A stretch of 64,000 nucleotides of DNA from assembly GCA_963823665.1 (NCBI GenBank), contig CAWGMQ010000010.1, forward strand, positions 160,001 to 224,000, given 5' to 3'. Numbering within the stretch: the first letter of the stretch is position 1; every line of letters starts with the position of its first letter. This document shows positions 1-64,000 of the stretch, piece after piece. The notes beneath the pieces were generated by a model, which made no database searches, was not told where the DNA came from, and saw only the letters and a list, made by a program, of their open reading frames with translations. The stretch comes from an uncultured Planctomycetota bacterium (GTDB lineage Bacteria > Planctomycetota > Planctomycetia > Isosphaerales > Isosphaeraceae). Both the position numbers and the translations under genes were made by a program.

Positions 1-253
1 ATTGACTGTCCTTGATCTTCATCGCTTCCAGGTTCTGGATGATCTTTGCCGTGTCCTCTTTACGGTTCAAATTGCTCTCGGAAGCCTTCGTCGCCGCCTT
101 GATCTTGTCCGGGTCGGTGTCGATCGTCTCCTTCTTCGCGGCCAGCCCGATACAGAAGATAAACAACGCCGAGGCCACGGCCACACCCAGCTTCTCGCCG
201 TGGCGCAGCCCAAAGTCCTGGAGTTTTTCGGCGATCGCGTTTGCGTTGGCCAT
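1..253 (-). CDS. 5' part of a membrane-anchored protein in the pil operon (runs off window start)
   Basis: ATG at 253; reads MANANAIAEKLQDFGLRHGEKLGVAVASALFIFCIGLAAKKETIDTDPDKIK... with one TM segment and no stop before position 1; follows 306..2207 on the same strand. Confidence 0.7.
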   Translation of the reverse strand, partial: MANANAIAEKLQDFGLRHGEKLGVAVASALFIFCIGLAAKKETIDTDPDKIKAATKASESNLNRKEDTAKIIQNLEAMKIKDSQ

Positions 254-305
254 GCCCGCATCTCCTCGTCACTGGTCCAGAATTCGGTAAGATTCCAAAA
301 ATCGA

Positions 306-2207
306 TCAAGGCTTGGTTTCCGACCCCTTGCCAGGGGCCGCATCACTCTTCGTGGCAGGCGCGGCCGGCTTCTCCGATCCCGCCGGCTCCCCCTTGGCCG
401 CATCAGCCGCGGTTCCCTTGGCTTTTTCAGGCGCAGTCGCCTTGGCTGCATCGGGCGCAGTCGTTTTCGTCGTATCAGGTGCGGCTAGCGCGCCCTTCGC
501 GCTCTCCGCCGCCTTGGAATCCGGTGCACTCGCCTTCGCGGCCGAAGTCGCATCCTTGGAATCAGGTGCAACGTCCGCCGCTGCCGTCTTGCCCGGTGCT
601 TCCGCTTTCTCGGCGGCTCCGCCCGCCTTCCCTTGAGCTTGCCCGCCCTTCGCCGCTTCGTCCGCCGCAGGGCTCTCCGCACCCGTAGCCGCTTGGCTCG
701 TGCTTGGCTCAGGAGCCGCCTCGGCCGGCGGAGCATTGAAGAACCGGGCCTGCCCATACACCTTCACCTGCACGAGATCAAAGTACGCGTCCGTGTACAC
801 CGGCCCCTTGGCCGACTCGATCTGCTTCTGCGTTTGATCGCGCGTGCCCTTGCGATCCTCACGTCGCTTGTCCGTCCCCTTCTTCACTTTTCCCGCCGGC
901 GCACCCCCGGCCCCCGATCCAGATCCCGCCATGTTCGCCATGCCGCCCATCATTCGTGAGTTCTGCTCCTGCATCATCTGCATCTGCTGCATCTGGCTGG
1001 CCATGCCGCCCATGCCGACCATGCCGCCCATATTCATACCGCCCATGCCGCCCATGCGTCCGCCACCTCCGCCGAACATCCCGAACGATGCCGCCGCGTC
1101 ACCCTTCTCGGGCTTGGCGACCTTCATCAGCGGGCGCGAAAGCTCAAATTCCTTCACCTGGATCGACATCGGCGAGTTCTCCAGCTCGACCAGCAGATCC
1201 TGCACCCGGTCCTGGTCAATCAGCACCGTCACCGCGAACGGGAGAACCTTGTATTTGTCACTCTCCGAGTGCACATAGAAGATGCTCTCCGGCGCTGCCG
1301 CCGAGCTTCCGCCGCCTCCCATACCACCGCCCATACCACCACCGCCCATACCACCGCGGCCGCCCATCATTCCACCGCCTCCTCGGCCGCCCGCCGCCGG
1401 CCCCGCCCCCGCGGTCTCATCCGCTTTCGGCTCCTCGCCCGGCGCGTAAATCCCCTTCGATTCGTCAAGCTTCTCGTTCTTCGCGGCAGATTTCTGGTCC
1501 TGGGAATCAGGGCTGCCGACGTCCAGCCTCAGGATCTGGCGGATGACCGCCTGGTCCCAGCTCTTGGCGTCCTTGTTCACCACCCGGATCACGTCGAGCA
1601 CCGTGTGCTGAATCCACAGCCGTTCCTGCGCGGCCCAGATCTTGCCGAGATCGGGAAGCTTGTCCTCACTGAAGTGTACCGGAAGCAGCAGATCGCCTTC
1701 CGAAGGCGCCGCAACCACGCCTTCGCCGGTCTCGTAGTCAAACGGATCAAACGCCTTGTACACCATGTTCACGTACGCTGGATACGCATAGATGTAGTCG
1801 ACGATCGCCAGCTCGATCGTCTTTGGGCTCACTTTCTCGGGCCACTTCTGACCCCAGGTCTGGAACCGCTCCAGGTTTTCAGGCCATGTCAAGAGCGGCG
1901 CCTGCCGCTCGTAGAGCGTGCGCCACGCCGTGTTCACATCACTCGCCACGACCTTCGTCTTCGATTCGACGATCGGCTTGTATTCCCTGGTTGGAATCTT
2001 TGGATCTTTATATGTTAGTACTTCCTTCTCGGCACCGATGATCGTATCGATCTGTCTCTTCGCCTCCGCCTGCACCGGTCCCGCGCCGACCACATAAGCA
2101 ATCGTCGCAAACAGTGCCGCGATACCCATCGAGATCCAGAACCGATACTTGATGATCTGCCGCAGAACTTCCTTGGCAGTTTCCATTGCGTCGGTTTGAG
2201 AAGCCAT
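306..2207 (-). CDS. PilO-like type IV pilus alignment protein with Gly/Met-rich and Ala/Pro/Lys-rich low-complexity tracts
   Basis: Long ORF directly downstream of pilM; N-terminal TM (YRFWISMGIAALFATIAYVVG); PilO-like segment LPFAVTVLIDQDRVQDLLVELENSPMSIQVKEFEL; start could be 2207 or 2186. Confidence 0.6.
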   Translation of the reverse strand: MASQTDAMETAKEVLRQIIKYRFWISMGIAALFATIAYVVGAGPVQAEAKRQIDTIIGAEKEVLTYKDPKIPTREYKPIVESKTKVVASDVNTAWRTLYERQAPLLTWPENLERFQTWGQKWPEKVSPKTIELAIVDYIYAYPAYVNMVYKAFDPFDYETGEGVVAAPSEGDLLLPVHFSEDKLPDLGKIWAAQERLWIQHTVLDVIRVVNKDAKSWDQAVIRQILRLDVGSPDSQDQKSAAKNEKLDESKGIYAPGEEPKADETAGAGPAAGGRGGGGMMGGRGGMGGGGMGGGMGGGGSSAAAPESIFYVHSESDKYKVLPFAVTVLIDQDRVQDLLVELENSPMSIQVKEFELSRPLMKVAKPEKGDAAASFGMFGGGGGRMGGMGGMNMGGMVGMGGMASQMQQMQMMQEQNSRMMGGMANMAGSGSGAGGAPAGKVKKGTDKRREDRKGTRDQTQKQIESAKGPVYTDAYFDLVQVKVYGQARFFNAPPAEAAPEPSTSQAATGAESPAADEAAKGGQAQGKAGGAAEKAEAPGKTAAADVAPDSKDATSAAKASAPDSKAAESAKGALAAPDTTKTTAPDAAKATAPEKAKGTAADAAKGEPAGSEKPAAPATKSDAAPGKGSETKP

Positions 2208-2258
2208 GGTCGAAATGCGCCTTCCGGTCAAATGAGTGATGGTGAACGGATCTGCTGG

Positions 2259-2375
2259 ACTATTTATTTCGCCGCCGGACCGCCGGACTTCGGTGCTGCC
2301 CCCATTGTCGCCTTTCGCTCCGCGAAAGGATTCACTATTTATTTCACCGCCGGACCGCCCGCCTTCGGTGCGGCA
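2259..2375. repeat. REP-B hairpin (GTCG-CCTTTCGC-TCC-GCGAAAGG) flanked by a ~40 bp direct duplication of the pilM 3' end
   Basis: 2259-2296 vs 2334-2371 match at 35/38; insert 2301-2333 holds the hairpin 2311-2329. Confidence 0.85.
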
Positions 2376-4839
2376 GCCCCCCCCGCCGGAGCCGTCACCC
2401 CGGGCAAGCCCGCCGCAGGCACGCTCCCCGGCGTTCCCGGTGCACCCGGCGCATTCGCCCCCGTCGCCTTCTCGAGCGCCGACTCGAATGCCTTCGACTT
2501 CTTGAGCGACTCCGCTTCAATCGTCTCCTCGAGCTTGGCCGATGTCGGCTCGGTTGCATACGCCTTCTCGGCTTCGCTCAGCTTCTTCGCCTCGTCCTCG
2601 AGCTTCGTCTTCAGCTCCTCGGGAGTCTGCGGCAGCGACTCCGGCTTCACCGGTATCCACACGAATTGCAGCAGGAAGTCGGTCCGCGTCAGCAACCGCA
2701 TGTCCTTCTTCGTGACCGCGCCCGCAGTGCCGCCCCCACCGCCGCCCATCATCCCGCCGCCCATCATCCCGCCGCCCATCATCCCGCGCCCCATTGACGC
2801 GTTCATATCTCGCATCAAGCCCGCGTTCCCCTGGTTGACCTGGCTGCCCATGCCGCCTCCCATCATGCCGCTCCCCATCATGGCGCCGCCGCCGGCGTTG
2901 CGCCTCCCACCCGTGCCCCCTCCGGCTTCCGGACCGCCCCCTTCTGCGGCCGGTGGCGCTCGCCCGGTCGAGCAGCGGCACGGTGTTGCTGGCCAGGTTG
3001 TTGGTCTGTGTCCCCTTGTCGCTCGTCCACTCCCGATCGGGAATCAGCGAGGCGACCGCAATATGGTCCACGCCGAAAAGCCGCAGCGCCGGCACGTTCA
3101 GCTTCGTGAGCACCTTGTCCGTGATGAATTGATACGGCCCGAACTCGACCCGCCGCGGGTCTGTTGGCTCGAGCGCCCGCTGGGCCCGCGACGGATACGG
3201 ATTATAGTGGTGGCACACGAGCTGGATCACCCACCCCTCTCCCGTCGGCGCCGTCTTCGCATCCAACGGATGCATCAGCTTCAAGAACGTGGTGTCGATC
3301 TTGTCGAACCACTCGGCCTTGACGTCGTTACGCCACACCGGCTTGATCGCGTCGATGTGCACGCTGAGCTTCTCGATCGCGGACTGGTCTGCCGGTGCGC
3401 TCGGATCAAGCCCGTAATCGCGCACCGGGTCCGGGAAATACCCGCTGATCGTCTTCAGGAACTGCGGCCACATGGCCCGATCCTTCGGGTCCACGATCAG
3501 CGCCGTTCCTTCGCTGTACTTGGCCTCGAAATCCTTCTTCGCCGCCTCAAAGGCCTGCTTCTGGGCCGCGCCGTTCTTGCTCACGTTCTTCGCCTGGCTC
3601 GACCGCGTCCTTGAACTGCGGCGTGGTAACGCCCGCGAGCACCCGGAAATCACCCAGCGTGAACAGCAGTGTGAGCCCCAGCAGAATGAGCGCCGATGCC
3701 GCCAGCGCCCACGGCTTCTTGGCCCGGATCAGCCGCACTCGCTCGATCTCCGGCGGCAGCAGGTTCGTACTCAGTGCCCCGCGCGATAGGCCCTGGACTC
3801 CCAGCCCGTACGCCACCGCGAACGAGGCAAGGTTGTCCTGGAATTGCGGAGCCGACTTCACTTCGTCACCCAGCAGCTTGTCAAAGCCCTCGAGCTTGCC
3901 GACCTCGTTGCTCAGGTTCTGCTGCAGGAACTTCTGCAAGCCCGGCAGTTTGAAGCCGTTACCCATGCCGACGATCTTCTTGATCTTGGCCGTGCGGTTG
4001 ATGCTCGAATAGAAGCCGATCGACCGGTTGATCTCGCTGGCGAAGTCGTTGAACACCCCACGCATCGCCGTGAAGATCGCCCGCGGATCCGGTGCCTTGG
4101 TCGCGTTCCGCTTCAGGTGTTCGGCCTTCGCGAAGGTGAGCTTCAGCTCTTTGGTAAGTGCCCGCGTGAAGTGATTGCCGCCGATCGGCACGTTTCGCTG
4201 CCAGATCCGGGCGCCGTCCGTGATGATCAGGTCCGTGTTGTCGGCCCCGATGTCCAGCAGAACGATCGAGTCCTTCGACCCGCTCCCCTTCAACTGGTCG
4301 AACGTGACGTAGTTATAAAGCGCGATCGGGCTCATCTGAACCATGTCAACCTCGATCCCCGCCACCGCAAACGGCAGGATCGCCCGGTTGATCTGGTCAC
4401 GCTTCATCGCGAAGAGCCCCACCTCCGCCATCGTGAAATCTTCCTCGTTGACCTCGTCCTCCGTGCCGATCTGCTGGTACGCCCAGACCACCTCATCGAG
4501 CGCAAACGGAATCTGCTGCTTGGCCTCGAACTTGACAATGTCCGGGATCCGCTTCTTCTCGACCGGCGGCAGCTTGATGAACTTCACCAGCCCCGACTGC
4601 CCCGGCACCGCGATCGCCACCTTGCATCCCTTGAGATCATTCCGCTCGGTGAAGGTGGCGAGCGCCTCGCGCACCAGTTCGTCCGGGTCGGCGTCCGGCT
4701 GGCTGAGGATCTTCGGGTATTCGATGAAGTCGAACGCCTCGGCCACCACCTGCTCGGCGGTCTCGCCCGGAACGAGCTTCAGCGCCTTGAGAGCGGCCTG
4801 GCCGATGTCGATGGCCCATACGGCCTGTATCTTAGCCAT
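2339..4839 (-). CDS. pilM: Type IV pilus assembly protein PilM with PilN-like C-terminal fusion; two apparent +1 frameshifts (~3600, ~2960)
   Basis: Actin-like ATPase motifs WAIDIGQAALKAL, LLDIGADNTDL, IGGNHFT, GNGFKLPGL, then NLLP plus TM. ORFs 3547..4839, 2517..3653 and 2339..2881 join into one frame if two single bases are removed (2501-2=2499 nt). Confidence 0.85.
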
Positions 4840-4953
4840 GCGGACGAGCTCCTTTGCAGCATGCGCGACGAAAAGCCAGTGACGCGTCCGATCGCGCTCT
4901 GCGGAACAAGGTTCCCTGATTCAAATCACATTGCTGATTCAGATCACGTTGCT

Positions 4954-5063
4954 GATATTGCTGTTGTGAAACGTCGAACTACCCGATCGACCCAGAGTCG
5001 CCTTTCGCTCCGCGAAAGTGCATCCCGATATTGTTGTTGTGGAACGTGGAACTACCCGATCGA
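4954..5063. repeat. REP-B element (36 bp) flanked by a 37 bp direct duplication
   Basis: gatattgctgttgtgaaacgtcgaactacccgatcga (4954-4990) vs 5027-5063 match at 34/37; insert cccagagtcgcctttcgctccgcgaaagtgcatccc (4991-5026). Confidence 0.85.
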
Positions 5064-5951
5064 GAAAATCGGCGAGATTGTAACAACCTCACGCCGTCCT
5101 CGGCGAGCCCCTACGAGAGACCGCTGGCTTGCCCCGGCTGGTCGAACCCAGACGAAGCCCTCAGCCCGGCGAAGCTGCCCCTCGCCCGAGATCCTTAACC
5201 CTTTTGACGACCCGCTTTCCCAAAAAGTTCCGCGAGGGAATGCGGAATTCCCCCCGGCCGAGTGGCCGGGCGGCTGAATGGGTCAATCCCTGCTGCCGAA
5301 CCAGTTGGTGCGATCGTTCTTGCCGGTGAAGTTTAACACACGTTTCGGCATTCCTCCCCCCACCGTGGGGGAGGTGCCGCCACAGGCGGTGGTGGTGGGG
5401 GGTGCGCAGGCGAATGACCGCGGAGCCCAGCGGCGTTCTTGTCACAGCCACCCTCAGTGGAGGGATCGTCCACAGCGACGGTAGCCCTGGGCTGTTGAAA
5501 ATATGCAGTGTAGCGAGCCGAGATTTCCCGGCGGGAGTATTGCGCCAACTTTCCCCCCCTCGCAAAACAACGGGGGGGTGAAGGGTGTCACCCGCCAGTG
5601 ATCCGATCGCAGCACCTCGCACCAGCGAATGCCCCGCATTTCCCTTTTCCCCGCTTGCAAAGGGGGGGGCCGTCCCGGCGGTCGCGGACCGAGGGTCGCT
5701 CGACCGCATCACTCCCACTCCGTCTCCTACTCCTACCCCTACTCCTCCTCCCCTTTTCCGCCCTCTTGCATTGCCAGAGCCAGCGTGCGCCGAACACAAT
5801 GGCGTATAAAAAAGATCCAAACCTCAAGAATCGCCCGATACTCGCCATCCCCTTCGTTTATAAAGACTTACGCGTGTCGAGGCCATTCGAGCAGATGCCA
5901 CGATTTCGCCCATTTTTCGCTCAAACTCCTTGTCAAAACAGACGTTAAGTG

Positions 5952-6002
5952 CGTGTCGATGTCGTGTCGATGTCGTGTCGAGGCGTGTCGAGAACGTGTC
6001 GA
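5952..6002. repeat. Five tandem CGTGTCGA motifs at 10-11 bp spacing
   Basis: Copies start at 5952, 5963, 5974, 5984, 5995; an isolated copy at 5873. Confidence 0.75.
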
Positions 6003-7279
6003 TGTGTGACGAGAACGATTGCTTGGACAAACCCGCGACCTTACGTTTTCAGCCCCCGGGAGGGGGCAAGAGCACGTAGCCAGGCCCTGGAACTCAAACA
6101 TAGTGAACAACCCGGTGCCATCGATGTGGCAATTTTGCGGTGGCAGCGCCACGAGGGTTTGGCAATCGCCGGAACATACTCACGCAACGCCCGATCCCTA
6201 TATTCGGATTGGACATGCGGAGCAACCGTCTCCACCCTGGATGACTGTTGTGGCGTGGCGCAAAGCGGCGCAAAGCGGCGCGAATTCGAGGGTGTTCCAG
6301 CATCCGTACACCGGTGTAAATTGGCGGATTCCAGCAACCGCCAATGGTCGTCATCCAAAGGTTGTCGAAGCTCGTTCAATGCAGTTGGAATCACGCTCTC
6401 GTCTCCGGATGAATGGATTTGGATAAAGGACCGCGCCGTCATGCTCCCGGCTAGGTCAGGCTTTCTCACGCCGCCCGCGAGCGCACGCGCGGCACCTATC
6501 TAGATGATCTACAAAACCCCCGACCCGTTTGCGCGAAAGATGTGGTATTCGTCCATTTCGAGAGAGATTCCTCCGCCCTCCGCCCTGATTCCCGGCCTTG
6601 GCCCTGATAATCGGGCGAGTTCGTTTTGTAGATTTGACGATGCTCCTTTGCCTGTAAACATTAAGGGAACGCCGGTGATCGCCGTCAGCGTGCCTGGGCT
6701 GGGAGTGGCCGCGTGCCGGTTCCCTGCATTGCCGCAGTCAATCTCCTTTGCGCCGTTCCGCCTTTGTGTGAACTCATCTTCGTCTTCCATCTCAAGAGTC
6801 CGGCACGGCCGAGTCATTCCTGTAACCGGCCTCCGCTTCTTTGCGCCTTTGCGTGAGCTCATCTCCATGTGCAATTTCAAACGAAGAGTACCGGTTGTAA
6901 CGCGTTGATGCCCCCTTTTGTGTGCGCGCTGTGCCACGCGGACGTGCTCCGCAGCCCGACTGGCCTGCTGCCCGGACACCTGGCCAGTCTTTGCCAGCCG
7001 GCAACTCCGTGCCTCACCCGGCAACGCCGCCATGTTCCGTTTCCGATCCTCGATCTTCTTTCCGCATCACGAAAAACTCCCGTTACTGCGCCTGAAAGGA
7101 TGCGGCGATTTGGAGCGAACTCGAGCCACTGGACTGGCGACCGAATCCGATGGAGAATGGTGAACATGCGCCACGTTGGACGCACCCTGACCCCGGCCCC
7201 CCGCTACGATGCAGTGGCCGAACGTTGAGTCCGGCCAGGCTCACAAAGAAAGTAAGATCCGTGTACCAGGATCTCCACG

Positions 7280-8452
7280 ATGAACGATGACAAGCAATCG
7301 GTCCGGCGTTGGAACTTGCTGAAGATGCTTTCGTCTCGAAGGCACGGCGTCAGTATTGGCGACATGGCCGATGAGATGGCTTCAGGCGAGAAGACGATTC
7401 GTCGCGATCTCGACTTCTTTCGACGACGCGGCGTCCGGCTCACCGAGGAGGTAGCAGATCGCGGCCGAAAGCACTTTAAGCTCGCAAAACTGCCAGCCGA
7501 AGCGGACCACTCGCTCGACTACCTGGAGGCCTACGCGCTTTATGTGAGTCGCGAGTTTCTCGAGCCTCTCGCCGGGACAAATCTGTGGGACTCCGCGCAA
7601 TCCGCCTTCAGGAAAATCAAGTGCTCGTTGAACAACACGGCGCTCAGCTACCTGAGTCAATTCGGAGACATGATCCATCGCACGGTCGCCCGGGCTGACT
7701 ATTCCAAGAAAGCCGAGGTGATCGACGCACTGATGGTCGCGATCGAAGACACACAGGTGGTCAGCGTCGCCTATCAATCATTGAACGCCACCGAGCCAAG
7801 TACGAGAGAGCTGCACCCGCATGGTTTCATGTACAATTTCCGAGCGCTCTACCTGGTCGCCTACGCGCCCGAGCACCGCGCGATCCGCACGTACAAGGTC
7901 AACCGGATCGAGGATGTGCAGCCGACGAAGAAGACATTCGAGAGGCTCGCGAATTTCGACATACGCAAATATCTCGAGGGCTCGTTCGGAGTCCACTCCA
8001 GCTCGGGCGAATGGTTCGATGTCCGCGTGCGATTTGACGCGGTGGTCGCCCGATACGTCTCCGAGACATGCTGGCACCCGACCCAGCGTCTCGTTCCGCA
8101 GCGCGATGGCTCTCTCATCGCCGAGTTTCGCCTGAACACCGCGGAGGAGCTGCGAAGCTGGACCCTCGGCTTTGGTTCGCACGCAACGGTCTTAGAACCG
8201 CTCGCACTCAGAAATTCGTTGCGTGATGAGCTCCGCCGCGCACTGGAATCCTATCCGGACGCCCCGCCCGCAGGCCAGGGCGATTCGACGTGCGACGAAT
8301 CCAAGCCCTCGCCGCTGCGCGACGATCGCGAGACCGCCGAGATGAAGGCCGAAGCCAAACCCAACCGCCAGCAAACCCGCACCAAAATCGCAACGGCGCC
8401 GAAGCGAGAAACCGATCGAGAAAAACCTCGGCTTGCTCCAGAACATGGCTGA
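7280..8452 (+). CDS. HTH-WYL-WCX transcriptional regulator heading the cas operon
   Basis: N-terminal wHTH (SEKTIRRD-like GEKTIRRDL), WYL motif variant ALYLVAY, IRTYKVNRI, WCX-like WTLGFGSHATVLEP; stop 3 nt before cas3. Confidence 0.9.
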   Translation: MNDDKQSVRRWNLLKMLSSRRHGVSIGDMADEMASGEKTIRRDLDFFRRRGVRLTEEVADRGRKHFKLAKLPAEADHSLDYLEAYALYVSREFLEPLAGTNLWDSAQSAFRKIKCSLNNTALSYLSQFGDMIHRTVARADYSKKAEVIDALMVAIEDTQVVSVAYQSLNATEPSTRELHPHGFMYNFRALYLVAYAPEHRAIRTYKVNRIEDVQPTKKTFERLANFDIRKYLEGSFGVHSSSGEWFDVRVRFDAVVARYVSETCWHPTQRLVPQRDGSLIAEFRLNTAEELRSWTLGFGSHATVLEPLALRNSLRDELRRALESYPDAPPAGQGDSTCDESKPSPLRDDRETAEMKAEAKPNRQQTRTKIATAPKRETDREKPRLAPEHG

Positions 8453-8455
8453 TCG

Positions 8456-11269
8456 ATGACTCCTGGGCATCGTATACACATGATCGAGTTTAGCGAAATC
8501 TTCAAAAAACTGACGGACAATCCGCCGCTCTCGTGGCAGTCACGGCTCTACGCCAACCACTTTGTCGGCGAAAACAGCCTGCCCGCTGTCATCGACCTGC
8601 CGACCGGACTTGGCAAGACGATGGTCATGGCGATCTGGTTGATCGCCCGAGCGACGAACCGCCGACTACCCACGCGGTTGATTTACGTCGTCGATCGGCG
8701 AACGGTCGTGGATCAGGCGACCGACCTGGCGGAGAGGCTGGTCAAAAACTGGAAGGAAAAGCGACTCTTCGCGGAAGACCCGCCCGCCATCTCCACCCTG
8801 CGCGGCCAACTCGCCGACAACCGCGAATGGACGCGCGACCCAACTAAACCTGCGATCATCATTGGCACGGTCGATCTCATCGGATCGGCCCTCCTCTTCT
8901 CGGGCTACCGGTCCAGCTACAAGCGTCGACCGCGCGAAGCGGGCTTGCTGGGACAAGATTCGCTACTTGTCTTGGACGAGGCACACCTGTCCAGACCGTT
9001 TGAAAAGCTCATCTGCGCCATAAACACCGACGGGCCATTTCAGAAAAACGGCGATGAGAAAACAAAAAGCAAGCCCATGTGCGTCATCCGCATGTCGGCC
9101 ACGAGCGGTGGCTTGATAGACTCGAAACCGCCGTTCATGTTGCAATTCGATTCCGATGGAAATCTGACCCGCGAGGATGCCAAAGACGAAACCACGATCA
9201 AGCGATTCGGCGCGTCAAAGACCTTGTCGATTGTCGAAGACGCGAAGTTGGTCGAAACCATCGCCAAGTACGCCGACAAACTGGCGACCGACAAGCCCGG
9301 GTCGCGAATCGTTATCTTCGTCCAAACACCCAAGCTGGTTGGTGATGTTCGTAAGGCGCTCGAAAAGAAGAACAAGGATTACGGCAGACGCACCGCGCAG
9401 TTGACCGGCACGATGCGTGGACTGGAACGCGATGAGCTCGTCGACACTGAAAGGCTGCCCGGCGAAGACGAGCACGAATGTCGGGCGATGCGACGGTTCC
9501 TCAAGCCTGACAATGACTCCTCACTCGGTGAGTGTTTCCTCATCTCCACCAGCGCCAGCGAGGTCGGCTTTGATCTCAACGCCGACCACATGGTCTGCGA
9601 CGCCACCACGATCGATTCGTTCATCCAGAGGCTCGGGCGAGTGAACCGTCGCGGCGACGGTGCGGCGACGGTCGTGCTCGTCCGTGAGCCAGCGAAGCTG
9701 AAAGACGGCAAGCCGGTCGAGCTCAATGGCCTCGGCCTCGCGATCGCCAACACGCTCAAGCTCGTCGAATGCGTGACGGATGTCAGCCCCAAGAACATCG
9801 CCGCGCTGAAATCAGACAAGTGGAGAGACACCTACGCGGCCGCCTGCTCGCCGGAGCCAAAGATGGTCGAGCTCACTGACATCCTCCTCGATGCCTGGAG
9901 TATGACCAGCATCGTCGAGCCCATGCCCGGCCGGCCAGAGGTGGGACCGTGGCTGCGCGGGATCGACGACGAGCTGCCGCAAACCACCATCGCCTGGAGG
10001 ACGGAAATTGATCTTGATGGCTTTGCCGACCTCGACATCGACGACATCGAAGAGTGGTTTGACACGCATCGCGTCTTCACGCACGAGGCGCTCAGTGTGA
10101 AGACCAGCGATGCCGCCGCATGGTTCAAGGAGCGCTGGGATGCGCTTCTCGAGGCGCAACAACGCGAACTCGATAAGCGGGCTGTTGTTATTGATCGCGC
10201 CGGGATTCAGGTCGTCCCGCTGAGGGAAGTCATCACTCGCCTCTTACGCAAAGCTGCCGACGCCGATGCCTTCCTGCGCGGCGCGGAGGTTATCGTCCCC
10301 GCGTCCTTTGGCGGCATCCGGCGCGGAATTGGCCTGCTCGACCACACTCAGCCGAAGCTCGATAAGGCCGAAGCAGAAAAGACGCTCGAAGAACAATCGG
10401 CGATACTCAAACAGCGGGAGGCTGACGTCGATGTCGCCGACGTCGCGCCCGGGCGCCCGCGGCTTCGGGAGATCATCACGACGACCGAAGACGGCGACAA
10501 AGAATCGAAAACGATTGGCAACGGCACAAGGCCACAGAACGCAGTGCCATTCCGCCTCCGCGTTGAATCCGACGACGACAAGGCTGTCCGCGTCGTCAGC
10601 TACATCTCGCGCCGGGAGAAGCCTGAATTAGGATTGCAAAGGCAGACTCTGCGAGAGCACGTCGGAGCGGTCCGCAAGGCCGTCGATCACATCCTCGCCC
10701 GACTCGCGCTCGCGAACCCTATGGAGCGAACCATTACGCTTGCCTCCCAACTCGCGGCCGACTACCACGACCACGGGAAGAACCGCGAACTCTGGCAACG
10801 GACAGTGAACGGCGAAGCAACCCCAGTGGGCAAAAACTGGCTCGATCACACTCTCGGCAAGTCCGGCGGCGAGATGAAGCGCGACCCTCGCGGCTATCGC
10901 CACGAATTTGGCTCACTTCGGGAGCTCACGGAAGCCTTCAATGCCGGAAAACTCCTCGAAAATGCCGACAAACCGATCACCGAGGAAGTTTTTGATCTCG
11001 CGATGCACCTCATCGCCACCCATCACGGCCGCGGTCGGCCGCATTTTCCCAGAGGGGCGTTCGATCCAGATTGCGAATCGCAATCGGATGCCATCCACAC
11101 CGAATCCATGCGCCGTTTCGCACGCCTTCAGCGCAAGTACGGCTGGTGGTACCTCGCGTGGCTGGAAAACCTGCTCCGCTGCGCCGACGCTCTAGCGAGC
11201 GAACAACCCAGTGACGGCGACAACAAGGACAACCGCGAGGCAAAGAAATCCGACGGAATCGAAACATGA
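8456..11269 (+). CDS. cas3: Type I-G (I-U) Cas3 helicase/nuclease with C-terminal HD domain
   Basis: LPTGLGKT, YVVDRRTVVDQ, LDEAH, MSAT, QRLGRVNRRG; C-terminal TLREH, YHDHGK, RHEFGS, THHGRGRP, RCAD. Alternative start at 8480. Confidence 0.95.
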   Translation: MTPGHRIHMIEFSEIFKKLTDNPPLSWQSRLYANHFVGENSLPAVIDLPTGLGKTMVMAIWLIARATNRRLPTRLIYVVDRRTVVDQATDLAERLVKNWKEKRLFAEDPPAISTLRGQLADNREWTRDPTKPAIIIGTVDLIGSALLFSGYRSSYKRRPREAGLLGQDSLLVLDEAHLSRPFEKLICAINTDGPFQKNGDEKTKSKPMCVIRMSATSGGLIDSKPPFMLQFDSDGNLTREDAKDETTIKRFGASKTLSIVEDAKLVETIAKYADKLATDKPGSRIVIFVQTPKLVGDVRKALEKKNKDYGRRTAQLTGTMRGLERDELVDTERLPGEDEHECRAMRRFLKPDNDSSLGECFLISTSASEVGFDLNADHMVCDATTIDSFIQRLGRVNRRGDGAATVVLVREPAKLKDGKPVELNGLGLAIANTLKLVECVTDVSPKNIAALKSDKWRDTYAAACSPEPKMVELTDILLDAWSMTSIVEPMPGRPEVGPWLRGIDDELPQTTIAWRTEIDLDGFADLDIDDIEEWFDTHRVFTHEALSVKTSDAAAWFKERWDALLEAQQRELDKRAVVIDRAGIQVVPLREVITRLLRKAADADAFLRGAEVIVPASFGGIRRGIGLLDHTQPKLDKAEAEKTLEEQSAILKQREADVDVADVAPGRPRLREIITTTEDGDKESKTIGNGTRPQNAVPFRLRVESDDDKAVRVVSYISRREKPELGLQRQTLREHVGAVRKAVDHILARLALANPMERTITLASQLAADYHDHGKNRELWQRTVNGEATPVGKNWLDHTLGKSGGEMKRDPRGYRHEFGSLRELTEAFNAGKLLENADKPITEEVFDLAMHLIATHHGRGRPHFPRGAFDPDCESQSDAIHTESMRRFARLQRKYGWWYLAWLENLLRCADALASEQPSDGDNKDNREAKKSDGIET

Positions 11270-11292
11270 ACCGACAACTGTGCCCACACCCG

Positions 11293-11712
11293 CTACGGCA
11301 GAATCGTGCAGCGAGCTCGTTGATACCGGCCAAATCCTTGGTCGAAGGAAACGACCTCGAAGCCGCTGAGCTCGGCGAACGCGGCCAAATAGGCATCGTT
11401 CCAAACCTTCGGCGAGAACTGCTCGCCTTGCGTATGGGAGCGCCAGATCGCCTCGACGCCGTCCGGCTCGTCGGCGAATGCGACATTGGGGTCGGCCAAG
11501 AATGCATCGTAGGCAAGCCAGGCATCAGACATGGTGACCGCGGCCGGCCCCATGGCGGCCGGGTTCGACGCCAGGCGCAGAAAGCCCGCTTGCGTAAACC
11601 GGCAGAAGCAACGCGGCGCGGTCGCCGCGCCAAACCAAGCGACCGCCGGCGCGTGATGCACGTGCCGCTTGAACGCCAGCGCGAGCCAGACATTGACGTC
11701 AAGCAGATGCAT
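11293..11712 (-). CDS. vapC: VapC-family PIN-domain toxin, antisense within the cas operon
   Basis: LLDVNVWLAL...HVHH, WNDAYLAAFA, VVSFDQGF PIN acidic motifs; 139 aa; start overlaps the antitoxin end. Confidence 0.9.
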   Translation of the reverse strand: MHLLDVNVWLALAFKRHVHHAPAVAWFGAATAPRCFCRFTQAGFLRLASNPAAMGPAAVTMSDAWLAYDAFLADPNVAFADEPDGVEAIWRSHTQGEQFSPKVWNDAYLAAFAELSGFEVVSFDQGFGRYQRARCTILP

Positions 11713-11926
11713 CGTCGCGATCCAGTATCTCAGCGATGCGCTCGTTGGTCAAATCAATATCAGGCCGCCCGTCATAGTCGAAAATCGGCAGCGCGACCGG
11801 CCGCCCAGCCCTCGCGGAACGTGGCGGTTTCGCTGGAAACGAAACAGAAACACGCGTGCCTTCGGGCAATGGCACCGGCAGGTCCAGCACAATTACGCCA
11901 TTCTCAACCCGGCCAAGTAAGTTCAT
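11699..11926 (-). CDS. Putative antitoxin (AF2212/DUF104-like), 75 aa
   Basis: MNLLGRVENGVIVLDLPVPLPEGTRVSV... N-terminal signature; overlaps vapC start by 14 nt. Confidence 0.8.
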   Translation of the reverse strand: MNLLGRVENGVIVLDLPVPLPEGTRVSVSFPAKPPRSARAGRPVALPIFDYDGRPDIDLTNERIAEILDRDDASA

Positions 11927-11990
11927 GCCCTCATTGTCACTTCTTGCCCGGCTGGAATCAAGCGCAGCCGCGGACGCAGGGAGAACAACC

Positions 11991-12872
11991 GTGACCACTC
12001 CCGAACCCAACATCAATATCCCCGTTGACCTGACCAATCCCGGCCAGTTCTTCGCCTCCTGCGGTCTACTCGAGCTAGCCGACCGCCTCTGGCCGGGGGC
12101 TGAAGGGGTTCCCGGAGTGGTTGGATGGTTCGAGCGACGGCACTTCTGCATGCTTACCGAGGACCGATCCAAAACGCTACAGGAACTTCTGGCACAGGCG
12201 CGGGAGGTGACGTTCGATGTCGGCGACGACTCAGAGAGCGAGGAGGACGACGAGGAAAATGGCAAGAATCAGCAAGTCGAGCCGATCCGCTTGCATTGGA
12301 GTAACGAAAAACACGCGATCCATCTCGATTGGTGGTCGGAGAAGGCCCTCAAACCATGGGCTGGCTCGATGAAGGAACGTGTGATACTTCGGGCAATGCT
12401 CACCGCCATTGATCCAACGAAAGATGACCCATTTAACCATCTCAAATTCGTTCCCTACCAATCGCCGAAACTGACGAAGGCGGGAAAGAAGTCGAAGCCG
12501 GAGAAAAAAGAGCCGTTCTATTTCGATCCTCGCCGCGGAAACAAATCGCATCCCCTTGACTGCGGTTTCTCACCTAACGCGCACGGCATGGAGGCTGAGT
12601 GTTGTCCAGCCCTGGAATCGCTCTGTTTCATCGGCCTACAACGCGCGCGGCCGGCGCCGACCGCAGTTGCGAATCAATCCCGCTACACCGTCTGGCACCG
12701 GGTGTCGGATGAACAGCCCGGGATACCGGCGAACCTCGTCGGCGCGGTTGCTTGTGCCGCCATTCGCTTGCCGCGTTCGAACGATTACATCTTTGACAAT
12801 TACTTCCGCAGCGACCAACGCAAACACAAGACCTTTTCCCAAGCGATCCTCGAAAGGAGCCTCCATGTCTGA
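11991..12872 (+). CDS. cas8u2: Type I-G large subunit Cas8u2/Cas8g (GSU0052 family)
   Basis: GTG start after AGGGAG; IPVDLTNPGQFFASCGLLELA, LDWW, KPWAG, FYFDPR, ESLCFIGLQRARP; lies between cas3 and cas7. Confidence 0.8.
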   Translation: MTTPEPNINIPVDLTNPGQFFASCGLLELADRLWPGAEGVPGVVGWFERRHFCMLTEDRSKTLQELLAQAREVTFDVGDDSESEEDDEENGKNQQVEPIRLHWSNEKHAIHLDWWSEKALKPWAGSMKERVILRAMLTAIDPTKDDPFNHLKFVPYQSPKLTKAGKKSKPEKKEPFYFDPRRGNKSHPLDCGFSPNAHGMEAECCPALESLCFIGLQRARPAPTAVANQSRYTVWHRVSDEQPGIPANLVGAVACAAIRLPRSNDYIFDNYFRSDQRKHKTFSQAILERSLHV

Positions 12873-14511
12873 GCAATCCGAAGCCCCGCGTACCGTCACC
12901 GATTTCGCGGCAGAATTCCTCGCCGACAATGCGGTGGCCATGATCGTCAAGCAGCACCTTTCGCCGGACGACATCGAGAATCCAGTGATCTTTCCACCGA
13001 CGTACTTGAGATCCAGAAACAAGGGACAGGCTGAAAAGGAGCCTGATGGAGAAGACAAGAAGGATAGGAAGAAGGATCAACAGCCGCAGTCTGTCTACAA
13101 CCTCAGCGACCTCGGCGACAGCCGAAATGTCGTCGATATCGACAGTCCACAGTCGGACGGGAACCGAAGCGAGCCACTCTTCAGATCCGAAGCGCTCAAA
13201 CACCTCGTGCCCCAAATTGTCATCGACGTCAATGGCACCCCGGTCAACATTCTTGATGCGGGCCACCGCGCGGGAGATGCCGTGGTTCGACTGTCGAGCC
13301 TCGCCGCTGAATTTCACACAGCATTCGAGCGTGCTGGTCTTGGCGACCACTCAGTGCTTGCCTCGCTCGCACCGACTTCGCTGCTCTACGGGGTTTGGGA
13401 TTCCCGATCAACTCAGACGAAGCTCCAACGCATCATCAAGGCGAGCGTACGCGCTGAGAATGTTCGAGAACTGACGCGGTCTGCAACATTCATCCCGGCA
13501 GCCGACTATGTTGCGGTCGGCGCTGTGAAGGAAGAATTGAACGCCGGCGACGGAGACAGCAATCCCTTGTCGTCGGAGGGAATGCTGCATGCACTCGCCA
13601 GTCAAACGCTCGGTGGCGTGCGCCTCACGAACCCAAAACTGCTCGTTCGATCAATAAAGATTAATCTCGTTGCGTTGCGACAGCTCAATGCGATCGTCGA
13701 ACCAGGCAAGCCGCCTGCTCCCCCCGCACTAAACAACGCAACCGAAGAGCAAAAGTTGACGTACACGAAGCAGATCGAGGAGTTTGAGGCTGCCAAGAAG
13801 AAGGCGGCTCTCGACTCACAACTTCGTACCGACGCGCTGCGCAAGTACATCCTCGGTCTGGCGCTGACTGTCGCAACGTCTGATCCAGACCTGAACCTTC
13901 GCGAAGGCTGTAATCTCCGCATTGTTGATGATCAGTTCCTTCTCATTCGGCATCGGAAAAATGATGAATCCATTGAATTCGACACGAACTTGGTGAAGAC
14001 GTTCGCCGACGACGGGGCTAAGGCGTTCTTTAAAGCAATGAAGATCGAGTTCGACAGGAAAGATCACCTTGACGCGAGGTTCGAGAAGGACGTCGCGGAG
14101 GAATTTCTCGGCTTAACGGACTCGAAAGGAAAGCTCAGCGGTGGAGAACGAGACAAGGCTCGCAAGATCGGGCCGATCACACGCGCAACAATGGATGAAT
14201 ACTCGCGACAACGGAGGAAGCGGGAGAACGCGGGTGATCCGATGGTCAAACTCCGCACGTTGATCGAGAAGGTGAAGCCGGTTTCCGGAGGAAGGAAGCT
14301 AAGTGCAGACGCGGAGAGACTCCGCGTCCACCTAACGGACAATGCGCCTGACACAGAAGATCTTAAAGACATACATGAACGGATACTCGGTATTCTCGAT
14401 TGCAACGATCCGCCCGAAGCAAAGGTCACGGCATTGAAGTCGGTCGTGTCGCCAGCGGAAAATCAGCCCGCTCATGCGCCAAACCCGGCAACTTCTGGGG
14501 TTAGCCAATGA
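12865..14511 (+). CDS. csb1: Type I-G backbone Cas7u (Csb1, GSU0053 family), long at 548 aa
   Basis: ATG after AAGGAG; VIFPPTY, IDSPQSDGNRSE, GHRAGDA, APTSLLYGVWDSR, LREGCNL. Confidence 0.9.
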   Translation: MSEQSEAPRTVTDFAAEFLADNAVAMIVKQHLSPDDIENPVIFPPTYLRSRNKGQAEKEPDGEDKKDRKKDQQPQSVYNLSDLGDSRNVVDIDSPQSDGNRSEPLFRSEALKHLVPQIVIDVNGTPVNILDAGHRAGDAVVRLSSLAAEFHTAFERAGLGDHSVLASLAPTSLLYGVWDSRSTQTKLQRIIKASVRAENVRELTRSATFIPAADYVAVGAVKEELNAGDGDSNPLSSEGMLHALASQTLGGVRLTNPKLLVRSIKINLVALRQLNAIVEPGKPPAPPALNNATEEQKLTYTKQIEEFEAAKKKAALDSQLRTDALRKYILGLALTVATSDPDLNLREGCNLRIVDDQFLLIRHRKNDESIEFDTNLVKTFADDGAKAFFKAMKIEFDRKDHLDARFEKDVAEEFLGLTDSKGKLSGGERDKARKIGPITRATMDEYSRQRRKRENAGDPMVKLRTLIEKVKPVSGGRKLSADAERLRVHLTDNAPDTEDLKDIHERILGILDCNDPPEAKVTALKSVVSPAENQPAHAPNPATSGVSQ

Positions 14512-16084
14512 CGTATCTACTCCTCACTGTCCGTTTCCTCGACGACCGTTACCATGGTCTTCTCGATCGCGGCGGGCCGCCGGAGTGGCCGCCTTCGCCA
14601 TTTCGATTGTTTCAGGCGTTGGTTGCCGGCGTGGCACGGCGGGGGGAACTTGTCTTTGGCGAAGATGTCCCGTCGAACGCGAGATTCACGCCCATCGGGC
14701 GAGCGCTCGTTTGGTTGCAGCGGCACACGCTGGAGCATCCCCCTATCATCATCGCGCCGAAATCAAAGCCCGGCCGGGCAATCACACGTTTCGTGCCCAA
14801 CAACGACGGCGACACGATTTTCGATCGGCAAGAACGACTGACCGCGAAGCCGACGTTTCCAACATTCTTCATCCTCGAAAGAGAACCAGACGCCGGAAGT
14901 GCATTTCGTCTGGGACATCGAAGGCAAGAGCGGTTGTCCAGTGGCGGGCATCGAGCGGGCCGCTCGCTCGCTGACGACACTCGGCTGGGGCATTGACATG
15001 GCTTTCGCCGACGCGCGCCCGGCGACCGAAGAACAGCTTCAACAACTTAAAGGCGTTCGCTGGTATCCCAAGAAGGCTGCCAGCCGGGGCGAAGGAATGC
15101 TGCGAACGCCGACCTACGACGAGAAGACGGGAGAATGCACCCTTTCCAATTTACGGCACTGCCACGAGAACCTTCATGAACCGAATCGAACATGGGCAGC
15201 CGCTCAGGACGGTGGATAAACCGAAGACCTTCGACCGAGTTCTGTACGCCAGCGTCGAACGGCCGCTCGGCAAGCCGCGATGCGTATTCAAACTCATCGA
15301 CCAAGACGACGACGCCTACCCCTACGCACACGCGAAACTGATCCACGTGGCGGGCATGCTGCGCCACGCGGCGATCAAACTAATGACTCGCAACCTACCG
15401 GCGCTCGTACTTGATCCGGATTGGGTAAATCGCGTCGTCCGAGGGAAGCGGGACGAGTCGACCGCAGCCGAGCACAAGCAGTTCTCTTATGTTCCCCTTC
15501 CCACGATCGGCCATCCGCACGCCGATGCGATGATCCGCAACGTCATGATCGTAGCGCCGCTCGGGATCGAGCGCGAGTTGAACTACCTGGCCGACCAACT
15601 CAACGGCCAGGCCCTCGAGCCCGAAGGCGAAGATGAACCGCGCAAGAGGGACTCGGCTCCGGCTGTGTCACGCCGCATCGAGCTCCAAAAGTTCACGCCG
15701 CCGCCCGGAAAGTTCATCGACAAGTGCTACCTCGGCACGTCCCGCGTCTGGCAGACCGTCACCCCAGCCATCCTGGACGGACACAACGATAAGAAAGCCG
15801 AAAAGACGATCAAACTCATCCAGGCGGCGCTTCAACGGTCCGGTATCGAAACCCCGTGCACCTTCACTTGGCAATCGACGCCATTCCTCAAGAATTGCCT
15901 CAGCGCCCACAAGTACGATCGAGACGGCCGGCACACCGGCTACCACAGACCGGCGCATCTCCGCGACCAGACCGCCGTCCACGTGCGTCTGACATTCGAC
16001 CACCCCGTTCCCGGCCCTCTGACCATCGGCGCCGGTCGACATTGCGGCTTTGGACTTTTCTCCGCGATTCAAGACAACCAGTAG
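14508..16084 (+). CDS. csb2: Csb2 (Cas5/Cas6 fusion, GSU0054 family); two apparent +1 frameshifts (~14877, ~15169)
   Basis: EWPPSPFRLFQALVA, LGWGIDMA, PLPTIGHPHADA, WQTVTP, GPLTIGAGRHCGFGLF spread over three consecutive ORFs; 1577-2=1575 nt restores one frame. Confidence 0.9.
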
Positions 16085-16178
16085 CGTCCATCGCGCTCAA
16101 TCGCCCGCGAAATCACCCCCATGCCCACCACCCGCCTCGGCACCCGCGACCTCCTCGCAACTGACAACTAACAACTGA

Positions 16179-16751
<573 letters not shown>

Positions 16752-16763
16752 GAGGACCCAACA

Positions 16764-19079
16764 ATGTCGCAACTTCCAATCATCCCCGAACCAGGCACGA
16801 ATGCCGCCCCCGTGCCCGACCCTCTCCCCGATTACCTCCCAGCCCGCATGCTCAACGAATTCGTCTACTGCCCGCGCCTGTTCTACTACGAGTGGGTCGA
16901 AGGCCTTTTCGCCCACAACCGCGAGACCGTCGAGGGCGCGCTCCGCCACGCCAAGCTCGACAGCCAGCAAGACGCGCTCACACCGGCCGATGAGCTGGCC
17001 CCCGAAGATCGCGCCCACTCCCGCTCGGTAATGCTCTCCAGCGACACACACAAGCTCATCGCAAAAATCGACCTCGTCGAGGCCGAAGGCTCAACAGTCA
17101 CCGCCGTTGACTACAAGCGCGGCGCCCCCCGCCAGCGCACCAACTCCGGCGACCTCGAAGCCTGGCCCGCCGACCGCGTCCAGGTGGCCGTCCAGGCGCT
17201 CGTCCTCCGCGACAACGGCTACTCATGTCAGGAGGCCGTGGTCTACTACGTCAAAACCAAGCAGCGCGTCCGCGTCGCCATCGACGACGCCCTGATCGCA
17301 GAGACGCTCGCCGCCGTCGCCGACGCGCGTGCCGCCGCCCTCGGCGAGATCCCAACACCGCTCGTCGACAGCCCCAAGTGCCCCCGCTGCTCATTGGTCG
17401 GCATCTGCCTCCCCGACGAAACCCGCTTCGTCCAGGCCGTCGACGAAACCACGGCTGCCTCCGGACCCGAAGCTTCCCCCATTGTCGCCCTTCGCTCCGC
17501 GAAGGGACCTCTGCCGTCCACACACCAACCCGAAGCGTCAGCGAGGACTCTCATTGAATCCGGCTCCGCCAGTGTCCGATCTCACATTTCCACCACACCA
17601 GAAACCGCCGAATCCGACCCACCCGCCCCCCGCCGCTTGGTCGCCGCACGCGACGACCTGCGCCCACTCTATCTCAACGCGCAGGGTCTCACGGTCGGCA
17701 AGTCCGGCAACCTCTTGAAGGTCAAGGAAGGCGATTCGGTTGTCCAGGAAGTTCGCATCGGCGAGACCTGCCAGGTCAACGTCTTCGGCAGCATCCAGCT
17801 CACCACGCAGGCGATCCAGACCCTCTGTCAAAACGAAGTGCCCATCGCCTACTTTTCCCAGGGAGGGTGGTTCTACGGCATGACCCAAGGGCTCGGTGTG
17901 CGCAACATCTCGCTCCGACGCGAGCAGTTCCGGCTCGCCGACGATCCGGAGTTCTGCCTCGGCATCGCCCGCAGACTTGTTGCCGGCAAGATCCGCAACC
18001 AGCGCACGATGCTCCAGCGCAACCATGTTCAGCCGCCCGCCGTGGCGATCGCTCAACTCAAGTGCCTGTGCGACGACGCGGAAAACGCCGAGTCGAGCGC
18101 CACACTCCTCGGCATCGAAGGCAACGCCGCTCGCATCTATTTCGAGAACTTCTCAGGCATGATCAAGGCCGGCAACGCGCGCACGCCCAATGAGGACCTG
18201 GCCGAGCAGCTCTTCGCACTGGTCTTCGGAGAGTCGGCGACCGACAATCCCATCCCAGAAGACGATCAGGGCAGCAGCACGAAGCCGGTTGCAAGCGGAA
18301 TTCGCGACGATGTAGCAGGCACACTCCGTGTGCCGCCCGCGCCGAGCAGCAGCACGAAGCCCGATGCAAGCGGAATTCGCGGCGATGTAGCAGGCACACT
18401 CCGTGTGCCGCCCGCGCCGAGCAGCAGCACGAAGCCCGATGCGACCGGAACCGGACACCAGAGTGGCCTTTCGCTCCGCGAAACTGCGTCCCGTACCACT
18501 TCGAAGCCCAAAGCAGCCGCAATGGGAGGGCAAGGCCCCGACCAAGCCACCGCTCGAGACGCTACCGCCGTGACGAAGACCGGTGCAGGCGCCAGGGAGC
18601 CCGAGCTCAACTTCGACTTCACCCACCGCAACCGCAGGCCGCCGCGCGATCCGGTCAACGCTCTACTTTCGCTGGCCTACAGTGTGCTGGCGAAGGACCT
18701 GACAATCGTGTGTCACGCGGTCGGCTTCGACCCTTTCATCGGAATGTTTCACCAGCCGCGCTTCGGCCGCGCTCCGTTGCCGCTCGATCTGATGGAGCCT
18801 TTTCGCCCGCTGATCGCGGATTCGGCGGTCCTCTCGGCGATCAATACGCGCATGGTGACGCCCAAGGACTTCATCCGGGCCGGCCAGTCCGTGGCGCTGC
18901 GGCCGGACGGCCGCAAGGCTTTCTTCCGCGCGTATGAGCAGCGGATGGATACGCTTGTGACGCACCCACTCTTCGGCTACCGTTTGAACTACCGGCGCAT
19001 GCTGGAGATCCAGACACGTCTTCTGGCTCGAACGGTGACAGGCGAGATCAACACGTATCCGGTCTTCGTCACTCGCTGA
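16764..19079 (+). CDS. cas1: Cas4-Cas1 fusion (GSU0057-type) carrying in-frame REP-derived insertions
   Basis: Cas4: FVYCPRLFYYEWVEG, KIDLVE, VDYKRG, CPRCSLVGIC. Cas1: GKIRNQR, LLGIEGNAARIYF, RNRRPPRDPVNALLSLAY, LDLMEPFRPLIAD. Confidence 0.95.
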   Translation: MSQLPIIPEPGTNAAPVPDPLPDYLPARMLNEFVYCPRLFYYEWVEGLFAHNRETVEGALRHAKLDSQQDALTPADELAPEDRAHSRSVMLSSDTHKLIAKIDLVEAEGSTVTAVDYKRGAPRQRTNSGDLEAWPADRVQVAVQALVLRDNGYSCQEAVVYYVKTKQRVRVAIDDALIAETLAAVADARAAALGEIPTPLVDSPKCPRCSLVGICLPDETRFVQAVDETTAASGPEASPIVALRSAKGPLPSTHQPEASARTLIESGSASVRSHISTTPETAESDPPAPRRLVAARDDLRPLYLNAQGLTVGKSGNLLKVKEGDSVVQEVRIGETCQVNVFGSIQLTTQAIQTLCQNEVPIAYFSQGGWFYGMTQGLGVRNISLRREQFRLADDPEFCLGIARRLVAGKIRNQRTMLQRNHVQPPAVAIAQLKCLCDDAENAESSATLLGIEGNAARIYFENFSGMIKAGNARTPNEDLAEQLFALVFGESATDNPIPEDDQGSSTKPVASGIRDDVAGTLRVPPAPSSSTKPDASGIRGDVAGTLRVPPAPSSSTKPDATGTGHQSGLSLRETASRTTSKPKAAAMGGQGPDQATARDATAVTKTGAGAREPELNFDFTHRNRRPPRDPVNALLSLAYSVLAKDLTIVCHAVGFDPFIGMFHQPRFGRAPLPLDLMEPFRPLIADSAVLSAINTRMVTPKDFIRAGQSVALRPDGRKAFFRAYEQRMDTLVTHPLFGYRLNYRRMLEIQTRLLARTVTGEINTYPVFVTR
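18271..18592. repeat. In-frame mini-array inside cas1: five copies of a ~40 bp local unit interspaced by REP-A, REP-A, REP-B and an unidentified segment
   Basis: Unit core cgaag at 18280, 18355, 18430, 18502, 18574 (periods 75, 75, 72, 72); REP-A at 18312 and 18387, REP-B at 18458-18493. Confidence 0.8.
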
Positions 19080-19085
19080 TCTGAT

Positions 19086-19190
19086 CTGATCCGCTCCGGC
19101 TCAAAACGGGAACCCGCCAGCCATCGTCGCCCTTCGCTCCGAAGGGATTTCTTCCGCTGATCCGCTCCAGCTCAAAACGGAGCCCGCCAG
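19086..19190. repeat. REP-B variant (36 bp) flanked by a 34-35 bp direct duplication just after the cas1 stop
   Basis: ctgatccgctccggctcaaaacgggaacccgccag (19086-19120) vs 19157-19190; insert ccatcgtcgcccttcgctccgaagggatttcttccg. Confidence 0.85.
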
Positions 19191-19425
19191 TGTGGCCCAT
19201 TCGAACCTCGGTGCGGAATCCTCAGCACGCCAGTTTTTGTCCCAGCCGTCGCGAGCGGCGAGGTGGCGCAAAAAACCCGGGGTCTGCTCGCACGTTGTAA
19301 ACCCGTCAGCGACAGGATCTAATGAATGCCTGCCCCAGCCGAACCGCTCCCAGCACCACCGTTTCGCAGCGTCGCTCGCAAACGCAAACCTAGCTCATTG
19401 GAAATTCGCAAGTTACAATCCCGCT
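19191..19425 (+). promoter_or_regulatory. CRISPR leader
   Basis: Non-coding, between cas1 and repeat 1; GCGAGC...GCTCGC inverted motif (19251-19291), a second CGCTCGCA near 19373, AT-richer proximal end. Confidence 0.7.
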
Positions 19426-22400
19426 CTTTCCGCGCTCAACCGAGCGCGGCTCCATTGAAGCGAGACGCCGAAGAACGAGAACATCGAGGGCGGACGACTT
19501 TCCGCGCTCAACCGAGCGCGGCTCCATTGAAGCGGTATCGACCCCCGCGCGGCCCAGCTTAATTCCTAACTTTCCGCGCTCAACCGAGCGCGGCTCCATT
19601 GAAGCCATCTAAAAGATTTCGCGGACCGCTTGCATGCAGCGTCTTTCCGCGCTCAACCGAGCGCGGCTCCATTGAAGCCGGCGAGATCGCAGGCGCTCGA
19701 GCTCTCGCTCGAGCCTTTCCGCGCTCAACCGAGCGCGGCTCCATTGAAGCCAGTCCATCGTTCGCGCCGCCGTGAAGCGCGAACTCCTTTCCGCGCTCAA
19801 CCGAGCGCGGCTCCATTGAAGCGACCCACGCGATTTCGATCCCGTCTTTCTGGTGCGCCTTTCCGCGCTCAACCGAGCGCGGCTCCATTGAAGCTCAAAG
19901 GCTTCGTTCCACTCCAGCTCCCCGGCCTGTTCTTTCCGCGCTCAACCGAGCGCGGCTCCATTGAAGCCCGAGTCTCTCCGAGCTGTGGGGGTGGTCGGAG
20001 TTGCAGCTTTCCGCGCTCAACCGAGCGCGGCTCCATTGAAGCCTGGCCGCTTCAGCCAGCAAATCATCGCAAGGGCCCCTTTCCGCGCTCAACCGAGCGC
20101 GGCTCCATTGAAGCCGATCGCCCGGACACGCTGCACTATTGCGACCCGCCCTTTCCGCGCTCAACCGAGCGCGGCTCCATTGAAGCGGGTCTGCGAGCTG
20201 CTCGCGGGTGAGACCCTTGCCGCCGGCTTTCCGCGCTCGAACCGAGCGCGGCTCCATTGAAGCGGGGCTGAGTTTCATCGCACTCCCCGGGGTCGTGAAG
20301 TCTTTCCGCGCTCAACCGAGCGCGGCTCCATTGAAGCTGGCTCGGGTCGCAACGGCAAGAACACGGTCCTTGACTTTCCGCGCTCAACCGAGCGCGGCTC
20401 CATTGAAGCGCACCGCGCCCAACGCGCCGGCCAGCCCCCGGGTGCCCTTTCCGCGCTCAACCGAGCGCGGCTCCATTGAAGCCGATGTAACCGCCCTGGT
20501 TGCCGATCGAGGTGTCGGACTTTCCGCGCTCAACCGAGCGCGGCTCCATTGAAGCATAAAGGGTTTCCGCGAAGGCGTCGGCGCTTTCACGGAGCTTTCC
20601 GCGCTCAACCGAGCGCGGCTCCATTGAAGCGTCTGCCGGTTCATTCCGCGCGAGCCCGCGAGACATCCTTTCCGCGCTCAACCGAGCGCGGCTCCATTGA
20701 AGCCTGGCCCACGGCCTGATTGCGATGCCATTCGATTTCTTTCCGCGCTCAACCGAGCGCGGCTCCATTGAAGCGTGGCATGTGGCGAGCCTGGCAGCGG
20801 AGAGATCGAGACTTTCCGCGCTCAACCGAGCGCGGCTCCATTGAAGCTTGATTACCTTATCGGCGTGGTCGGCTGGCCACATCCTTTCCGCGCTCAACCG
20901 AGCGCGGCTCCATTGAAGCGGCTCCGCTCTGGCCGGCCTGGGCCGGGGTTCGCCTGCTTTCCGCGCTCAACCGAGCGCGGCTCCATTGAAGCAGGGCGGC
21001 TCACGCTGGCCCAGCTCAATTTCCTCCTCCTTTCCGCGCTCAACCGAGCGCGGCTCCATTGAAGCAAGATCAAGCCCCGCATTGACTCCGCGGAAAAGAT
21101 GCCTTTCCGCGCTCAACCGAGCGCGGCTCCATTGAAGCATGCAGCGCTAGAGGCACTGGCCACACACCCGCACATCCTTTCCGCGCTCAACCGAGCGCGG
21201 CTCCATTGAAGCGACATGTTGTTGCTTGGCCTCCGCCTGGGCGAGACGAACTTTCCGCGCTCAACCGAGCGCGGCTCCATTGAAGCCTCGCGACTCAGCA
21301 GCTTCCGAACAACTTCACCAAGGCTTTCCGCGCTCAACCGAGCGCGGCTCCATTGAAGCCTTGTGCCACTTCTCGGACGCTGTTGCTTCCAAGTCCTTTC
21401 CGCGCTCAACCGAGCGCGGCTCCATTGAAGCTTTGACCTCCGCCTGGCCTCGGCCGCGACGCTCACCCCTTTCCGCGCTCAACCGAGCGCGGCTCCATTG
21501 AAGCGAACAGCTCGTCGCGCGTCTTGGGCAGCCCTAAAAGCCTTTCCGCGCTCAACCGAGCGCGGCTCCATTGAAGCCTCGAGTCTCATAAACACTTGGT
21601 TCGCTATCGATGGGCTTTCCGCGCTCAACCGAGCGCGGCTCCATTGAAGCTCCGAGTAGCCGTAGCAAGCCGTAGCGTGCCCGCCAGCTTTCCGCGCTCA
21701 ACCGAGCGCGGCTCCATTGAAGCATGAGGCTGTAACGATGCTTGCCGTTCCGCGTGTTGACTTTCCGCGCTCAACCGAGCGCGGCTCCATTGAAGCTGGA
21801 AAGAGACTCCGCGGAGATTGGCCCCGCTGAAATCCTTTCCGCGCTCAACCGAGCGCGGCTCCATTGAAGCTGATCAGGTGATATTCACGCCGCACACGAT
21901 CGGTGCTTCTTTCCGCGCTCAACCGAGCGCGGCTCCATTGAAGCCCCCTTTAACGGGAGCGGGGCGTAGATCCCCTGCCATTCTTTCCGCGCTCAACCGA
22001 GCGCGGCTCCATTGAAGCGCCACTGATCAGCACGGGACCGTCTACCAGGCCATGCCTTTCCGCGCTCAACCGAGCGCGGCTCCATTGAAGCCTTGATTCG
22101 CTCAGCGGATTCGTGGGCAACGAGTCCCTTTCCGCGCTCAACCGAGCGCGGCTCCATTGAAGCACCATCGGATGGGCGGGGAAGCCATACCGCAGATCGA
22201 CTTTCCGCGCTCAACCGAGCGCGGCTCCATTGAAGCCGGCCCACTCTCGCGCGTATCTCTGGAGATCCGCTTCTTTCCGCGCTCAACCGAGCGCGGCTCC
22301 ATTGAAGCTTGGCGTATGTGCTGTCCGTGGTTCTGGCCGTGGTCGACTTTCCGCGCTCAACCGAGCGCGGCTCCATTGAAGCTCCTGATCAGCGCACAGG

Positions 22401-25400
22401 CCCTTGCGGGTCCGGTACTTTCCGCGCTCAACCGAGCGCGGCTCCATTGAAGCGGCGAGCTGCTGAGCAAGGTGCGTGCGGCGATCCAGGCGCTTTCCGC
22501 GCTCAACCGAGCGCGGCTCCATTGAAGCCGCCCTGACCGACGCGGATCTCTCCGAGCTGCTCTACTTTCCGCGCTCAACCGAGCGCGGCTCCATTGAAGC
22601 GGGCAGGCCGCCGAACGCCGTGATCAGCGTCTCGATCTTTCCGCGCTCAACCGAGCGCGGCTCCATTGAAGCGAGTCGCTTATTGGGAAGGGAGCCGCCC
22701 CACCGCCCCTTTCCGCGCTCAACCGAGCGCGGCTCCATTGAAGCGGCATAGGAGTCGGCGATGGAAGGCCCCGCTTGCGGCTTTCCGCGCTCAACCGAGC
22801 GCGGCTCCATTGAAGCGGGTCCGAGTTCGTGCGACCGGCCCGACACCTTCATCCTTTCCGCGCTCAACCGAGCGCGGCTCCATTGAAGCCCGACGAGCCC
22901 GGTGGCGGGGAACGGCACTGGCCGGGCTTTCCGCGCTCAACCGAGCGCGGCTCCATTGAAGCTGATGGCCGGGATGTCGACCAAAGAGCAGGTCATACGC
23001 TTTCCGCGCTCAACCGAGCGCGGCTCCATTGAAGCAGCTACTACCCCAATCGGATATCGGCATTTTAGCATCTTTCCGCGCTCAACCGAGCGCGGCTCCA
23101 TTGAAGCGTCATCACCACGGCCGGTGAGGAGGCCCAAGGCCCTTCTTTCCGCGCTCAACCGAGCGCGGCTCCATTGAAGCAGAGCATCGCGCAGTGGGGG
23201 GACTGTCCCGAGACCGAACTTTCCGCGCTCAACCGAGCGCGGCTCCATTGAAGCGATGGATGGGACCGCGGCCGGTTTGGCACAAGTCATACCACCTTTC
23301 CGCGCTCAACCGAGCGCGGCTCCATTGAAGCTGATGCGGCCCAGGAAATCCCGCTTTACGTCGACTCCTTTCCGCGCTCAACCGAGCGCGGCTCCATTGA
23401 AGCGGCTGTTTTCGGCCGCAGAATTGGCGAAAAACGAGCGACTTTCCGCGCTCAACCGAGCGCGGCTCCATTGAAGCGAGTTGTCTACCGGGCACTTCCA
23501 GGAGACGACCTTGACTTTCCGCGCTCAACCGAGCGCGGCTCCATTGAAGCGCCCACCTGCCCCTTGATTGGAGCCGCCCCATTGCTCCTTTCCGCGCTCA
23601 ACCGAGCGCGGCTCCATTGAAGCTATCCGGGCATGTTCCCGAACAGTACGGGTGTGCTTCTTTCCGCGCTCAACCGAGCGCGGCTCCATTGAAGCATCTC
23701 GGCATGCTCGCCCGGTGGGAGAGTAATATTGACTTTCCGCGCTCAACCGAGCGCGGCTCCATTGAAGCCCGGCGACCCGCTCCACATTCTGCTGGTCGTC
23801 TCCCCGCCTTTCCGCGCTCAACCGAGCGCGGCTCCATTGAAGCAACATAGGCCTGCTCGAGCAGTTCAGTGTCGCCAACTTTCCGCGCTCAACCGAGCGC
23901 GGCTCCATTGAAGCGGACAAAGCAGTACTCGATCAGTTGTCGGAGTCGGCGACTTTCCGCGCTCAACCGAGCGCGGCTCCATTGAAGCAGGAGCCCGGCC
24001 TGCTTCCCGTACGCTCGCGTTTTCCTTTCCGCGCTCAACCGAGCGCGGCTCCATTGAAGCACGCGGGCCCCGAGGCACTCGTCGAGGCGCTTGGTCTTTC
24101 CGCGCTCAACCGAGCGCGGCTCCATTGAAGCCCGTAAGGCCTGCGCCGGTTTGTGCCACTGTTCGGACCTTTCCGCGCTCAACCGAGCGCGGCTCCATTG
24201 AAGCTGATGAGTCTTGAATCAGCCGGACGGGCCTCCCAGTCCTTTCCGCGCTCAACCGAGCGCGGCTCCATTGAAGCCGACGTTTCCTCTGGCTGCGGTC
24301 TCGCCTTTGCCATGCCTTTCCGCGCTCAACCGAGCGCGGCTCCATTGAAGCTCGATGAAAACCGAGAGGGCAACCCGAAAACGGAGACTTTCCGCGCTCA
24401 ACCGAGCGCGGCTCCATTGAAGCGAGACGCCGAAGAACGAGAACATCGAGGGCGGACGACTTTCCGCGCTCAACCGAGCGCGGCTCCATTGAAGCGTTTC
24501 TGATACATGCAATAGACGGGCCAGTTAACGCTTTCCGCGCTCAACCGAGCGCGGCTCCATTGAAGCTACGAGTCGCCCAGGTTCATGAACAGCGTCCCGT
24601 CATCTTTCCGCGCTCAACCGAGCGCGGCTCCATTGAAGCCGGCTAAGAAGGTACCAGAACTGGCGCTCGCTGAACGTCTTTCCGCGCTCGACCGAGCGCG
24701 GCTCCATTGAAGCCGATAGTCGTCCACGTCCCGCCGATATCGACGCCGACCTTTCCGCGCTCAACCGAGCGCGGCTCCATTGAAGCGGGCGTGATCGTGC
24801 CCGGTTCGATGAATGCCGCGTTCTTTCCGCGCTCAACCGAGCGCGGCTCCATTGAAGCATGCTATCCTTGATGACCTTCCGTGCGAGCTTGACCCTTTCC
24901 GCGCTCAACCGAGCGCGGCTCCATTGAAGCATATCGGCCCAGCCGTCTGAATCTCAAACGCCTTGAGCTTTCCGCGCTCAACCGAGCGCGGCTCCATTGA
25001 AGCCGAGCTCGGTCGCTATCCGCTCTTGCGTCCACCCTCGGCCTTTCCGCGCTCAACCGAGCGCGGCTCCATTGAAGCATTGCCATGCGCTCGGCTTGCG
25101 TAGCTCTTCCAGCCCCTTTCCGCGCTCAACCGAGCGCGGCTCCATTGAAGCTTGATACTCGCGAAACGATTGGAAGGCCGCGGCATCTTTCCGCGCTCAA
25201 CCGAGCGCGGCTCCATTGAAGCCACTCACCCCACTCGACCACGCCGCCTGCGTTCTGCTTTCCGCGCTCAACCGAGCGCGGCTCCATTGAAGCGACTGCT
25301 GGCGACAGATAGAAAGTGAACGATTCGTACCTTTCCGCGCTCAACCGAGCGCGGCTCCATTGAAGCGAGCAACGCCGCTGGCCAGCCCAGGACGTTGCCG

Positions 25401-28400
25401 TTGCTTTCCGCGCTCAACCGAGCGCGGCTCCATTGAAGCTTCGCGGGCACAACGCCGAACTGGGTGGCGGCTTCCTTCTTTCCGCGCTCAACCGAGCGCG
25501 GCTCCATTGAAGCTCGTCGCACCGTTCAGCGCAAACGAGTCGGCCGCGTCCTTTCCGCGCTCAACCGAGCGCGGCTCCATTGAAGCGCACCGTTGGCGTG
25601 ATCGTGACGACGCCGTTGCCGCCGTCTTTCCGCGCTCAACCGAGCGCGGCTCCATTGAAGCTTGATCGCCGCTGAACACGCCGTCGAGTGTGGCACCTTT
25701 CCGCGCTCAACCGAGCGCGGCTCCATTGAAGCTTGACACGTTCGTGCCGTTCGCGAGCACGGTGCCGGTCCTTTCCGCGCTCAACCGAGCGCGGCTCCAT
25801 TGAAGCGGACGCGATCATAAAGCGCCGCCTCTTCATCGGTTTGAATACTTTCCGCGCTCAACCGAGCGCGGCTCCATTGAAGCACCGCCCGCCCCCCCAA
25901 CCCTAGTGGGAGGATGTGACCTTTCCGCGCTCAACCGAGCGCGGCTCCATTGAAGCTTCCACCACGCGACGAGGTCCGGCGGCCCCTTCCGCTTTCCGCG
26001 CTCAACCGAGCGCGGCTCCATTGAAGCTGCTCACACCGGAAGAACGTGAACGAATCCGCAAGGCTTTCCGCGCTCAACCGAGCGCGGCTCCATTGAAGCT
26101 GCCTTCAACGCGAATTACAACTCTCACGGTGGCGCCTTTCCGCGCTCAACCGAGCGCGGCTCCATTGAAGCCTTTGCCATCGCGTACCCGTTGATCCCTT
26201 TCTCTGCCCTTTCCGCGCTCAACCGAGCGCGGCTCCATTGAAGCTGTTCTGTCTTTTCTCTTTTACTGTGGTGTCGTAGAGCTTTCCGCGCTCAACCGAG
26301 CGCGGCTCCATTGAAGCTGGTGCGCCTGCCAACCGCCCGGCATGGCCTCGGAGACCTTTCCGCGCTCAACCGAGCGCGGCTCCATTGAAGCCATCGACTC
26401 GCTCTCCTCGTAAGTGAGATCCAATGGCTTTCCGCGCTCAACCGAGCGCGGCTCCATTGAAGCTTCATCCGTGGCGCCGACCTGCCGGCCCTTCCCGAGC
26501 CTTTCCGCGCTCAACCGAGCGCGGCTCCATTGAAGCGCGCGGAGCTGAAGCTGGCTGGCTTGCGTGAGCGATCTTTCCGCGCTCAACCGAGCGCGGCTCC
26601 ATTGAAGCGCCTCGTTGCCGCGCCGGCGCATGCCCTGGCATGTCCTTTCCGCGCTCAACCGAGCGCGGCTCCATTGAAGCCTCGTGCCATCCCTTTCTTT
26701 GCGCCAGGAAGATGTTCTTTCCGCGCTCAACCGAGCGCGGCTCCATTGAAGCAACAGCGAGGACGTGGCGGCGTGCGGACTCAAGGAACTTTCCGCGCTC
26801 AACCGAGCGCGGCTCCATTGAAGCCTGAATTCGGCCACCGCCAACACTGAGTCGTGAGCACCTTTCCGCGCTCAACCGAGCGCGGCTCCATTGAAGCGCC
26901 CAGGTCACAACCTTGAACCCCGCGGGGCCATAGCCTTTCCGCGCTCAACCGAGCGCGGCTCCATTGAAGCATTGGTTGGGGCGTCACGGGCATTGCTTGG
27001 TCTCTCCTTTCCGCGCTCAACCGAGCGCGGCTCCATTGAAGCATGAAAAAGCCAAGCCGGAAACGGGCGCGTCAATTGACCGCTTTCCGCGCTCAACCGA
27101 GCGCGGCTCCATTGAAGCGCTGCCGTCAGCAGGCACCCACTCGGGGTTGAGCCGTCTTTCCGCGCTCAACCGAGCGCGGCTCCATTGAAGCCGTGAGCCC
27201 CAATTGCGGGTTAACGCTGCGATCATCAACTTTCCGCGCTTAACCGAGCGCGGCTCCATTGAAGCGCCGACCAGCTTGAGGATGTCATGCCACTTGTCAA
27301 TCTTTCCGCGCTCAACCGAGCGCGGCTCCATTGAAGCCGCCCGACGACGTCGCACCCGCACGCGATGCTTCAGCTTTCCGCGCTCAACCGAGCGCGGCTC
27401 CATTGAAGCCGGTATCCCAGCAGCCCGGCCGGGACCTGGGCCTGCGCTTTCCGCGCTCAACCGAGCGCGGCTCCATTGAAGCCGCGCGCCCCCCAAGCGC
27501 TAGGCCAGGGAATCACCGCCTTTCCGCGCTCAACCGAGCGCGGCTCCATTGAAGCCACGTCGTGCCTCCTTTCGCGGCCTCGATCAAGGCCTTTCCGCGC
27601 TCAACCGAGCGCGGCTCCATTGAAGCTGCGGCACCCGGTCCAGGACCTCGTCGCCGGTCGAGCTTTCCGCGCTCAACCGAGCGCGGCTCCATTGAAGCGG
27701 AGGGCACTGAGATGGCATGGGTCGGTACTGAATATCCTTTCCGCGCTCAACCGAGCGCGGCTCCATTGAAGCTCCTTGCACTTTTCGCACGGCATATCAA
27801 ATTCGACTTCCTTTCCGCGCTCAACCGAGCGCGGCTCCATTGAAGCTTCGTCGCCGGCCGCGATGACGCCATTGGTAACCATGCTTTCCGCGCTCAACCG
27901 AGCGCGGCTCCATTGAAGCTATTTGTAGTCGCTCGGATAAAAGCCTGGCATCTTCTTTCCGCGCTCAACCGAGCGCGGCTCCATTGAAGCACCGACACCA
28001 CGAACATCGAAGAACGCAACCGTGAGCTTTCCGCGCTCAACCGAGCGCGGCTCCATTGAAGCTGCTTTTCGCGGTGAATCAAGTCAACCGAATCAACGCC
28101 TTTCCGCGCTCAACCGAGCGCGGCTCCATTGAAGCGGGCAGGGAAAGGCGCATTTTCGTCGGCGATTTGGAGCTTTCCGCGCTCAACCGAGCGCGGCTCC
28201 ATTGAAGCATCAGGGCTTGGCTGACATCGTCACGAAGATGTCGGACTTTCCGCGCTCAACCGAGCGCGGCTCCATTGAAGCCCTCATGGGCAACGGCCAG
28301 CTCACGGGGCTGGAGAAGGCTTTCCGCGCTCAACCGAGCGCGGCTCCATTGAAGCATCAAGTTGGCTAACGCTGTCGGGCCGCACGATCCGCTTTCCGCG

Positions 28401-28849
28401 CTCAACCGAGCGCGGCTCCATTGAAGCCAGGAGGCGTTCCGAGCTGACCAATCCGCGCGCGACCCGCTTTCCGCGCTCAACCGAGCGCGGCTCCATTGAA
28501 GCGTGATCTGCACCGCCGCGTTGGCCGTTATCTATTCGACTTTCCGCGCTCAACCGAGCGCGGCTCCATTGAAGCGAGGGCGGCTCCCTCTGTTCCGGCC
28601 AGAACGATCGCCTTTCCGCGCTCAACCGAGCGCGGCTCCATTGAAGCCGTCCACTCTTCGCAGTCCACCGATGGCGACGTTGGTGCTTTCCGCGCTCAAC
28701 CGAGCGCGGCTCCATTGAAGCCCTGAACCGAACGTCGGTTACCTTGCTTTCCATAGGCTTTCCGCGCTCAACCGAGCGCGGCTCCATTGAAGCCGCTTCC
28801 GTCGCGTCGGCGACAACGCGGCAGACACGTCTTTCCGCGCTCAACCGAG
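19426..28849 (+). CRISPR. CRISPR array, repeat CTTTCCGCGCTCAACCGAGCGCGGCTCCATTGAAGC (36 bp); by manual count 129 full repeats plus one truncated, about 129 spacers of 35-41 bp
   Basis: Near-invariant repeat with 8 bp stem CCGCGCTC/GAGCGCGG and 3' ATTGAAGC handle (orientation inferred from handle and leader); variants at ~20227, ~24678, ~27230; last repeat 28831-28849 has 19 nt. Confidence 0.98.
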
Positions 28850-28872
28850 AAGAAAGGACATGCATTGTATTC

Positions 28873-28901
28873 TTGACACAACCCGGCAGTTTAGGTAACC
28901 T
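28873..28901 (+). promoter_or_regulatory. Sigma70-like promoter of the RAYT gene
   Basis: TTGACA-17 bp-TAACCT, 31 bp upstream of ATG 28933. Confidence 0.55.
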
Positions 28902-28932
28902 CCGTCGATCGATCACCTACGGAGCCCCACCC

Positions 28933-30018
28933 ATGACAATGCCCCGCGCCCATCTGGTCGATCCCGCCGTAACCCGCTGGTATCACTGCGTCACACGCTG
29001 CGTGCGACGCGCGTTCTTGCTCAGCGAAGGCCCGCTCAACCGCCGAGAATGGATCGAACAACGGCTCCAAGAACTTGCGGGAATCTTCGCGATGTCCGTC
29101 GGCGGTTTCTCGGTCATGGACAACCATCTGCACGTACTCGTGCGCCTCGACCCCGAAGTGGCCAAAGACTGGTCAGACGAAGAAGTCGTCCGGCGCTGGG
29201 CCCGGCTCTTCCCACCACGCGACAAATCCCGCCAGCCCCTCCCGGTCACCAAGGCCTGGGTCGAGTGGCGCTTGCAAGACCCCCAGTGGGTGGCTACAGC
29301 CCGCGAGCGCTTGCAAAGCCTGAGCTGGCTTATGAAATGCCTGAAAGAACCACTCTCTCGCCTCGCCAACCGCCAGGACAACGCCCGAGGCGCATTCTTC
29401 GAGGGACGCTTCAAAAGCATCGCCATCCTCGACGACGAATCCCTCCTGGCAACCTGCGCCTACATCGACCTGAATCCCGTCGCCGCCGGCATCGTCGAAG
29501 TTCCGGAAGCAAGCCCCCACACCTCGATCACCACCCGAATCGAACACGTGAAGGAACAAGGCCGACTAGCCGACCTGACGCCGGTTCCAGCCGGCATCCT
29601 CCATGGACCCAACGGGGCCGAGGTCAATTGCCACGGGCTTCAGCCCTCGGCACCAGACTCAAACGCCGCGTCCGGTCTCGAAGACTCAATCTGGCTCTGC
29701 CCGATCGAAGATCGCCGTTCGCTCGATTCATCACGTGAAGGAATGATCGAGGGCTTCCCGCTCAGGACCTATCTACTCCTGGTCGAATACACCGGCCGGC
29801 TCTTCCGCGACCGCAAGGCCATCATCTCGGCCGAGCTATCAGGCATCCTCCAACGAATTGGCTCGAGCGCAGAGACCTGGTGGGCCCGCCTCGAAAAGCT
29901 CACCAAAGGCCGCCTCCTGGGCCGTTTCTTCGCCGCCAGCCGCTCGCGCCTGCGAGAGACCGCCGCTCGACTCGGCGTCCACCACTTGGCCAACCTCGCC
30001 GGATGCGCGGCACGATAA
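28933..30018 (+). mobile_element. HUH Y1 transposase, REP-associated (RAYT, IS200/IS605 superfamily)
   Basis: WYHCVTRCVRRAFL, HUH motif MDNHLHVLVR, GAFFEGRFKS, catalytic AYIDLNPVAAG; GGAG RBS. Confidence 0.85.
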
Positions 30019-30129
30019 ACAACAACCGCCGGAGTGAAACCGGGACGCGGACGGTTTTGCGTTCGAGGGGAAGGGAAACGGACACGCGCGCTGCACGAAC
30101 TTAGCGAGCTGGATCGGACCCAGACTGGC

Positions 30130-30250
30130 TTACCTTACGCGGCCGTCCCTCCGGGCGAACGGTGTGCTCCAGGCCGAGCGCTTTCACCGTTCGCCGCACA
30201 CACTCGTCACCGCCGTAGGGTCGTCCTCTCTCGATACCAGACGCACTCGG
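30130..30250 (-). pseudogene. C-terminal remnant of a second RAYT-type transposase
   Basis: Minus strand reads ERGRPYGGDECVRRTVKALGLEHTVRPEGRPRK, resembling the RGRPxG...LGLExTxRPRGRPRK RAYT tail; no upstream HUH domain. Confidence 0.6.
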
Positions 30251-30455
30251 TCTAGTTCTTTGGCCGTCAACGGCGCATTGAGCCTTTTCTTTGAACCTCA
30301 AGTCTTCGTGACTCTGAACAGATAGTTTACTATTGGGCTTCCCACCCTCTGGTTTTTTGTTCAGTTTTCACTTGAGATTGACCGAAGAAGCCGCGTACAA
30401 CGAGGGTCGGTGTTAGTCAAGACCGATTCAGGCTTGATCCCCGAATGAGGTCGGT

Positions 30456-31031
30456 ATGAACTTCAGGTTCGAGCCGCTCAAGACAACGCAGGCAGCAGCG
30501 CACCTCCTCACCTTGGAGGGAAGAGTGATGGACCGCTTGCGACTGCTCAAACTACTCTACATCGTAGATAGAGAGCTTCTAGCGGCAAAAGATCGCACGC
30601 TGACGGGTGACAGGGCGGTCGCTATGAACTACGGACCCGTCCTAAGTCACACCTACAACTTGGTCAACGGCAAGGAACAGTCGCCGGAAGACTGGAATAG
30701 ATACATTCGCTCGGTTAACAAGAAAGTCGTCCTGATGGGAGATCCGGGACGAGGCGAGCTCTCCAAGAGGGAGATCGACAAACTCGAAGAGGTCAGTAGT
30801 CGCTTCAGAGATATCTCGACGAGCGGGCTTTCTGCCTTCACTCACGAATTCTTGGAGTGGGTAAAGAACTTCAAGCCGGATACGTCTCGGCCGATTCCTT
30901 GGACGGATGCTCTCGCAAGCATGGGAAGCGAAGGTAAGATCGCAGCTTTCGAGGAGAAGCTTGCGGAGCAGGAGGTCATCGACTCGATCTTCGGTTTGCC
31001 GACCGAGAGCAAGGTCGAGACAGGAGCCTGA
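30456..31031 (+). CDS. Panacea (DUF4065/SocA-like) antitoxin
   Basis: KTTQAAAHLL, RLLKLLYIVDRE, LTGDRAVAMNYGPV, FTHEFLEW. Confidence 0.85.
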   Translation: MNFRFEPLKTTQAAAHLLTLEGRVMDRLRLLKLLYIVDRELLAAKDRTLTGDRAVAMNYGPVLSHTYNLVNGKEQSPEDWNRYIRSVNKKVVLMGDPGRGELSKREIDKLEEVSSRFRDISTSGLSAFTHEFLEWVKNFKPDTSRPIPWTDALASMGSEGKIAAFEEKLAEQEVIDSIFGLPTESKVETGA

Positions 31032-31033
31032 AG

Positions 31034-31413
31034 GTGAAGGGCGGGACACCTTCAGGCTTGTCGGTGTCGCTGACCGACACACGTGGGTCGTCTTAACCGA
31101 TCCTGAGAAAGACCCAAACCAGATCCTCATCGTAAGCTTCACCAGTTTTACGCCGGGAGTTGGAATGGATGACGCGTGCGTTGTGCAAACGAGTGAGTAT
31201 TCGATTCTGACAAACAAATCTTGCATTTATTATGAGGACATAAAAGAACTTTCGCTAACCGACTTGGAGAGACTTGGAGCGAAAGGGCTGTTGCAGAAGC
31301 GCACGCCGGTTCCCGCTCCTCTATTGCAGAGAATCAGAAACGGCGCTATGAACTCCGATGACTGCAAGCAGAAGCATAAGGAAGTCCTTCGGAAGCAGGA
31401 ACTTATCTCCTAG
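31034..31413 (+). CDS. Putative MazF/PemK-like toxin partner; probable 1-nt deletion in the G-run near 31045
   Basis: CAGGAG plus GTG 2 nt after the antitoxin stop; restoring one G gives MKGGDTFRLVGVADRHTWVVLTDPEKDPNQILIVSFTS...; lower GC than flanks. Confidence 0.6.
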
Positions 31414-31643
31414 CTCTGGTGGTCGATCTGCCGCAATGCCTGCAACCGATGTCCACGGGAGGTGAAACCGCGACGCGGACAGTGTGGTCCGCATCGAGTT
31501 GAGCGAGCGGCCGGGGGACGCTTCCGGGCTTTGGTCGACCCCGACGCTGGGGCCCGGTTCTGGGTCGGTGTGGACACCGGCAACTGCGTATAATAAGATC
31601 GTCAGCGCACCGATAGACCCGGCCAGAGTTGGGGGAGGAAGCC

Positions 31644-33653
31644 ATGGGAGATTGCGCGGCCAGTCGGCTTCAGGTGTATCGGGTCGCCAAGACGGGGATC
31701 CAGGAGTCAGAGGCTCATCGACTGGCGGAAGCTCTCAGGATCCCCGCCAGGGGGTTGAGATGGCTGGATGGCGAGGCTTCGTTTGTCGATCGCGATAAAT
31801 ACCTGGCTGTTCCAAGCGTCCGGATCGAGGACCCGGATACCGTTGCCCGCTTCACCGAGGCCACCACGAACCACTACCCGGAGATCCCGATCGCCATCAC
31901 CGGCATCGACTACGCAGCGCTCGACCGGCACGTGCCGTTTGCCGACGACTTGGCATTGAGGTCGGCCACCGCAGCCCTGGAGACCGCAGGGCTGACGCCG
32001 GCTTCGGCCCGTCCGATGGTCGGACACACGGTGTTCATCACGGTCGCGATCGGCGACGAGCAGAAGCAACGGCGAACGCTGCTCGACACCCATGTCAGCT
32101 ACCGCTTTGTCGTGGACGGATACCCGCTCGTCGGCCCAGGCGCCCAGATCCAGTTCTCGTTCGCTCCCGATGGGGAGGTTACCCGCTTGATTCATGCGAC
32201 GCGGTTGCTCGAGCCCGGCCCGTCGGTGGCGATTATCGACCCCGACGAGATTCGCCGCCGGATCTCATGCTCTCGGGCCGACGATGTTGTGGTCGACGTA
32301 CGGCTCGTCTACCTGGCGCCGAGTCTGCGCAACGCATTGAATGGCGCCTCCTACTGGCGGCCAAGCGACATCATCCCGTGGTACGCGGTCACCGTCAGGC
32401 GGATGGTGACCCATCCAGACCGGGGCGTCGAGCATCCGCTAACCGCCCGGGTCCGCCTCATTCCCGCCACCGATGATGCTCGGTTCGTCCCGTCGGTGGC
32501 CGTCGCCGCGAGCGCTCCCGAACGGTCTCGCGTCACGGCGCGGGCAACCGTGTCGGGCGGCACGCCGCCCTACTCGTTCCTTTGGGGGGGATCGAACCCC
32601 AACACCTTCGCCGAGCGCGGCGCTGCGGTAAGCTACGAACCGCTGACTCGAGACCTGCGTGGCACTCTCCCCGCCCAGTCATTGAGGCGGACCGAACACG
32701 TTTCGGTCACCGTGGTCGATGCGAACGGCGTGTCGGCGCAGGCCGACACCTCACTGCTGGTCACCGCCCGGCCCGCACCGAATACGCACAACTCCATCAC
32801 CTACGGGTGCGAGAGCCCGAACGACCCAGGCGCGTGGACCGGGGACCGCGTCGCGTGGCAGAATGCGATGAGCACTTACGGCGGCGGGTCGGAGCGGTTC
32901 TGCTGGCTCGCCGACTCCTCCTGGCCCGGCGACTACATCGAACCCACTCCTCCGGGCACGCTCGGCGCGAATCCATGGATCACCGGGGACGCCGACTACA
33001 GCAATTGGGGCATCAACACAGCGAACATGGTCTTCTATATCGGCGACGCCAACCCCTATGTCTTCGAAGAGATGTATCCGGGCGCAACCCCGGCCCAGTA
33101 CAACACCCCGGCAGGCGCATCCGTTTTGGCGCCAAACTCTTCAATTACCGTGGAGATAGGTAGCCAGAACTACAACGTCCCCTACGCCGGCTCGTGGGGC
33201 GCACCCTACCCGAACGACCAGCTCCAATGGCTCCCGATGTACGCCTGCAACCTCCTCGAAAATGATGCGAGCGCGTCGTCCCCTTGGCTGAGCTGGGGCC
33301 TGGCGTTCAACGGCCTGCACAGCGTCCTGGCGTTCGATACCGAAGCGGCGGATAGCCACCCCTTCGTGTCGGACTTCGTCTTTGGCTTCCTGGGTTTTCA
33401 AATCCTATTCATCACTTTCGAGCCGCAGACGATCGTCCAGTCCTGGCTGAGCGCCTCCAACGCAACGGACATCGGAACAGCGGCGGCCATGGGCCCGATC
33501 GTCAATGTTGATGTGGGGGGCTTCACTATCGGCGTCTGCGACTACGGCGACTACTACTGGGGCAAAGGCCCGGTTGGACCCACCATCCCTCGAAACATGA
33601 TCGACGCCTGGTGGTACATCCAGGGTACGGACGCGGTTCAGACCTTCCCGTAG
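31644..33653 (+). CDS. Hypothetical protein with Ig/PKD-like middle and DUF6345-like C-terminal domain
   Basis: GGAGG RBS; VSGGTPPYSFLW...VTVVDANG Ig-like segment; LQWLPMYACNLL...AFNGLHSVLAF. Confidence 0.6.
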   Translation: MGDCAASRLQVYRVAKTGIQESEAHRLAEALRIPARGLRWLDGEASFVDRDKYLAVPSVRIEDPDTVARFTEATTNHYPEIPIAITGIDYAALDRHVPFADDLALRSATAALETAGLTPASARPMVGHTVFITVAIGDEQKQRRTLLDTHVSYRFVVDGYPLVGPGAQIQFSFAPDGEVTRLIHATRLLEPGPSVAIIDPDEIRRRISCSRADDVVVDVRLVYLAPSLRNALNGASYWRPSDIIPWYAVTVRRMVTHPDRGVEHPLTARVRLIPATDDARFVPSVAVAASAPERSRVTARATVSGGTPPYSFLWGGSNPNTFAERGAAVSYEPLTRDLRGTLPAQSLRRTEHVSVTVVDANGVSAQADTSLLVTARPAPNTHNSITYGCESPNDPGAWTGDRVAWQNAMSTYGGGSERFCWLADSSWPGDYIEPTPPGTLGANPWITGDADYSNWGINTANMVFYIGDANPYVFEEMYPGATPAQYNTPAGASVLAPNSSITVEIGSQNYNVPYAGSWGAPYPNDQLQWLPMYACNLLENDASASSPWLSWGLAFNGLHSVLAFDTEAADSHPFVSDFVFGFLGFQILFITFEPQTIVQSWLSASNATDIGTAAAMGPIVNVDVGGFTIGVCDYGDYYWGKGPVGPTIPRNMIDAWWYIQGTDAVQTFP

Positions 33654-33947
33654 CCGCAGCGTGGCTTCACATGTCACTGGCCGCGGTGACCGGCGTCGGC
33701 GCGTCTGGCCGTGAAGTCGTGGAACCTCTTCGAGAGACGAAGCGAGCGCTAGGCCACGAAGCTAGTCGTGCTCTTCGGAACATCTTCTAATTTTCTTCAT
33801 GTCTGCCACGGTGCGGTCGTGGGCACTCGACCGCGCGGGCAGCGTAGCGGGTGAGGTGTGACCAAGGGATTTCATGTGGCCGGACGTCATCAAGCGGTAT
33901 TCGCGGCCATTGCTGAGAGAACGGGTCTGCGGGTGAGCGAGCGGAGA

Positions 33948-34110
33948 GGGCGGAAAGATGACATCTGTCCGCAGAGGACGCAGATAGACGCAGATGAAAG
34001 GCTGAGATCGGGGCAAGAACCGGGAACAGGCGCAGGCGGGTCGGTGAAACGCTGAACGGGCGGAGAGATGTCCGCAGAGGATCGCGCGTTCCTCTGCGTC
34101 ATCTGCGGAC
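33948..34110. repeat. Inverted/direct repeat cluster (GTCCGCAGAGGACGCAGA / TCTGCGTCATCTGCGGAC)
   Basis: gtccgcagagga at ~33966 and ~34070 with an inverted partner ending at 34110. Confidence 0.6.
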
Positions 34111-34576
34111 CAAGCTCCGAATTCTCCAACTTCGCCTTCACCCGAAGATGAGCTGAATTCCTGACCGTCCACTTGCGGACCGACGTCTTCTCCCTTGATC
34201 GCCCCACTCTGCGGACCACAGCCACGGAAATCCAACGCGTCGCCATCATCTTTAATACCACCCTGCGGCCGGAAACTGCCGGCGTTTATTGCCAGCGCGC
34301 GCTCGAGCGCTTCGTCGAGGTCCAGCACTTATAGCCTCACGAGCTCGAGCGCATTCCTCGCACCGGCGTCGATCTCTACCTGAATATCGATGACGGACTA
34401 CGCTGCGGATGCACGAACGGATTCTGACCGCGATCAACAGTGATTCGCTATAACGAACGGGCCTGAATTCAATCGGTACTTCCTACCCAAGTCACGCGAA
34501 CCCAGCCCTCCCTGATGCCCGCGGTAAGATGGAGCGTTCGCTCAGGAAATCCGGGCTCGACAGTGATCCTTCTCGC

Positions 34577-34592
34577 TGGCACGCGGTTTGCT
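34577..34592 (+). promoter_or_regulatory. Sigma-54 promoter
   Basis: TGGCACG-CGGT-TTGCT, full -24/-12 consensus, upstream of 34740. Confidence 0.75.
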
Positions 34593-34739
34593 CCTTTCCC
34601 CGCTCGCACTTCAACTCGCCTCCTTGACGCAGTGTCCGTGCTCTTGAATCCGCGTCGTCGGTTTCATGAGCTTTCGTAGTTCAATATATAAGGCGCTCCT
34701 GCGCAGTGATCGGAATTGTGTTGGCATGGGAGGATTACC

Positions 34740-35291
34740 ATGCGAAATAGCCTCGTGTTGCTCTCGGTCGTCGTCCTGAGCGGATGCGCCCAAACCGACG
34801 GCGTTCGGTATGTCTATCAAGATCGTGATTTCGGCGTGATCGGCATGCCCGAGAATTCGAATCATTGGCCTAGATACTACCGGACCCACGGCGAGAAGCT
34901 CATGAATACGCACTTCCCGGAAGGCCACGAGATTGTGCGTGCCGAGGAGGTCATTCAAGGCGAGCGCACCTCGAAGTTCGAGGGGTCGAATTCCGCCGAG
35001 GTTTCGCCGCAGATCAGCGACTCGCTTCTCAAGGTGGTCAAACTGGGGCATTCCGCAAGCCGCAGCGAAGCTGAAACGGTGAAGGTCAAGGAGTGCCGGA
35101 TCATTTACCGGCGGGTCGGTACGTTGAAGCCGAAGGACTATGCCGTGGCGACGACGCTCACCCCGGCGCTTTATATCGATCCTAATGCTGTCGAGCGCCG
35201 GAAGGCCACGGAGCCGTCGACTGAGAAGACAGCGGCGCGGGTTGAGCCAGCGCCCAAGCATGCGTCGGCAGTTGAATCGATCCTGAAGTGA
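34740..35291 (+). CDS. Hypothetical lipoprotein
   Basis: GGAGG RBS; MRNSLVLLSVVVLSGC lipobox. Confidence 0.75.
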   Translation: MRNSLVLLSVVVLSGCAQTDGVRYVYQDRDFGVIGMPENSNHWPRYYRTHGEKLMNTHFPEGHEIVRAEEVIQGERTSKFEGSNSAEVSPQISDSLLKVVKLGHSASRSEAETVKVKECRIIYRRVGTLKPKDYAVATTLTPALYIDPNAVERRKATEPSTEKTAARVEPAPKHASAVESILK

Positions 35292-35394
35292 CCATCTCCC
35301 GATCCCGGCCCTTGCCGACCATCCCTTTGCCGATCGCGGTTTCTCGGTCCTGGACCGCCGTTGATCCGAACGCGGTTAGAACTGGCAACGTTCC

Positions 35395-35445
35395 CGGCCC
35401 CGACGCGGCCCCGGTCAATAGCCACGGGCTTCAGCCCTTGGCACC
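35395..35445. repeat. REP-C element, second copy inside the RAYT gene (~29607-29653)
   Basis: ggtcaatagccacgggcttcagcccttggcacc vs ggtcaattgccacgggcttcagccctcggcacc. Confidence 0.75.
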
Positions 35446-35488
35446 TCATATGGCACTTCTTATGGCACTTCTTATGCCACCCCGAACT

Positions 35489-37001
35489 TCAATCCTTCTT
35501 GAATTCGTTCTTATCAATCTGATAAAGCGCCAGCTTCTCCGTGATGGTTCGCCGCGACAGCCCCGTCAGCCGCGCCGTGCGCCCGATGTGGGCCCGCGTG
35601 CGCTTCGAGCGCCCGGCGCAGGTAGCGTTCCTCAAACGCAGCGGTCATCTCCGTGAGCTGCTCGGTCAGGGGTCGCGAGACATCCACAGGAAGCTGGTAC
35701 CGCGGACGGCCTGGCTTCAACACCTCCGCAGGCAGGTTCTCCGGGCGAATGACGTCATCGCGGCTGGTCACGCACGCGCGCTCGATCGCATTCTCGAGTT
35801 CGCGAATGTTCCCCGGCCAGCGGAACTTGATGAGCACCTCCATCGCCTCCGGAGAGATCGTCTTCGGTGGCGCTCCCGGCCTGCTGAATTTCTTCGCGAA
35901 GTGGCTGGCCAGCAGCGGAATGTCCTCGGCACGTTCGTACAGGGGCGGCAGATCGATTTTCACCACGTTGAGCCGGTAGTACAGGTCTTCGCGGAACCTC
36001 CCTTCCTTGGCTAGCTTGAGCAGATCGCGGTTCGTCGCAGCGACCAGCCGAACGTCGGTTTCAATCGTCAGAGTGCCCCCCACCCGCTCGAACCGGCGCT
36101 CCTGCAGCACCCGCAGCAGTTTGGCTTGCATCGACAGAGGAATCTCGCCGATCTCGTCCATGAAGATGGTCCCTCCATGGGCCAGCTCGAACCGTCCCTT
36201 GCGTTGACCGATCGCGCTTGTGAACGCCCCCTTCTCATGGCCGAATAGCTCGCTCTCCAGCAGCGACTCCGGCAGCGCCGCACAGTTCACCGCCACGAAC
36301 GGCAGCTTCCGCCGCGGCGAAGCGTCGTGCACCGCCCGCGCTACCAGCTCTTTTCCTGTCCCTGTTTCACCGAAGATCAGCACGTTGCTCACCGTCTCGG
36401 CCACGTGGCTGATCAGCTCGAACACGTCGTGCATCCGCGGGCTCTTGGAGAGGATGCTGTGAAACGCCGATTGTTCGTGCAGCTTCCCGCGCAGGGTGGC
36501 GACTTCGTCTTCGAGAGCCCGCTCGCGCAGCGACCGCTCAACCACCAGTTTCAGATGGTCGAGGTTGATCGGCTTGGTCAGGAAATCGGCGGCGCCGCAC
36601 CGCATCGCCTGCACCGCATCATCCACCGTGCCGAATCCCGTCGTGATGATCACGTCGGCCGGCAATCGTCTCTTCTGGACCTCTTGCAGCAGTTGAAGTC
36701 CGTCCAGCCGCGGCATCTTGAGGTCGGTCACCACCACGCTGTACGGCCGTTGGCACAGCGCCTCGAGCGCCTCGCTTCCGTTGCACGCGGTGTCCACCGC
36801 GATCGTTTGATCGGATTCCAGGAAAATCTGGATCTGCTTGCACGCCGTTGCACTGTCGTCGACGATCAGCACCCGCCTTCTTGCAGTCGCTCGCTCGCCG
36901 TTGCTGGGCGCGATCGACCTCCGCTTGGCGGCTCCGGGCTGGGCGCTGCCCCCTTCTTGGCACTCACGAAGCGTCTCCTCTGCGCACCACTTGACGTACA
37001 C
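35489..37001 (-). CDS. NtrC-family sigma-54 activator (REC-AAA+-HTH); apparent +1 frameshift at ~35606
   Basis: [56 protein letters not shown]; removing one base restores the [20 protein letters not shown] and stop at 35489. Confidence 0.9.
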
Positions 37002-37138
37002 GGCAGACCGGTTGACCGTCGGATTGAGAACCCAGCCTAGTATACATGGGAAACTCGTCCCTCACAAGCAATGCCACGCCGCCCATGCCGGCGGGTGACC
37101 GCCCCGAGAGACCCTCGATTTGTGCGGCTCCCGCCCAA

Positions 37139-37154
37139 CGGCGCGCCGCTTGCT
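37139..37154 (+). promoter_or_regulatory. Sigma-54 promoter-like motif
   Basis: CGGCGCG-CCGC-TTGCT upstream of 37233. Confidence 0.5.
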
Positions 37155-37232
37155 ACAGAATTCCCAGGCGAGATTGGAACCGCGTTGGCTCCAGTCGCTA
37201 GTAAGTCGCACGCGGTCAAGAAGGATCGGCTG

Positions 37233-39205
37233 ATGACCAAAGGCTCGGGCGGATCCGACTGGCAGCGATCGATCGTCTTGCTATCGGGAACGGTGATCGC
37301 TGTCGTGGCCGTCACCGTACTGTACTGGGCGCAGTCAATCTTTATTCCGGTCGCACTCGCGATTTTCCTGACGTTCCTCTTGAACCCCGTCGTCGCCAGA
37401 CTGCGGCTCTGGGGCGTCGGCCGCACGCCCGCGGTGATCCTCACCGTGCTCACGGCCGCATTCGTGCTCGGCTCGGCCGGCTGGGTCGTCACCGCGCAGA
37501 TCTCCAGCCTGCTGCGCGAGCTGCCCGAGCACACGACGACGGTCAAAGCCAAGGTCAAGTCGCTCAAGAAGTACTTTGGCGGCTCCGGCCGCGTCACCCG
37601 CATGTTCGAGGAAATCAATCGCGAGATCGTGGGGCGCAGCCAGCCGCGGAGGGACAGTCCGCACCAAGCCCATCGGCTAACCAGACGTTGCCCGCCTCGC
37701 AACGGCCCCAGCCCGTGGTCGTCGAGCCCGAATCTCCAGTTTGGCTCGGCCGGATCTCCCACTTCTTGACCCCGATGATGGAGTACCTCGGCGAGCTTGC
37801 CCTGGCGATCATCCTCGTGATCTTCATGCTCCAGCAGCGCGAGGAGTTCCGCAACCGGTTGATCAGGCTCGTGGGCTACGGGCGCATCGCGCCGGCCACC
37901 CGGTTCGTTGACGAAGCCGGCCAGCGGATCAGCCGTTTCCTGCTCATGCAAGCGCTCGTCAACGGCTCGTTCGGGCTCGTCCTGGGCGCCGGCCTCCTCG
38001 CCCTGGGCGTCAAGTACGCGGTCCTCTGGGGCTTCCTCGGGGCCATGCTGCGATACTTGCCCTACGTCGGCCCGTATCTCGCTGCGGTGCTTCCCGTCTC
38101 GGCCGCCCTCGCATTCACCGATGGCTGGACGATAACCCTCCTCGTGATCGGCCTGTTCGTCACGCTCGAGCTCGTTGTTGCCAACCTGATCGAGCCCAAG
38201 ATCTACGGCCAGAGCATGGGCGTCTCCGAGATCGCCCTCCTGGTCTCGGCCGCATTCTGGGCGTTTCTTTGGGGGCCGATCGGCCTGATCCTCTCCAGCC
38301 CGCTCACGGTCTGCCTGATGATGCTCGGACGCTACGTCCCCCAGCTCGAGTTCCTCGCCGTCCTGCTCGGCGACCAGCCCGCCCTCGACCTGAAGGACAG
38401 CTTCTACCAGCGCCTGCTCGCGCGAGACCAGGATGAAGCCGAAGAGCTGATCCTCGAGCGCCAGAAGACCGAGCCTGCCGAGGCCGTCTTCGATACGATG
38501 ATCATACCTGCCCTGTGCGCCGCCCGCGGCAGCCGTATTCGCGGCGAGATCACCGAGGCCGACGAACGCTCGATAACATCTTCGCTTGCCGAGATCGTAG
38601 ACGACCTGGGCGAAGTACACGCCGGTTCGCCGCGGCCGAATCCGGATCCACCGGGCTCAGAGCCCGCTGCCGGGCCCGATCGGCCCCGTCCGATTGTCAT
38701 CTTCGGCTGCCCCGCACGCGACACAGCCGACTGCGTCGGGCTCCAATCACTCGAAAAGCTGCTCGACCCCCGCCGCTGGCGCATGACGTTCATCGCCCCG
38801 GAAACGTTGACGGCCGAGCTGCTCGAATTGACCGCGCGCGAAACCCCCGCACTCGTCTGCATCGCGTCCCTTGCTCCCGGTGGCCTGGCACACACTCGCT
38901 ATCTCTGCAAGCGGTTGAGCCGGCGCTTCCCCTCGCTCCGGATCGTCGTCGGGCGGTGGGGAGAGGAGCCCGGCGGAACGCGCCGCACCGATTTCGACGA
39001 CGCCGGTGCCACCAGCACCGCCCTATCGCTCGTCGAAACCCGCCAGAAGCTGGAGGCTCTGCTCCCCCTCCTCGATTCATCGCGCGACGACTGCCTCGCA
39101 CCGGATCAGCCGGTCCCGGCTCACGCCGCCGCGCCGGTTGGCTCGAGAAGATCGCTCAATCGCGCCGCCGCCAAGGACTTGACCGGCAAGGCTCCAGCAC
39201 TGTAA
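37233..39205 (+). CDS. AI-2E family transporter with C-terminal cytoplasmic domain; frameshift ~37646
   Basis: IFIPVALAIFLTFLLNP, LRYLPYVGP, NLIEPKIYGQSMGVS, WGPIGLILSSPLT. Confidence 0.85.
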
Positions 39206-39286
39206 ATCGAGCAGCCGCCGGGTCGCGCGAACCCGCAAGAGAGGCCCCGAAGATCCCGGATTCGTCGTTCTTTCCGACTGGGTCGC

Positions 39287-40908
39287 ATGTTCAGATCACT
39301 CACGATACTCCAGAAGGCGATCCTGATCGTTTCGATCCCCGTGCTTGCGCAGGGGATCTTCATCGGCATCCTGCTCACGTCCATGTCGGAAGGCGCCAGG
39401 GCGCAGAAGTGGGCGGTCCATACCAAGGAGGTGATCGCCAGGACAGAGGAAAGCTACCGCCTGTTGATCGGAGGTTATGCGGGCATGCGCAACCTGATCG
39501 TCCTCGAACAGCCGATCGAGCGCGATCCGTTCGTCGATGACTTTATTCGTGTAAGCGCCACCCTGGCCGAGCTCCGAGAGCTCGTGGCCGACAACCCTGC
39601 TCAGCAGGCTAGAGTCGATGACATCGCTGCCCGCGCCCGCGCGATCTCCAGTGGACTCGCCGGCATCGGGCGCCAGCTAAGAGCCGGGCAGCGCGACCAC
39701 GCCGTTCTTGGCCTTGATGAAGCGGCTCTGGCGATCGCAAGCGTGCGAAAAGAGATCGACGCCATGCTCGAGGACGAATCGCGGCTCGACCTCGCGCGAA
39801 TGAGCACGATGCGCCGCTCGAATTCCTGGCATTTCTGGATCTTGATCTGCGGCGGCGGCGCCATCCTGGCGCTGACCCTCCTCCTGGCCCTGGTCTTCTT
39901 TCAAGGCGTGGTCAGGCGGCTCGAAGTCTTGACCGAAAACTCCCGGCGCCTTGCCGAGGGCAGCCCGCTCAATCGCCCCTTGAGGGGCGGCGACGAGCTC
40001 GCGGTCCTGGACCGAGCTTTTCGGGAGATGGCTTCGACCTTGCTCGAGCAGAGAAAGGAGAACGAGATGTTTGTCTATAGCGTCTCGCACGATCTCCGTT
40101 CTCCACTCATCAATCTTCAGGGCTTTGCTGGCGAGCTCAAACTGGCCGCCCAGGAGCTCGGCCGGCTTTTCGACGACGACGAGATGCCGCCGCGCCTGAG
40201 AGATGAGGGCCGCAAGCTGATCACGGGCACTGTGGCCGAATCGGTCAGGTTTCTGCACGCGGCCGTCGATCGCCTGGCGGGCATCATCGACGCCCTCCTG
40301 CGCCTTCGCGCGCCGGCAGAGTGCCCTTCCAGTGGCAAATGCTCGAGGTCGGTGCGATCGTTCAGAAAGTCGTCGACGCACTGCGCGACAGCATCAAATC
40401 GAAACGGGCCGAAATAACGATCCCTTTTCTGCCGACGGCCTGGGGCGACCCCACCGCGGTCGAGCAGATCTTCGCCAATCTGCTTGATAATGCCGTTCGC
40501 TACCTCGACCCGGCTCGGCCGGGCCGGATCGAGGTGGGCACCATTCCGCCGGACCGGGGAGACGGCCTGTCCGACCTCCGGGTCTACTATGTGAAGGACA
40601 ACGGATTCGGCATTCCGCTGGCCTATCAGAACCGGATCTTCACGGCGTTCAACCGCCTGCATCCCGACGCGGCACAGGGCGAAGGGGTCGGGCTCGTTCT
40701 GGTGCGCCGGATGGTCGAGCGGCACGGAGGAAGGATCTGGCTGGAATCGAACGCCGGCGTGGGCACAACGTTTTTTGTCGCTCTGCCCGCCCGGCCCCTC
40801 GAAGGCGTCCAGTTCTCTCGTGGACAAAAGAATTCGGAACAACATACCGTGCAGGAAGGCCTTGGGCATGACACCAGAACCAATCTTGATCGTGTTGGCC
40901 GAGGATGA
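39287..40908 (+). CDS. CHASE3-HAMP sensor histidine kinase; frameshift ~40308
   Basis: WAVHTKEV, VADNPAQQAR, YSVSHDLRSPL, ANLLDNAVRY, DNGFGI, GEGVGL. Confidence 0.85.
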
Positions 40909-41317
40909 CGACGGCCACGCGACACTCGTCGAGCGCAACCTCGTCCGGGTGGGCGTCGCCAACAAGATCCTCCGCCTGAAGGACGGCCAGGAGGCGATCG
41001 ATTTCTTCACGGCGCACGCCAGCGTCGCCCTGACTTCGCCGCGCTCGATCCTGCTTCTGCTCGACATCAAGATGCCGCGGGTCGACGGGATCGAGGTGCT
41101 CCGGCACCTCAAGTCCGACCCTCAGACGGCAACGATCCCGGTGATCGTGCTCACGACAACCGACGACCCCCGCGAGATCCAGCGCTGCTACGAGCTGGGT
41201 TGCAGCGTGTACATCACCAAGCCGGTCGACTATCAGGCCTTTGTCGAGGCGGTAAACCGGCTGGGCCTCTTTCTTCAGGTCGTTCGCATTCCCGACTTCG
41301 GTCAGACCGGACCCTGA
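40868..41317 (+). CDS. Single-domain response regulator (Rcp1-like)
   Basis: LAEDDDGHA, LLDIKMP, LTTTDDPREIQRCYELG, YITKP. Confidence 0.9.
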   Translation: MTPEPILIVLAEDDDGHATLVERNLVRVGVANKILRLKDGQEAIDFFTAHASVALTSPRSILLLLDIKMPRVDGIEVLRHLKSDPQTATIPVIVLTTTDDPREIQRCYELGCSVYITKPVDYQAFVEAVNRLGLFLQVVRIPDFGQTGP

Positions 41318-41331
41318 GGGTAGAATCGCAC

Positions 41332-44131
41332 ATGGGAGCACGTAGCCAGGCACGGATCCTGCTCGTCGAGGATGATCAAGGCGTCGCCCGGCTCGAGCAG
41401 CTAGAGCTCGAGCGCGCAGGCTACTCCGTGGTCACGGCGACTACAGCGTCCGCGTGTCTCGAACGAGTGGCCGCGGGAGGCATTGATCTCATCGTCCTGG
41501 ACCAGCAGCTCGATGCCGGCTTGACCGGCTTGGACCTCTTCCGCCAGATCAAAGAGGCCGGCCAGGATGTGCCCGCCATCCTGGTCACCGGTCTTCAGGA
41601 CGAGAATCTGCTCGTCGAGGCGCTGCGCGCGGGAGTGCGCGACTTCGTCCCCAAGACTCCCAACTTTCTCAATCACCTCGAGCCGATCGTGAGCCGCGTG
41701 ATCCGCCAGGTGAGCACCGAGCGCGACCTCGCCGAATCGCGCATCCTGGCCCGCGAAAGCGAAGCCCGCCGCCGCGAGCTCGAGCACGAGATCGCCAGCC
41801 GCAAGCGCGTCGAGCAGGCGCTTCGCGAGGCGGAAGAAAGCCTGCGGCTCATGGTCGAGAGCATCAAGGATTTCGCGATCTTCACCGTCGATCCCGACGG
41901 CAGTATCGTCACCTGGAACTCGGGTGCCGATCAGCTCTTCGGTTATGCAGAAGCAGACATCATCGGCCAGAAGATCGCGGTGCTCTTTCCCCCCGAGGAT
42001 CGCGCCGCAGGAATCCCCGAGCAGGAAATCGCCGCCGCCGCCGCCACCGGCCGCGCAACCGACGAGCGCTGGCACATCCGCAAGGACGGCAGCCGGTTCT
42101 TCGCCAGCGGCGTGCTCGCACCGATCTTTGACGAAGACTCGAAGTTGAGAGGCTTCACCAAGATCGCTCGCGACATCACCCGACGAAAGCACGCCGAGGA
42201 GGCCGTGCGCGAGGCCGCCGTGCGGCTCGAAGGCAATCGTCGACACCGCCGCCGATGGAATCATCACGATCGACGAGCACGGATTGGTCGAGTCGATCAA
42301 CTTTGCCGCCGAGCGGATCTTCGGCTTCACTCGCGACGAAGTGGTCGGGTCGAACATCACCATGCTCATGCCCGAGCCCTATCGCAGCGAGCACGGAGGT
42401 TACCTCCTGGCCTATTTGACGACCGGCCAGCAGCGGATCATTGGCTCGGTTCGCGAAGTCATGGGCCTCCGTAAGGACGGCTCGACGTTTCCCATGGAGC
42501 TGGCCGTGAGCGAGACCCTCCTGGGCCAGCGCCGCATCTTCACCGGCATCGTTCGCGACATGACCGAATTCAAGAAGTCGCTCGCCGAGCGGAACCGGCT
42601 GGTCACCGAGCTGGGCGCCGAGCGCGCCTTGCTCAACAGCCTGCTCGACAAGGCCCCGGTCGGCCTTGGCTTTTTCGATTCCGATCTCCACTTCCTGCGC
42701 ATCAACCCCGCACTCCAGGAGATGGCCGCCCTTGACTTTGCGGATCGACCGGGCCAGACACTCCAGGACGCCTTCCCGGCACTCGCAAGCGATTTCTGCG
42801 AAGCCCTTGAAGAGGTGCTTTCAACCGGCCAGAGCATCATCAACAAGGAAATCGCCTTCGAGACTGCAGGAAAAACCGGCCCCGCTCGCTACTGGCTCTG
42901 CAGCTTCTACCCCGTAAAAACCCCCGACGGCACCATCTTGGGCGTCGGCTCCGTGGTTGCCGACATCGACGACCGCAAGCGAATGGAAAAAGCACTGCTG
43001 GATGCCGACCAGCGCAAGGATCACTTCCTCGCCATGCTCGCGCACGAGCTGCGAAACCCACTGGCTCCCATCAGCAACGCCGTTCAGATCATGCGCATCG
43101 AAGGACCGGGCGGGGCCAACCTGGAATGGTCGATCGACGTCATCGCCGATCAGATCAAGCACATGACCCGCATCGTCGACGACCTGCTCGACGTCTCCAG
43201 GATCACCCGAGGAACGGTCTCGCTGCGCAAGGAGTCGATCGAGCTCGAACGGGTCGTCGAGCTCGCCGTCCAGGCCAGCCAGCCGGTGCTCGAGGACTAT
43301 GAGCACGAGCTTCGCATCACGCTTCCACCGCAAACCGTCGTCCTCGACGTCGACCCCGCGCGCCTGGCGCAGGTACTCAGCAATCTGCTCAACAACGCCG
43401 CCAAGTACACACCGGAGGGGGGCCGGATCGAGCTGACCGCGGCTCTGGCGGGCTCCGATGTCCTCGTGACCGTCAAGGATAACGGCATCGGCATCGCGCC
43501 CGAGCTCCTCCCCAAACTCTTCGATATGTTCGTCCAGGCCGATCAAACCCTCTCGCGCTCGCGCGGCGGCCTGGGAATCGGGCTCACGGTCGTCCGCTCC
43601 CTGGTCGAGATGCATGAAGGAACCGTGAGCGTGCACAGCGACGGACCCGGAACAGGGAGCGAGTTCACCTTCCGCATCCCCCTGGCGGAATCATCGGCCG
43701 TCGCCGTCGCCAAGACGAAAGTGCACCCCGAGGGCCCCGCACGCACGCTACCGCGACGGCGAATTCTCGTCGTCGATGATAATCTCCGAAACGCGGCGAG
43801 CCTCGAAAAACTGCTCACTGCGCTCGGGCAGGAAGTCCACACTTCATACGATGGACGCGACGCCCTGGAGATGGCCCGCATCCACCATCCCGACGTCATC
43901 CTGCTCGATATCGGCCTCCCCATCATGGACGGCTACGAAGTGGCCCGTCGCTGCCGCGACAATCCTGCCTTGTCGAAAATCATCCTGGTCGCCATGACCG
44001 GCTACGGCAAAGCCGAAGACAGGCGGCGCTCGCAGCTCGCGGGATTCAACGCACACCTCGTCAAGCCCGTCGGCCTCGAAGACCTTGCACTCCTCCTCGA
44101 GCACACCGCGACGAACGCCCCATCGTGTTGA
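41332..44131 (+). CDS. REC-PAS-PAS-PAS-HisKA-HATPase-REC hybrid kinase; +1 frameshift at ~42229
   Basis: ILLVEDD; three PAS domains; LAHELRNPLAP; NLLNNAAKYT; GGLGIGL; C-terminal REC. Confidence 0.9.
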
Positions 44132-45063
44132 GGCCCCCGACCCTGGGCCCCGTCGAACCTCAGTCTCCGCCCGCCTCACCAGGTCCGCATCCCAACTGGC
44201 GGACGCCCGATTCACTTGGCGCGCTCGCACGCATTCGCGCATGGTTCGCCATATGACGCAGATAGCACAGCCACGAACAACACTCCTCCGAGCAATGCCG
44301 GCAAAAAACACCGTTGCGCAGCCCCCCGCCACACTCCGGGCACTTATCGCCATCCATACGAGATTGGCTGTCCACCGTTTCTCCTGGAAAGCTCCCTCAC
44401 AAACGCACGGCCATCCTCACGCCCTCCGCTATCCCAACCTGCTCTCTCCCGAGAACCACCTCCAGAACCCCGCCACATATTAAGCTATGCACCTCTCGTG
44501 CCGTGACGAAGAGCGCACCCACCCGAGCGCTTCACGACTGCCGTCCACCTCGTCTCACGATCCTGAGGAACAGGCTGACATTAACGTCCTGATTTCGACA
44601 TCAACCCTACCCCGAAGCAAAGCCCTCGTTTGGCGCATCCCGTCGGAATGATCTCCCGCTCCGCGGCCCGCTTCATGTGAATCGGCGGAAGTTGTTCCCG
44701 ACTCGCTCCTAAGAATGCAAGCGTGCATGGTGCCATGAAAGGCGGCCACGCGGCGGTTGAGAAGCAATATAGAACACAAAGTTGCTTCCGGGGCTCGGTG
44801 TTGGTTTAGTGCCACATCGGGCGTGGTTTCCGTTGTAGGAAAGCGACTTCGTGCGGGTTTATCCGGAAACGTGCCTTGAATAAGAACTTTCTCGGGCTAT
44901 TCTCGACCACTGCGACGCGGTGATGCAGCTTATTCTTGCACTCCGGGTACGAAGGGAATCGGCTTCCGCCTCATGTTTCATGACGCGCTCGCGTGTGTTG
45001 CTAGAACCCCCGACTCGAGACATTGGCGTTCGCTCGCTTCTTCATTTGAACCGGAGGGAAACC

Positions 45064-46563
45064 ATGCCCAGACATCGCGCCAGACGTGATCGCACCGGTC
45101 CGCCCACCAGCCGAAAACGCGCCCTTGCGCCGATCCCCGAGATTCTGGAGGGCCGCCTGCTCCTCTATGCGGCCTTGGGCGACCAGTTTGTCTACAGCAG
45201 TCGCATCACCTATAGCTTTATGCCCGACGGCACCAACGTTGGTGGCGTGCCCAGCGCCCTCTTTGCGACATTGAATGCCAAGTACCCGACCGCAACCTGG
45301 GAGGCGCAGATCGAACAGGCCGCCTCGATCTGGGAAAACGCCGCCAATCTTAACCTGGCGCTCGTTTCCGACGGCGGCGAAGCCGTGGGCAGCTCGGGCG
45401 ACCAGCAAGACGATCCTCGATTCGGAGACATCCGCATCGGTGCCGTCCCCTTGGGCTCCGGCACGCTGGCAGTGACGTTCCTCCCTCCGCCGGCCAATGG
45501 CGGAACCGATGCTGGCGACATCCTGCTGAACTCGAACATCAACTGGCAGGTCAACTCGAACTATGACCTGATGACCGTGATGGCCCACGAATTCGGCCAT
45601 GCCCTCGGGCTGGGCGACGTGTCCAGCCCCACGGACCCTTACCCGGTGATGTATGGCGAATATGAAGGAATCAACCAGGCGCTCACCGCCGACGACACCG
45701 CCGGCATCCAGGCCGTCGACGGGGTGCGCCAGTTCGACGCTTATAATGTCGGGGGCAAGCGCAACCTTTCCTACCTGACGGCGCCGAACATCTCGGGCAA
45801 TTTCGGCAGCAACGCCCAGCTCGCGATCCCGTCGCTGGATATCACGACCGGCGGCGACAGCGAGTGGTTCTACCTCACGGTTCCCTCGACCACGACAGGC
45901 ACGATGACCGTGAGCGTCCAGTCGACCAACTTGAGCTCCCTCTCACCCAAGCTAATGGTCTACAACTCCTCGCTGGGTCTGGTCGATCAGGCGCTGGCTG
46001 CCAATTCGATGGGCGCCACCGTCAGCGTCAGCACCAGCGTCGCCGCGAACCAGGGCTACTACATCAAGGTACTGGCCGCGCCCGGTTATGGGTCCATCGG
46101 CAGCTACGGGCTGCTCGTCAACGCCGGCTCGCAGTCACAGGCCGCCATTCCTCCGCCGAATACATATGTCGCACAGCAGCCCGATCAGAGCGGCGGCTCA
46201 ATCACCAACGGCGTCACGCCAACCGGTGGCGCAAACACGCCCCCGCTGCCTCCGGGCGCGGTCCTCATGACCATCGGTAACCTGAGCGGATGGGCCTTGG
46301 GCTTCACCAGCCCGCCAGTTGCGCCGACGACTTCACCCCCCGAATCGCCGTCCAGCCCGGCGCCTCCGCCAGCAAGCCCGAGTCCGACCGCTCCTACTGT
46401 CCCTATCGCCGCGCCCAGCCCGGTCCCGGTCACGCCGGTCTTTTCATCCTCCCGGCACCACGCCAAGGTGAAACACCACAACCTGCCAAAAGCTGCCGTC
46501 ACGCACCGGATCAAGCTCGTGACCGATCACCATCACAAACCGAAGTCCCATCGCGACCACTAA
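45064..46563 (+). CDS. Matrixin-like (M10) metallopeptidase with planctomycete LExRxLL leader motif
   Basis: GGAGGG RBS; PEILEGRLLL; FGDIRI; HEFGHALGLGD; Met-turn PVMY; Pro-rich and His/Lys-rich tail. Confidence 0.8.
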   Translation: MPRHRARRDRTGPPTSRKRALAPIPEILEGRLLLYAALGDQFVYSSRITYSFMPDGTNVGGVPSALFATLNAKYPTATWEAQIEQAASIWENAANLNLALVSDGGEAVGSSGDQQDDPRFGDIRIGAVPLGSGTLAVTFLPPPANGGTDAGDILLNSNINWQVNSNYDLMTVMAHEFGHALGLGDVSSPTDPYPVMYGEYEGINQALTADDTAGIQAVDGVRQFDAYNVGGKRNLSYLTAPNISGNFGSNAQLAIPSLDITTGGDSEWFYLTVPSTTTGTMTVSVQSTNLSSLSPKLMVYNSSLGLVDQALAANSMGATVSVSTSVAANQGYYIKVLAAPGYGSIGSYGLLVNAGSQSQAAIPPPNTYVAQQPDQSGGSITNGVTPTGGANTPPLPPGAVLMTIGNLSGWALGFTSPPVAPTTSPPESPSSPAPPPASPSPTAPTVPIAAPSPVPVTPVFSSSRHHAKVKHHNLPKAAVTHRIKLVTDHHHKPKSHRDH

Positions 46564-46853
46564 AAAAGATCACCCGCGCCGATCCGGGGCAGGCATGCCC
46601 TGTCCCGGTTCGCACGCGGGTGATTCGTTCCCCGCTTTGTTCATCTCCTCAGCGATTCGCCCGGCTCTCCCGCTCGACCGCGCCTTGGCTCGCTGAGCCC
46701 GTTCGTGTGCCCGCGCCTTCCTGCACCATCTTGCGGCACGATTCTTCGCACCGCCGGCACTCATCCGCGCACATCTTCATTTCATCACCAGAATCGCGCA
46801 CGACTCATCAGTCTTGACCGCTTGTGCAGTCGCCCGGAACCGGTCGAACGCAG

Positions 46854-46895
46854 AAAACGGCGCGAGCCAGCGCTCGTGAACACTGGCTCGCGCCG
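46854..46895 (-). terminator. Intrinsic terminator after the CsbD-like gene
   Basis: 13 bp stem cggcgcgagccag/ctggctcgcgccg followed by TTTT on the minus strand. Confidence 0.7.
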
Positions 46896-46920
46896 CGATG
46901 TCACGGCTTCGGTTGATCGG

Positions 46921-47373
46921 CTAGCGGGAGCGCAAAGCCAAGCCGACCACGACGCCCAGAAGGACGCCGGCTCCGAACGCCGTGGCGACCGATCGGGTGG
47001 GATTATCGCGGATCATGTCCCGCGACACTTCGTATCCCCGTTCGAATTCGCCGGAAATCCGGTTGTACCCTTCGCGCGCCTGGTGGGCCACGCGATCATA
47101 CCCCTCGCGGGCGCCTTCCGCGGCCTGACGTACATACTGGCCAGCGCTTTCCGCGGCTTGCGAGATCGCCGAGGCACCCTGCGCGGTCAGTTCGTCCAGG
47201 AACCCCTCGACTGCTTCTCGGGCTTCTCCCGTCTTGTGCTGAATTCGCCCGATGAGCTGATCGATATTTCCGTTGGCGAATCTCAAGTCGTCGTCGGTCA
47301 ATTGACCCCACTTCTTCTTGAGCTGCCCGCGCACCTGGTTCCACTGACCTTGCAATACTTGTGTGTTGACCAT
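46921..47373 (-). CDS. CsbD-family protein with ElaB/DUF883-like C-terminal anchor
   Basis: GQWNQVRGQLKKKWGQLTDDDL...QLIGRIQHKTG; IRDNPTRSVATAFGAGVLLG. Confidence 0.9.
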   Translation of the reverse strand: MVNTQVLQGQWNQVRGQLKKKWGQLTDDDLRFANGNIDQLIGRIQHKTGEAREAVEGFLDELTAQGASAISQAAESAGQYVRQAAEGAREGYDRVAHQAREGYNRISGEFERGYEVSRDMIRDNPTRSVATAFGAGVLLGVVVGLALRSR

Positions 47374-47441
47374 GGAAACGGTCTCCTCCCCATTGATTGC
47401 GTTAGAAGCCTGGATTCCTGCTGTTCCCTGCTCAGGGGCCG

Positions 47442-47645
47442 CTAGTTCTTCTTCTCCGCCGGTGCCAGCGGCGGATTCTCACCCTTCTTGTCGATCGTCG
47501 TCTCGGTATGCTGGCGCGTGGTGCCGTCAGGCGTCTTGATTGTCGTGTCCGTCTTGACGCCACTCTCGTCGGCGCAGCCGGAGAAGGCGATCGTGAATCC
47601 GCAGAGTACCGCCGGAGCAAGAAGAGCACTGATAGCTTTACGCAT
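47442..47645 (-). CDS. Small lipoprotein
   Basis: GAGG RBS; MRKAISALLAPAVLCGFTIAFSGC lipobox. Confidence 0.7.
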   Translation of the reverse strand: MRKAISALLAPAVLCGFTIAFSGCADESGVKTDTTIKTPDGTTRQHTETTIDKKGENPPLAPAEKKN

Positions 47646-47728
47646 CTCTTTTCCTCAGATGTTAAGCTCTTGACGGCATGCAACCCCGCTCGGAGTCCGT
47701 CATTTGCCGTCATCGCCGGGAGATACAT

Positions 47729-47841
47729 TGCAACAACCGTGCCGATCGCGGCGATTCTCGAGCCACCGCCGGCCAACACGTACACTGATCCCCCGCGGAC
47801 CGCGCCACATAATGACGGCGCCAATCGGCACATGGCTTGCA
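47729..47841. promoter_or_regulatory. Divergent pair of sigma-54 promoters
   Basis: Minus CGGCACG-GTTG-TTGCA (47744-47729); plus CGGCACA-TGGC-TTGCA (47826-47841). Confidence 0.7.
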
Positions 47842-47936
47842 TAGAATAGAACCAGCAGGCCGCGCAAGTGCGGGCAGGCACCAGAGCCCGCCTTTGATAC
47901 GTTGGCGGCACACAGCAAACCCGAGCGAGCCCAGCG

Positions 47937-48464
47937 ATGGCAACGTCGAGAGCGGGTGGTGGAACAGATCTGAGCGAGCTGCAGCGGCAGATGGCCCAGA
48001 TCCGTCACGAAATGCACGAGGAGGTCAGAGGAGCGGTGCGCGGCGCACAGTCCTTGACCGATTGGCGACGCATCGTCGCAAATCACCCATGGGCCGCGCT
48101 CGGAATCGCCGCCGCCGCGGGGTTTCTGGTCGTCCCCTCGCGCCGCGCCAGGCGCATGGATCAGTCGCTGCCCACGACGGCCCTTGCCCAGGCAACCCAG
48201 AGCCCGGCGCCGTATCGCGGCGTACCTTCGCCGGTAGCGGGTCTGGGCGTGCTGCGTACCGCGCTCGGGCTCCTCACTCCTGTCATCGCCAGGGCGGCTC
48301 AGAACTACGCGCTCAATCAGATCGAGCACTGGCTCGCCGAAAATGCGTTCCGATTCAAGGAAATGGCGGAGGCTCGCGCGGCCGAAACGGTGCAAGCCCC
48401 GCGTGCGGATCAGAGTCGCGTCGCCCCAACGATCCCTTTTCGAGACCGCCTCGAGCGACCTTGA
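47937..48464 (+). CDS. Hypothetical protein (coiled coil plus HPW-type membrane anchor)
   Basis: ELQRQMAQIRHEM...DWRRIVANHPWAALGIAAAAGFLVVP. Confidence 0.7.
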   Translation: MATSRAGGGTDLSELQRQMAQIRHEMHEEVRGAVRGAQSLTDWRRIVANHPWAALGIAAAAGFLVVPSRRARRMDQSLPTTALAQATQSPAPYRGVPSPVAGLGVLRTALGLLTPVIARAAQNYALNQIEHWLAENAFRFKEMAEARAAETVQAPRADQSRVAPTIPFRDRLERP

Positions 48465-48540
48465 CCGAGGAACGATCACCTTCGCCGGCAAGAGTGATCG
48501 CCGGCCTTTCCAGCAAACCCTCGTTCAAAAGGAAAAGATC

Positions 48541-48780
48541 ATGTTCTCATTTTCTCGATCAGCGCATTCCGGCAATGGAAGTCACGGCCATTCAGGCACA
48601 GCCGTTGATCTCGCTGACGAAGCGCGGCAGGCACTCGATCAAGCCGGCCAGCAGGTGCGAGACCGCTTCGGCGACCTCGAAGAAATGGTGGAAACGTGGG
48701 TGAAGACTCGTCCCGGACTGACTCTCGGAGCCGCGCTAGCGGTAGGAGTGGTGATCGGATGGCTGATCAAGAGGCGCTGA
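48541..48780 (+). CDS. DUF883/ElaB-like small membrane-anchored protein
   Basis: WVKTRPGLTLGAALAVGVVIGWLIKRR. Confidence 0.7.
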   Translation: MFSFSRSAHSGNGSHGHSGTAVDLADEARQALDQAGQQVRDRFGDLEEMVETWVKTRPGLTLGAALAVGVVIGWLIKRR

Positions 48781-49280
48781 GCCAGCACAACGGATCGGGC
48801 AGCTCGGCGAGATTCGCCGCCGGCCTTCGCGACTCCGGTGGTCGCTCGCCTCAGCCGGTGCGAACCGAGGCGGCGGCCGGCGAAGTGGTGAGCAATGTCG
48901 CCGGCTTCGGCGAGAATCTGCTCAATCTGGCCGAGCTCCAAGCTCGCATGGCCGCGGTCGAGCTGCGCCAGAACGTGAGTGCCATGAAGGCCGCCGGCAC
49001 CGTGCTCGCGGCCGCCGCGCTCCTTGCAGTGGCCTCGTTCCCGGTCGTGCTGGCGGGCATCGCCGAGCTTCTGGTCTCGGAGCTCGCGTGGCGACGCGGT
49101 CATGCCCTCCTCACGGTGGGCTTGGCCACGATCGGCATCGCCGCGCTTGTCGCCGTCACAGCGGCCGTCTGGCTCAGGCGCCAGCAATTCGGGTTCCCGT
49201 TGTCGGCCGAGGAGTTCACCCGAAACCTGAACTGGGTGCACACGGTGTTGCGCTTGAGCGGGCGCCGCCCGACGCGGTGA
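48759..49280 (+). CDS. Phage-holin-like (YqjE-type) membrane protein
   Basis: LLNLAELQARMAAVE followed by two TM segments; overlaps the previous gene. Confidence 0.7.
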   Translation: MADQEALSQHNGSGSSARFAAGLRDSGGRSPQPVRTEAAAGEVVSNVAGFGENLLNLAELQARMAAVELRQNVSAMKAAGTVLAAAALLAVASFPVVLAGIAELLVSELAWRRGHALLTVGLATIGIAALVAVTAAVWLRRQQFGFPLSAEEFTRNLNWVHTVLRLSGRRPTR

Positions 49281-49296
49281 AGCTGAACGACCGGAA

Positions 49297-49746
49297 TCAG
49301 GCCGGGGTCACCGCGTCCCTGACCACCTGTCCCATCATCCGGTCCGAAAGAACCGGCGCGATATCGGCCCAGCCGATGATTCCTTGCACTTCGCCCCGGG
49401 AATCGACGACCAGAACACGCCTCACTCCCTGGGCTCGTAGCACACCACAGACCTCCTCGAGCCGGTCATCCGCTGCCACCGAGACGATTCCAGGTGTCAT
49501 GATGGATCCCACGGTTTGACTGGAGAGCTCCGGGAACTCCGAGATCGCCAGCGCAACGTCACGATCGGTCAGAACGGCCACGGGCTTGCCTTCTTCCAGG
49601 ATCGGCACCGCCCCGCAGTCGTTGTCCCGAAAAATCATCACCGCTTCCAGGACCGTGCTGAACGTCGAGCAAGTGCGCGGCGCGGCCGTCATCACATCGG
49701 CCGCCCTTATCAAATCGAGTGCCTTCCAGTCCTCGCGGTCGTTCAT
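49297..49746 (-). CDS. CBS-domain protein
   Basis: AADVMT, DCGAVPI, VLTDRD, VRRVLVVD. Confidence 0.9.
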   Translation of the reverse strand: MNDREDWKALDLIRAADVMTAAPRTCSTFSTVLEAVMIFRDNDCGAVPILEEGKPVAVLTDRDVALAISEFPELSSQTVGSIMTPGIVSVAADDRLEEVCGVLRAQGVRRVLVVDSRGEVQGIIGWADIAPVLSDRMMGQVVRDAVTPA

Positions 49747-49822
49747 GAGGGGTCATTCCTCTCGAGTATTCGATTGCGCAAACGAGCAAGCGCACGTTGC
49801 ATCTCCTGTGCACAGAAGCACC

Positions 49823-49908
49823 AGCATATCCCATACCAGATTGTTCGCCTATCCGCGGTCCCTTTGCGCGATTTCGCTCCCGCCGGGCGCGATGGCACCA
49901 CATTTGCC
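49823..49908. promoter_or_regulatory. Divergent pair of sigma-54 promoter-like motifs
   Basis: Minus TGGTATG-GGAT-ATGCT (49838-49823); plus TGGCACC-ACAT-TTGCC (49893-49908). Confidence 0.55.
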
Positions 49909-49983
49909 CTATTTGCTCCACTGACAGGAGGGCGCGCTCCGAAGTGAGAGCGCGTGCTCGATTTCGCAATGAGGAGATCAGCG

Positions 49984-50181
49984 ATGGATACAGCCTTCGA
50001 TGTGAGATACCCGAAAAATATGGTCACGGCCTCCGGCGCGGAAAGTGTCAATTGGGCCGAGTCGACAATTCATTCGGTTGTCCACTGCCTCGAGGATTAT
50101 GCGCGAGCGCGGCCGTTGTCGTTCGCAATGTGGACGTTCGGCATCGGCTTCGCGCTGGGTTGGAAGCTGAAGCCCTGGTGA
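49984..50181 (+). CDS. Small DUF883-like membrane-anchored protein
   Basis: GAGGAG RBS; YARARPLSFAMWTFGIGFALGWKLKPW. Confidence 0.7.
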   Translation: MDTAFDVRYPKNMVTASGAESVNWAESTIHSVVHCLEDYARARPLSFAMWTFGIGFALGWKLKPW

Positions 50182-50457
50182 AGCCCGACGCGTGTGACCG
50201 CGGCGGGTCTTGACCAGAACCGACCCGTGGGGCCGAACCGGCTCGACTCGGTTGAATGACGACCTCATTCGAACGCCTCCCGCCGGCCGGCCACCACGGC
50301 GGCGGGACCGCCGCTGCCCGCTGTGGCGGCGGCGATCTGGTCCCATGATCCGGCGAAAGAGCAGCTCCGGTCGCCGGTCCATGCGCGGATTTACCCAAAA
50401 TGCAATCTAAATACACTCATTCCATCAATAAAGAATAAAAATTGGTTTTAAACCATT

Positions 50458-50473
50458 TGGCACTGGGTTTGCA
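50458..50473 (+). promoter_or_regulatory. Sigma-54 promoter
   Basis: TGGCACT-GGGT-TTGCA preceded by an AT-rich tract (50395-50457). Confidence 0.75.
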
Positions 50474-50555
50474 TTTATTAGCCAGGTGTCGGGATCGGTC
50501 GGCTCGAAGCAGCGGACCGGGTCCTCTCATTCTTAGATGAACAAGGAGCCAATCG

Positions 50556-50726
50556 ATGTTGCACTATGCGGTGGTATTTCTGGTGATAGCGCTTCTGGCC
50601 GCGATCTTCGGATTCGGCGGCATTGCCGGAGCGGCTGCCGGCATTGCGAAGGTTCTGTTCTTCGTTTTCCTGGTTCTGTTTATCGTATCGCTCATCTTCG
50701 GGCGCACACGAACACCAGTTGTTTAA
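50556..50726 (+). CDS. DUF1328 (YtjA/UPF0391) small membrane protein, 56 aa, absent from the ORF track
   Basis: [58 protein letters not shown]. Confidence 0.9.
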
Positions 50727-50874
50727 GCGCCGGCCTCTTCGCAGGCCTCGGCAAATGGCCGCGGCGGGCCGGCCGGATCGTCACCACCGGCGAGAACCTG
50801 CGGGAGATTGATCCAGTTCGGATCCCTTCCCTGCGTGAGGGGAGGGAAAAACACCTTTCGAGAAGGAGTAAGCA

Positions 50875-51129
50875 ATGAATTGGGATACGGTCAAGGGTGA
50901 CTGGAAGCAGTTCCAGGGCAAGGTCAAGGAAGCTTGGGGCAAGATCACAGATCAGGAGCTCGACGTGATCGCCGGCAAGCGAGATCAGTTGGTCGGCGCG
51001 ATCCAGAAGAGTTACGGAATCGCCCGCGATGAGGCCGAGCAGCAAGTCGCGCAGTTCGAGCGCTCCTGCGGCGACGGCCACTCGTGCTCGACAACGACTG
51101 AGCGGCCGGAGCTGTCCAAAGCCCGCTGA
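50875..51129 (+). CDS. CsbD/YjbJ family stress protein
   Basis: MNWDTVKGDWKQFQGKVKEAWGKITDQELDVIAGKRDQLVGAIQKSYG. Confidence 0.92.
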   Translation: MNWDTVKGDWKQFQGKVKEAWGKITDQELDVIAGKRDQLVGAIQKSYGIARDEAEQQVAQFERSCGDGHSCSTTTERPELSKAR

Positions 51130-51158
51130 CGAAACGTGCGCGTCGGCGACACCGGCAC

Positions 51159-54100
51159 CTACCGGGGTTGCCGTCGCGTATCCGTAGGCCGCGCGGCGGA
51201 GGCCGGAGGCGACGGATCCGGAGGCTCGCGGAGCGTTCATGGTCCGCGGCGAATCGGTCCGGCGCACCAGGTCCGGCGCCGCCACGGCATTATCCTCTTC
51301 GACGACCTCAACCCGGAGGTCGTCGAAGAGGGCTTCCCCGTATCCGGCGAGCCCAAGCGTGACGGTGAACGTTCCGTCGCCCGGCGCCTTCCGGAATAAG
51401 AGCACGCGTTGAAACTCCGGAATGGGATCGCTCGTACGAAACTGGAACTGTTCGCCGCCGATCGAGTCGCGAACGATCACGCCGCCTGCCCCTTGCACGC
51501 TGGGGAAGACTCGTTTCACCAGCACGGAAATCCGGATCAAGTTGTTTCGCTCGACGCGGATCGGCGGCGACCGGATTGCGGCAACCGGGAAATCGAGAAA
51601 TGGCTGAATGGTGTCCAGGTCCTTGGGTTGCTCGGCCTTGACCTCCAGCTTGATGACCCGCCCCGAATTGGCTCCGTCCAGCTCGCGGATCGGCCGCTTC
51701 TTTTTCTCTGCCTTGGTCGTTGGCGGCGGCTCGGCTCGCGCGACAACGGAAACCTTGCCGACCAGGCCCTCTTGTTGATAGCTCATGTCGACCCAGCCTG
51801 ATGCGCTGACGACCTGCGGGTCATCGAAATCGCCTGAAGGAACACGATTCCGGCCGAACCGGTACCCCGGCATTCCCTTGATCCAGTCAATCCAGATGTA
51901 GGCCTCCGGCAGGGTGAAGAACGAAATACAGGGAGGGCAGCTCACCGGCGAGAGCAGGAGCGTGGGACGACGTGAGACCTTCGGTATCTCGACTTTCTTC
52001 TTGGGCTTCAAGTCGGTGTCCTCGTCGATTTCGACTTCGCCCTCTCGCAACGGGTAGATCTTCTTGGCAGCCTTCGTCAGCGCGGCCATCGCCTGCTCCC
52101 AGTGCCCGTGCATCACCATCCGGAGAGGTCGCTGTGCTCTTCGTGCTTGAAGCCAGGCTTCTTCATAATCCTGTCGTTCCATCGCCTCGCGTGCGCTGTT
52201 GATCCCCTTTTGCGAGTCGGCCAGAAGGTCCGGAACGTCGGGTGGCGCCCCTTCGATGCCCGCCTGCCGGCGCCGTTTGAGGTCGATCTTGCTGCGGAAT
52301 TCGTGACCATCGGCCGCCAGCCTGCCGTTCGCCTCCGTCACGGCTTGCAGCAGGATCTGCGACTGCTCGATTGCCAGCGCGACGGCCTGGGGCCGCGTTC
52401 CCTCGACGAGCACCCGCAGCCGCTCCCCCATCGAGAGTTCGGTCGTGCAAAGAATAAGGCTCGTGGTGTCGAACTCCCTGAGCGTGACCTTTCTGCCGTT
52501 TTGGTCTCGCTCGCTGTCCAGCACCTTGACACCACCCGGTGTGATCTCGAACGCTTGTGCTCCCTCGGGCAGGGCGGGCGTGACCCTCACCTCGTTCACC
52601 GCGAGCTGCGGCGGCTGGAACTGTGAGCGCCACGCGAAATCCCCCACCAGGAGCAATACGCCTCTTCGGTCCGGCGTCGGGATCGTCCAGGCCTTCATAC
52701 CCGGCGCGGGGGTCTGCTCCTTGACCCGCACCGGCCGGCGGCTCGTCAATTGCGTCGCATTGGAGGGCACCAGCAGCGGCTCGGGATCGAAGACGTTGTA
52801 GTCGCGGGTCTTCAGCTCGTTCTGCGCCAGAATGTGCTCACACATATCCATTTCGAAGTTCAGGAACGACATCTCGATCGCCAGCGCCCGGCCGAGGCCG
52901 CCGCTGCGCGTCAGATCGGCGTCGCCGGAATAAGCGATTCCCCGGCAGCCGGCCGCAAGCGCGATGTATGTCATCTGCCTGAGCTGGGCGGGCTGCACCG
53001 GCGGCGTCCCCCACGCGGGAGGCGTGTCGTCTCCCCAGATATTCCGGGTCACCAGCTCGGGTGTCGACGCCGGTACCCATCCCCAGAACAAGAGCCCAAG
53101 GTTCGAGCGAACGGTGAGCGCTCGCCGTTGCCTTATGTATTCATAGTTTTCGAGTAGCTCCTGACTGGCGCCCCAGAACAGAGGCTCGATCGCGATCATG
53201 TCCAGGCCCGATGGGGCGCGAGCGAACAGGTTCACATCGCCGTCAACCCCCGCCAGCGTCAGCCGCGAGACCTGGTCGTCGAGGTTCCGCACCGCGGCGA
53301 TTGCTTCTCGAACATTGGCCAGCTCCTCCTGACGCACCCCGGTCGGCCGTCGCCGGCCCAGGTGGTTGCCCAGGTGCCAGAACGCGACCGAATCTCGCAG
53401 CGCGTAGTCATTGATCTCCTCGAGGATCTGCTGGGGTGCGTCCGCTTCCGCCGCGCCGGAGAGCCGCGCCATGATCAACGCACCGCGCGCAATGGCGGGC
53501 TTCAGCCGCTCGGCATCGCCCTTCAGCGAGTCGATCAAAACGTCGAATCCCGCGTCCCGCAGACCCGCTGCACTCGCACCGGGCGCTTCGATCGCCGTGG
53601 GAAACCAGGGCCGATACACGCCGTCGCGCCCTCGCTTTTCCAGGAGGTTGCGCTCCAGGCGAATCGGCGTGGAAGCCGTCGCGGCCCGCTTGGGATCGCC
53701 CCGCGGGGCCGTGCCGCGGGACCGGCACTTTTTCCGGACTCATCGCCGTTTGGCGCGGCCCCCAGCACCGATTTCGGCACGGGCTCGATTGTGAGATCGT
53801 CGAGAAACACCTCCGATTCGCCCGGACCACCCAGCAGATTGACGACCACGCGCTCCAGGTATGCTCCCTCGAGCTTGACCGGCCGCCGGGTCGTTGCCCT
53901 CAGCACGCGTGCCTGACGCTCGATCGCCAGCGTCATTCCCACCAGCTCCAGTTTCTGCCAGCGGTCCACCTGATCGAAAACAGTGCCGCTGACCAGTACA
54001 TACGACGGAGCGCGGGTGTCGGGGTCCACGTCCGCCGGCAGGATCACCTTGGCGTAAATCTTCACACCCGCGCGATCCGATCGGACGTACAGACCAATGT

Positions 54101-54429
54101 TTAAATCATCCGACACCGGAATCTTCGGTGTGGCATAGCTCACGAAGAACTGACTGCCAGGGCCCGACTCGAAATGAAAGTGCTCGGAAAGCCGCCCGCC
54201 ATGAGCGGCCCGTTGTGACCGATCTTGCGCCAGCAGGCGAATCACGGTGTCGGTCTGCTCGCGCTGCCAGACGGGATCGGGCGTTTCAAAGCCGTCGCGA
54301 AACACGCCGGTCGCGGCTGCTCCCGAGTCGCGGAGCTGCCTTTCGTCGTCGCCGCCCATCAGCGCCGACAAACCCCGCGACGATACCGGCCAAGACCCCA
54401 ACCAGCGCCAATCGGAGTGCTGCCGTCAT
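51159..54429 (-). CDS. Large secreted hypothetical protein (about 1090 aa); about three apparent frameshifts (~54360, ~53715, ~51225)
   Basis: Signal peptide MTAALRLALVGVLAGIVAG at 54429 continues into ORFs 53535..54401 and 50692..53619; corrected stop at 51159 avoids overlap with the CsbD gene. Confidence 0.65.
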
Positions 54430-54883
54430 CGGTTCGAGACCTCCCTGTCCGCGAACCCCACCATTTCGTCTCGTCAAACTCGATCAGTTCAAGCGAGCGG
54501 CCACTTGCTATATCGTTCTTTCGGCAAATCGCTTACGACAACCGCAATCTCGAGCCACTAACCCCGTCGAATCGGCCTGTCGCACACACGCTACAGACGA
54601 CGGGCGCGAAAGTAACCGAGTTCCCCACGCCACGGAAGCCCAAGTCCACTTGAATTCGCGTATGCCGTCCCACCAAGAACGGCCGACTCTCCACGCTTGC
54701 AGCGGGTCTTCTTGCCGGTGTGTCGGCTCCGGATCGCACATGGCAATGATATGAATAGTTCGGTTACTCGGCGTAACCGCTACATCCGGCCGTCTTTACT
54801 CAATCAGACAAGTTTCGTTGATCTCCTTTTCTTCCCCAGTTTGTATGTTAGAGTTGAGCACAACACATCGACGAGGTGCAACT

Positions 54884-55159
54884 ATGAGTCTGGCAATCAC
54901 CGAAACGAGCGGGCAAGTTGAGTCGACCGGGCAAGTGCCGATGGAGCTGATGGCTCTCAAAGGCCGAATTGCGGACCAGCCGCCCAAGGTTCGAGCCGAG
55001 CTTGAGCCTCTGATCGACGAAGTTCTCGAACACGCGATGTTCCGCAGCCGGGTCATGCTGATCGCCCGCGACGCACTAGAGCGCCTGCGAGTGGACATGG
55101 CGGCGCTTCGATTTGATCTCGAAGCCACCCGCCGCGAGACAAGGCAGCGGTCGTATTGA
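54884..55159 (+). CDS. Small coiled-coil hypothetical protein
   Basis: GAGG RBS; DALERLRVDMAALRFDLEATRRE. Confidence 0.65.
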   Translation: MSLAITETSGQVESTGQVPMELMALKGRIADQPPKVRAELEPLIDEVLEHAMFRSRVMLIARDALERLRVDMAALRFDLEATRRETRQRSY

Positions 55160-55170
55160 TGCAGGTGAGC

Positions 55171-56070
55171 TTACGGCGATTCAGGCTTCCCGGGTTTTCC
55201 CAAGCTCGGGGCCGCCACGGTAAGCCACGTGGTGACGACCCGGCCGACTTCCTCGAGGCTTTCCGCCGAGCAGTGCTCCGGCAAGTCATCGGCCGTGTGC
55301 CAGAACGGATAATTGAAATCGATGATATCGATGGCCGGGATGCCCACGGCGAGGAGGCTCAGATGGTCGTCCCAGACCGCTTCGCCCGCACGGAAGTCGA
55401 ATGACTTCGCCTTCAGGGAAGCCGCCACGGACCACACCTGGTTGACGACCTGACGCGCTCGCACTCTGCTGAAAGCTTCCTGCTCGACCTCGAGATCGCT
55501 TCCACCCACCATGTCGAGCACGATCCCCGCGGTGTAGCGAAATCTCTCGCGTCGCGCCGCATATCGCCGTGCGAATTCGATTGAGCCCAGAAAGTACTCG
55601 CCCTCGGGTGGGTCGTTGCCGAAAACGAGCTCCTCGCCGTCGAAGAGCACGAGGTCCACTCCCCATCGCGTCTCCAGATCGCTCACGTGATGCGCGATCT
55701 CCATCTCGAGCGCAACCCCGGAAGCCCCGTCATTGGCGCCGATGAACGGCAGTGCACGGCGAATCGGGTCGACTTCTTCATCCGGGTGCGGCCGCGTGTC
55801 GTAATGGGCACCGATCACTACCCGCTCGAGCCGGTCGGGATGCCAGCGGCCAATCAGGTTCGTCATTTGCAGCCGCGCACCGCAGAGTGGATGCGATGCG
55901 GCGAACGGCTGCTCGATCAGTTCCGCGCCCAGCTTCCGGAAGTGCTCCTTCACCAGCTCGAGCTGGCGAAGGTTGGCCACTGACCCAGCCGGCCGCGGCC
56001 CGATTTCGCAGATCTTTTTGAGGTATTCGTAGGCGCGCTTTCCATCGATCTTGGGCGCTTCGACGACCAA
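55171..56070 (-). CDS. M28 family peptidase / glutaminyl cyclase-like (copy 2, no signal peptide)
   Basis: GAHYDTRP, GANDGASGV, FDGEE, LDMVG, DDH, WHT. Confidence 0.88.
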   Translation of the reverse strand: MVVEAPKIDGKRAYEYLKKICEIGPRPAGSVANLRQLELVKEHFRKLGAELIEQPFAASHPLCGARLQMTNLIGRWHPDRLERVVIGAHYDTRPHPDEEVDPIRRALPFIGANDGASGVALEMEIAHHVSDLETRWGVDLVLFDGEELVFGNDPPEGEYFLGSIEFARRYAARRERFRYTAGIVLDMVGGSDLEVEQEAFSRVRARQVVNQVWSVAASLKAKSFDFRAGEAVWDDHLSLLAVGIPAIDIIDFNYPFWHTADDLPEHCSAESLEEVGRVVTTWLTVAAPSLGKPGKPESP

Positions 56071-56084
56071 TTACACGCTCCTTC

Positions 56085-57152
56085 TCACCGCGTTTTCCGC
56101 TTCCTCGGTGCGGCCACGGCTGGCGCGGGTACGGTCAGCCAGGTAGCGATAACACGGCCCACTTCCTCGAGGCTCTCGGCCGAACAGTTCGCGGGAACAT
56201 CATCGGCCTTGTGCCAGTACGGATAATCGAAATCGATGAGATCAATCGTCGGAATGCCTCCGATTTCGTTGAGCGACAGGTGGTCGTCGCGCACTTCGCG
56301 TCCTTCGTAGTTCTTGAATGACTTCGCTTTGAGGCTGTCGGCCACGGACCACACCTGCTGCACCAGCCCGGGGGCATACCGGTTGCTGTTCGGTTCTTGC
56401 GGCAGCTTGAGGTCGCGGCCGCCCACCATGTCAAGCACCATCCCGGCTACGTAGCGGTACTGGATCCGCCGCGAATCGCGAAGCTGCGCGTATCGCGTGG
56501 CGAATGCAATCGAGCCCAGGAAGTACTCCCCGACGGGCTGGTTATTTCCGAACACCAGCTCCTCACCGTCGAACAGCACCAGGTCGACGCCCCGCTCTGT
56601 CTTGAGGTCTTTGAGAAGATGGGCCAGCTCCATCTGAACTGCGACACCGGAAGCCCCGTCGTTCGCGCCGATGAAGGGCATTGCATGGCGCGCCGGGTCT
56701 CGTTCCTCGTCGGGGTGGGGCCGGGTGTCGTAGTGGGCACCGATCACCACGCGATCCCTGCGCTCGGGATGCCACCGGCCGATCAGGTTCACCAGAATGA
56801 GCCGCTCGCCCGTCTGCGGATGCGCGATCGCCCACCTCTGCTCCTCGACGACGCCCCCCATCTTGGTGAAGTGCTCGGCGACCATCTTGCGCTGCCGCGC
56901 GTTGGCCTCCGATCCCGCCGTGCGCGGGCCGATATCGCAGATCTTCTTGAGATAGCCGTATGCCCGCTTGCCATCGATTTTGGGCGGGTCGTCGAAGACG
57001 AGCGCACTGGCCTCCGTGACGCTCGTTGCCTCGAACGCCCCCGGCCATGAGAGCATGCCCGAGCTCCCCAGGAAAACCGCGGCCAGCGGCACGACGAGCA
57101 GACAACTCGCGATCTTCCTGGATCGCATGAGCCTCAGCCGGAATGATCCCAT
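56085..57152 (-). CDS. M28 family peptidase / glutaminyl cyclase-like (copy 1, N-terminal signal or TM)
   Basis: Same zinc-binding motifs; hydrophobic N-terminus. Confidence 0.9.
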   Translation of the reverse strand: MGSFRLRLMRSRKIASCLLVVPLAAVFLGSSGMLSWPGAFEATSVTEASALVFDDPPKIDGKRAYGYLKKICDIGPRTAGSEANARQRKMVAEHFTKMGGVVEEQRWAIAHPQTGERLILVNLIGRWHPERRDRVVIGAHYDTRPHPDEERDPARHAMPFIGANDGASGVAVQMELAHLLKDLKTERGVDLVLFDGEELVFGNNQPVGEYFLGSIAFATRYAQLRDSRRIQYRYVAGMVLDMVGGRDLKLPQEPNSNRYAPGLVQQVWSVADSLKAKSFKNYEGREVRDDHLSLNEIGGIPTIDLIDFDYPYWHKADDVPANCSAESLEEVGRVIATWLTVPAPAVAAPRKRKTR

Positions 57153-57243
57153 TCGTGAATCTCCTGTTGGCTTGACCGCTGCCTTGATTGCTGCGGGTTC
57201 TCCGAGGCAGTAGGGCAGCGGCCCGCGGCCACTCCTATCTGTG

Positions 57244-57822
57244 TTAACGCATGAGTGCAGGATAGTCTTGAAGCAATCGGGCGAGCCGCTCCAGCGGCAG
57301 CCCCACCACGTTCGAATAACTCCCCCTGATCACCTCCACGAACGGGTCGGGGTCTCGAAGTCCGTAGCCGCCCGACCTGCCTTCCCATCGATTCGAGTCG
57401 AGGTATTCATTCCGCTCCGAGTCCGAAAGCCGCCGGAACCGTATCGCACTGACTTCGACCGCGCCCACCCATTCGTGTGATCCCACGCGAAAAAGGCATA
57501 TCCCCGAGACGACATCCGTATCATGCCCTTCCTGAAGCCGGATCATCCGTTCGGCATCGCGGCGATCGAGCGGCTTGTTGAGTATCTCGCCGCGAACCTC
57601 GCACACCGTATCCGCTCCCAGGACCAAGCCGCTCTCGCGGCGCCGGGCGACCGCCGCCGCCTTCTGCCAGGCCAGATGCGCCGCGTAGTCTTCAGGCGAT
57701 GCTTCTGGACCCGGCTCTGGCTCTTCAAACCCCGACGGTTCCACCTCCAGCGGATATCCAGCCTCCTCGAGCAGCAACCGCCGCCGCGGCGACGCACTGG
57801 CCAGAATTAGCCGCGGCTTCAT
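57244..57822 (-). CDS. maf: Maf family nucleoside triphosphate pyrophosphatase
   Basis: LILASASPRRRLLL, VLGADTV, LNKP, GSYSNVVGLP. Confidence 0.92.
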   Translation of the reverse strand: MKPRLILASASPRRRLLLEEAGYPLEVEPSGFEEPEPGPEASPEDYAAHLAWQKAAAVARRRESGLVLGADTVCEVRGEILNKPLDRRDAERMIRLQEGHDTDVVSGICLFRVGSHEWVGAVEVSAIRFRRLSDSERNEYLDSNRWEGRSGGYGLRDPDPFVEVIRGSYSNVVGLPLERLARLLQDYPALMR

Positions 57823-57976
57823 AAGTCTCCCCGCTCGACCAGCGCAGACCAAGTAGATTCAACACGATACGGCGAAACACGATCGTATCGCCACCGGGCA
57901 CTTTCGAGCAAGCTGTGATCGACCTCCGCCCGCAGCAATTCTCCCGTGCACGGCCGATCGGGCGTCTGACTGCGGG

Positions 57977-58672
57977 TCAGCCGCGGCGCAGGGCCTCGAT
58001 CTTCCGCCGGAGGCGGTCGTTCTCGTCGGTAAGGCGCTGGCGTTCGTCCACCGCCTCCTCGGCGCGGCGCACGGCTGCTTCACGCCCCTCGCGCGGCGTG
58101 AGCAAGCGCTTGCCCGTCGCGGGGTCGAACAGCCGGAGCTTCTGTCCCTCACGTTCCAGATGCAGACCCAGAACCTGGCTGGGCAGCCGGCCGGCGAGCG
58201 GTTTGACGGGGACATACTTCCCCCTCGCCAGCCGGAAACCCTGGAGCGGGGGGTCGAGGTAGTCCTCGGTGGGATCAAAGAGCATATACTCGGAGACCCT
58301 CAGGATATCGCGGTAGATCTCGAACTTCTTCTTCATGTCCTCTTGCTTGGTCGACTTTGACGTGATCTCGACGACGAAATCGGGGGCCTTCCCCTCTTTC
58401 CAGACGAGGTAGAAGTCGCGCGGAGGAAGTTTGCGCACGCCAAGCGCCACAAAAACGTCAGGGGAGACGTGCATCCGCGGGTTCCCCTCCTCGTAGTAGA
58501 GCAGGAGGTTGCCCCAAATATAGACGTTCGGTTCAGCGGCGAAATGATCCCTGAGCACCTCGATCGCGACGATCATCTCATCCATGTGGAGCTGGGTTTC
58601 CGCCATGAGTTTTCCATCCCTGCTGGGATATTCGACTTCGGGCGTTCGTCGCCGTCGCCGGACCGTCGACAT
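57977..58672 (-). CDS. Uma2 (DUF820) family putative endonuclease
   Basis: YPSRDGKLMAET, SPDVFV, PDFVVEITSKST, VSEYMLFDP; start could be 58729. Confidence 0.9.
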   Translation of the reverse strand: MSTVRRRRRTPEVEYPSRDGKLMAETQLHMDEMIVAIEVLRDHFAAEPNVYIWGNLLLYYEEGNPRMHVSPDVFVALGVRKLPPRDFYLVWKEGKAPDFVVEITSKSTKQEDMKKKFEIYRDILRVSEYMLFDPTEDYLDPPLQGFRLARGKYVPVKPLAGRLPSQVLGLHLEREGQKLRLFDPATGKRLLTPREGREAAVRRAEEAVDERQRLTDENDRLRRKIEALRRG

Positions 58673-58768
58673 GGCCTCGCTCCTTCTGTCTTGCGATTCC
58701 CTCGGAGCGAGCGTCTTGGAAACATCCATTCGTCACCGGCGGGGGATCCTGCTCGATTGTAACATCAT

Positions 58769-59074
58769 CTGGCGGGCGAAAAGAACCGCGTGCAGGTTCT
58801 CCAGATCATCCGCGACCACTTGAGTAGCGGCCAGCGCGTCTTCGTTGGCGTCGTCGCGCCGATCGACCCGCAGGTCGAAAGTCCCGAACAGGTTCGGGAC
58901 CGAATCCTCGAGGCGGCGGAATTTATCCCGCTCGACCAGCTCGGCACGACCGATGACTGCGGATTCTCGCCCTTCTGCGACGATACCTCAACCAGCCGTG
59001 AGACTGCGTTTGCGAAAATCCGGGCGCGGGTGCTCGGCACCGAACTTGCATCCAAGATTCTCGGAGGCAAGTGA
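58769..59074 (+). pseudogene. 3' fragment of a cobalamin-independent methionine synthase (MetE II family) gene
   Basis: VFVGVVAPIDPQVESPEQVRDRI...GTTDDCGFSPF; only ~100 aa, no RBS or N-terminal part. Confidence 0.75.
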
Positions 59075-61056
59075 TGGCGGCAGATGACGGCGAGGACCAG
59101 ATGCTACGCACCGTTGCCCTGCAGAATGCCAAGAGCATCCTCCAGGCTCGTCAACGGGCAGAGGAGGCTCTGCGGAAGCAATCAGACTGGTTGCGAACCA
59201 CACTCGCCAGTATCGGTGACGCCGTGATCAGCACCGACGCCGAAGGCCGGGTGACGTTCATGAATCGCGTCGCGGAGGAGTTGACCGGCTGGCCCGAGCC
59301 CGAGGCGGTCGGTCATTCCCTGGCGGACGTTTTCGTGATCGTCAACGAACGCACGCGGCAGCCGGTGCAGATCCCCGCACTGAGTGCCTTGGAGCAGGGG
59401 ACCGGCGCCGGGCTGCCGAGCCATACCCTGCTCATCTCTCGGGACGGTGCGGCGCGGCCAATCGACGATAGCGCCGCGCCCATACGCGACAGCTCCGGCG
59501 CGGCGCTCGGTGCGGTCCTGGTTTTCCGTGACGTCACCGAGCGCAAGCGAGCAGAGGAGTCGCGGACCCTGCTTGCCGCCATCGTGGAAGCGTCCGAAGA
59601 TGCGATCATCAGCAAGACTCTCGACGGCGTCATCCGGTCATGGAACGCCGGGGCGGAGCGCCTTTTCGGCTACACGGCGTCGGAGGCCATCGGCCAATCG
59701 ATCACCCTGATCATTCCGCCCGAGCGCCACGACGAGGAACATTCGATCGTAGAGCGGCTCCGCCGCGGAGAGCGAATCGAGCATTTTGAGACCGTGCGGG
59801 TTGCCAAAGACGGTCGACGCATCAATATCTCCCTTTCGGTCTCTCCGCTTCTCGACGAGAACGACCACGTCGTCGGTGCCTCCAAGGTAGCGCGCGATAT
59901 CACCGAGCGAAAGCAGGCGGAAGCCGTGCTGAGAGACGCCGACCGCCGCAAGGACGAGTTCCTGGCGCTCCTCGCGCACGAACTGCGGAACCCACTGGCA
60001 CCGTTGCGGAACGGACTCCAGGTGCTCCGGTTATCCGGCGGAGACGCCGATACCGTCAGGCAGGTCCGTGCCATGATGGATCGGCAGCTCGGACATATGG
60101 TTCGGCTCATCGACGATTTGCTGGACATCGCCCGCGTCAGCCAAAGCAAGATCGAGCTCAGGCTGGCGCGCGTGCCGCTTGCGGCCGTGATCGACTCGGC
60201 AATCGAGACGGCCCGTCCCGCCATCGAGGCAGAAGGCCATGAGCTCCACGTTTCGCTACCCGCAGAGCCGCTCTTCCTCGACGCCGATCTGACTCGGCTC
60301 GCACAAGTCTTCTCGAACCTTCTCTCGAACAGCGCCAAGTACACGCCGCTGGGGGGACACATCTGGCTCACAGCCGAGCGCCAGGATGATCACGCAGTTA
60401 TCACGGTGCGGGATGATGGGATCGGCATTCCAGCACCCGCCCTGCCGTGCATCTTCGACATGTTCTCGCAGGTAGACCGGAGCATCGAGCGCGCCCGCGA
60501 GGGACTCGGTATCGGCCTGGCGCTCGTCAAGGGCCTGGTCGAAATGCACGGCGGCCGGGTCTCGGCCGAAAGCGCTGGCCTCGGAAAAGGCAGTGCGTTC
60601 ACGGTGCGAATGCCTGCCCTTGCGACGATATCCGATGCAGTGGCCTCCTCACCCCCGGAAGTCGTGCTCCAGGCGCCGGGAAACGGGCGGCGGATCCTGG
60701 TCGCGGACGACAATCGGGATGCCGCCGCTACGCTGGCCAAGATGCTCACGCTTCTGGGCAACGACGTCCGCATCGCTCGCGACGGCATCCAGGCGGTCCG
60801 CACCGCAGACGAATACCGGCCCGAGATCATTCTCATGGACGTCGGCATGCCGGGCCTGAACGGGTACGATGCGACGCGGCGGATTCGCGAACAACCCTGG
60901 GGACCTGGCGCGATCATCATCGCGTTGACAGGTTGGGGCCAGGCAGGCGATCGCATTCAATCGAAAGCAGCCGGCTGCGACGGCCATCTCGTCAAGCCCG
61001 TCAGCCTGCCCGACCTGGAGAGTATGCTCGGCGAGCTCGACCGGGCACGGCATTAA
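59071..61056 (+). CDS. PAS-PAS hybrid histidine kinase/response regulator
   Basis: LASIGDAVISTD, SWNAGAERLFGY, LAHELRNPLAP, GLGIGL, C-terminal REC. Confidence 0.92.
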   Translation: MMAADDGEDQMLRTVALQNAKSILQARQRAEEALRKQSDWLRTTLASIGDAVISTDAEGRVTFMNRVAEELTGWPEPEAVGHSLADVFVIVNERTRQPVQIPALSALEQGTGAGLPSHTLLISRDGAARPIDDSAAPIRDSSGAALGAVLVFRDVTERKRAEESRTLLAAIVEASEDAIISKTLDGVIRSWNAGAERLFGYTASEAIGQSITLIIPPERHDEEHSIVERLRRGERIEHFETVRVAKDGRRINISLSVSPLLDENDHVVGASKVARDITERKQAEAVLRDADRRKDEFLALLAHELRNPLAPLRNGLQVLRLSGGDADTVRQVRAMMDRQLGHMVRLIDDLLDIARVSQSKIELRLARVPLAAVIDSAIETARPAIEAEGHELHVSLPAEPLFLDADLTRLAQVFSNLLSNSAKYTPLGGHIWLTAERQDDHAVITVRDDGIGIPAPALPCIFDMFSQVDRSIERAREGLGIGLALVKGLVEMHGGRVSAESAGLGKGSAFTVRMPALATISDAVASSPPEVVLQAPGNGRRILVADDNRDAAATLAKMLTLLGNDVRIARDGIQAVRTADEYRPEIILMDVGMPGLNGYDATRRIREQPWGPGAIIIALTGWGQAGDRIQSKAAGCDGHLVKPVSLPDLESMLGELDRARH

Positions 61057-61384
61057 AAGGTGTCAGGACGAATTCCAGTCTGCCGCCCGGGGAATGTGGA
61101 AGCCGCGGTCAATCCGGCCATCCCCTTGACTCAGTGTTCGCGTTCTTGAAGCGTTACTCGGGGCATAACCAGGCTCCTGCATCCGGGCAAATAACACAAC
61201 TGGCATTCTCGCGGCTCGATCCAGGGCATGCAAGACCGCCTCGCGCTACACCGCCTGCATTCGACAGCAACACCGCGTAGAAGCGAACCCACAGCTCGTG
61301 TACCCTGTACGTCGGAACGTGCGGATGGAGTTGATCCTCGTCCCTTTGCCCGTCTCCGTCCGGCGCATCGTAAGGAGGGTTGCC

Positions 61385-64000
61385 ATGCAGCGTCTCGCAC
61401 TCCTCTTGGCGTGCATTTCCCTCACGGGAGCCATCGTCCGCTCCTCTGAAATCGCCGCCGAGCCCGAGCAACAAGAAGCCCGGGCAAGCCAGCCCACGAA
61501 CTGGAATCCCTACTATCCGAACCGCGATTCTCCCCGGTTGACGACACCCACCTGGGTCGGCGAGCCCGGCGTCGAAGGCGTCGTCGTGCTGGCGATCGAC
61601 GACATGCGCAACACGGCCGGCTATGAGGCATTCCTCCGCCCGATCCTGAACCGGCTCAAAGCAATCGACGGTCGCGCCGCCCTCAGCATCATGACCAACC
61701 AGATTCGACCCGACGATCCTCAGCTCCAGTCGTGGCTGCGAGAAGGTGTCTCGATCGAATGCCACACGCTCACCCACCCCTGCCCATTCTGGGCGAAGGG
61801 CGATTTCACCGCCGCGGCGCGCACTTACCACGATTGCGTCGATCTGATCAGCCAGATTCCGGGTAACAAGCCGGTGGCATTTCGGATGCCCTGCTGTGAC
61901 TCGATGAACACCGTGAGCCCACGGTTCTTCTCCGAGATCTTCGCCCGGAAGAGCAGGGGGGGCCATTCCCTCTCGATCGACTCGTCCGTGTTCACGGTTC
62001 TGACTCCCGATGATCGAGCCCTCCCGCGCGACCTCGTCTTCGACGCCGGCGGCAAGGAGCGGTTCCGCAAGTACATTCCGTTCCCGGGTTTCGTGAACAC
62101 CATCGAAAACTACCCTTATCCCTACCGGATCGGCGACTCCTGCTGGGAGTTTCCCTGCATCGTTCCCAGCGACTGGGAAGGCCAGAACCTGAACAAGCCC
62201 AGGAACCCCAGAACGCTCGACGACATCAAGGCGGCCCTCGATTGCGTCGTGCACAAACAGGGCGTTTTCAACTTCGTGTTCCACCCGCACGGCTGGATCA
62301 GCTCCGATCAGGTCGTCGAGCTGATCGACTACGCCGTGAGGGTCTACGGCACGAAGGTCAAGTTTCTCAACTTTCGCGAGGCCCTTGATCGCTTGAACAA
62401 GAATCCGCGATTGGCCGAAGCGTTTGCACCTCGTCCGCCGGCAGTCCCCGCCGGCGAGCTGCCTCCCCCCCGTTTCACTGATGAGAAAGGCCGCGACGCC
62501 GGGCTGCGACTGGTCGATATCGACGAAGACGGCTACAAGGACGTCGTCTGGTCAAACGATCAAGACTTTGGCGTCTATCTATACGATCCGGCAACGACAG
62601 GCTGGACCCGCCGGGTGATCGCGGGCCCCTCGGCCGCTCCCGGCGCGCTGCCGAAGATCGTCCGCGACGGCACAGACAACGGGTTCTTCGTCCACTCGCG
62701 GCAGCTTTGCTGGCAGAACGAGGAGACGGTCGCTCAGCCCAGCCTGGTATTAAGCCGCTCGTTCAACGATCTCTTGAAGGACATTGAGCCTCGCGGCAAG
62801 TCAATCGCGGCGTCGCTGAATTCGATCCGCGTGGCGCCCGGCTTCAAGGTCGAGCTCGTCGCATCCGAGCCGCTGGTCAAGGATCCGATCGCCTTCGACT
62901 GGGGGGCCGACGGCAAGCTCTGGGTCCTGGAGATGGGTGATTATCCCCTGGGATTGGACGGCCGGGGGAAACCGGGCGGTGTCGTCCGCTATCTCGAAGA
63001 CCAGAATGGCGACGGAATCTACGACAAACAGACGACCTTTCTCGATGGACTCGGTTTTCCCACCGCTCTCTTGCCCTGGCGGAACGGTGTGCTGGTCGGG
63101 TGTGCCCCGGACATTTTTTACGCGGAAGACAAAGACGGCGACGGCAAGGCTGACGTTCGCGAAGTGCTCTTCACCGGATTCACCGAAGGCAATCAGCAGC
63201 ATCGGTTCAACGGCTTCGAGCTTGGCCTGGATGGCTGGGTTTATGGCGCCAACGGCGACAGCGGCGGGCAGGTGCGTTCACTGAAGACCGGGAAATCGAC
63301 CTCGTTGAGCGGCCGCGATTTCCGGTTCCATCCCGATACCGGCAAGTTCGAGGCCGAGAGCGGCCAGACGCAGTACGGCAGGCACCGCGACGACTGGGGG
63401 CACTGGTTCGGCAATAACAACCCCAACTGGGCGTGGCACTTCGTCCTGGCCAACCACGACCTCGAGCGCAACACCACCTTCGCCCCGCCCGACCCTCGCC
63501 AGACGCTCGAGCCCGACACAAGGCTCTTCCCCACAAGCCGCACGCTCGCCCGGTTCAACGAGGTCGGCATGGCCGGCCGCGTCACCTCGGCCAACAGTCC
63601 AACGCCCTATCGCGACGAGCTTTTCGGGCCTTGGTTCGCCTCGAGCCTGTTTGTCAGCGAGCCCGTGCACAACCTCGTGCATCGAATCGTGCTCGAGCCG
63701 GCTGGCGGCACTTTTCGCGGCCGCCGCGGGCCGAATGAATCGGATCGCGAGTTCCTCGCCTCGAGCGACAACTGGTTCCGGCCGACGATGCTCAAGACCG
63801 GCCCCGACGGTGCGCTCTGGATCGCCGACATGTACCGCTACGTCATCGAGCATCCGGAATGGATTCCTGACGATTGGGAGCAGAAACTCGACCTGCGCGC
63901 CGGCAGCGAACAGGGCAGGATCTACCGCGTTTATCCGGTTGACGCCAAGCCACGGTCGATCCCTCGGCTGGACAGGCTCGATACAGCCGGGCTCGTGGCC
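61385..64000 (+). CDS. Partial PVC-type membrane-bound dehydrogenase-domain protein with N-terminal polysaccharide-deacetylase-like domain (runs off window end)
   Basis: AAGGAG RBS, signal peptide MQRLALLLACISLTG; LAIDDMR, ECHTLTHPCP, FRMPCCDS; later APGFKVELVASEPLVKDPIAFDWGADGKLWVLEMGDYP; frame not checked codon by codon. Confidence 0.8.
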   Translation, partial: MQRLALLLACISLTGAIVRSSEIAAEPEQQEARASQPTNWNPYYPNRDSPRLTTPTWVGEPGVEGVVVLAIDDMRNTAGYEAFLRPILNRLKAIDGRAALSIMTNQIRPDDPQLQSWLREGVSIECHTLTHPCPFWAKGDFTAAARTYHDCVDLISQIPGNKPVAFRMPCCDSMNTVSPRFFSEIFARKSRGGHSLSIDSSVFTVLTPDDRALPRDLVFDAGGKERFRKYIPFPGFVNTIENYPYPYRIGDSCWEFPCIVPSDWEGQNLNKPRNPRTLDDIKAALDCVVHKQGVFNFVFHPHGWISSDQVVELIDYAVRVYGTKVKFLNFREALDRLNKNPRLAEAFAPRPPAVPAGELPPPRFTDEKGRDAGLRLVDIDEDGYKDVVWSNDQDFGVYLYDPATTGWTRRVIAGPSAAPGALPKIVRDGTDNGFFVHSRQLCWQNEETVAQPSLVLSRSFNDLLKDIEPRGKSIAASLNSIRVAPGFKVELVASEPLVKDPIAFDWGADGKLWVLEMGDYPLGLDGRGKPGGVVRYLEDQNGDGIYDKQTTFLDGLGFPTALLPWRNGVLVGCAPDIFYAEDKDGDGKADVREVLFTGFTEGNQQHRFNGFELGLDGWVYGANGDSGGQVRSLKTGKSTSLSGRDFRFHPDTGKFEAESGQTQYGRHRDDWGHWFGNNNPNWAWHFVLANHDLERNTTFAPPDPRQTLEPDTRLFPTSRTLARFNEVGMAGRVTSANSPTPYRDELFGPWFASSLFVSEPVHNLVHRIVLEPAGGTFRGRRGPNESDREFLASSDNWFRPTMLKTGPDGALWIADMYRYVIEHPEWIPDDWEQKLDLRAGSEQGRIYRVYPVDAKPRSIPRLDRLDTAGLVA

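Follow-up and report, generated by a model that had tools for sequence, protein, structure and literature searches.

Single REP hairpins with ~37-bp flanking duplications in a planctomycete genome and at its type I-G CRISPR-Cas locus

In the window analysed here (the whole 64,000-nucleotide stretch G000:C10:160001-224000 of an uncultured Planctomycetota bacterium; genome 16.5 Mb, 92% complete), single REP hairpins lie between two copies of a flanking sequence (X), with a period that resembles that of the CRISPR array in the same window. This raises the question of whether a hairpin unit is inserted together with a very long target duplication, and whether a RAYT (HUH/Y1) enzyme or Cas1 is responsible for its length. 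G001 represents a sister species of the same genus. Statistics are from sampled loci (G000: 131 sites of REP-B, 111 of REP-A; G001: 102 and 8, respectively), sites less than 150 nt from a locus end being excluded before counting; the class labels REP-A, REP-B, REP-G, REP-H, and REP-K were assigned in this analysis or by the sequence-only reading that first pointed to the sites.

That reading cited four X-REP-X sites, all of which are non-random against a null of 3000 swapped-flank pairs (p < 0.001 for three, p = 0.0013 for 18421-18527). Within the 69-75 band, their top ungapped diagonals score 33 (2259), 31 (4954), 22 (19086), and 12 (18421). Its coordinates stand with small boundary changes, except that the first insert is 34 nt, not 33, and that site ends at 2374. 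The three better preserved sites are composed as follows:

2259..2299, plus strand: site 1, left X copy (41 bp), a second 3' end of a pilM-operon gene that lies on the minus strand; single in G001
2300..2333, plus strand: site 1, insert (34 nt), a REP-B unit with GTCG tag, hairpin core (2307-2328), and short tails
2334..2374, plus strand: site 1, right X copy (41 bp; period 75), containing the stop codon of ORF 2342-3043 (minus strand)
4954..5063, plus strand: site 2, X + REP-B + X (X 4954-4990 and 5027-5063, 37 bp; core 4997-5018; insert 36 nt; period 73), upstream of pilM
19086..19190, plus strand: site 3, X + REP-B2 + X (X 19086-19120 and 19157-19190, 35/34 bp; REP-B2 minus 2 nt, 19126-19145; period 71), in the interval from the cas1 stop to the leader

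The original period of site 3 was probably 73, because its REP has lost 2 nt. The fourth site (18421-18527) is a weak decayed copy with a period of 72.

REP-B has the consensus CCC-A-NN-GTCG-hairpin-TGCGTC (~35 nt). Both REP-A (tag GTAG) and REP-B (GTCG/GTTG, a variant tag) combine a GT(A/G)G-like tag with a short palindrome, as is characteristic of REPs, and fold into stems of 8-10 bp (-8.2 kcal/mol). The families are dispersed at high copy number in G000 (90 exact cores of REP-B, 167 REP-A, 174 REP-H), and every REP-B match in named GTDB records is a planctomycete. REP-B had been put forward as the carrier of the duplication footprint; this is confirmed, although not exclusively, in that a second family, REP-A, also shows duplications.

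The duplication recurs genome-wide, as claimed, but is detectable at only a minority of solitary REPs (~1 in 8, about 12%). A flank-to-flank repeat score of at least 16 is found at 20 of 89 exact-core REP-B sites (null 1.1%). Among the 212 solitary REP-A and REP-B sites of G000 and G001, 26 score at least 10 at a period of 69-75 (null 0.5%; REP-A composites having another REP class as their X, L312/L409/L413/L414/L418, were masked or taken as mosaics, with L414 still among the 26). The other 7-bp bands hold 7 of these sites at 55-61 and 0-3 in each of the nine remaining. Best periods have their mode at 72 (12 sites), the others falling at 60-62 (7), 69-71 (4), 73 (5), 74 (2), 75 (2), 79 (2), 83 (1), and 58, 65, and 87 (1 each), two ortholog pairs included. 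Well-kept events of REP-B have an X of 36-41 bp and an insert of 32-37 nt, with the hairpin core roughly central (gap of 2-9 nt on the 5' side and 5-13 nt on the 3' side), in agreement with the boundaries of the consensus unit. No conserved junction bases and no C|T rule were found in 15 events, the boundaries of which are blurred by decay. Two of the seven 60-62 sites are orthologous, and some have a hairpin-like X. A 10.5-bp ladder of periods was considered and set aside: it is absent from tandem spacings, and solitary events give only the 60-62 sub-peak and the single event at 83, a hint. For REP-H (62 of about 500 sites sampled), 0 of 26 sites have a duplication at a score of at least 13, despite an apparently intact RAYT in G001.

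The orthologous sites in G001, empty and single-copy, show that a hairpin unit of ~35 nt was inserted at the X-REP-X sites and that ~37 bp of the target were duplicated. The proposed insertion with a very long duplication is upheld here, and the search it called for, for empty sites with one X, yielded four clear cases: G001 is REP-less with a single X at window positions 2259-2374 and at L033, L055, and L043. The G001 sequence is 74 bp shorter at L033 and exactly 72 bp shorter at L055 (X = 37, insert 35). At L023, G001 has one X, with synteny breaking beyond it (L023, L033, L043, and L055 were picked because duplications were present). The G001 ortholog of site 2 is REP-less, 85 bp shorter, and diverged; at site 3, G001 has one diverged X-like copy and, upstream of it, a differently flanked REP. 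Most of the ~10 REPs common to both species lack a detectable duplication, as would be expected if old copies decay. No clear duplication is seen at L662, a polymorphic site of REP-H, synteny is broken at REPs in the L415 region, and the G001 event L279 has no ortholog that could be found in G000. The best of the public sequencing runs matched 21% of words, with no contig bridging a site among those listed. Donor tracing via shared flanks, in sampled copies, recovered no copy with the whole insert in common and no donor-specific flank travelling with it.

An inverted REP partner is present at 13 of 344 sites in G000 and G001. In other planctomycetes the figure is 242 of 330, and among metagenome sites 91 of 95; the REPIN arrangement (two inverted REPs as a unit) does not describe the elements of G000 and G001. 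Outside the genus, none of 104 solitary sites has a 69-75 duplication (Fisher p = 0.002; the solitary count of G204 is too high, because each fused palindrome enters it on both strands), and 4 of 197 doublet clusters score at least 12, of which only L633 (24 bp) is a likely true flank duplication. The cas1-positive genomes G204, G033, and G034, with array periods of 71-74, show no footprint (10 solitary sites in G033, few in G034). Six cas1-negative genomes show it at 0-1 of 20 solitary REP-A sites, depending on L716 in G111 (score 12, period 76); its X looks like another dispersed repeat, and the hit is discounted.

The window encodes a type I-G CRISPR-Cas locus (cas3g, cas8g, cas7g, csb2, cas2, and cas4g-cas1g), with csb2 frameshifted in the assembly and with these features:

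16185..16469, plus strand: cas2 (TIGR01573), the final codons of which recur as the X of the REP-A array downstream
16455..16751, plus strand: X-REP-A-X array with 5 REP-A (16485, 16541, 16589, 16638, 16695) and 6 X (spacings 56/48/49/57); G001 is without the array
16764..19079, plus strand: type I-G cas4g-cas1g fusion gene (NF049935, E 5e-219), with in-frame REP insertions in two loops
17484..17590, plus strand: REP-B2 (17484-17505) and a 75-bp in-frame insert with hairpin REP-G (17527)
18271..18527, plus strand: in-frame mosaic in cas1, X-REP-A-X-REP-A-X (period 75), then REP-B (18463-18484) and a decayed X (period 72)
19426..28793, plus strand: type I-G CRISPR array of 128 repeats of 36 bp (period 71-77, mode 73), the comparison object
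28744..30018, plus strand: Y1/RAYT-like gene directly after the array (PF01797; NF047646 below cut-off)

The REP-B2 at 17484-17505 is common to G001, with a decayed 72-period duplication in both genomes, and the 75-bp insert is absent from G001. In the loop that holds the mosaic, G001 has an independent pair of REP-K, 72 bp apart. G034 has an I-G locus as in G000, yet its cas1 is without any of the inserts. REP-A and REP-B are absent from the sampled locus of the Y1/RAYT-like gene behind the array. The cluster behind cas2 consists of REP-A, and its 48-57 periods had been advanced as a counterpoint to a Cas1 ruler; that objection carries little weight, the cluster being of the tandem-array class, with little bearing on the primary event. 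Arrays bounded by X at both ends (the cas2 end, L327, and L405) are read as amplified X-REP-X, and arrays starting at a REP as local duplication.

A Pfam search identifies 11 Y1 genes in G000; no REP-A or REP-B lies in the loci of these 11, and no flanking direct repeats were found at the ten Y1 loci tested. A twelfth RAYT (C3:583137), missed by the Pfam search and split by a frameshift (NF047646 E 7e-14, below cut-off), has REP-B on both sides, which identifies it as the cognate RAYT of this family; the best flanking direct repeat of this REPtron scored 14.5. REP-B also lies beside RAYT genes in G001 (L287), G033 (L139/L573), and G199 (L526). The C3:583137 gene is absent from the orthologous site in G001, and its intact orthologs in G033 (C5:1557223, 74% identical) and G204 (C6:36505, 61%) belong to genomes without the footprint. 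For REP-A, no cognate RAYT was found.

The reading we prefer, to which we assign about an even chance, is insertion of a single REP with a ~37-bp duplication, likely through nicking by the cognate RAYT (HUH/Y1) in concert with the host's replication or repair machinery and with no part for Cas1. Directly observed are the X-REP-X arrangement, the mode at 72 bp, the empty single-copy orthologs, the involvement of two REP families, and the REP-B-flanked RAYT. The enzyme, the cuts, and the ruler we infer as follows. The RAYT would excise the hairpin unit from single-stranded DNA ~5-8 nt to each side of the core, and two openings ~37 nt apart would be made in the target, through nicking of each strand or through one nick combined with strand-displacement synthesis at a fork. 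The unit would then be joined between the two opened points, and fill-in would leave X on both sides of the REP. Slippage or unequal crossing between X copies could generate the X-REP-X-REP-X arrays (cas2 end, cas1 loop), and steps of one helical turn would fit the weak 60-62 peak and the 83 event. A small HUH enzyme has no obvious 37-bp ruler; Cas1-Cas2 has one. Work on E. coli TnpA-REP describes HUH cleavage and strand transfer as well as 3'-OH-primed amplification (PMC3333891, PMC8266576), and direct repeats are not made by IS200/605-type enzymes (PMC3333891, PMC2817692). No description of direct repeats from RAYTs was found in the literature searched, most subscription papers lying outside it. 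Set against the RAYT model are the frameshift of the cognate gene in the assembly, the ~12% footprint rate, and the lack of duplications in REP-H and at L662, together with the orthologous RAYT of G033 and G204, which yet show no footprint, and the absence of a C|T junction rule.

A stepwise origin, which we regard as rather unlikely, would begin with a duplication-free REP insertion, after which a RAYT nick would prime a ~72-nt tandem duplication of REP plus flank (Ton-Hoang model B) and one REP would be precisely excised, leaving X-REP-X. Each step is compatible with TnpA-REP chemistry as described in PMC3333891. REP-X-REP-X' tandems without a clear upstream X exist (L280, 71; L318, 74; L393, 75; L063, 45; L063 is single in G001), and REP-A tandem spacings cluster at 67-75. 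Head-to-tail REP-B pairs, however, have broad spacings (33-144) against the sharp solitary mode (51-68 vs. 69-75, 12:5 vs. 9:24, p = 0.006, in a test biased by the greater difficulty of detecting short X). Furthermore, the intermediate would break a gene at L033, L055, and L043, and the scheme requires three events while leaving 72 unexplained.

The resemblance to the CRISPR array had suggested cross-talk between RAYT and Cas1. Cas1-Cas2 is known for off-target "neo-CRISPR" integration events, and integration by it resembles the present sites in placing a ~36-nt insert between two ~36-bp target copies at a period of 71-75; it differs in that every insert here is a REP, targets bear no relation to the repeat, and no arbitrary inserts were found. 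The period match itself holds: X-REP-X periods are tightly clustered and indistinguishable from those of the array (chi-square p = 0.30). The cross-talk finds no such support, given that X is unlike the repeat, REP-less events and REP spacers are missing, and cas1-positive relatives lack the footprint. It is thus unlikely that Cas1-Cas2 (either the I-G Cas4/1 fusion, whose repeat is 36 bp, or the I-B enzyme, whose repeat is 37 bp) integrates RAYT-released REPs ectopically as ~36-nt "spacers," duplicating a repeat-length target. Equally doubtful is the corresponding hybrid pathway, in which RAYT would release REP hairpins, Cas1-Cas2 would paste them ectopically with a 36-37 bp duplication, and CRISPR adaptation would spread a selfish repeat, turning a doublet family into a singlet one. 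If Cas1-Cas2 were the ruler, this would be a natural co-option of a CRISPR integrase.

Several observations agree with a Cas1 ruler. Apparent X is at least 36 in 8 of 9 well-kept REP-B events (the exception, L335, has a decayed or deleted end), and the register of the insert floats somewhat (2/13, 3/11, 5/7, 9/5). G000 and G001, both with the footprint, carry an I-G system and second arrays of period 72-76, whereas cas1-negative genomes have it at 0-1 of the 20 solitary sites. The 3.2 kb of cas2-cas1-leader contain four REP clusters, versus a background of 9 per 400 kb (the window was selected for this), and the 5' part of REP-B equals the repeat end/start junction at 13 of 15 positions (shuffle p = 0.004, post hoc). 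Against this, X is no closer to the I-G repeat than expected (14.5 vs. 14.7 of 36, p = 0.82), and 400 kb of random G000 DNA contain no REP-less non-coding X-Y-X near 72 (hits at period 72-78 were judged by inspection to be in-frame protein repeats); the missing REP-less events count against Cas1 because arbitrary prespacers should vastly outnumber REP prespacers. REPs are absent from the spacers of nine arrays, although self-targeting could purge them, and no donor-specific flank moves with the insert in the sampled copies. Cas1 is not sufficient for the footprint, because the cas1-positive G204, G033, and G034 (few sites in the last), with array periods of 71-74, are without it. A period of 71-75 is common in planctomycete arrays, which makes the match cheap. 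The 60-62 sub-peak has no matching array in G000 or G001; a second CRISPR system of ~61 period behind it was considered and rejected, the second arrays being of 72-76. REPs are also reportedly frequent in replication and repair genes anyway (PMC3733652).

Another enzyme, either a DDE transposase making long direct repeats (IS1634/IS1549-like) or a reverse transcriptase (RT; beside cas1, or of a group II intron) inserting stable RNA hairpins of REPs by target-primed synthesis, is a quite unlikely source. IS1634 and IS1549 resemble the present case in making duplications of tens of bases; their elements are of kilobase size and mobilised by DDE chemistry, and their repeats, given as 8-514 bp (PMC2266710), are variable rather than modal. 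REP units also have no terminal inverted repeats beyond the hairpin. An RT gene lies beside cas1 in G001, with REP-B between them, and G000 encodes group II-type RTs; however, searches of G000 gave no cas1-linked RT (best hits 35%), whereas G033, which shows no footprint in 10 solitary sites, does have it. Reversed polarity, with X-REP-X ancestral through REP-independent slippage and the sister genome having deleted the REP and one X, is highly improbable: deletion between direct repeats is common and only two genomes of the genus, with no close outgroup, are available, but a duplication straddling a REP and the 72 mode would be left unexplained, comparable non-coding duplications are absent from random DNA, and G034 has the I-G locus without any of the cas1 inserts.

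The X-REP-X footprint is a real feature and a variant within the REP-RAYT system. No account of single REPs inserting with a long duplication of modal length, or of a RAYT-Cas1 link, was found in a literature search that covered few subscription papers. Direct repeats may also flank some BIMEs of E. coli, which would make the footprint less new. The likeness to published REP/REPIN/BIME and RAYT systems extends to hairpins with a GTAG/GTCG tag, present 100-300 times and for the most part placed directly behind stop codons (PMC2817692, PMC3116915, PMC3333891, PMC8266576), to REP-flanked RAYT genes, and to head-to-tail arrays with flanking DNA (also PMC3733652). That literature describes an inverted doublet as the mobile unit and regards singlets as remnants in decay, of which no excision was observed (PMC3116915, PMC3337134); the inserted unit in the present genomes is apparently the singlet, which carries a ~37-bp duplication with a sharp length mode. 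How REPs spread is, according to the REP literature, still to be elucidated, with amplification models proposed. Elements of the IS200/IS605 family (IS608, ISDra2) share the presumed HUH/Y1 chemistry, hairpin recognition, and a strand-specific element; they differ in leaving no direct repeats (PMC3333891) and in moving a transposase-encoding element between two hairpins, whereas duplications of 36-41 bp with empty orthologs are found here. The sites oppose the standing view of singlet REPs as dead leftovers from doublets, and a second one, by which Y1/HUH insertion leaves no direct repeat; as clean filled/empty pairs they yield a concrete prediction of a 35-nt unit plus a ~37-bp duplication.

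The duplicated sequence frequently spans a gene end. X contains the stop codon of pheA (L023), of purH (L043), and of cas2; at site 1 it is a gene end in the pilM operon, and at L033 it contains the stop of an ABC ATPase gene overlapping that of its permease. At an overlapped junction, insertion of a REP that began without a duplication would disrupt a gene. A long duplication restores gene ends and overlapped stop/start junctions; an X of ~37 bp rebuilds the gene end, and such insertions would therefore survive selection. The ability of the duplication to rebuild the last 12 codons, or an overlapped stop/start, would explain why REPs lie harmlessly just behind genes.

The Cas4g-Cas1g gene of the window (16764-19079) and that of the sister species G001 (L105) both carry in-frame REP insertions in two loops. 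The REP classes (labels coined here or in the note) in these loops are REP-A, REP-B, and REP-G in the window gene vs. REP-B2 and REP-K in G001; the loop insertions of the two species are independent events. Relative to the ortholog region of planctomycete genome G034, Cas4g-Cas1g has gained ~130 codons through REP insertions.

Elsewhere in the type I-G locus (window 11266-16084), a pair of overlapping ORFs stands in place of an intact csb2, and a frameshift also appears to affect the region of cas8g; sequencing error or decay may account for this. A RAYT-like gene (REP-associated HUH/Y1 enzyme; window 28744-30018) starts ~100 bp past the truncated last CRISPR repeat; REP-A and REP-B are absent from its locus, and one other hairpin repeat lies close by, at 29631. 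When the end of the CRISPR repeat (window 19426-19461) is joined to its start, 13 of 15 bases match the 5' half of REP-B (window 2300-2334; shuffle p=0.004, post hoc).

REP-B takes other forms in planctomycetes. Genome G204 has the same REP-B with a different life-style, as fused 27-nt palindromes set in a longer conserved flank, and also as tandem arrays of 33 bp (L542-L571). A recurrent REP-B doublet with spacing fixed at 147 bp in genome G033 (C1-C2; L116-L119, L139) is a larger mobile unit, resembling a REPIN (inverted REP doublet). Clear flank duplication was found in 1 of 197 doublet clusters, namely a 24-bp direct duplication around the REP-B doublet of metagenome contig Ga0105044_10032008 (L633).

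Tandem arrays also adjoin RAYT and RT genes. Upstream of a RAYT gene in the window's genome (G000:C5:1391170-1393040; L492/L079) are 25 head-to-tail double-hairpin units of period 74-76, a third repeat family showing a period of ~75. Long REP-H arrays (periods 28-33 bp) occur on both sides of RAYT genes in G001 (C4:1182481-1183951; L576) and G033 (L580). In G001, cas1 is adjoined by an RT gene, with a REP-B/REP-D mosaic in between (C5:3430229-3435400, L691, with a near-duplicate on a second contig, C11, L692); this locus includes an array of period 74-75, and G033 has an 80% ortholog.

What the first reader, a model, noticed from the sequence alone, without database searches (positions are those of the whole stretch)
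18271..18592. CRISPR-like mini-array inside cas1 whose spacers are REP hairpins
Seen: five copies of a ~40 bp unit (gcagcagcacgaagcccgatgcaagcggaattcgcggcgat) at periods 75, 75, 72, 72 bp, all multiples of 3, so cas1 stays open. The intervals are REP-A, REP-A, REP-B (nearly identical to the REP-B at 4992-5027, 13 kb away) and an unidentified segment. Unit identity decays rightwards (copy 4 matches copy 3 at 19/26; copy 5 matches copy 1 at 15/19), like a polarised array. Simple slippage cannot place two different REP families between copies of one local sequence. Inference: repeated REP insertion, each duplicating about 40 bp of target, added about 100 aa to a Cas1 loop. Candidate enzymes are a RAYT or off-target Cas4/1-Cas2 integration of REP fragments.
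Basis: partly seen in the sequence, partly recalled or inferred. Interest (0 to 1): 0.85.

Follow-up and report, generated by a model that had tools for sequence, protein, structure and literature searches.

The report
REP inserts stacked inside cas1 gene
In this soil planctomycete, short DNA hairpin repeats were pasted again and again into one spot of the CRISPR memory enzyme's own gene, each time copying about 36 bases of the site, a footprint the size of a CRISPR unit that hints this enzyme, rather than the repeats' own transposase, may be spreading them.

Summary
The feature is real. The type I-G cas4/1 gene carries target-insert-target units (T about 36-40 bp, insert about 36 bp) in a disordered loop. 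Close homologues form an allelic series: empty (P0003, P0004), two REP-C (G001), REP-B'/REP-B/REP-C at 24-residue steps (P0002), and REP-A/REP-A/REP-B/unknown here, exactly 98 aa longer than the empty alleles. Units 1-2 are one insertion plus a slippage copy (T2 is chimeric). The footprint is not special to cas1: 35 of 214 REP loci sampled in this genus have flanking duplications, 21 at period 70-76, the period of the genome's CRISPR arrays (mode 72-73), with empty alleles in the sister genome. The footprint is shown (about 0.9); the enzyme is inferred. Cas1-Cas2 integrating REP fragments (0.45) explains the length ruler, sliding register and polarity. A RAYT or fork-coupled route (0.38) explains better why inserts are almost only REPs, why targets do not resemble the repeat, and a strong strand bias (108 of 122). 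It is not a CRISPR array. The scan noted this kind of footprint before in other genomes; I found no paper describing it for REPs.

The parts
16764..19079 (+). cas4g/cas1g fusion, 771 aa, type I-G; open frame, Cas1 E452 aligns with G. sulfurreducens E380
   Evidence: NF049935 728 bits vs cut-off 560; alignment to 7MI4; AlphaFold model folded except linker 241-297 and loop 489-609
18169..18270 (+). Clade-specific loop extension before the units; shared with empty alleles, not part of the array
   Evidence: present in P0002-P0008 and G001
18271..18306 (+). T1, leftmost copy of the duplicated target (right boundary uncertain by up to 4 nt)
   Evidence: in register with the single T of P0003/P0004
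18307..18345 (+). X1, 39-nt insert carrying REP-A (GTAG-headed hairpin, core 18312-18334)
   Evidence: 189 REP-A matches in the genome; fold
18346..18381 (+). T2, chimeric: equals T3 at positions 17 and 19, equals T1 from position 23 on
18382..18420 (+). X2, slippage copy of X1 (38/39 identical)
18421..18456 (+). T3
18457..18492 (+). X3, 36-nt insert carrying REP-B; same register as the insert at 4991-5026 (32/36); orthologous insert in P0002
   Evidence: 163 REP-B matches in the genome
18493..18528 (+). T4, decayed target copy
   Evidence: 23/36 to T3, p=0.0002 in register
18529..18564 (+). X4, oldest insert; sits where G001 and P0002 have REP-C, but no sequence match is left (6/36; local p=0.96)
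18565..18600 (+). T5, rightmost target copy, orthologous to the segment in G001 and in empty alleles
17476..17590 (+). Cas4-Cas1 linker: REP-B variant shared with G001, followed by a REP-G insert that G001 lacks (net gain about 73-75 bp)
16455..16750 (+). cas2-cas4/1 gap: five REP-A copies, each followed by a copy of the local cas2 3' end; G001 has the empty allele
19086..19180 (+). REP-B variant between 24-nt direct repeats, period 71, just after cas4/1
4954..5063 (+). T37-REP-B(36)-T37, period 73; same footprint outside the cas locus
2259..2374 (+). T(38-41)-REP-B-T, period 75; empty allele in G001
19426..28851 (+). True CRISPR array: 36-bp repeat, 126 spacers of 35-41 nt, periods 71-77 (mode 72-73); no REP-A or REP-B spacer
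16185..16475 (+). cas2
   Evidence: TIGR01573 over cut-off

Best explanation
Shown: a surface loop of Cas4/1 has collected REP hairpins by repeated insertion at one target. Each event put in about 36 nt carrying one REP and duplicated about 36-40 nt of target. Order, right to left: X4 (probably a decayed REP-C), REP-B, REP-A; then slippage between T1 and T3 copied the REP-A unit. Only in-frame events (72 or 75 bp) survive in the gene. The same footprint occurs across the genome of this genus. Inferred: the integrase is Cas1-Cas2 (this Cas4/1, or the second Cas1 on contig C8) acting off target. REP-bearing fragments, probably released by RAYT nicking or hairpin processing, serve as prespacers; the enzyme's two rulers set insert length (spacer) and duplication length (repeat); the left flank acts like a leader, so new inserts go leftmost. 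REP spacers in the true array would be self-targeting and are purged, so only the off-target products are seen.
For: Allelic series in one loop with 24-25 aa steps, different REP families, shared inserts on the right and lineage-specific ones on the left. 35 of 214 non-inverted REP-A/B/C loci sampled in G000 and G001 have a flanking direct repeat above the 99th percentile of cross-locus pairs; 21 of 35 at period 70-76 of a 45-110 range; 14 of 20 after a crude filter for repeated targets, binomial p=5e-10. Array periods 71-75 in this genome and 72-75 at the second array. Cleanest sites measure T36/X36, T36/X37, T37/X36 with the REP core sliding from 2 to 9 nt inside the insert; the empty/filled pair L239/L206 gives T36, X37. 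IS200/IS605 enzymes do not make large target duplications (PMC2817692, passage). Cas1-Cas2 makes full-site off-target insertions at repeat-length spacing in vitro (PMC6698737, passages); Cas4/1 spacers are mostly 36 bp (PMC6547450, passages). Ten REP copies lie in the 2.8 kb around cas4/1 against 11 in 180 kb of unselected flanking contig. 0 of 20 single or tandem REP loci in six genomes without a Cas1 hit show the period.
Against: Inserts are almost only REPs: in 1.97 Mb scanned de novo only two or three period 70-76 pairs have a unique non-REP middle, and these may be coding repeats; generic off-target integration should take any DNA. Fourteen targets show no likeness to either CRISPR repeat (13.6 vs 13.8 matches at random) and no extra hairpin, whereas described off-target sites resemble the repeat. 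14 of 35 significant sites have other periods (57-99), including a clean T41-42/X41-42 pair with an empty allele. About 8 of the 15 REP-A sites are copies of a dispersed REP-D/REP-A/REP-D composite, not separate events (by hand 15 of 27 remain at 70-76). REP orientation follows strand composition in 108 of 122 and 51 of 63 loci, which a double-strand integrase does not explain. Other Cas1-bearing genomes mostly keep REPs as inverted doublets, with one period-72 event in 34 single or tandem loci. The Cas1-negative sample is too small (about 1.6-2 expected), and these assemblies are incomplete. Polarity rests on three lineages (about 1 in 18 by chance, my estimate).
Confidence: 0.45

Rival explanations
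1. RAYT or fork-coupled insertion without Cas1. The REP-associated tyrosine transposase joins a single REP strand (5'-phosphotyrosine) to a 3'-OH at a replication gap or Okazaki junction; a displaced flap or backward re-priming of roughly 30-42 nt becomes the duplication. The match to the CRISPR period is coincidence, since the REPs are themselves 32-36 nt long.
For: Inserts are nearly all REPs. Strong strand bias specific to this genus. A RAYT-like gene flanked by REP-B exists in G000 (C3:583140-583785) and a REP-A-flanked one in G006. Consensus REP-A is 36 nt and REP-B 32 nt. Duplication length is soft (31-42). One T24-REP-T24 site at period 58 in G006, which has no Cas1 hit. HUH chemistry and fork targeting of relatives: PMC8266576 and PMC6006769, passages.
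Against: No large target duplication is described for this enzyme family. Several REP families, each expected to have its own RAYT, share one geometry and one target. The G000 RAYT is frameshifted in the assembly, scores below the NCBIfam cut-off as pieces, and G001 has no close relative of it (37%); none of 11 Pfam Y1 loci in G000 is flanked by REP-A or REP-B. Where RAYT-type spread is evident the unit is an inverted doublet: 71 of 108 clusters in 12 other genomes against 10 of 218 here. It does not predict leftmost addition.
Confidence: 0.38
2. An unknown short-element integrase or host repair pathway with its own 36-40 bp ruler that prefers hairpin DNA.
For: The pattern is concentrated in one genus, so a lineage-specific factor is possible; neither named enzyme explains all features.
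Against: No candidate gene was found; the window's other Y1 gene (28935-30017) has no REP flanks.
Confidence: 0.08
3. Slippage or unequal recombination only: an old tandem protein repeat into which REPs later fell without duplication.
For: Units 1-2 did arise this way; tandem REP spacings of 38-46 bp are common; REP clusters reiterated with flanking DNA are known (PMC3733652).
Against: Empty alleles have one T, and each added REP comes with one added T; five empty/filled DNA pairs elsewhere show the same with net gains 69-83.
Confidence: 0.06
4. Assembly artefact.
For: No read set spans the insert; the assembly has frameshift-like breaks elsewhere (csb2, RAYT).
Against: Independent assemblies (G001, P0002, P0005, P0006) carry REP inserts in the same loop; units 1 and 2 differ at 3 of 75 positions and T2 is chimeric. 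At most the extra REP-A unit could be in doubt.
Confidence: 0.03

Closest known systems
Off-target (non-canonical) spacer integration by Cas1-Cas2, neo-CRISPR arrays (Nivala, Shipman and Church 2018: not held, seen only as cited in bioRxiv 10.1101/148544 and PMC6698737; in vitro PMC6698737, passages)
   Same: Spacer-sized insert between repeat-sized direct repeats of ordinary DNA; repeated, polarised use of one site.
   Different: Inserts are host REP hairpins, not arbitrary DNA; targets do not resemble the repeat; the site is inside cas1 itself; strand bias; wild genomes, fixed over evolutionary time.
GTAG-type REPs with RAYT/TnpAREP; REPINs and BIMEs (PMC2817692, PMC3116915, PMC8266576, passages)
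   Same: Tetranucleotide-headed hairpins in hundreds of copies; REP-flanked Y1 genes present; the same families form inverted doublets in other planctomycetes.
   Different: Here the spreading unit is a single REP with a long target duplication; the passages read describe doublets and no long duplication, and call the dissemination mechanism unresolved.
Intragenic (coding) REPs and Rickettsia palindromic elements (PMC3733652, sections 15 and first part of 17 read)
   Same: In-frame REP inserts in flexible loops and linkers, enriched in DNA-handling proteins, 20-82 aa.
   Different: No target duplication or polarised multi-family stack is reported in what I read; 98 aa added at one site, with a documented allelic series.
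Type I-G Cas4/1 fusion of Geobacter sulfurreducens (PDB 7MI4, 7MI5, 7MI9)
   Same: Domain order, catalytic motifs, 36-bp repeat system.
   Different: About 140 extra residues between the helix ending FSGM and the RNRRPP motif, and about 60 in the Cas4-Cas1 linker.

Membership tests
CRISPR array | Repeats match the system's repeat and are conserved | tested here: not met
   T copies match the repeat at 8-15 of 36 and each other at 18-34 of 36
CRISPR array | Unique, foreign-derived spacers | tested here: not met
   X1 and X2 are copies; X1-X3 are host repeats with 160-190 genomic matches
CRISPR array | Repeat plus spacer period of the system | tested here: met
   72-75 against 71-75
CRISPR array | Polarised growth | tested here: inconclusive
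   Shared inserts right, lineage-specific left in three lineages; X4 orthology not shown by sequence
CRISPR array | Processed into crRNA | not testable with these tools
   no RNA data examined; Rfam gave no match even for the true array start
Off-target Cas1-Cas2 integration | Duplication of repeat length | tested here: inconclusive
   36-38 in the cleanest sites, but 31-42 over empty/filled pairs
Off-target Cas1-Cas2 integration | Insert of spacer length, ends not fixed by sequence | tested here: met
   34-39 nt, register of the REP-B core slides from 2 to 9 nt; one 41-42 nt case
Off-target Cas1-Cas2 integration | Target resembles the CRISPR repeat | tested here: not met
   14 targets at random level for both repeats
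Off-target Cas1-Cas2 integration | Inserts drawn from arbitrary DNA | tested here: not met
   nearly all are REPs
Off-target Cas1-Cas2 integration | Dependence on cas1; length tracks repeat length across genomes | tested here: inconclusive
   0 of 20 loci without Cas1 hit, 2 of 34 (one event) in other Cas1 genomes; all arrays measured have periods 71-77, so no contrast
Off-target Cas1-Cas2 integration | TTN PAM beside the donor copy | not tested
   donor copies cannot be assigned among near-identical REPs
REP with RAYT | Tetranucleotide head, hairpin, many dispersed copies | tested here: met
REP with RAYT | Cognate REP-flanked Y1 gene | tested here: met
   REP-B: G000 C3, frameshifted, NF047646 hit below cut-off; REP-A: found in G006 only
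REP with RAYT | Inverted doublet (REPIN) as spreading unit | tested here: not met
   10 of 218 clusters in G000 and G001, against 71 of 108 in 12 other genomes
REP with RAYT | No large target duplication | tested here: not met
   35 of 214 loci flanked by direct repeats; empty alleles confirm
Type I-G Cas4/1 fusion | Family model over cut-off, intact catalytic motifs, cas2 and array adjacent | tested here: met
Type I-G Cas4/1 fusion | Integrase activity with the insert present | not testable with these tools
   only indirect: open frame and a homogeneous 126-spacer array

The most novel reading that the evidence does not exclude
In this planctomycete lineage the CRISPR adaptation complex has become the mobiliser of REP elements: it pastes single REP hairpins genome-wide with repeat-length duplications and has built a polarised neo-array inside its own gene. 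The growing loop next to the DNA-binding RNRRPP motif may itself loosen target choice, a feedback that would explain why the switch from doublets to single duplicated inserts is concentrated in the clade with the long loop.
Probability: 0.3. Interest if true: 0.88.

Novelty: new variant of a known kind. Interest (0 to 1): 0.7.

Why it matters
How REPs spread is an open question (stated so in PMC8266576). This locus gives dated before-and-after alleles, a measured footprint and one defined hot-spot target, so the question becomes directly testable with two purified enzymes. If Cas1-Cas2 is responsible, a defence enzyme spreads selfish repeats and remodels proteins, its own included. If RAYT is responsible, it is the first long target duplication for this enzyme family among the papers I read. 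Either way it shows a route by which a protein loop grows in 24-25 residue steps.

Tried and rejected
Raw-read check: best runs held 15% of the words or less and none spans the insert, so uninformative. Whole-genome scan was not possible (genome too large to lay); all genome-wide counts come from about 1.29 Mb of G000 and 0.68 Mb of G001 in 20-kb stretches, most chosen around known REP positions, plus 3-kb loci. X4 as a dispersed family: only weak scattered hits, best E 0.002; as decayed REP-C: no sequence support. Internal control with a different repeat length: the other arrays of G000, G001 and G033 also have periods 72-76. REP spacers in the true arrays: 0 of 126 and 0 of 37 examined. Target motif or hairpin preference: none. 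DNA for P0002-P0007: not recovered by collection scans, so their inserts are read from protein only. The automatic filter for repeated targets is noisy; both the filtered and the hand count are given. Orientation by transcription: weak and inconsistent (21 sense, 43 antisense; 12 and 14) with crude ORF calls. The skew sign flips every 20-60 kb along one contig, so a link to replichores is not shown. No complex prediction was run. The idea that the loop segment is conserved protein was rejected: 74 of 75 parsed homologues have 19-71 aa without repeats, 5 of 80 loci could not be parsed; median 29 aa in 118 of 120 proteins.

Full report
Setting. The window holds a type I-G CRISPR-Cas locus: cas3g, cas8g2, cas7g, a split csb2, cas2, a cas4g/cas1g fusion (16764-19079) and an array from 19426. 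The closest named homologues are planctomycete.

Observation. Five copies of a local segment T start at 18271, 18346, 18421, 18493 and 18565. Over 36 nt they match at 34 (T1-T2), 29 (T2-T3), 27 (T1-T3), 23 (T3-T4) and 19 (T4-T5); copies 4 and 5 exceed shuffled controls (p=0.0002 and 0.003 in register, 0.01 and 0.04 in any register). The intervals are REP-A, REP-A, REP-B and an unassigned 36-mer. REP-A has 189 and REP-B 163 matches in the genome. X1 and X2 are 38/39 identical, and T2 follows T3 up to position 19 and T1 from position 23: units 1-2 are one insertion copied by slippage. The insert lies between the helix ending FSGM and the RNRRPP motif, where G. sulfurreducens Cas4/1 has a few residues; the model gives residues 489-609 pLDDT under 50 and a folded core matching 7MI4. 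No read set spans it.

Allelic series. Of 75 parsed homologues from a genome collection, 74 have loops of 19-71 aa without repeats and one has 96 aa with a 72-bp repeat; 5 loci could not be parsed. The nearest proteins give the history. Measured from GMIK to the FDF motif, P0003 and P0004 have 54 aa and one T, in register with T1 from the left and T5 from the right. P0002 has 128 aa with three inserts at 24-residue steps whose peptides are exact translations of a REP-B variant, REP-B and REP-C. G001 has two REP-C copies 72 bp apart inside a 23-nt direct repeat. The window has 152 aa: 98 more than the empty alleles, equal to 75+75+72+72 bp. REP-C is rightmost in G001 and P0002, and X4 holds that place here, though no sequence likeness is left; REP-B is next in the window and P0002; the leftmost inserts differ. 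New inserts thus went to the left, as in the true array, but this rests on three lineages, and P0002-P0007 are read from protein only.

Genome-wide footprint. Of 214 single or same-strand REP-A/B/C loci, 35 have a flanking direct repeat above the 99th percentile of cross-locus pairs (about 2 expected); 21 fall at period 70-76 and 14 at 57-99. About 8 REP-A cases are copies of one dispersed composite; without them 15 of 27 remain at 70-76 (hand count), and a crude automatic filter leaves 14 of 20 (p=5e-10). The true array has spacers of 35-41 nt and periods 71-77, mode 72-73. Empty alleles in the other genome confirm insertion with duplication at L201, L214, L238, L239 and window 2259 (net gains 75, 83, 69, 73, 75-78), partly at L195 and the Cas4-Cas1 linker (72, 73); window 4954 was too diverged to measure. 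The pair L239/L206 gives T36, X37. The cas4/1 region is a hot spot: 10 REP copies in 2.8 kb, five of them one amplified cluster, against 11 in 180 kb nearby. In 12 other planctomycete genomes the same families are mostly inverted doublets (71 of 108 clusters) and none of 37 other loci showed the period; a further sample gave 2 of 16 in G033, which has Cas1 (one event, two paralogues), and 0 of 1 in G055.

Mechanism. Shown: insertion of about 36 nt with duplication of about 36-40 nt, reuse of one target by several REP families, one slippage. Inferred: the enzyme. For Cas1-Cas2 speak the two lengths, the sliding register of the REP core within a near-constant insert, a common geometry across families, leftward growth, the local hot spot, and precedent: full-site off-target integration at repeat-length spacing (PMC6698737, passages), 36-bp spacers for Cas4/1 (PMC6547450, passages), imperfect site fidelity of a type I-G Cas4/1 in vitro (PMC10274657, passages), and neo-CRISPR arrays (Nivala 2018, not held; seen as cited in 10.1101/148544). 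Against it: the middles are almost only REPs, targets do not resemble either repeat, 14 of 35 periods are off, and REP orientation follows strand composition (108 of 122; 51 of 63), also at 3-kb scale (35 of 42; 13 of 15) where other genomes show none (18 vs 16). These points fit a single-strand, fork-linked RAYT step (PMC6006769, PMC8266576, passages); a REP-B-flanked RAYT-like gene exists in G000 but is frameshifted. That the G-rich strand is the leading strand is general knowledge, not tested here, and the skew flips at short range. A hybrid (RAYT supplies, Cas1-Cas2 inserts) is my best reading at 0.45; RAYT alone 0.38. The Cas1-negative sample (0 of 20) is too small, and every array measured has a period of 71-77, so the decisive contrast was not available.

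Comparison with what is known. Coding REPs in loops of DNA-handling proteins and REP clusters repeated with flanking DNA are described (PMC3733652, passages and sections 15 and 17 part 1); the text has no occurrence of 'target site' or 'duplicat'. REPINs are doublets (PMC3116915, passages); IS200/IS605 elements make no large duplication (PMC2817692, passage). Nine library searches listed no paper on REP insertion with repeat-length duplication or on REP integration by Cas1-Cas2; one search returned none. The library lacks most subscription papers, and I read no supplements, where REP-locus tables could bear on this claim. The scan's own notes describe the same kind of footprint in other genomes; I reached the reading before seeing them and did not test them; one pointed to PMC6698737. 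None concerns this genome or a cas1 gene.

Verdict. Real, not a CRISPR array, and not ordinary slippage. It is the best-documented local case of a ruler-like REP insertion process in this genus, with alleles from empty to four units inside the candidate enzyme's own gene. New variant of a known kind; interest 0.7.

Noticed in passing
G000 and G001, 20-kb stretches: The headed strand of REP-A/B/C lies on the C-rich strand in 108 of 122 and 51 of 63 loci, whatever the gene strand; not seen in 34 single copies of other genomes (18 vs 16). Skew sign flips every 20-60 kb on contig C10. Unexplained.
   Followed up: partly
L089:19505-19633, L192:7922-8050, L226:12965-13095, L013, L025: A dispersed composite of about 130 bp, REP-D/REP-A/REP-D, itself with period 71-73; it may be one insertion of REP-A into a REP-D hairpin that then spread as a unit.
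   Followed up: partly
window 14508-16084: csb2 (cas5/6) is split into two frames near 14996; real inactivation of interference or an assembly error.
   Followed up: no
window 28935-30017: A Y1 (HUH) transposase-like gene directly after the last, truncated CRISPR repeat; also at this place in G001; weak Pfam hit, no REP flanks.
   Followed up: partly
G000:C3:583017-583830 (L348): RAYT-like gene flanked by three REP-B copies, broken by a frameshift in the assembly.
   Followed up: partly
L032 (G001), Cas4-Cas1 linker: G001's cas4/1 has a frameshift in the linker region; possibly an assembly error.
   Followed up: no
P0005, P0006, P0007 loops: More distant homologues carry peptides that are translations of REP-A (twice, P0005) and of another repeat family of this genus (P0006) in the same loop; length gains 27-35 aa are not multiples of 24.
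   Followed up: partly
L514, L515 (G033:C2:2194984, 2198211): A T38-REP-B(34)-T38 site, period 72, in another genus that has Cas1; two paralogous copies.
   Followed up: partly
G000:C8:1225043-1242000 (L352): Second CRISPR-Cas locus: 37-bp repeat, at least 87 repeats, periods 72-75, stand-alone cas1; an alternative candidate integrase.
   Followed up: partly
L132 (G006:C30): T24-REP-T24 at period 58 in a genome without a Cas1 hit.
   Followed up: no
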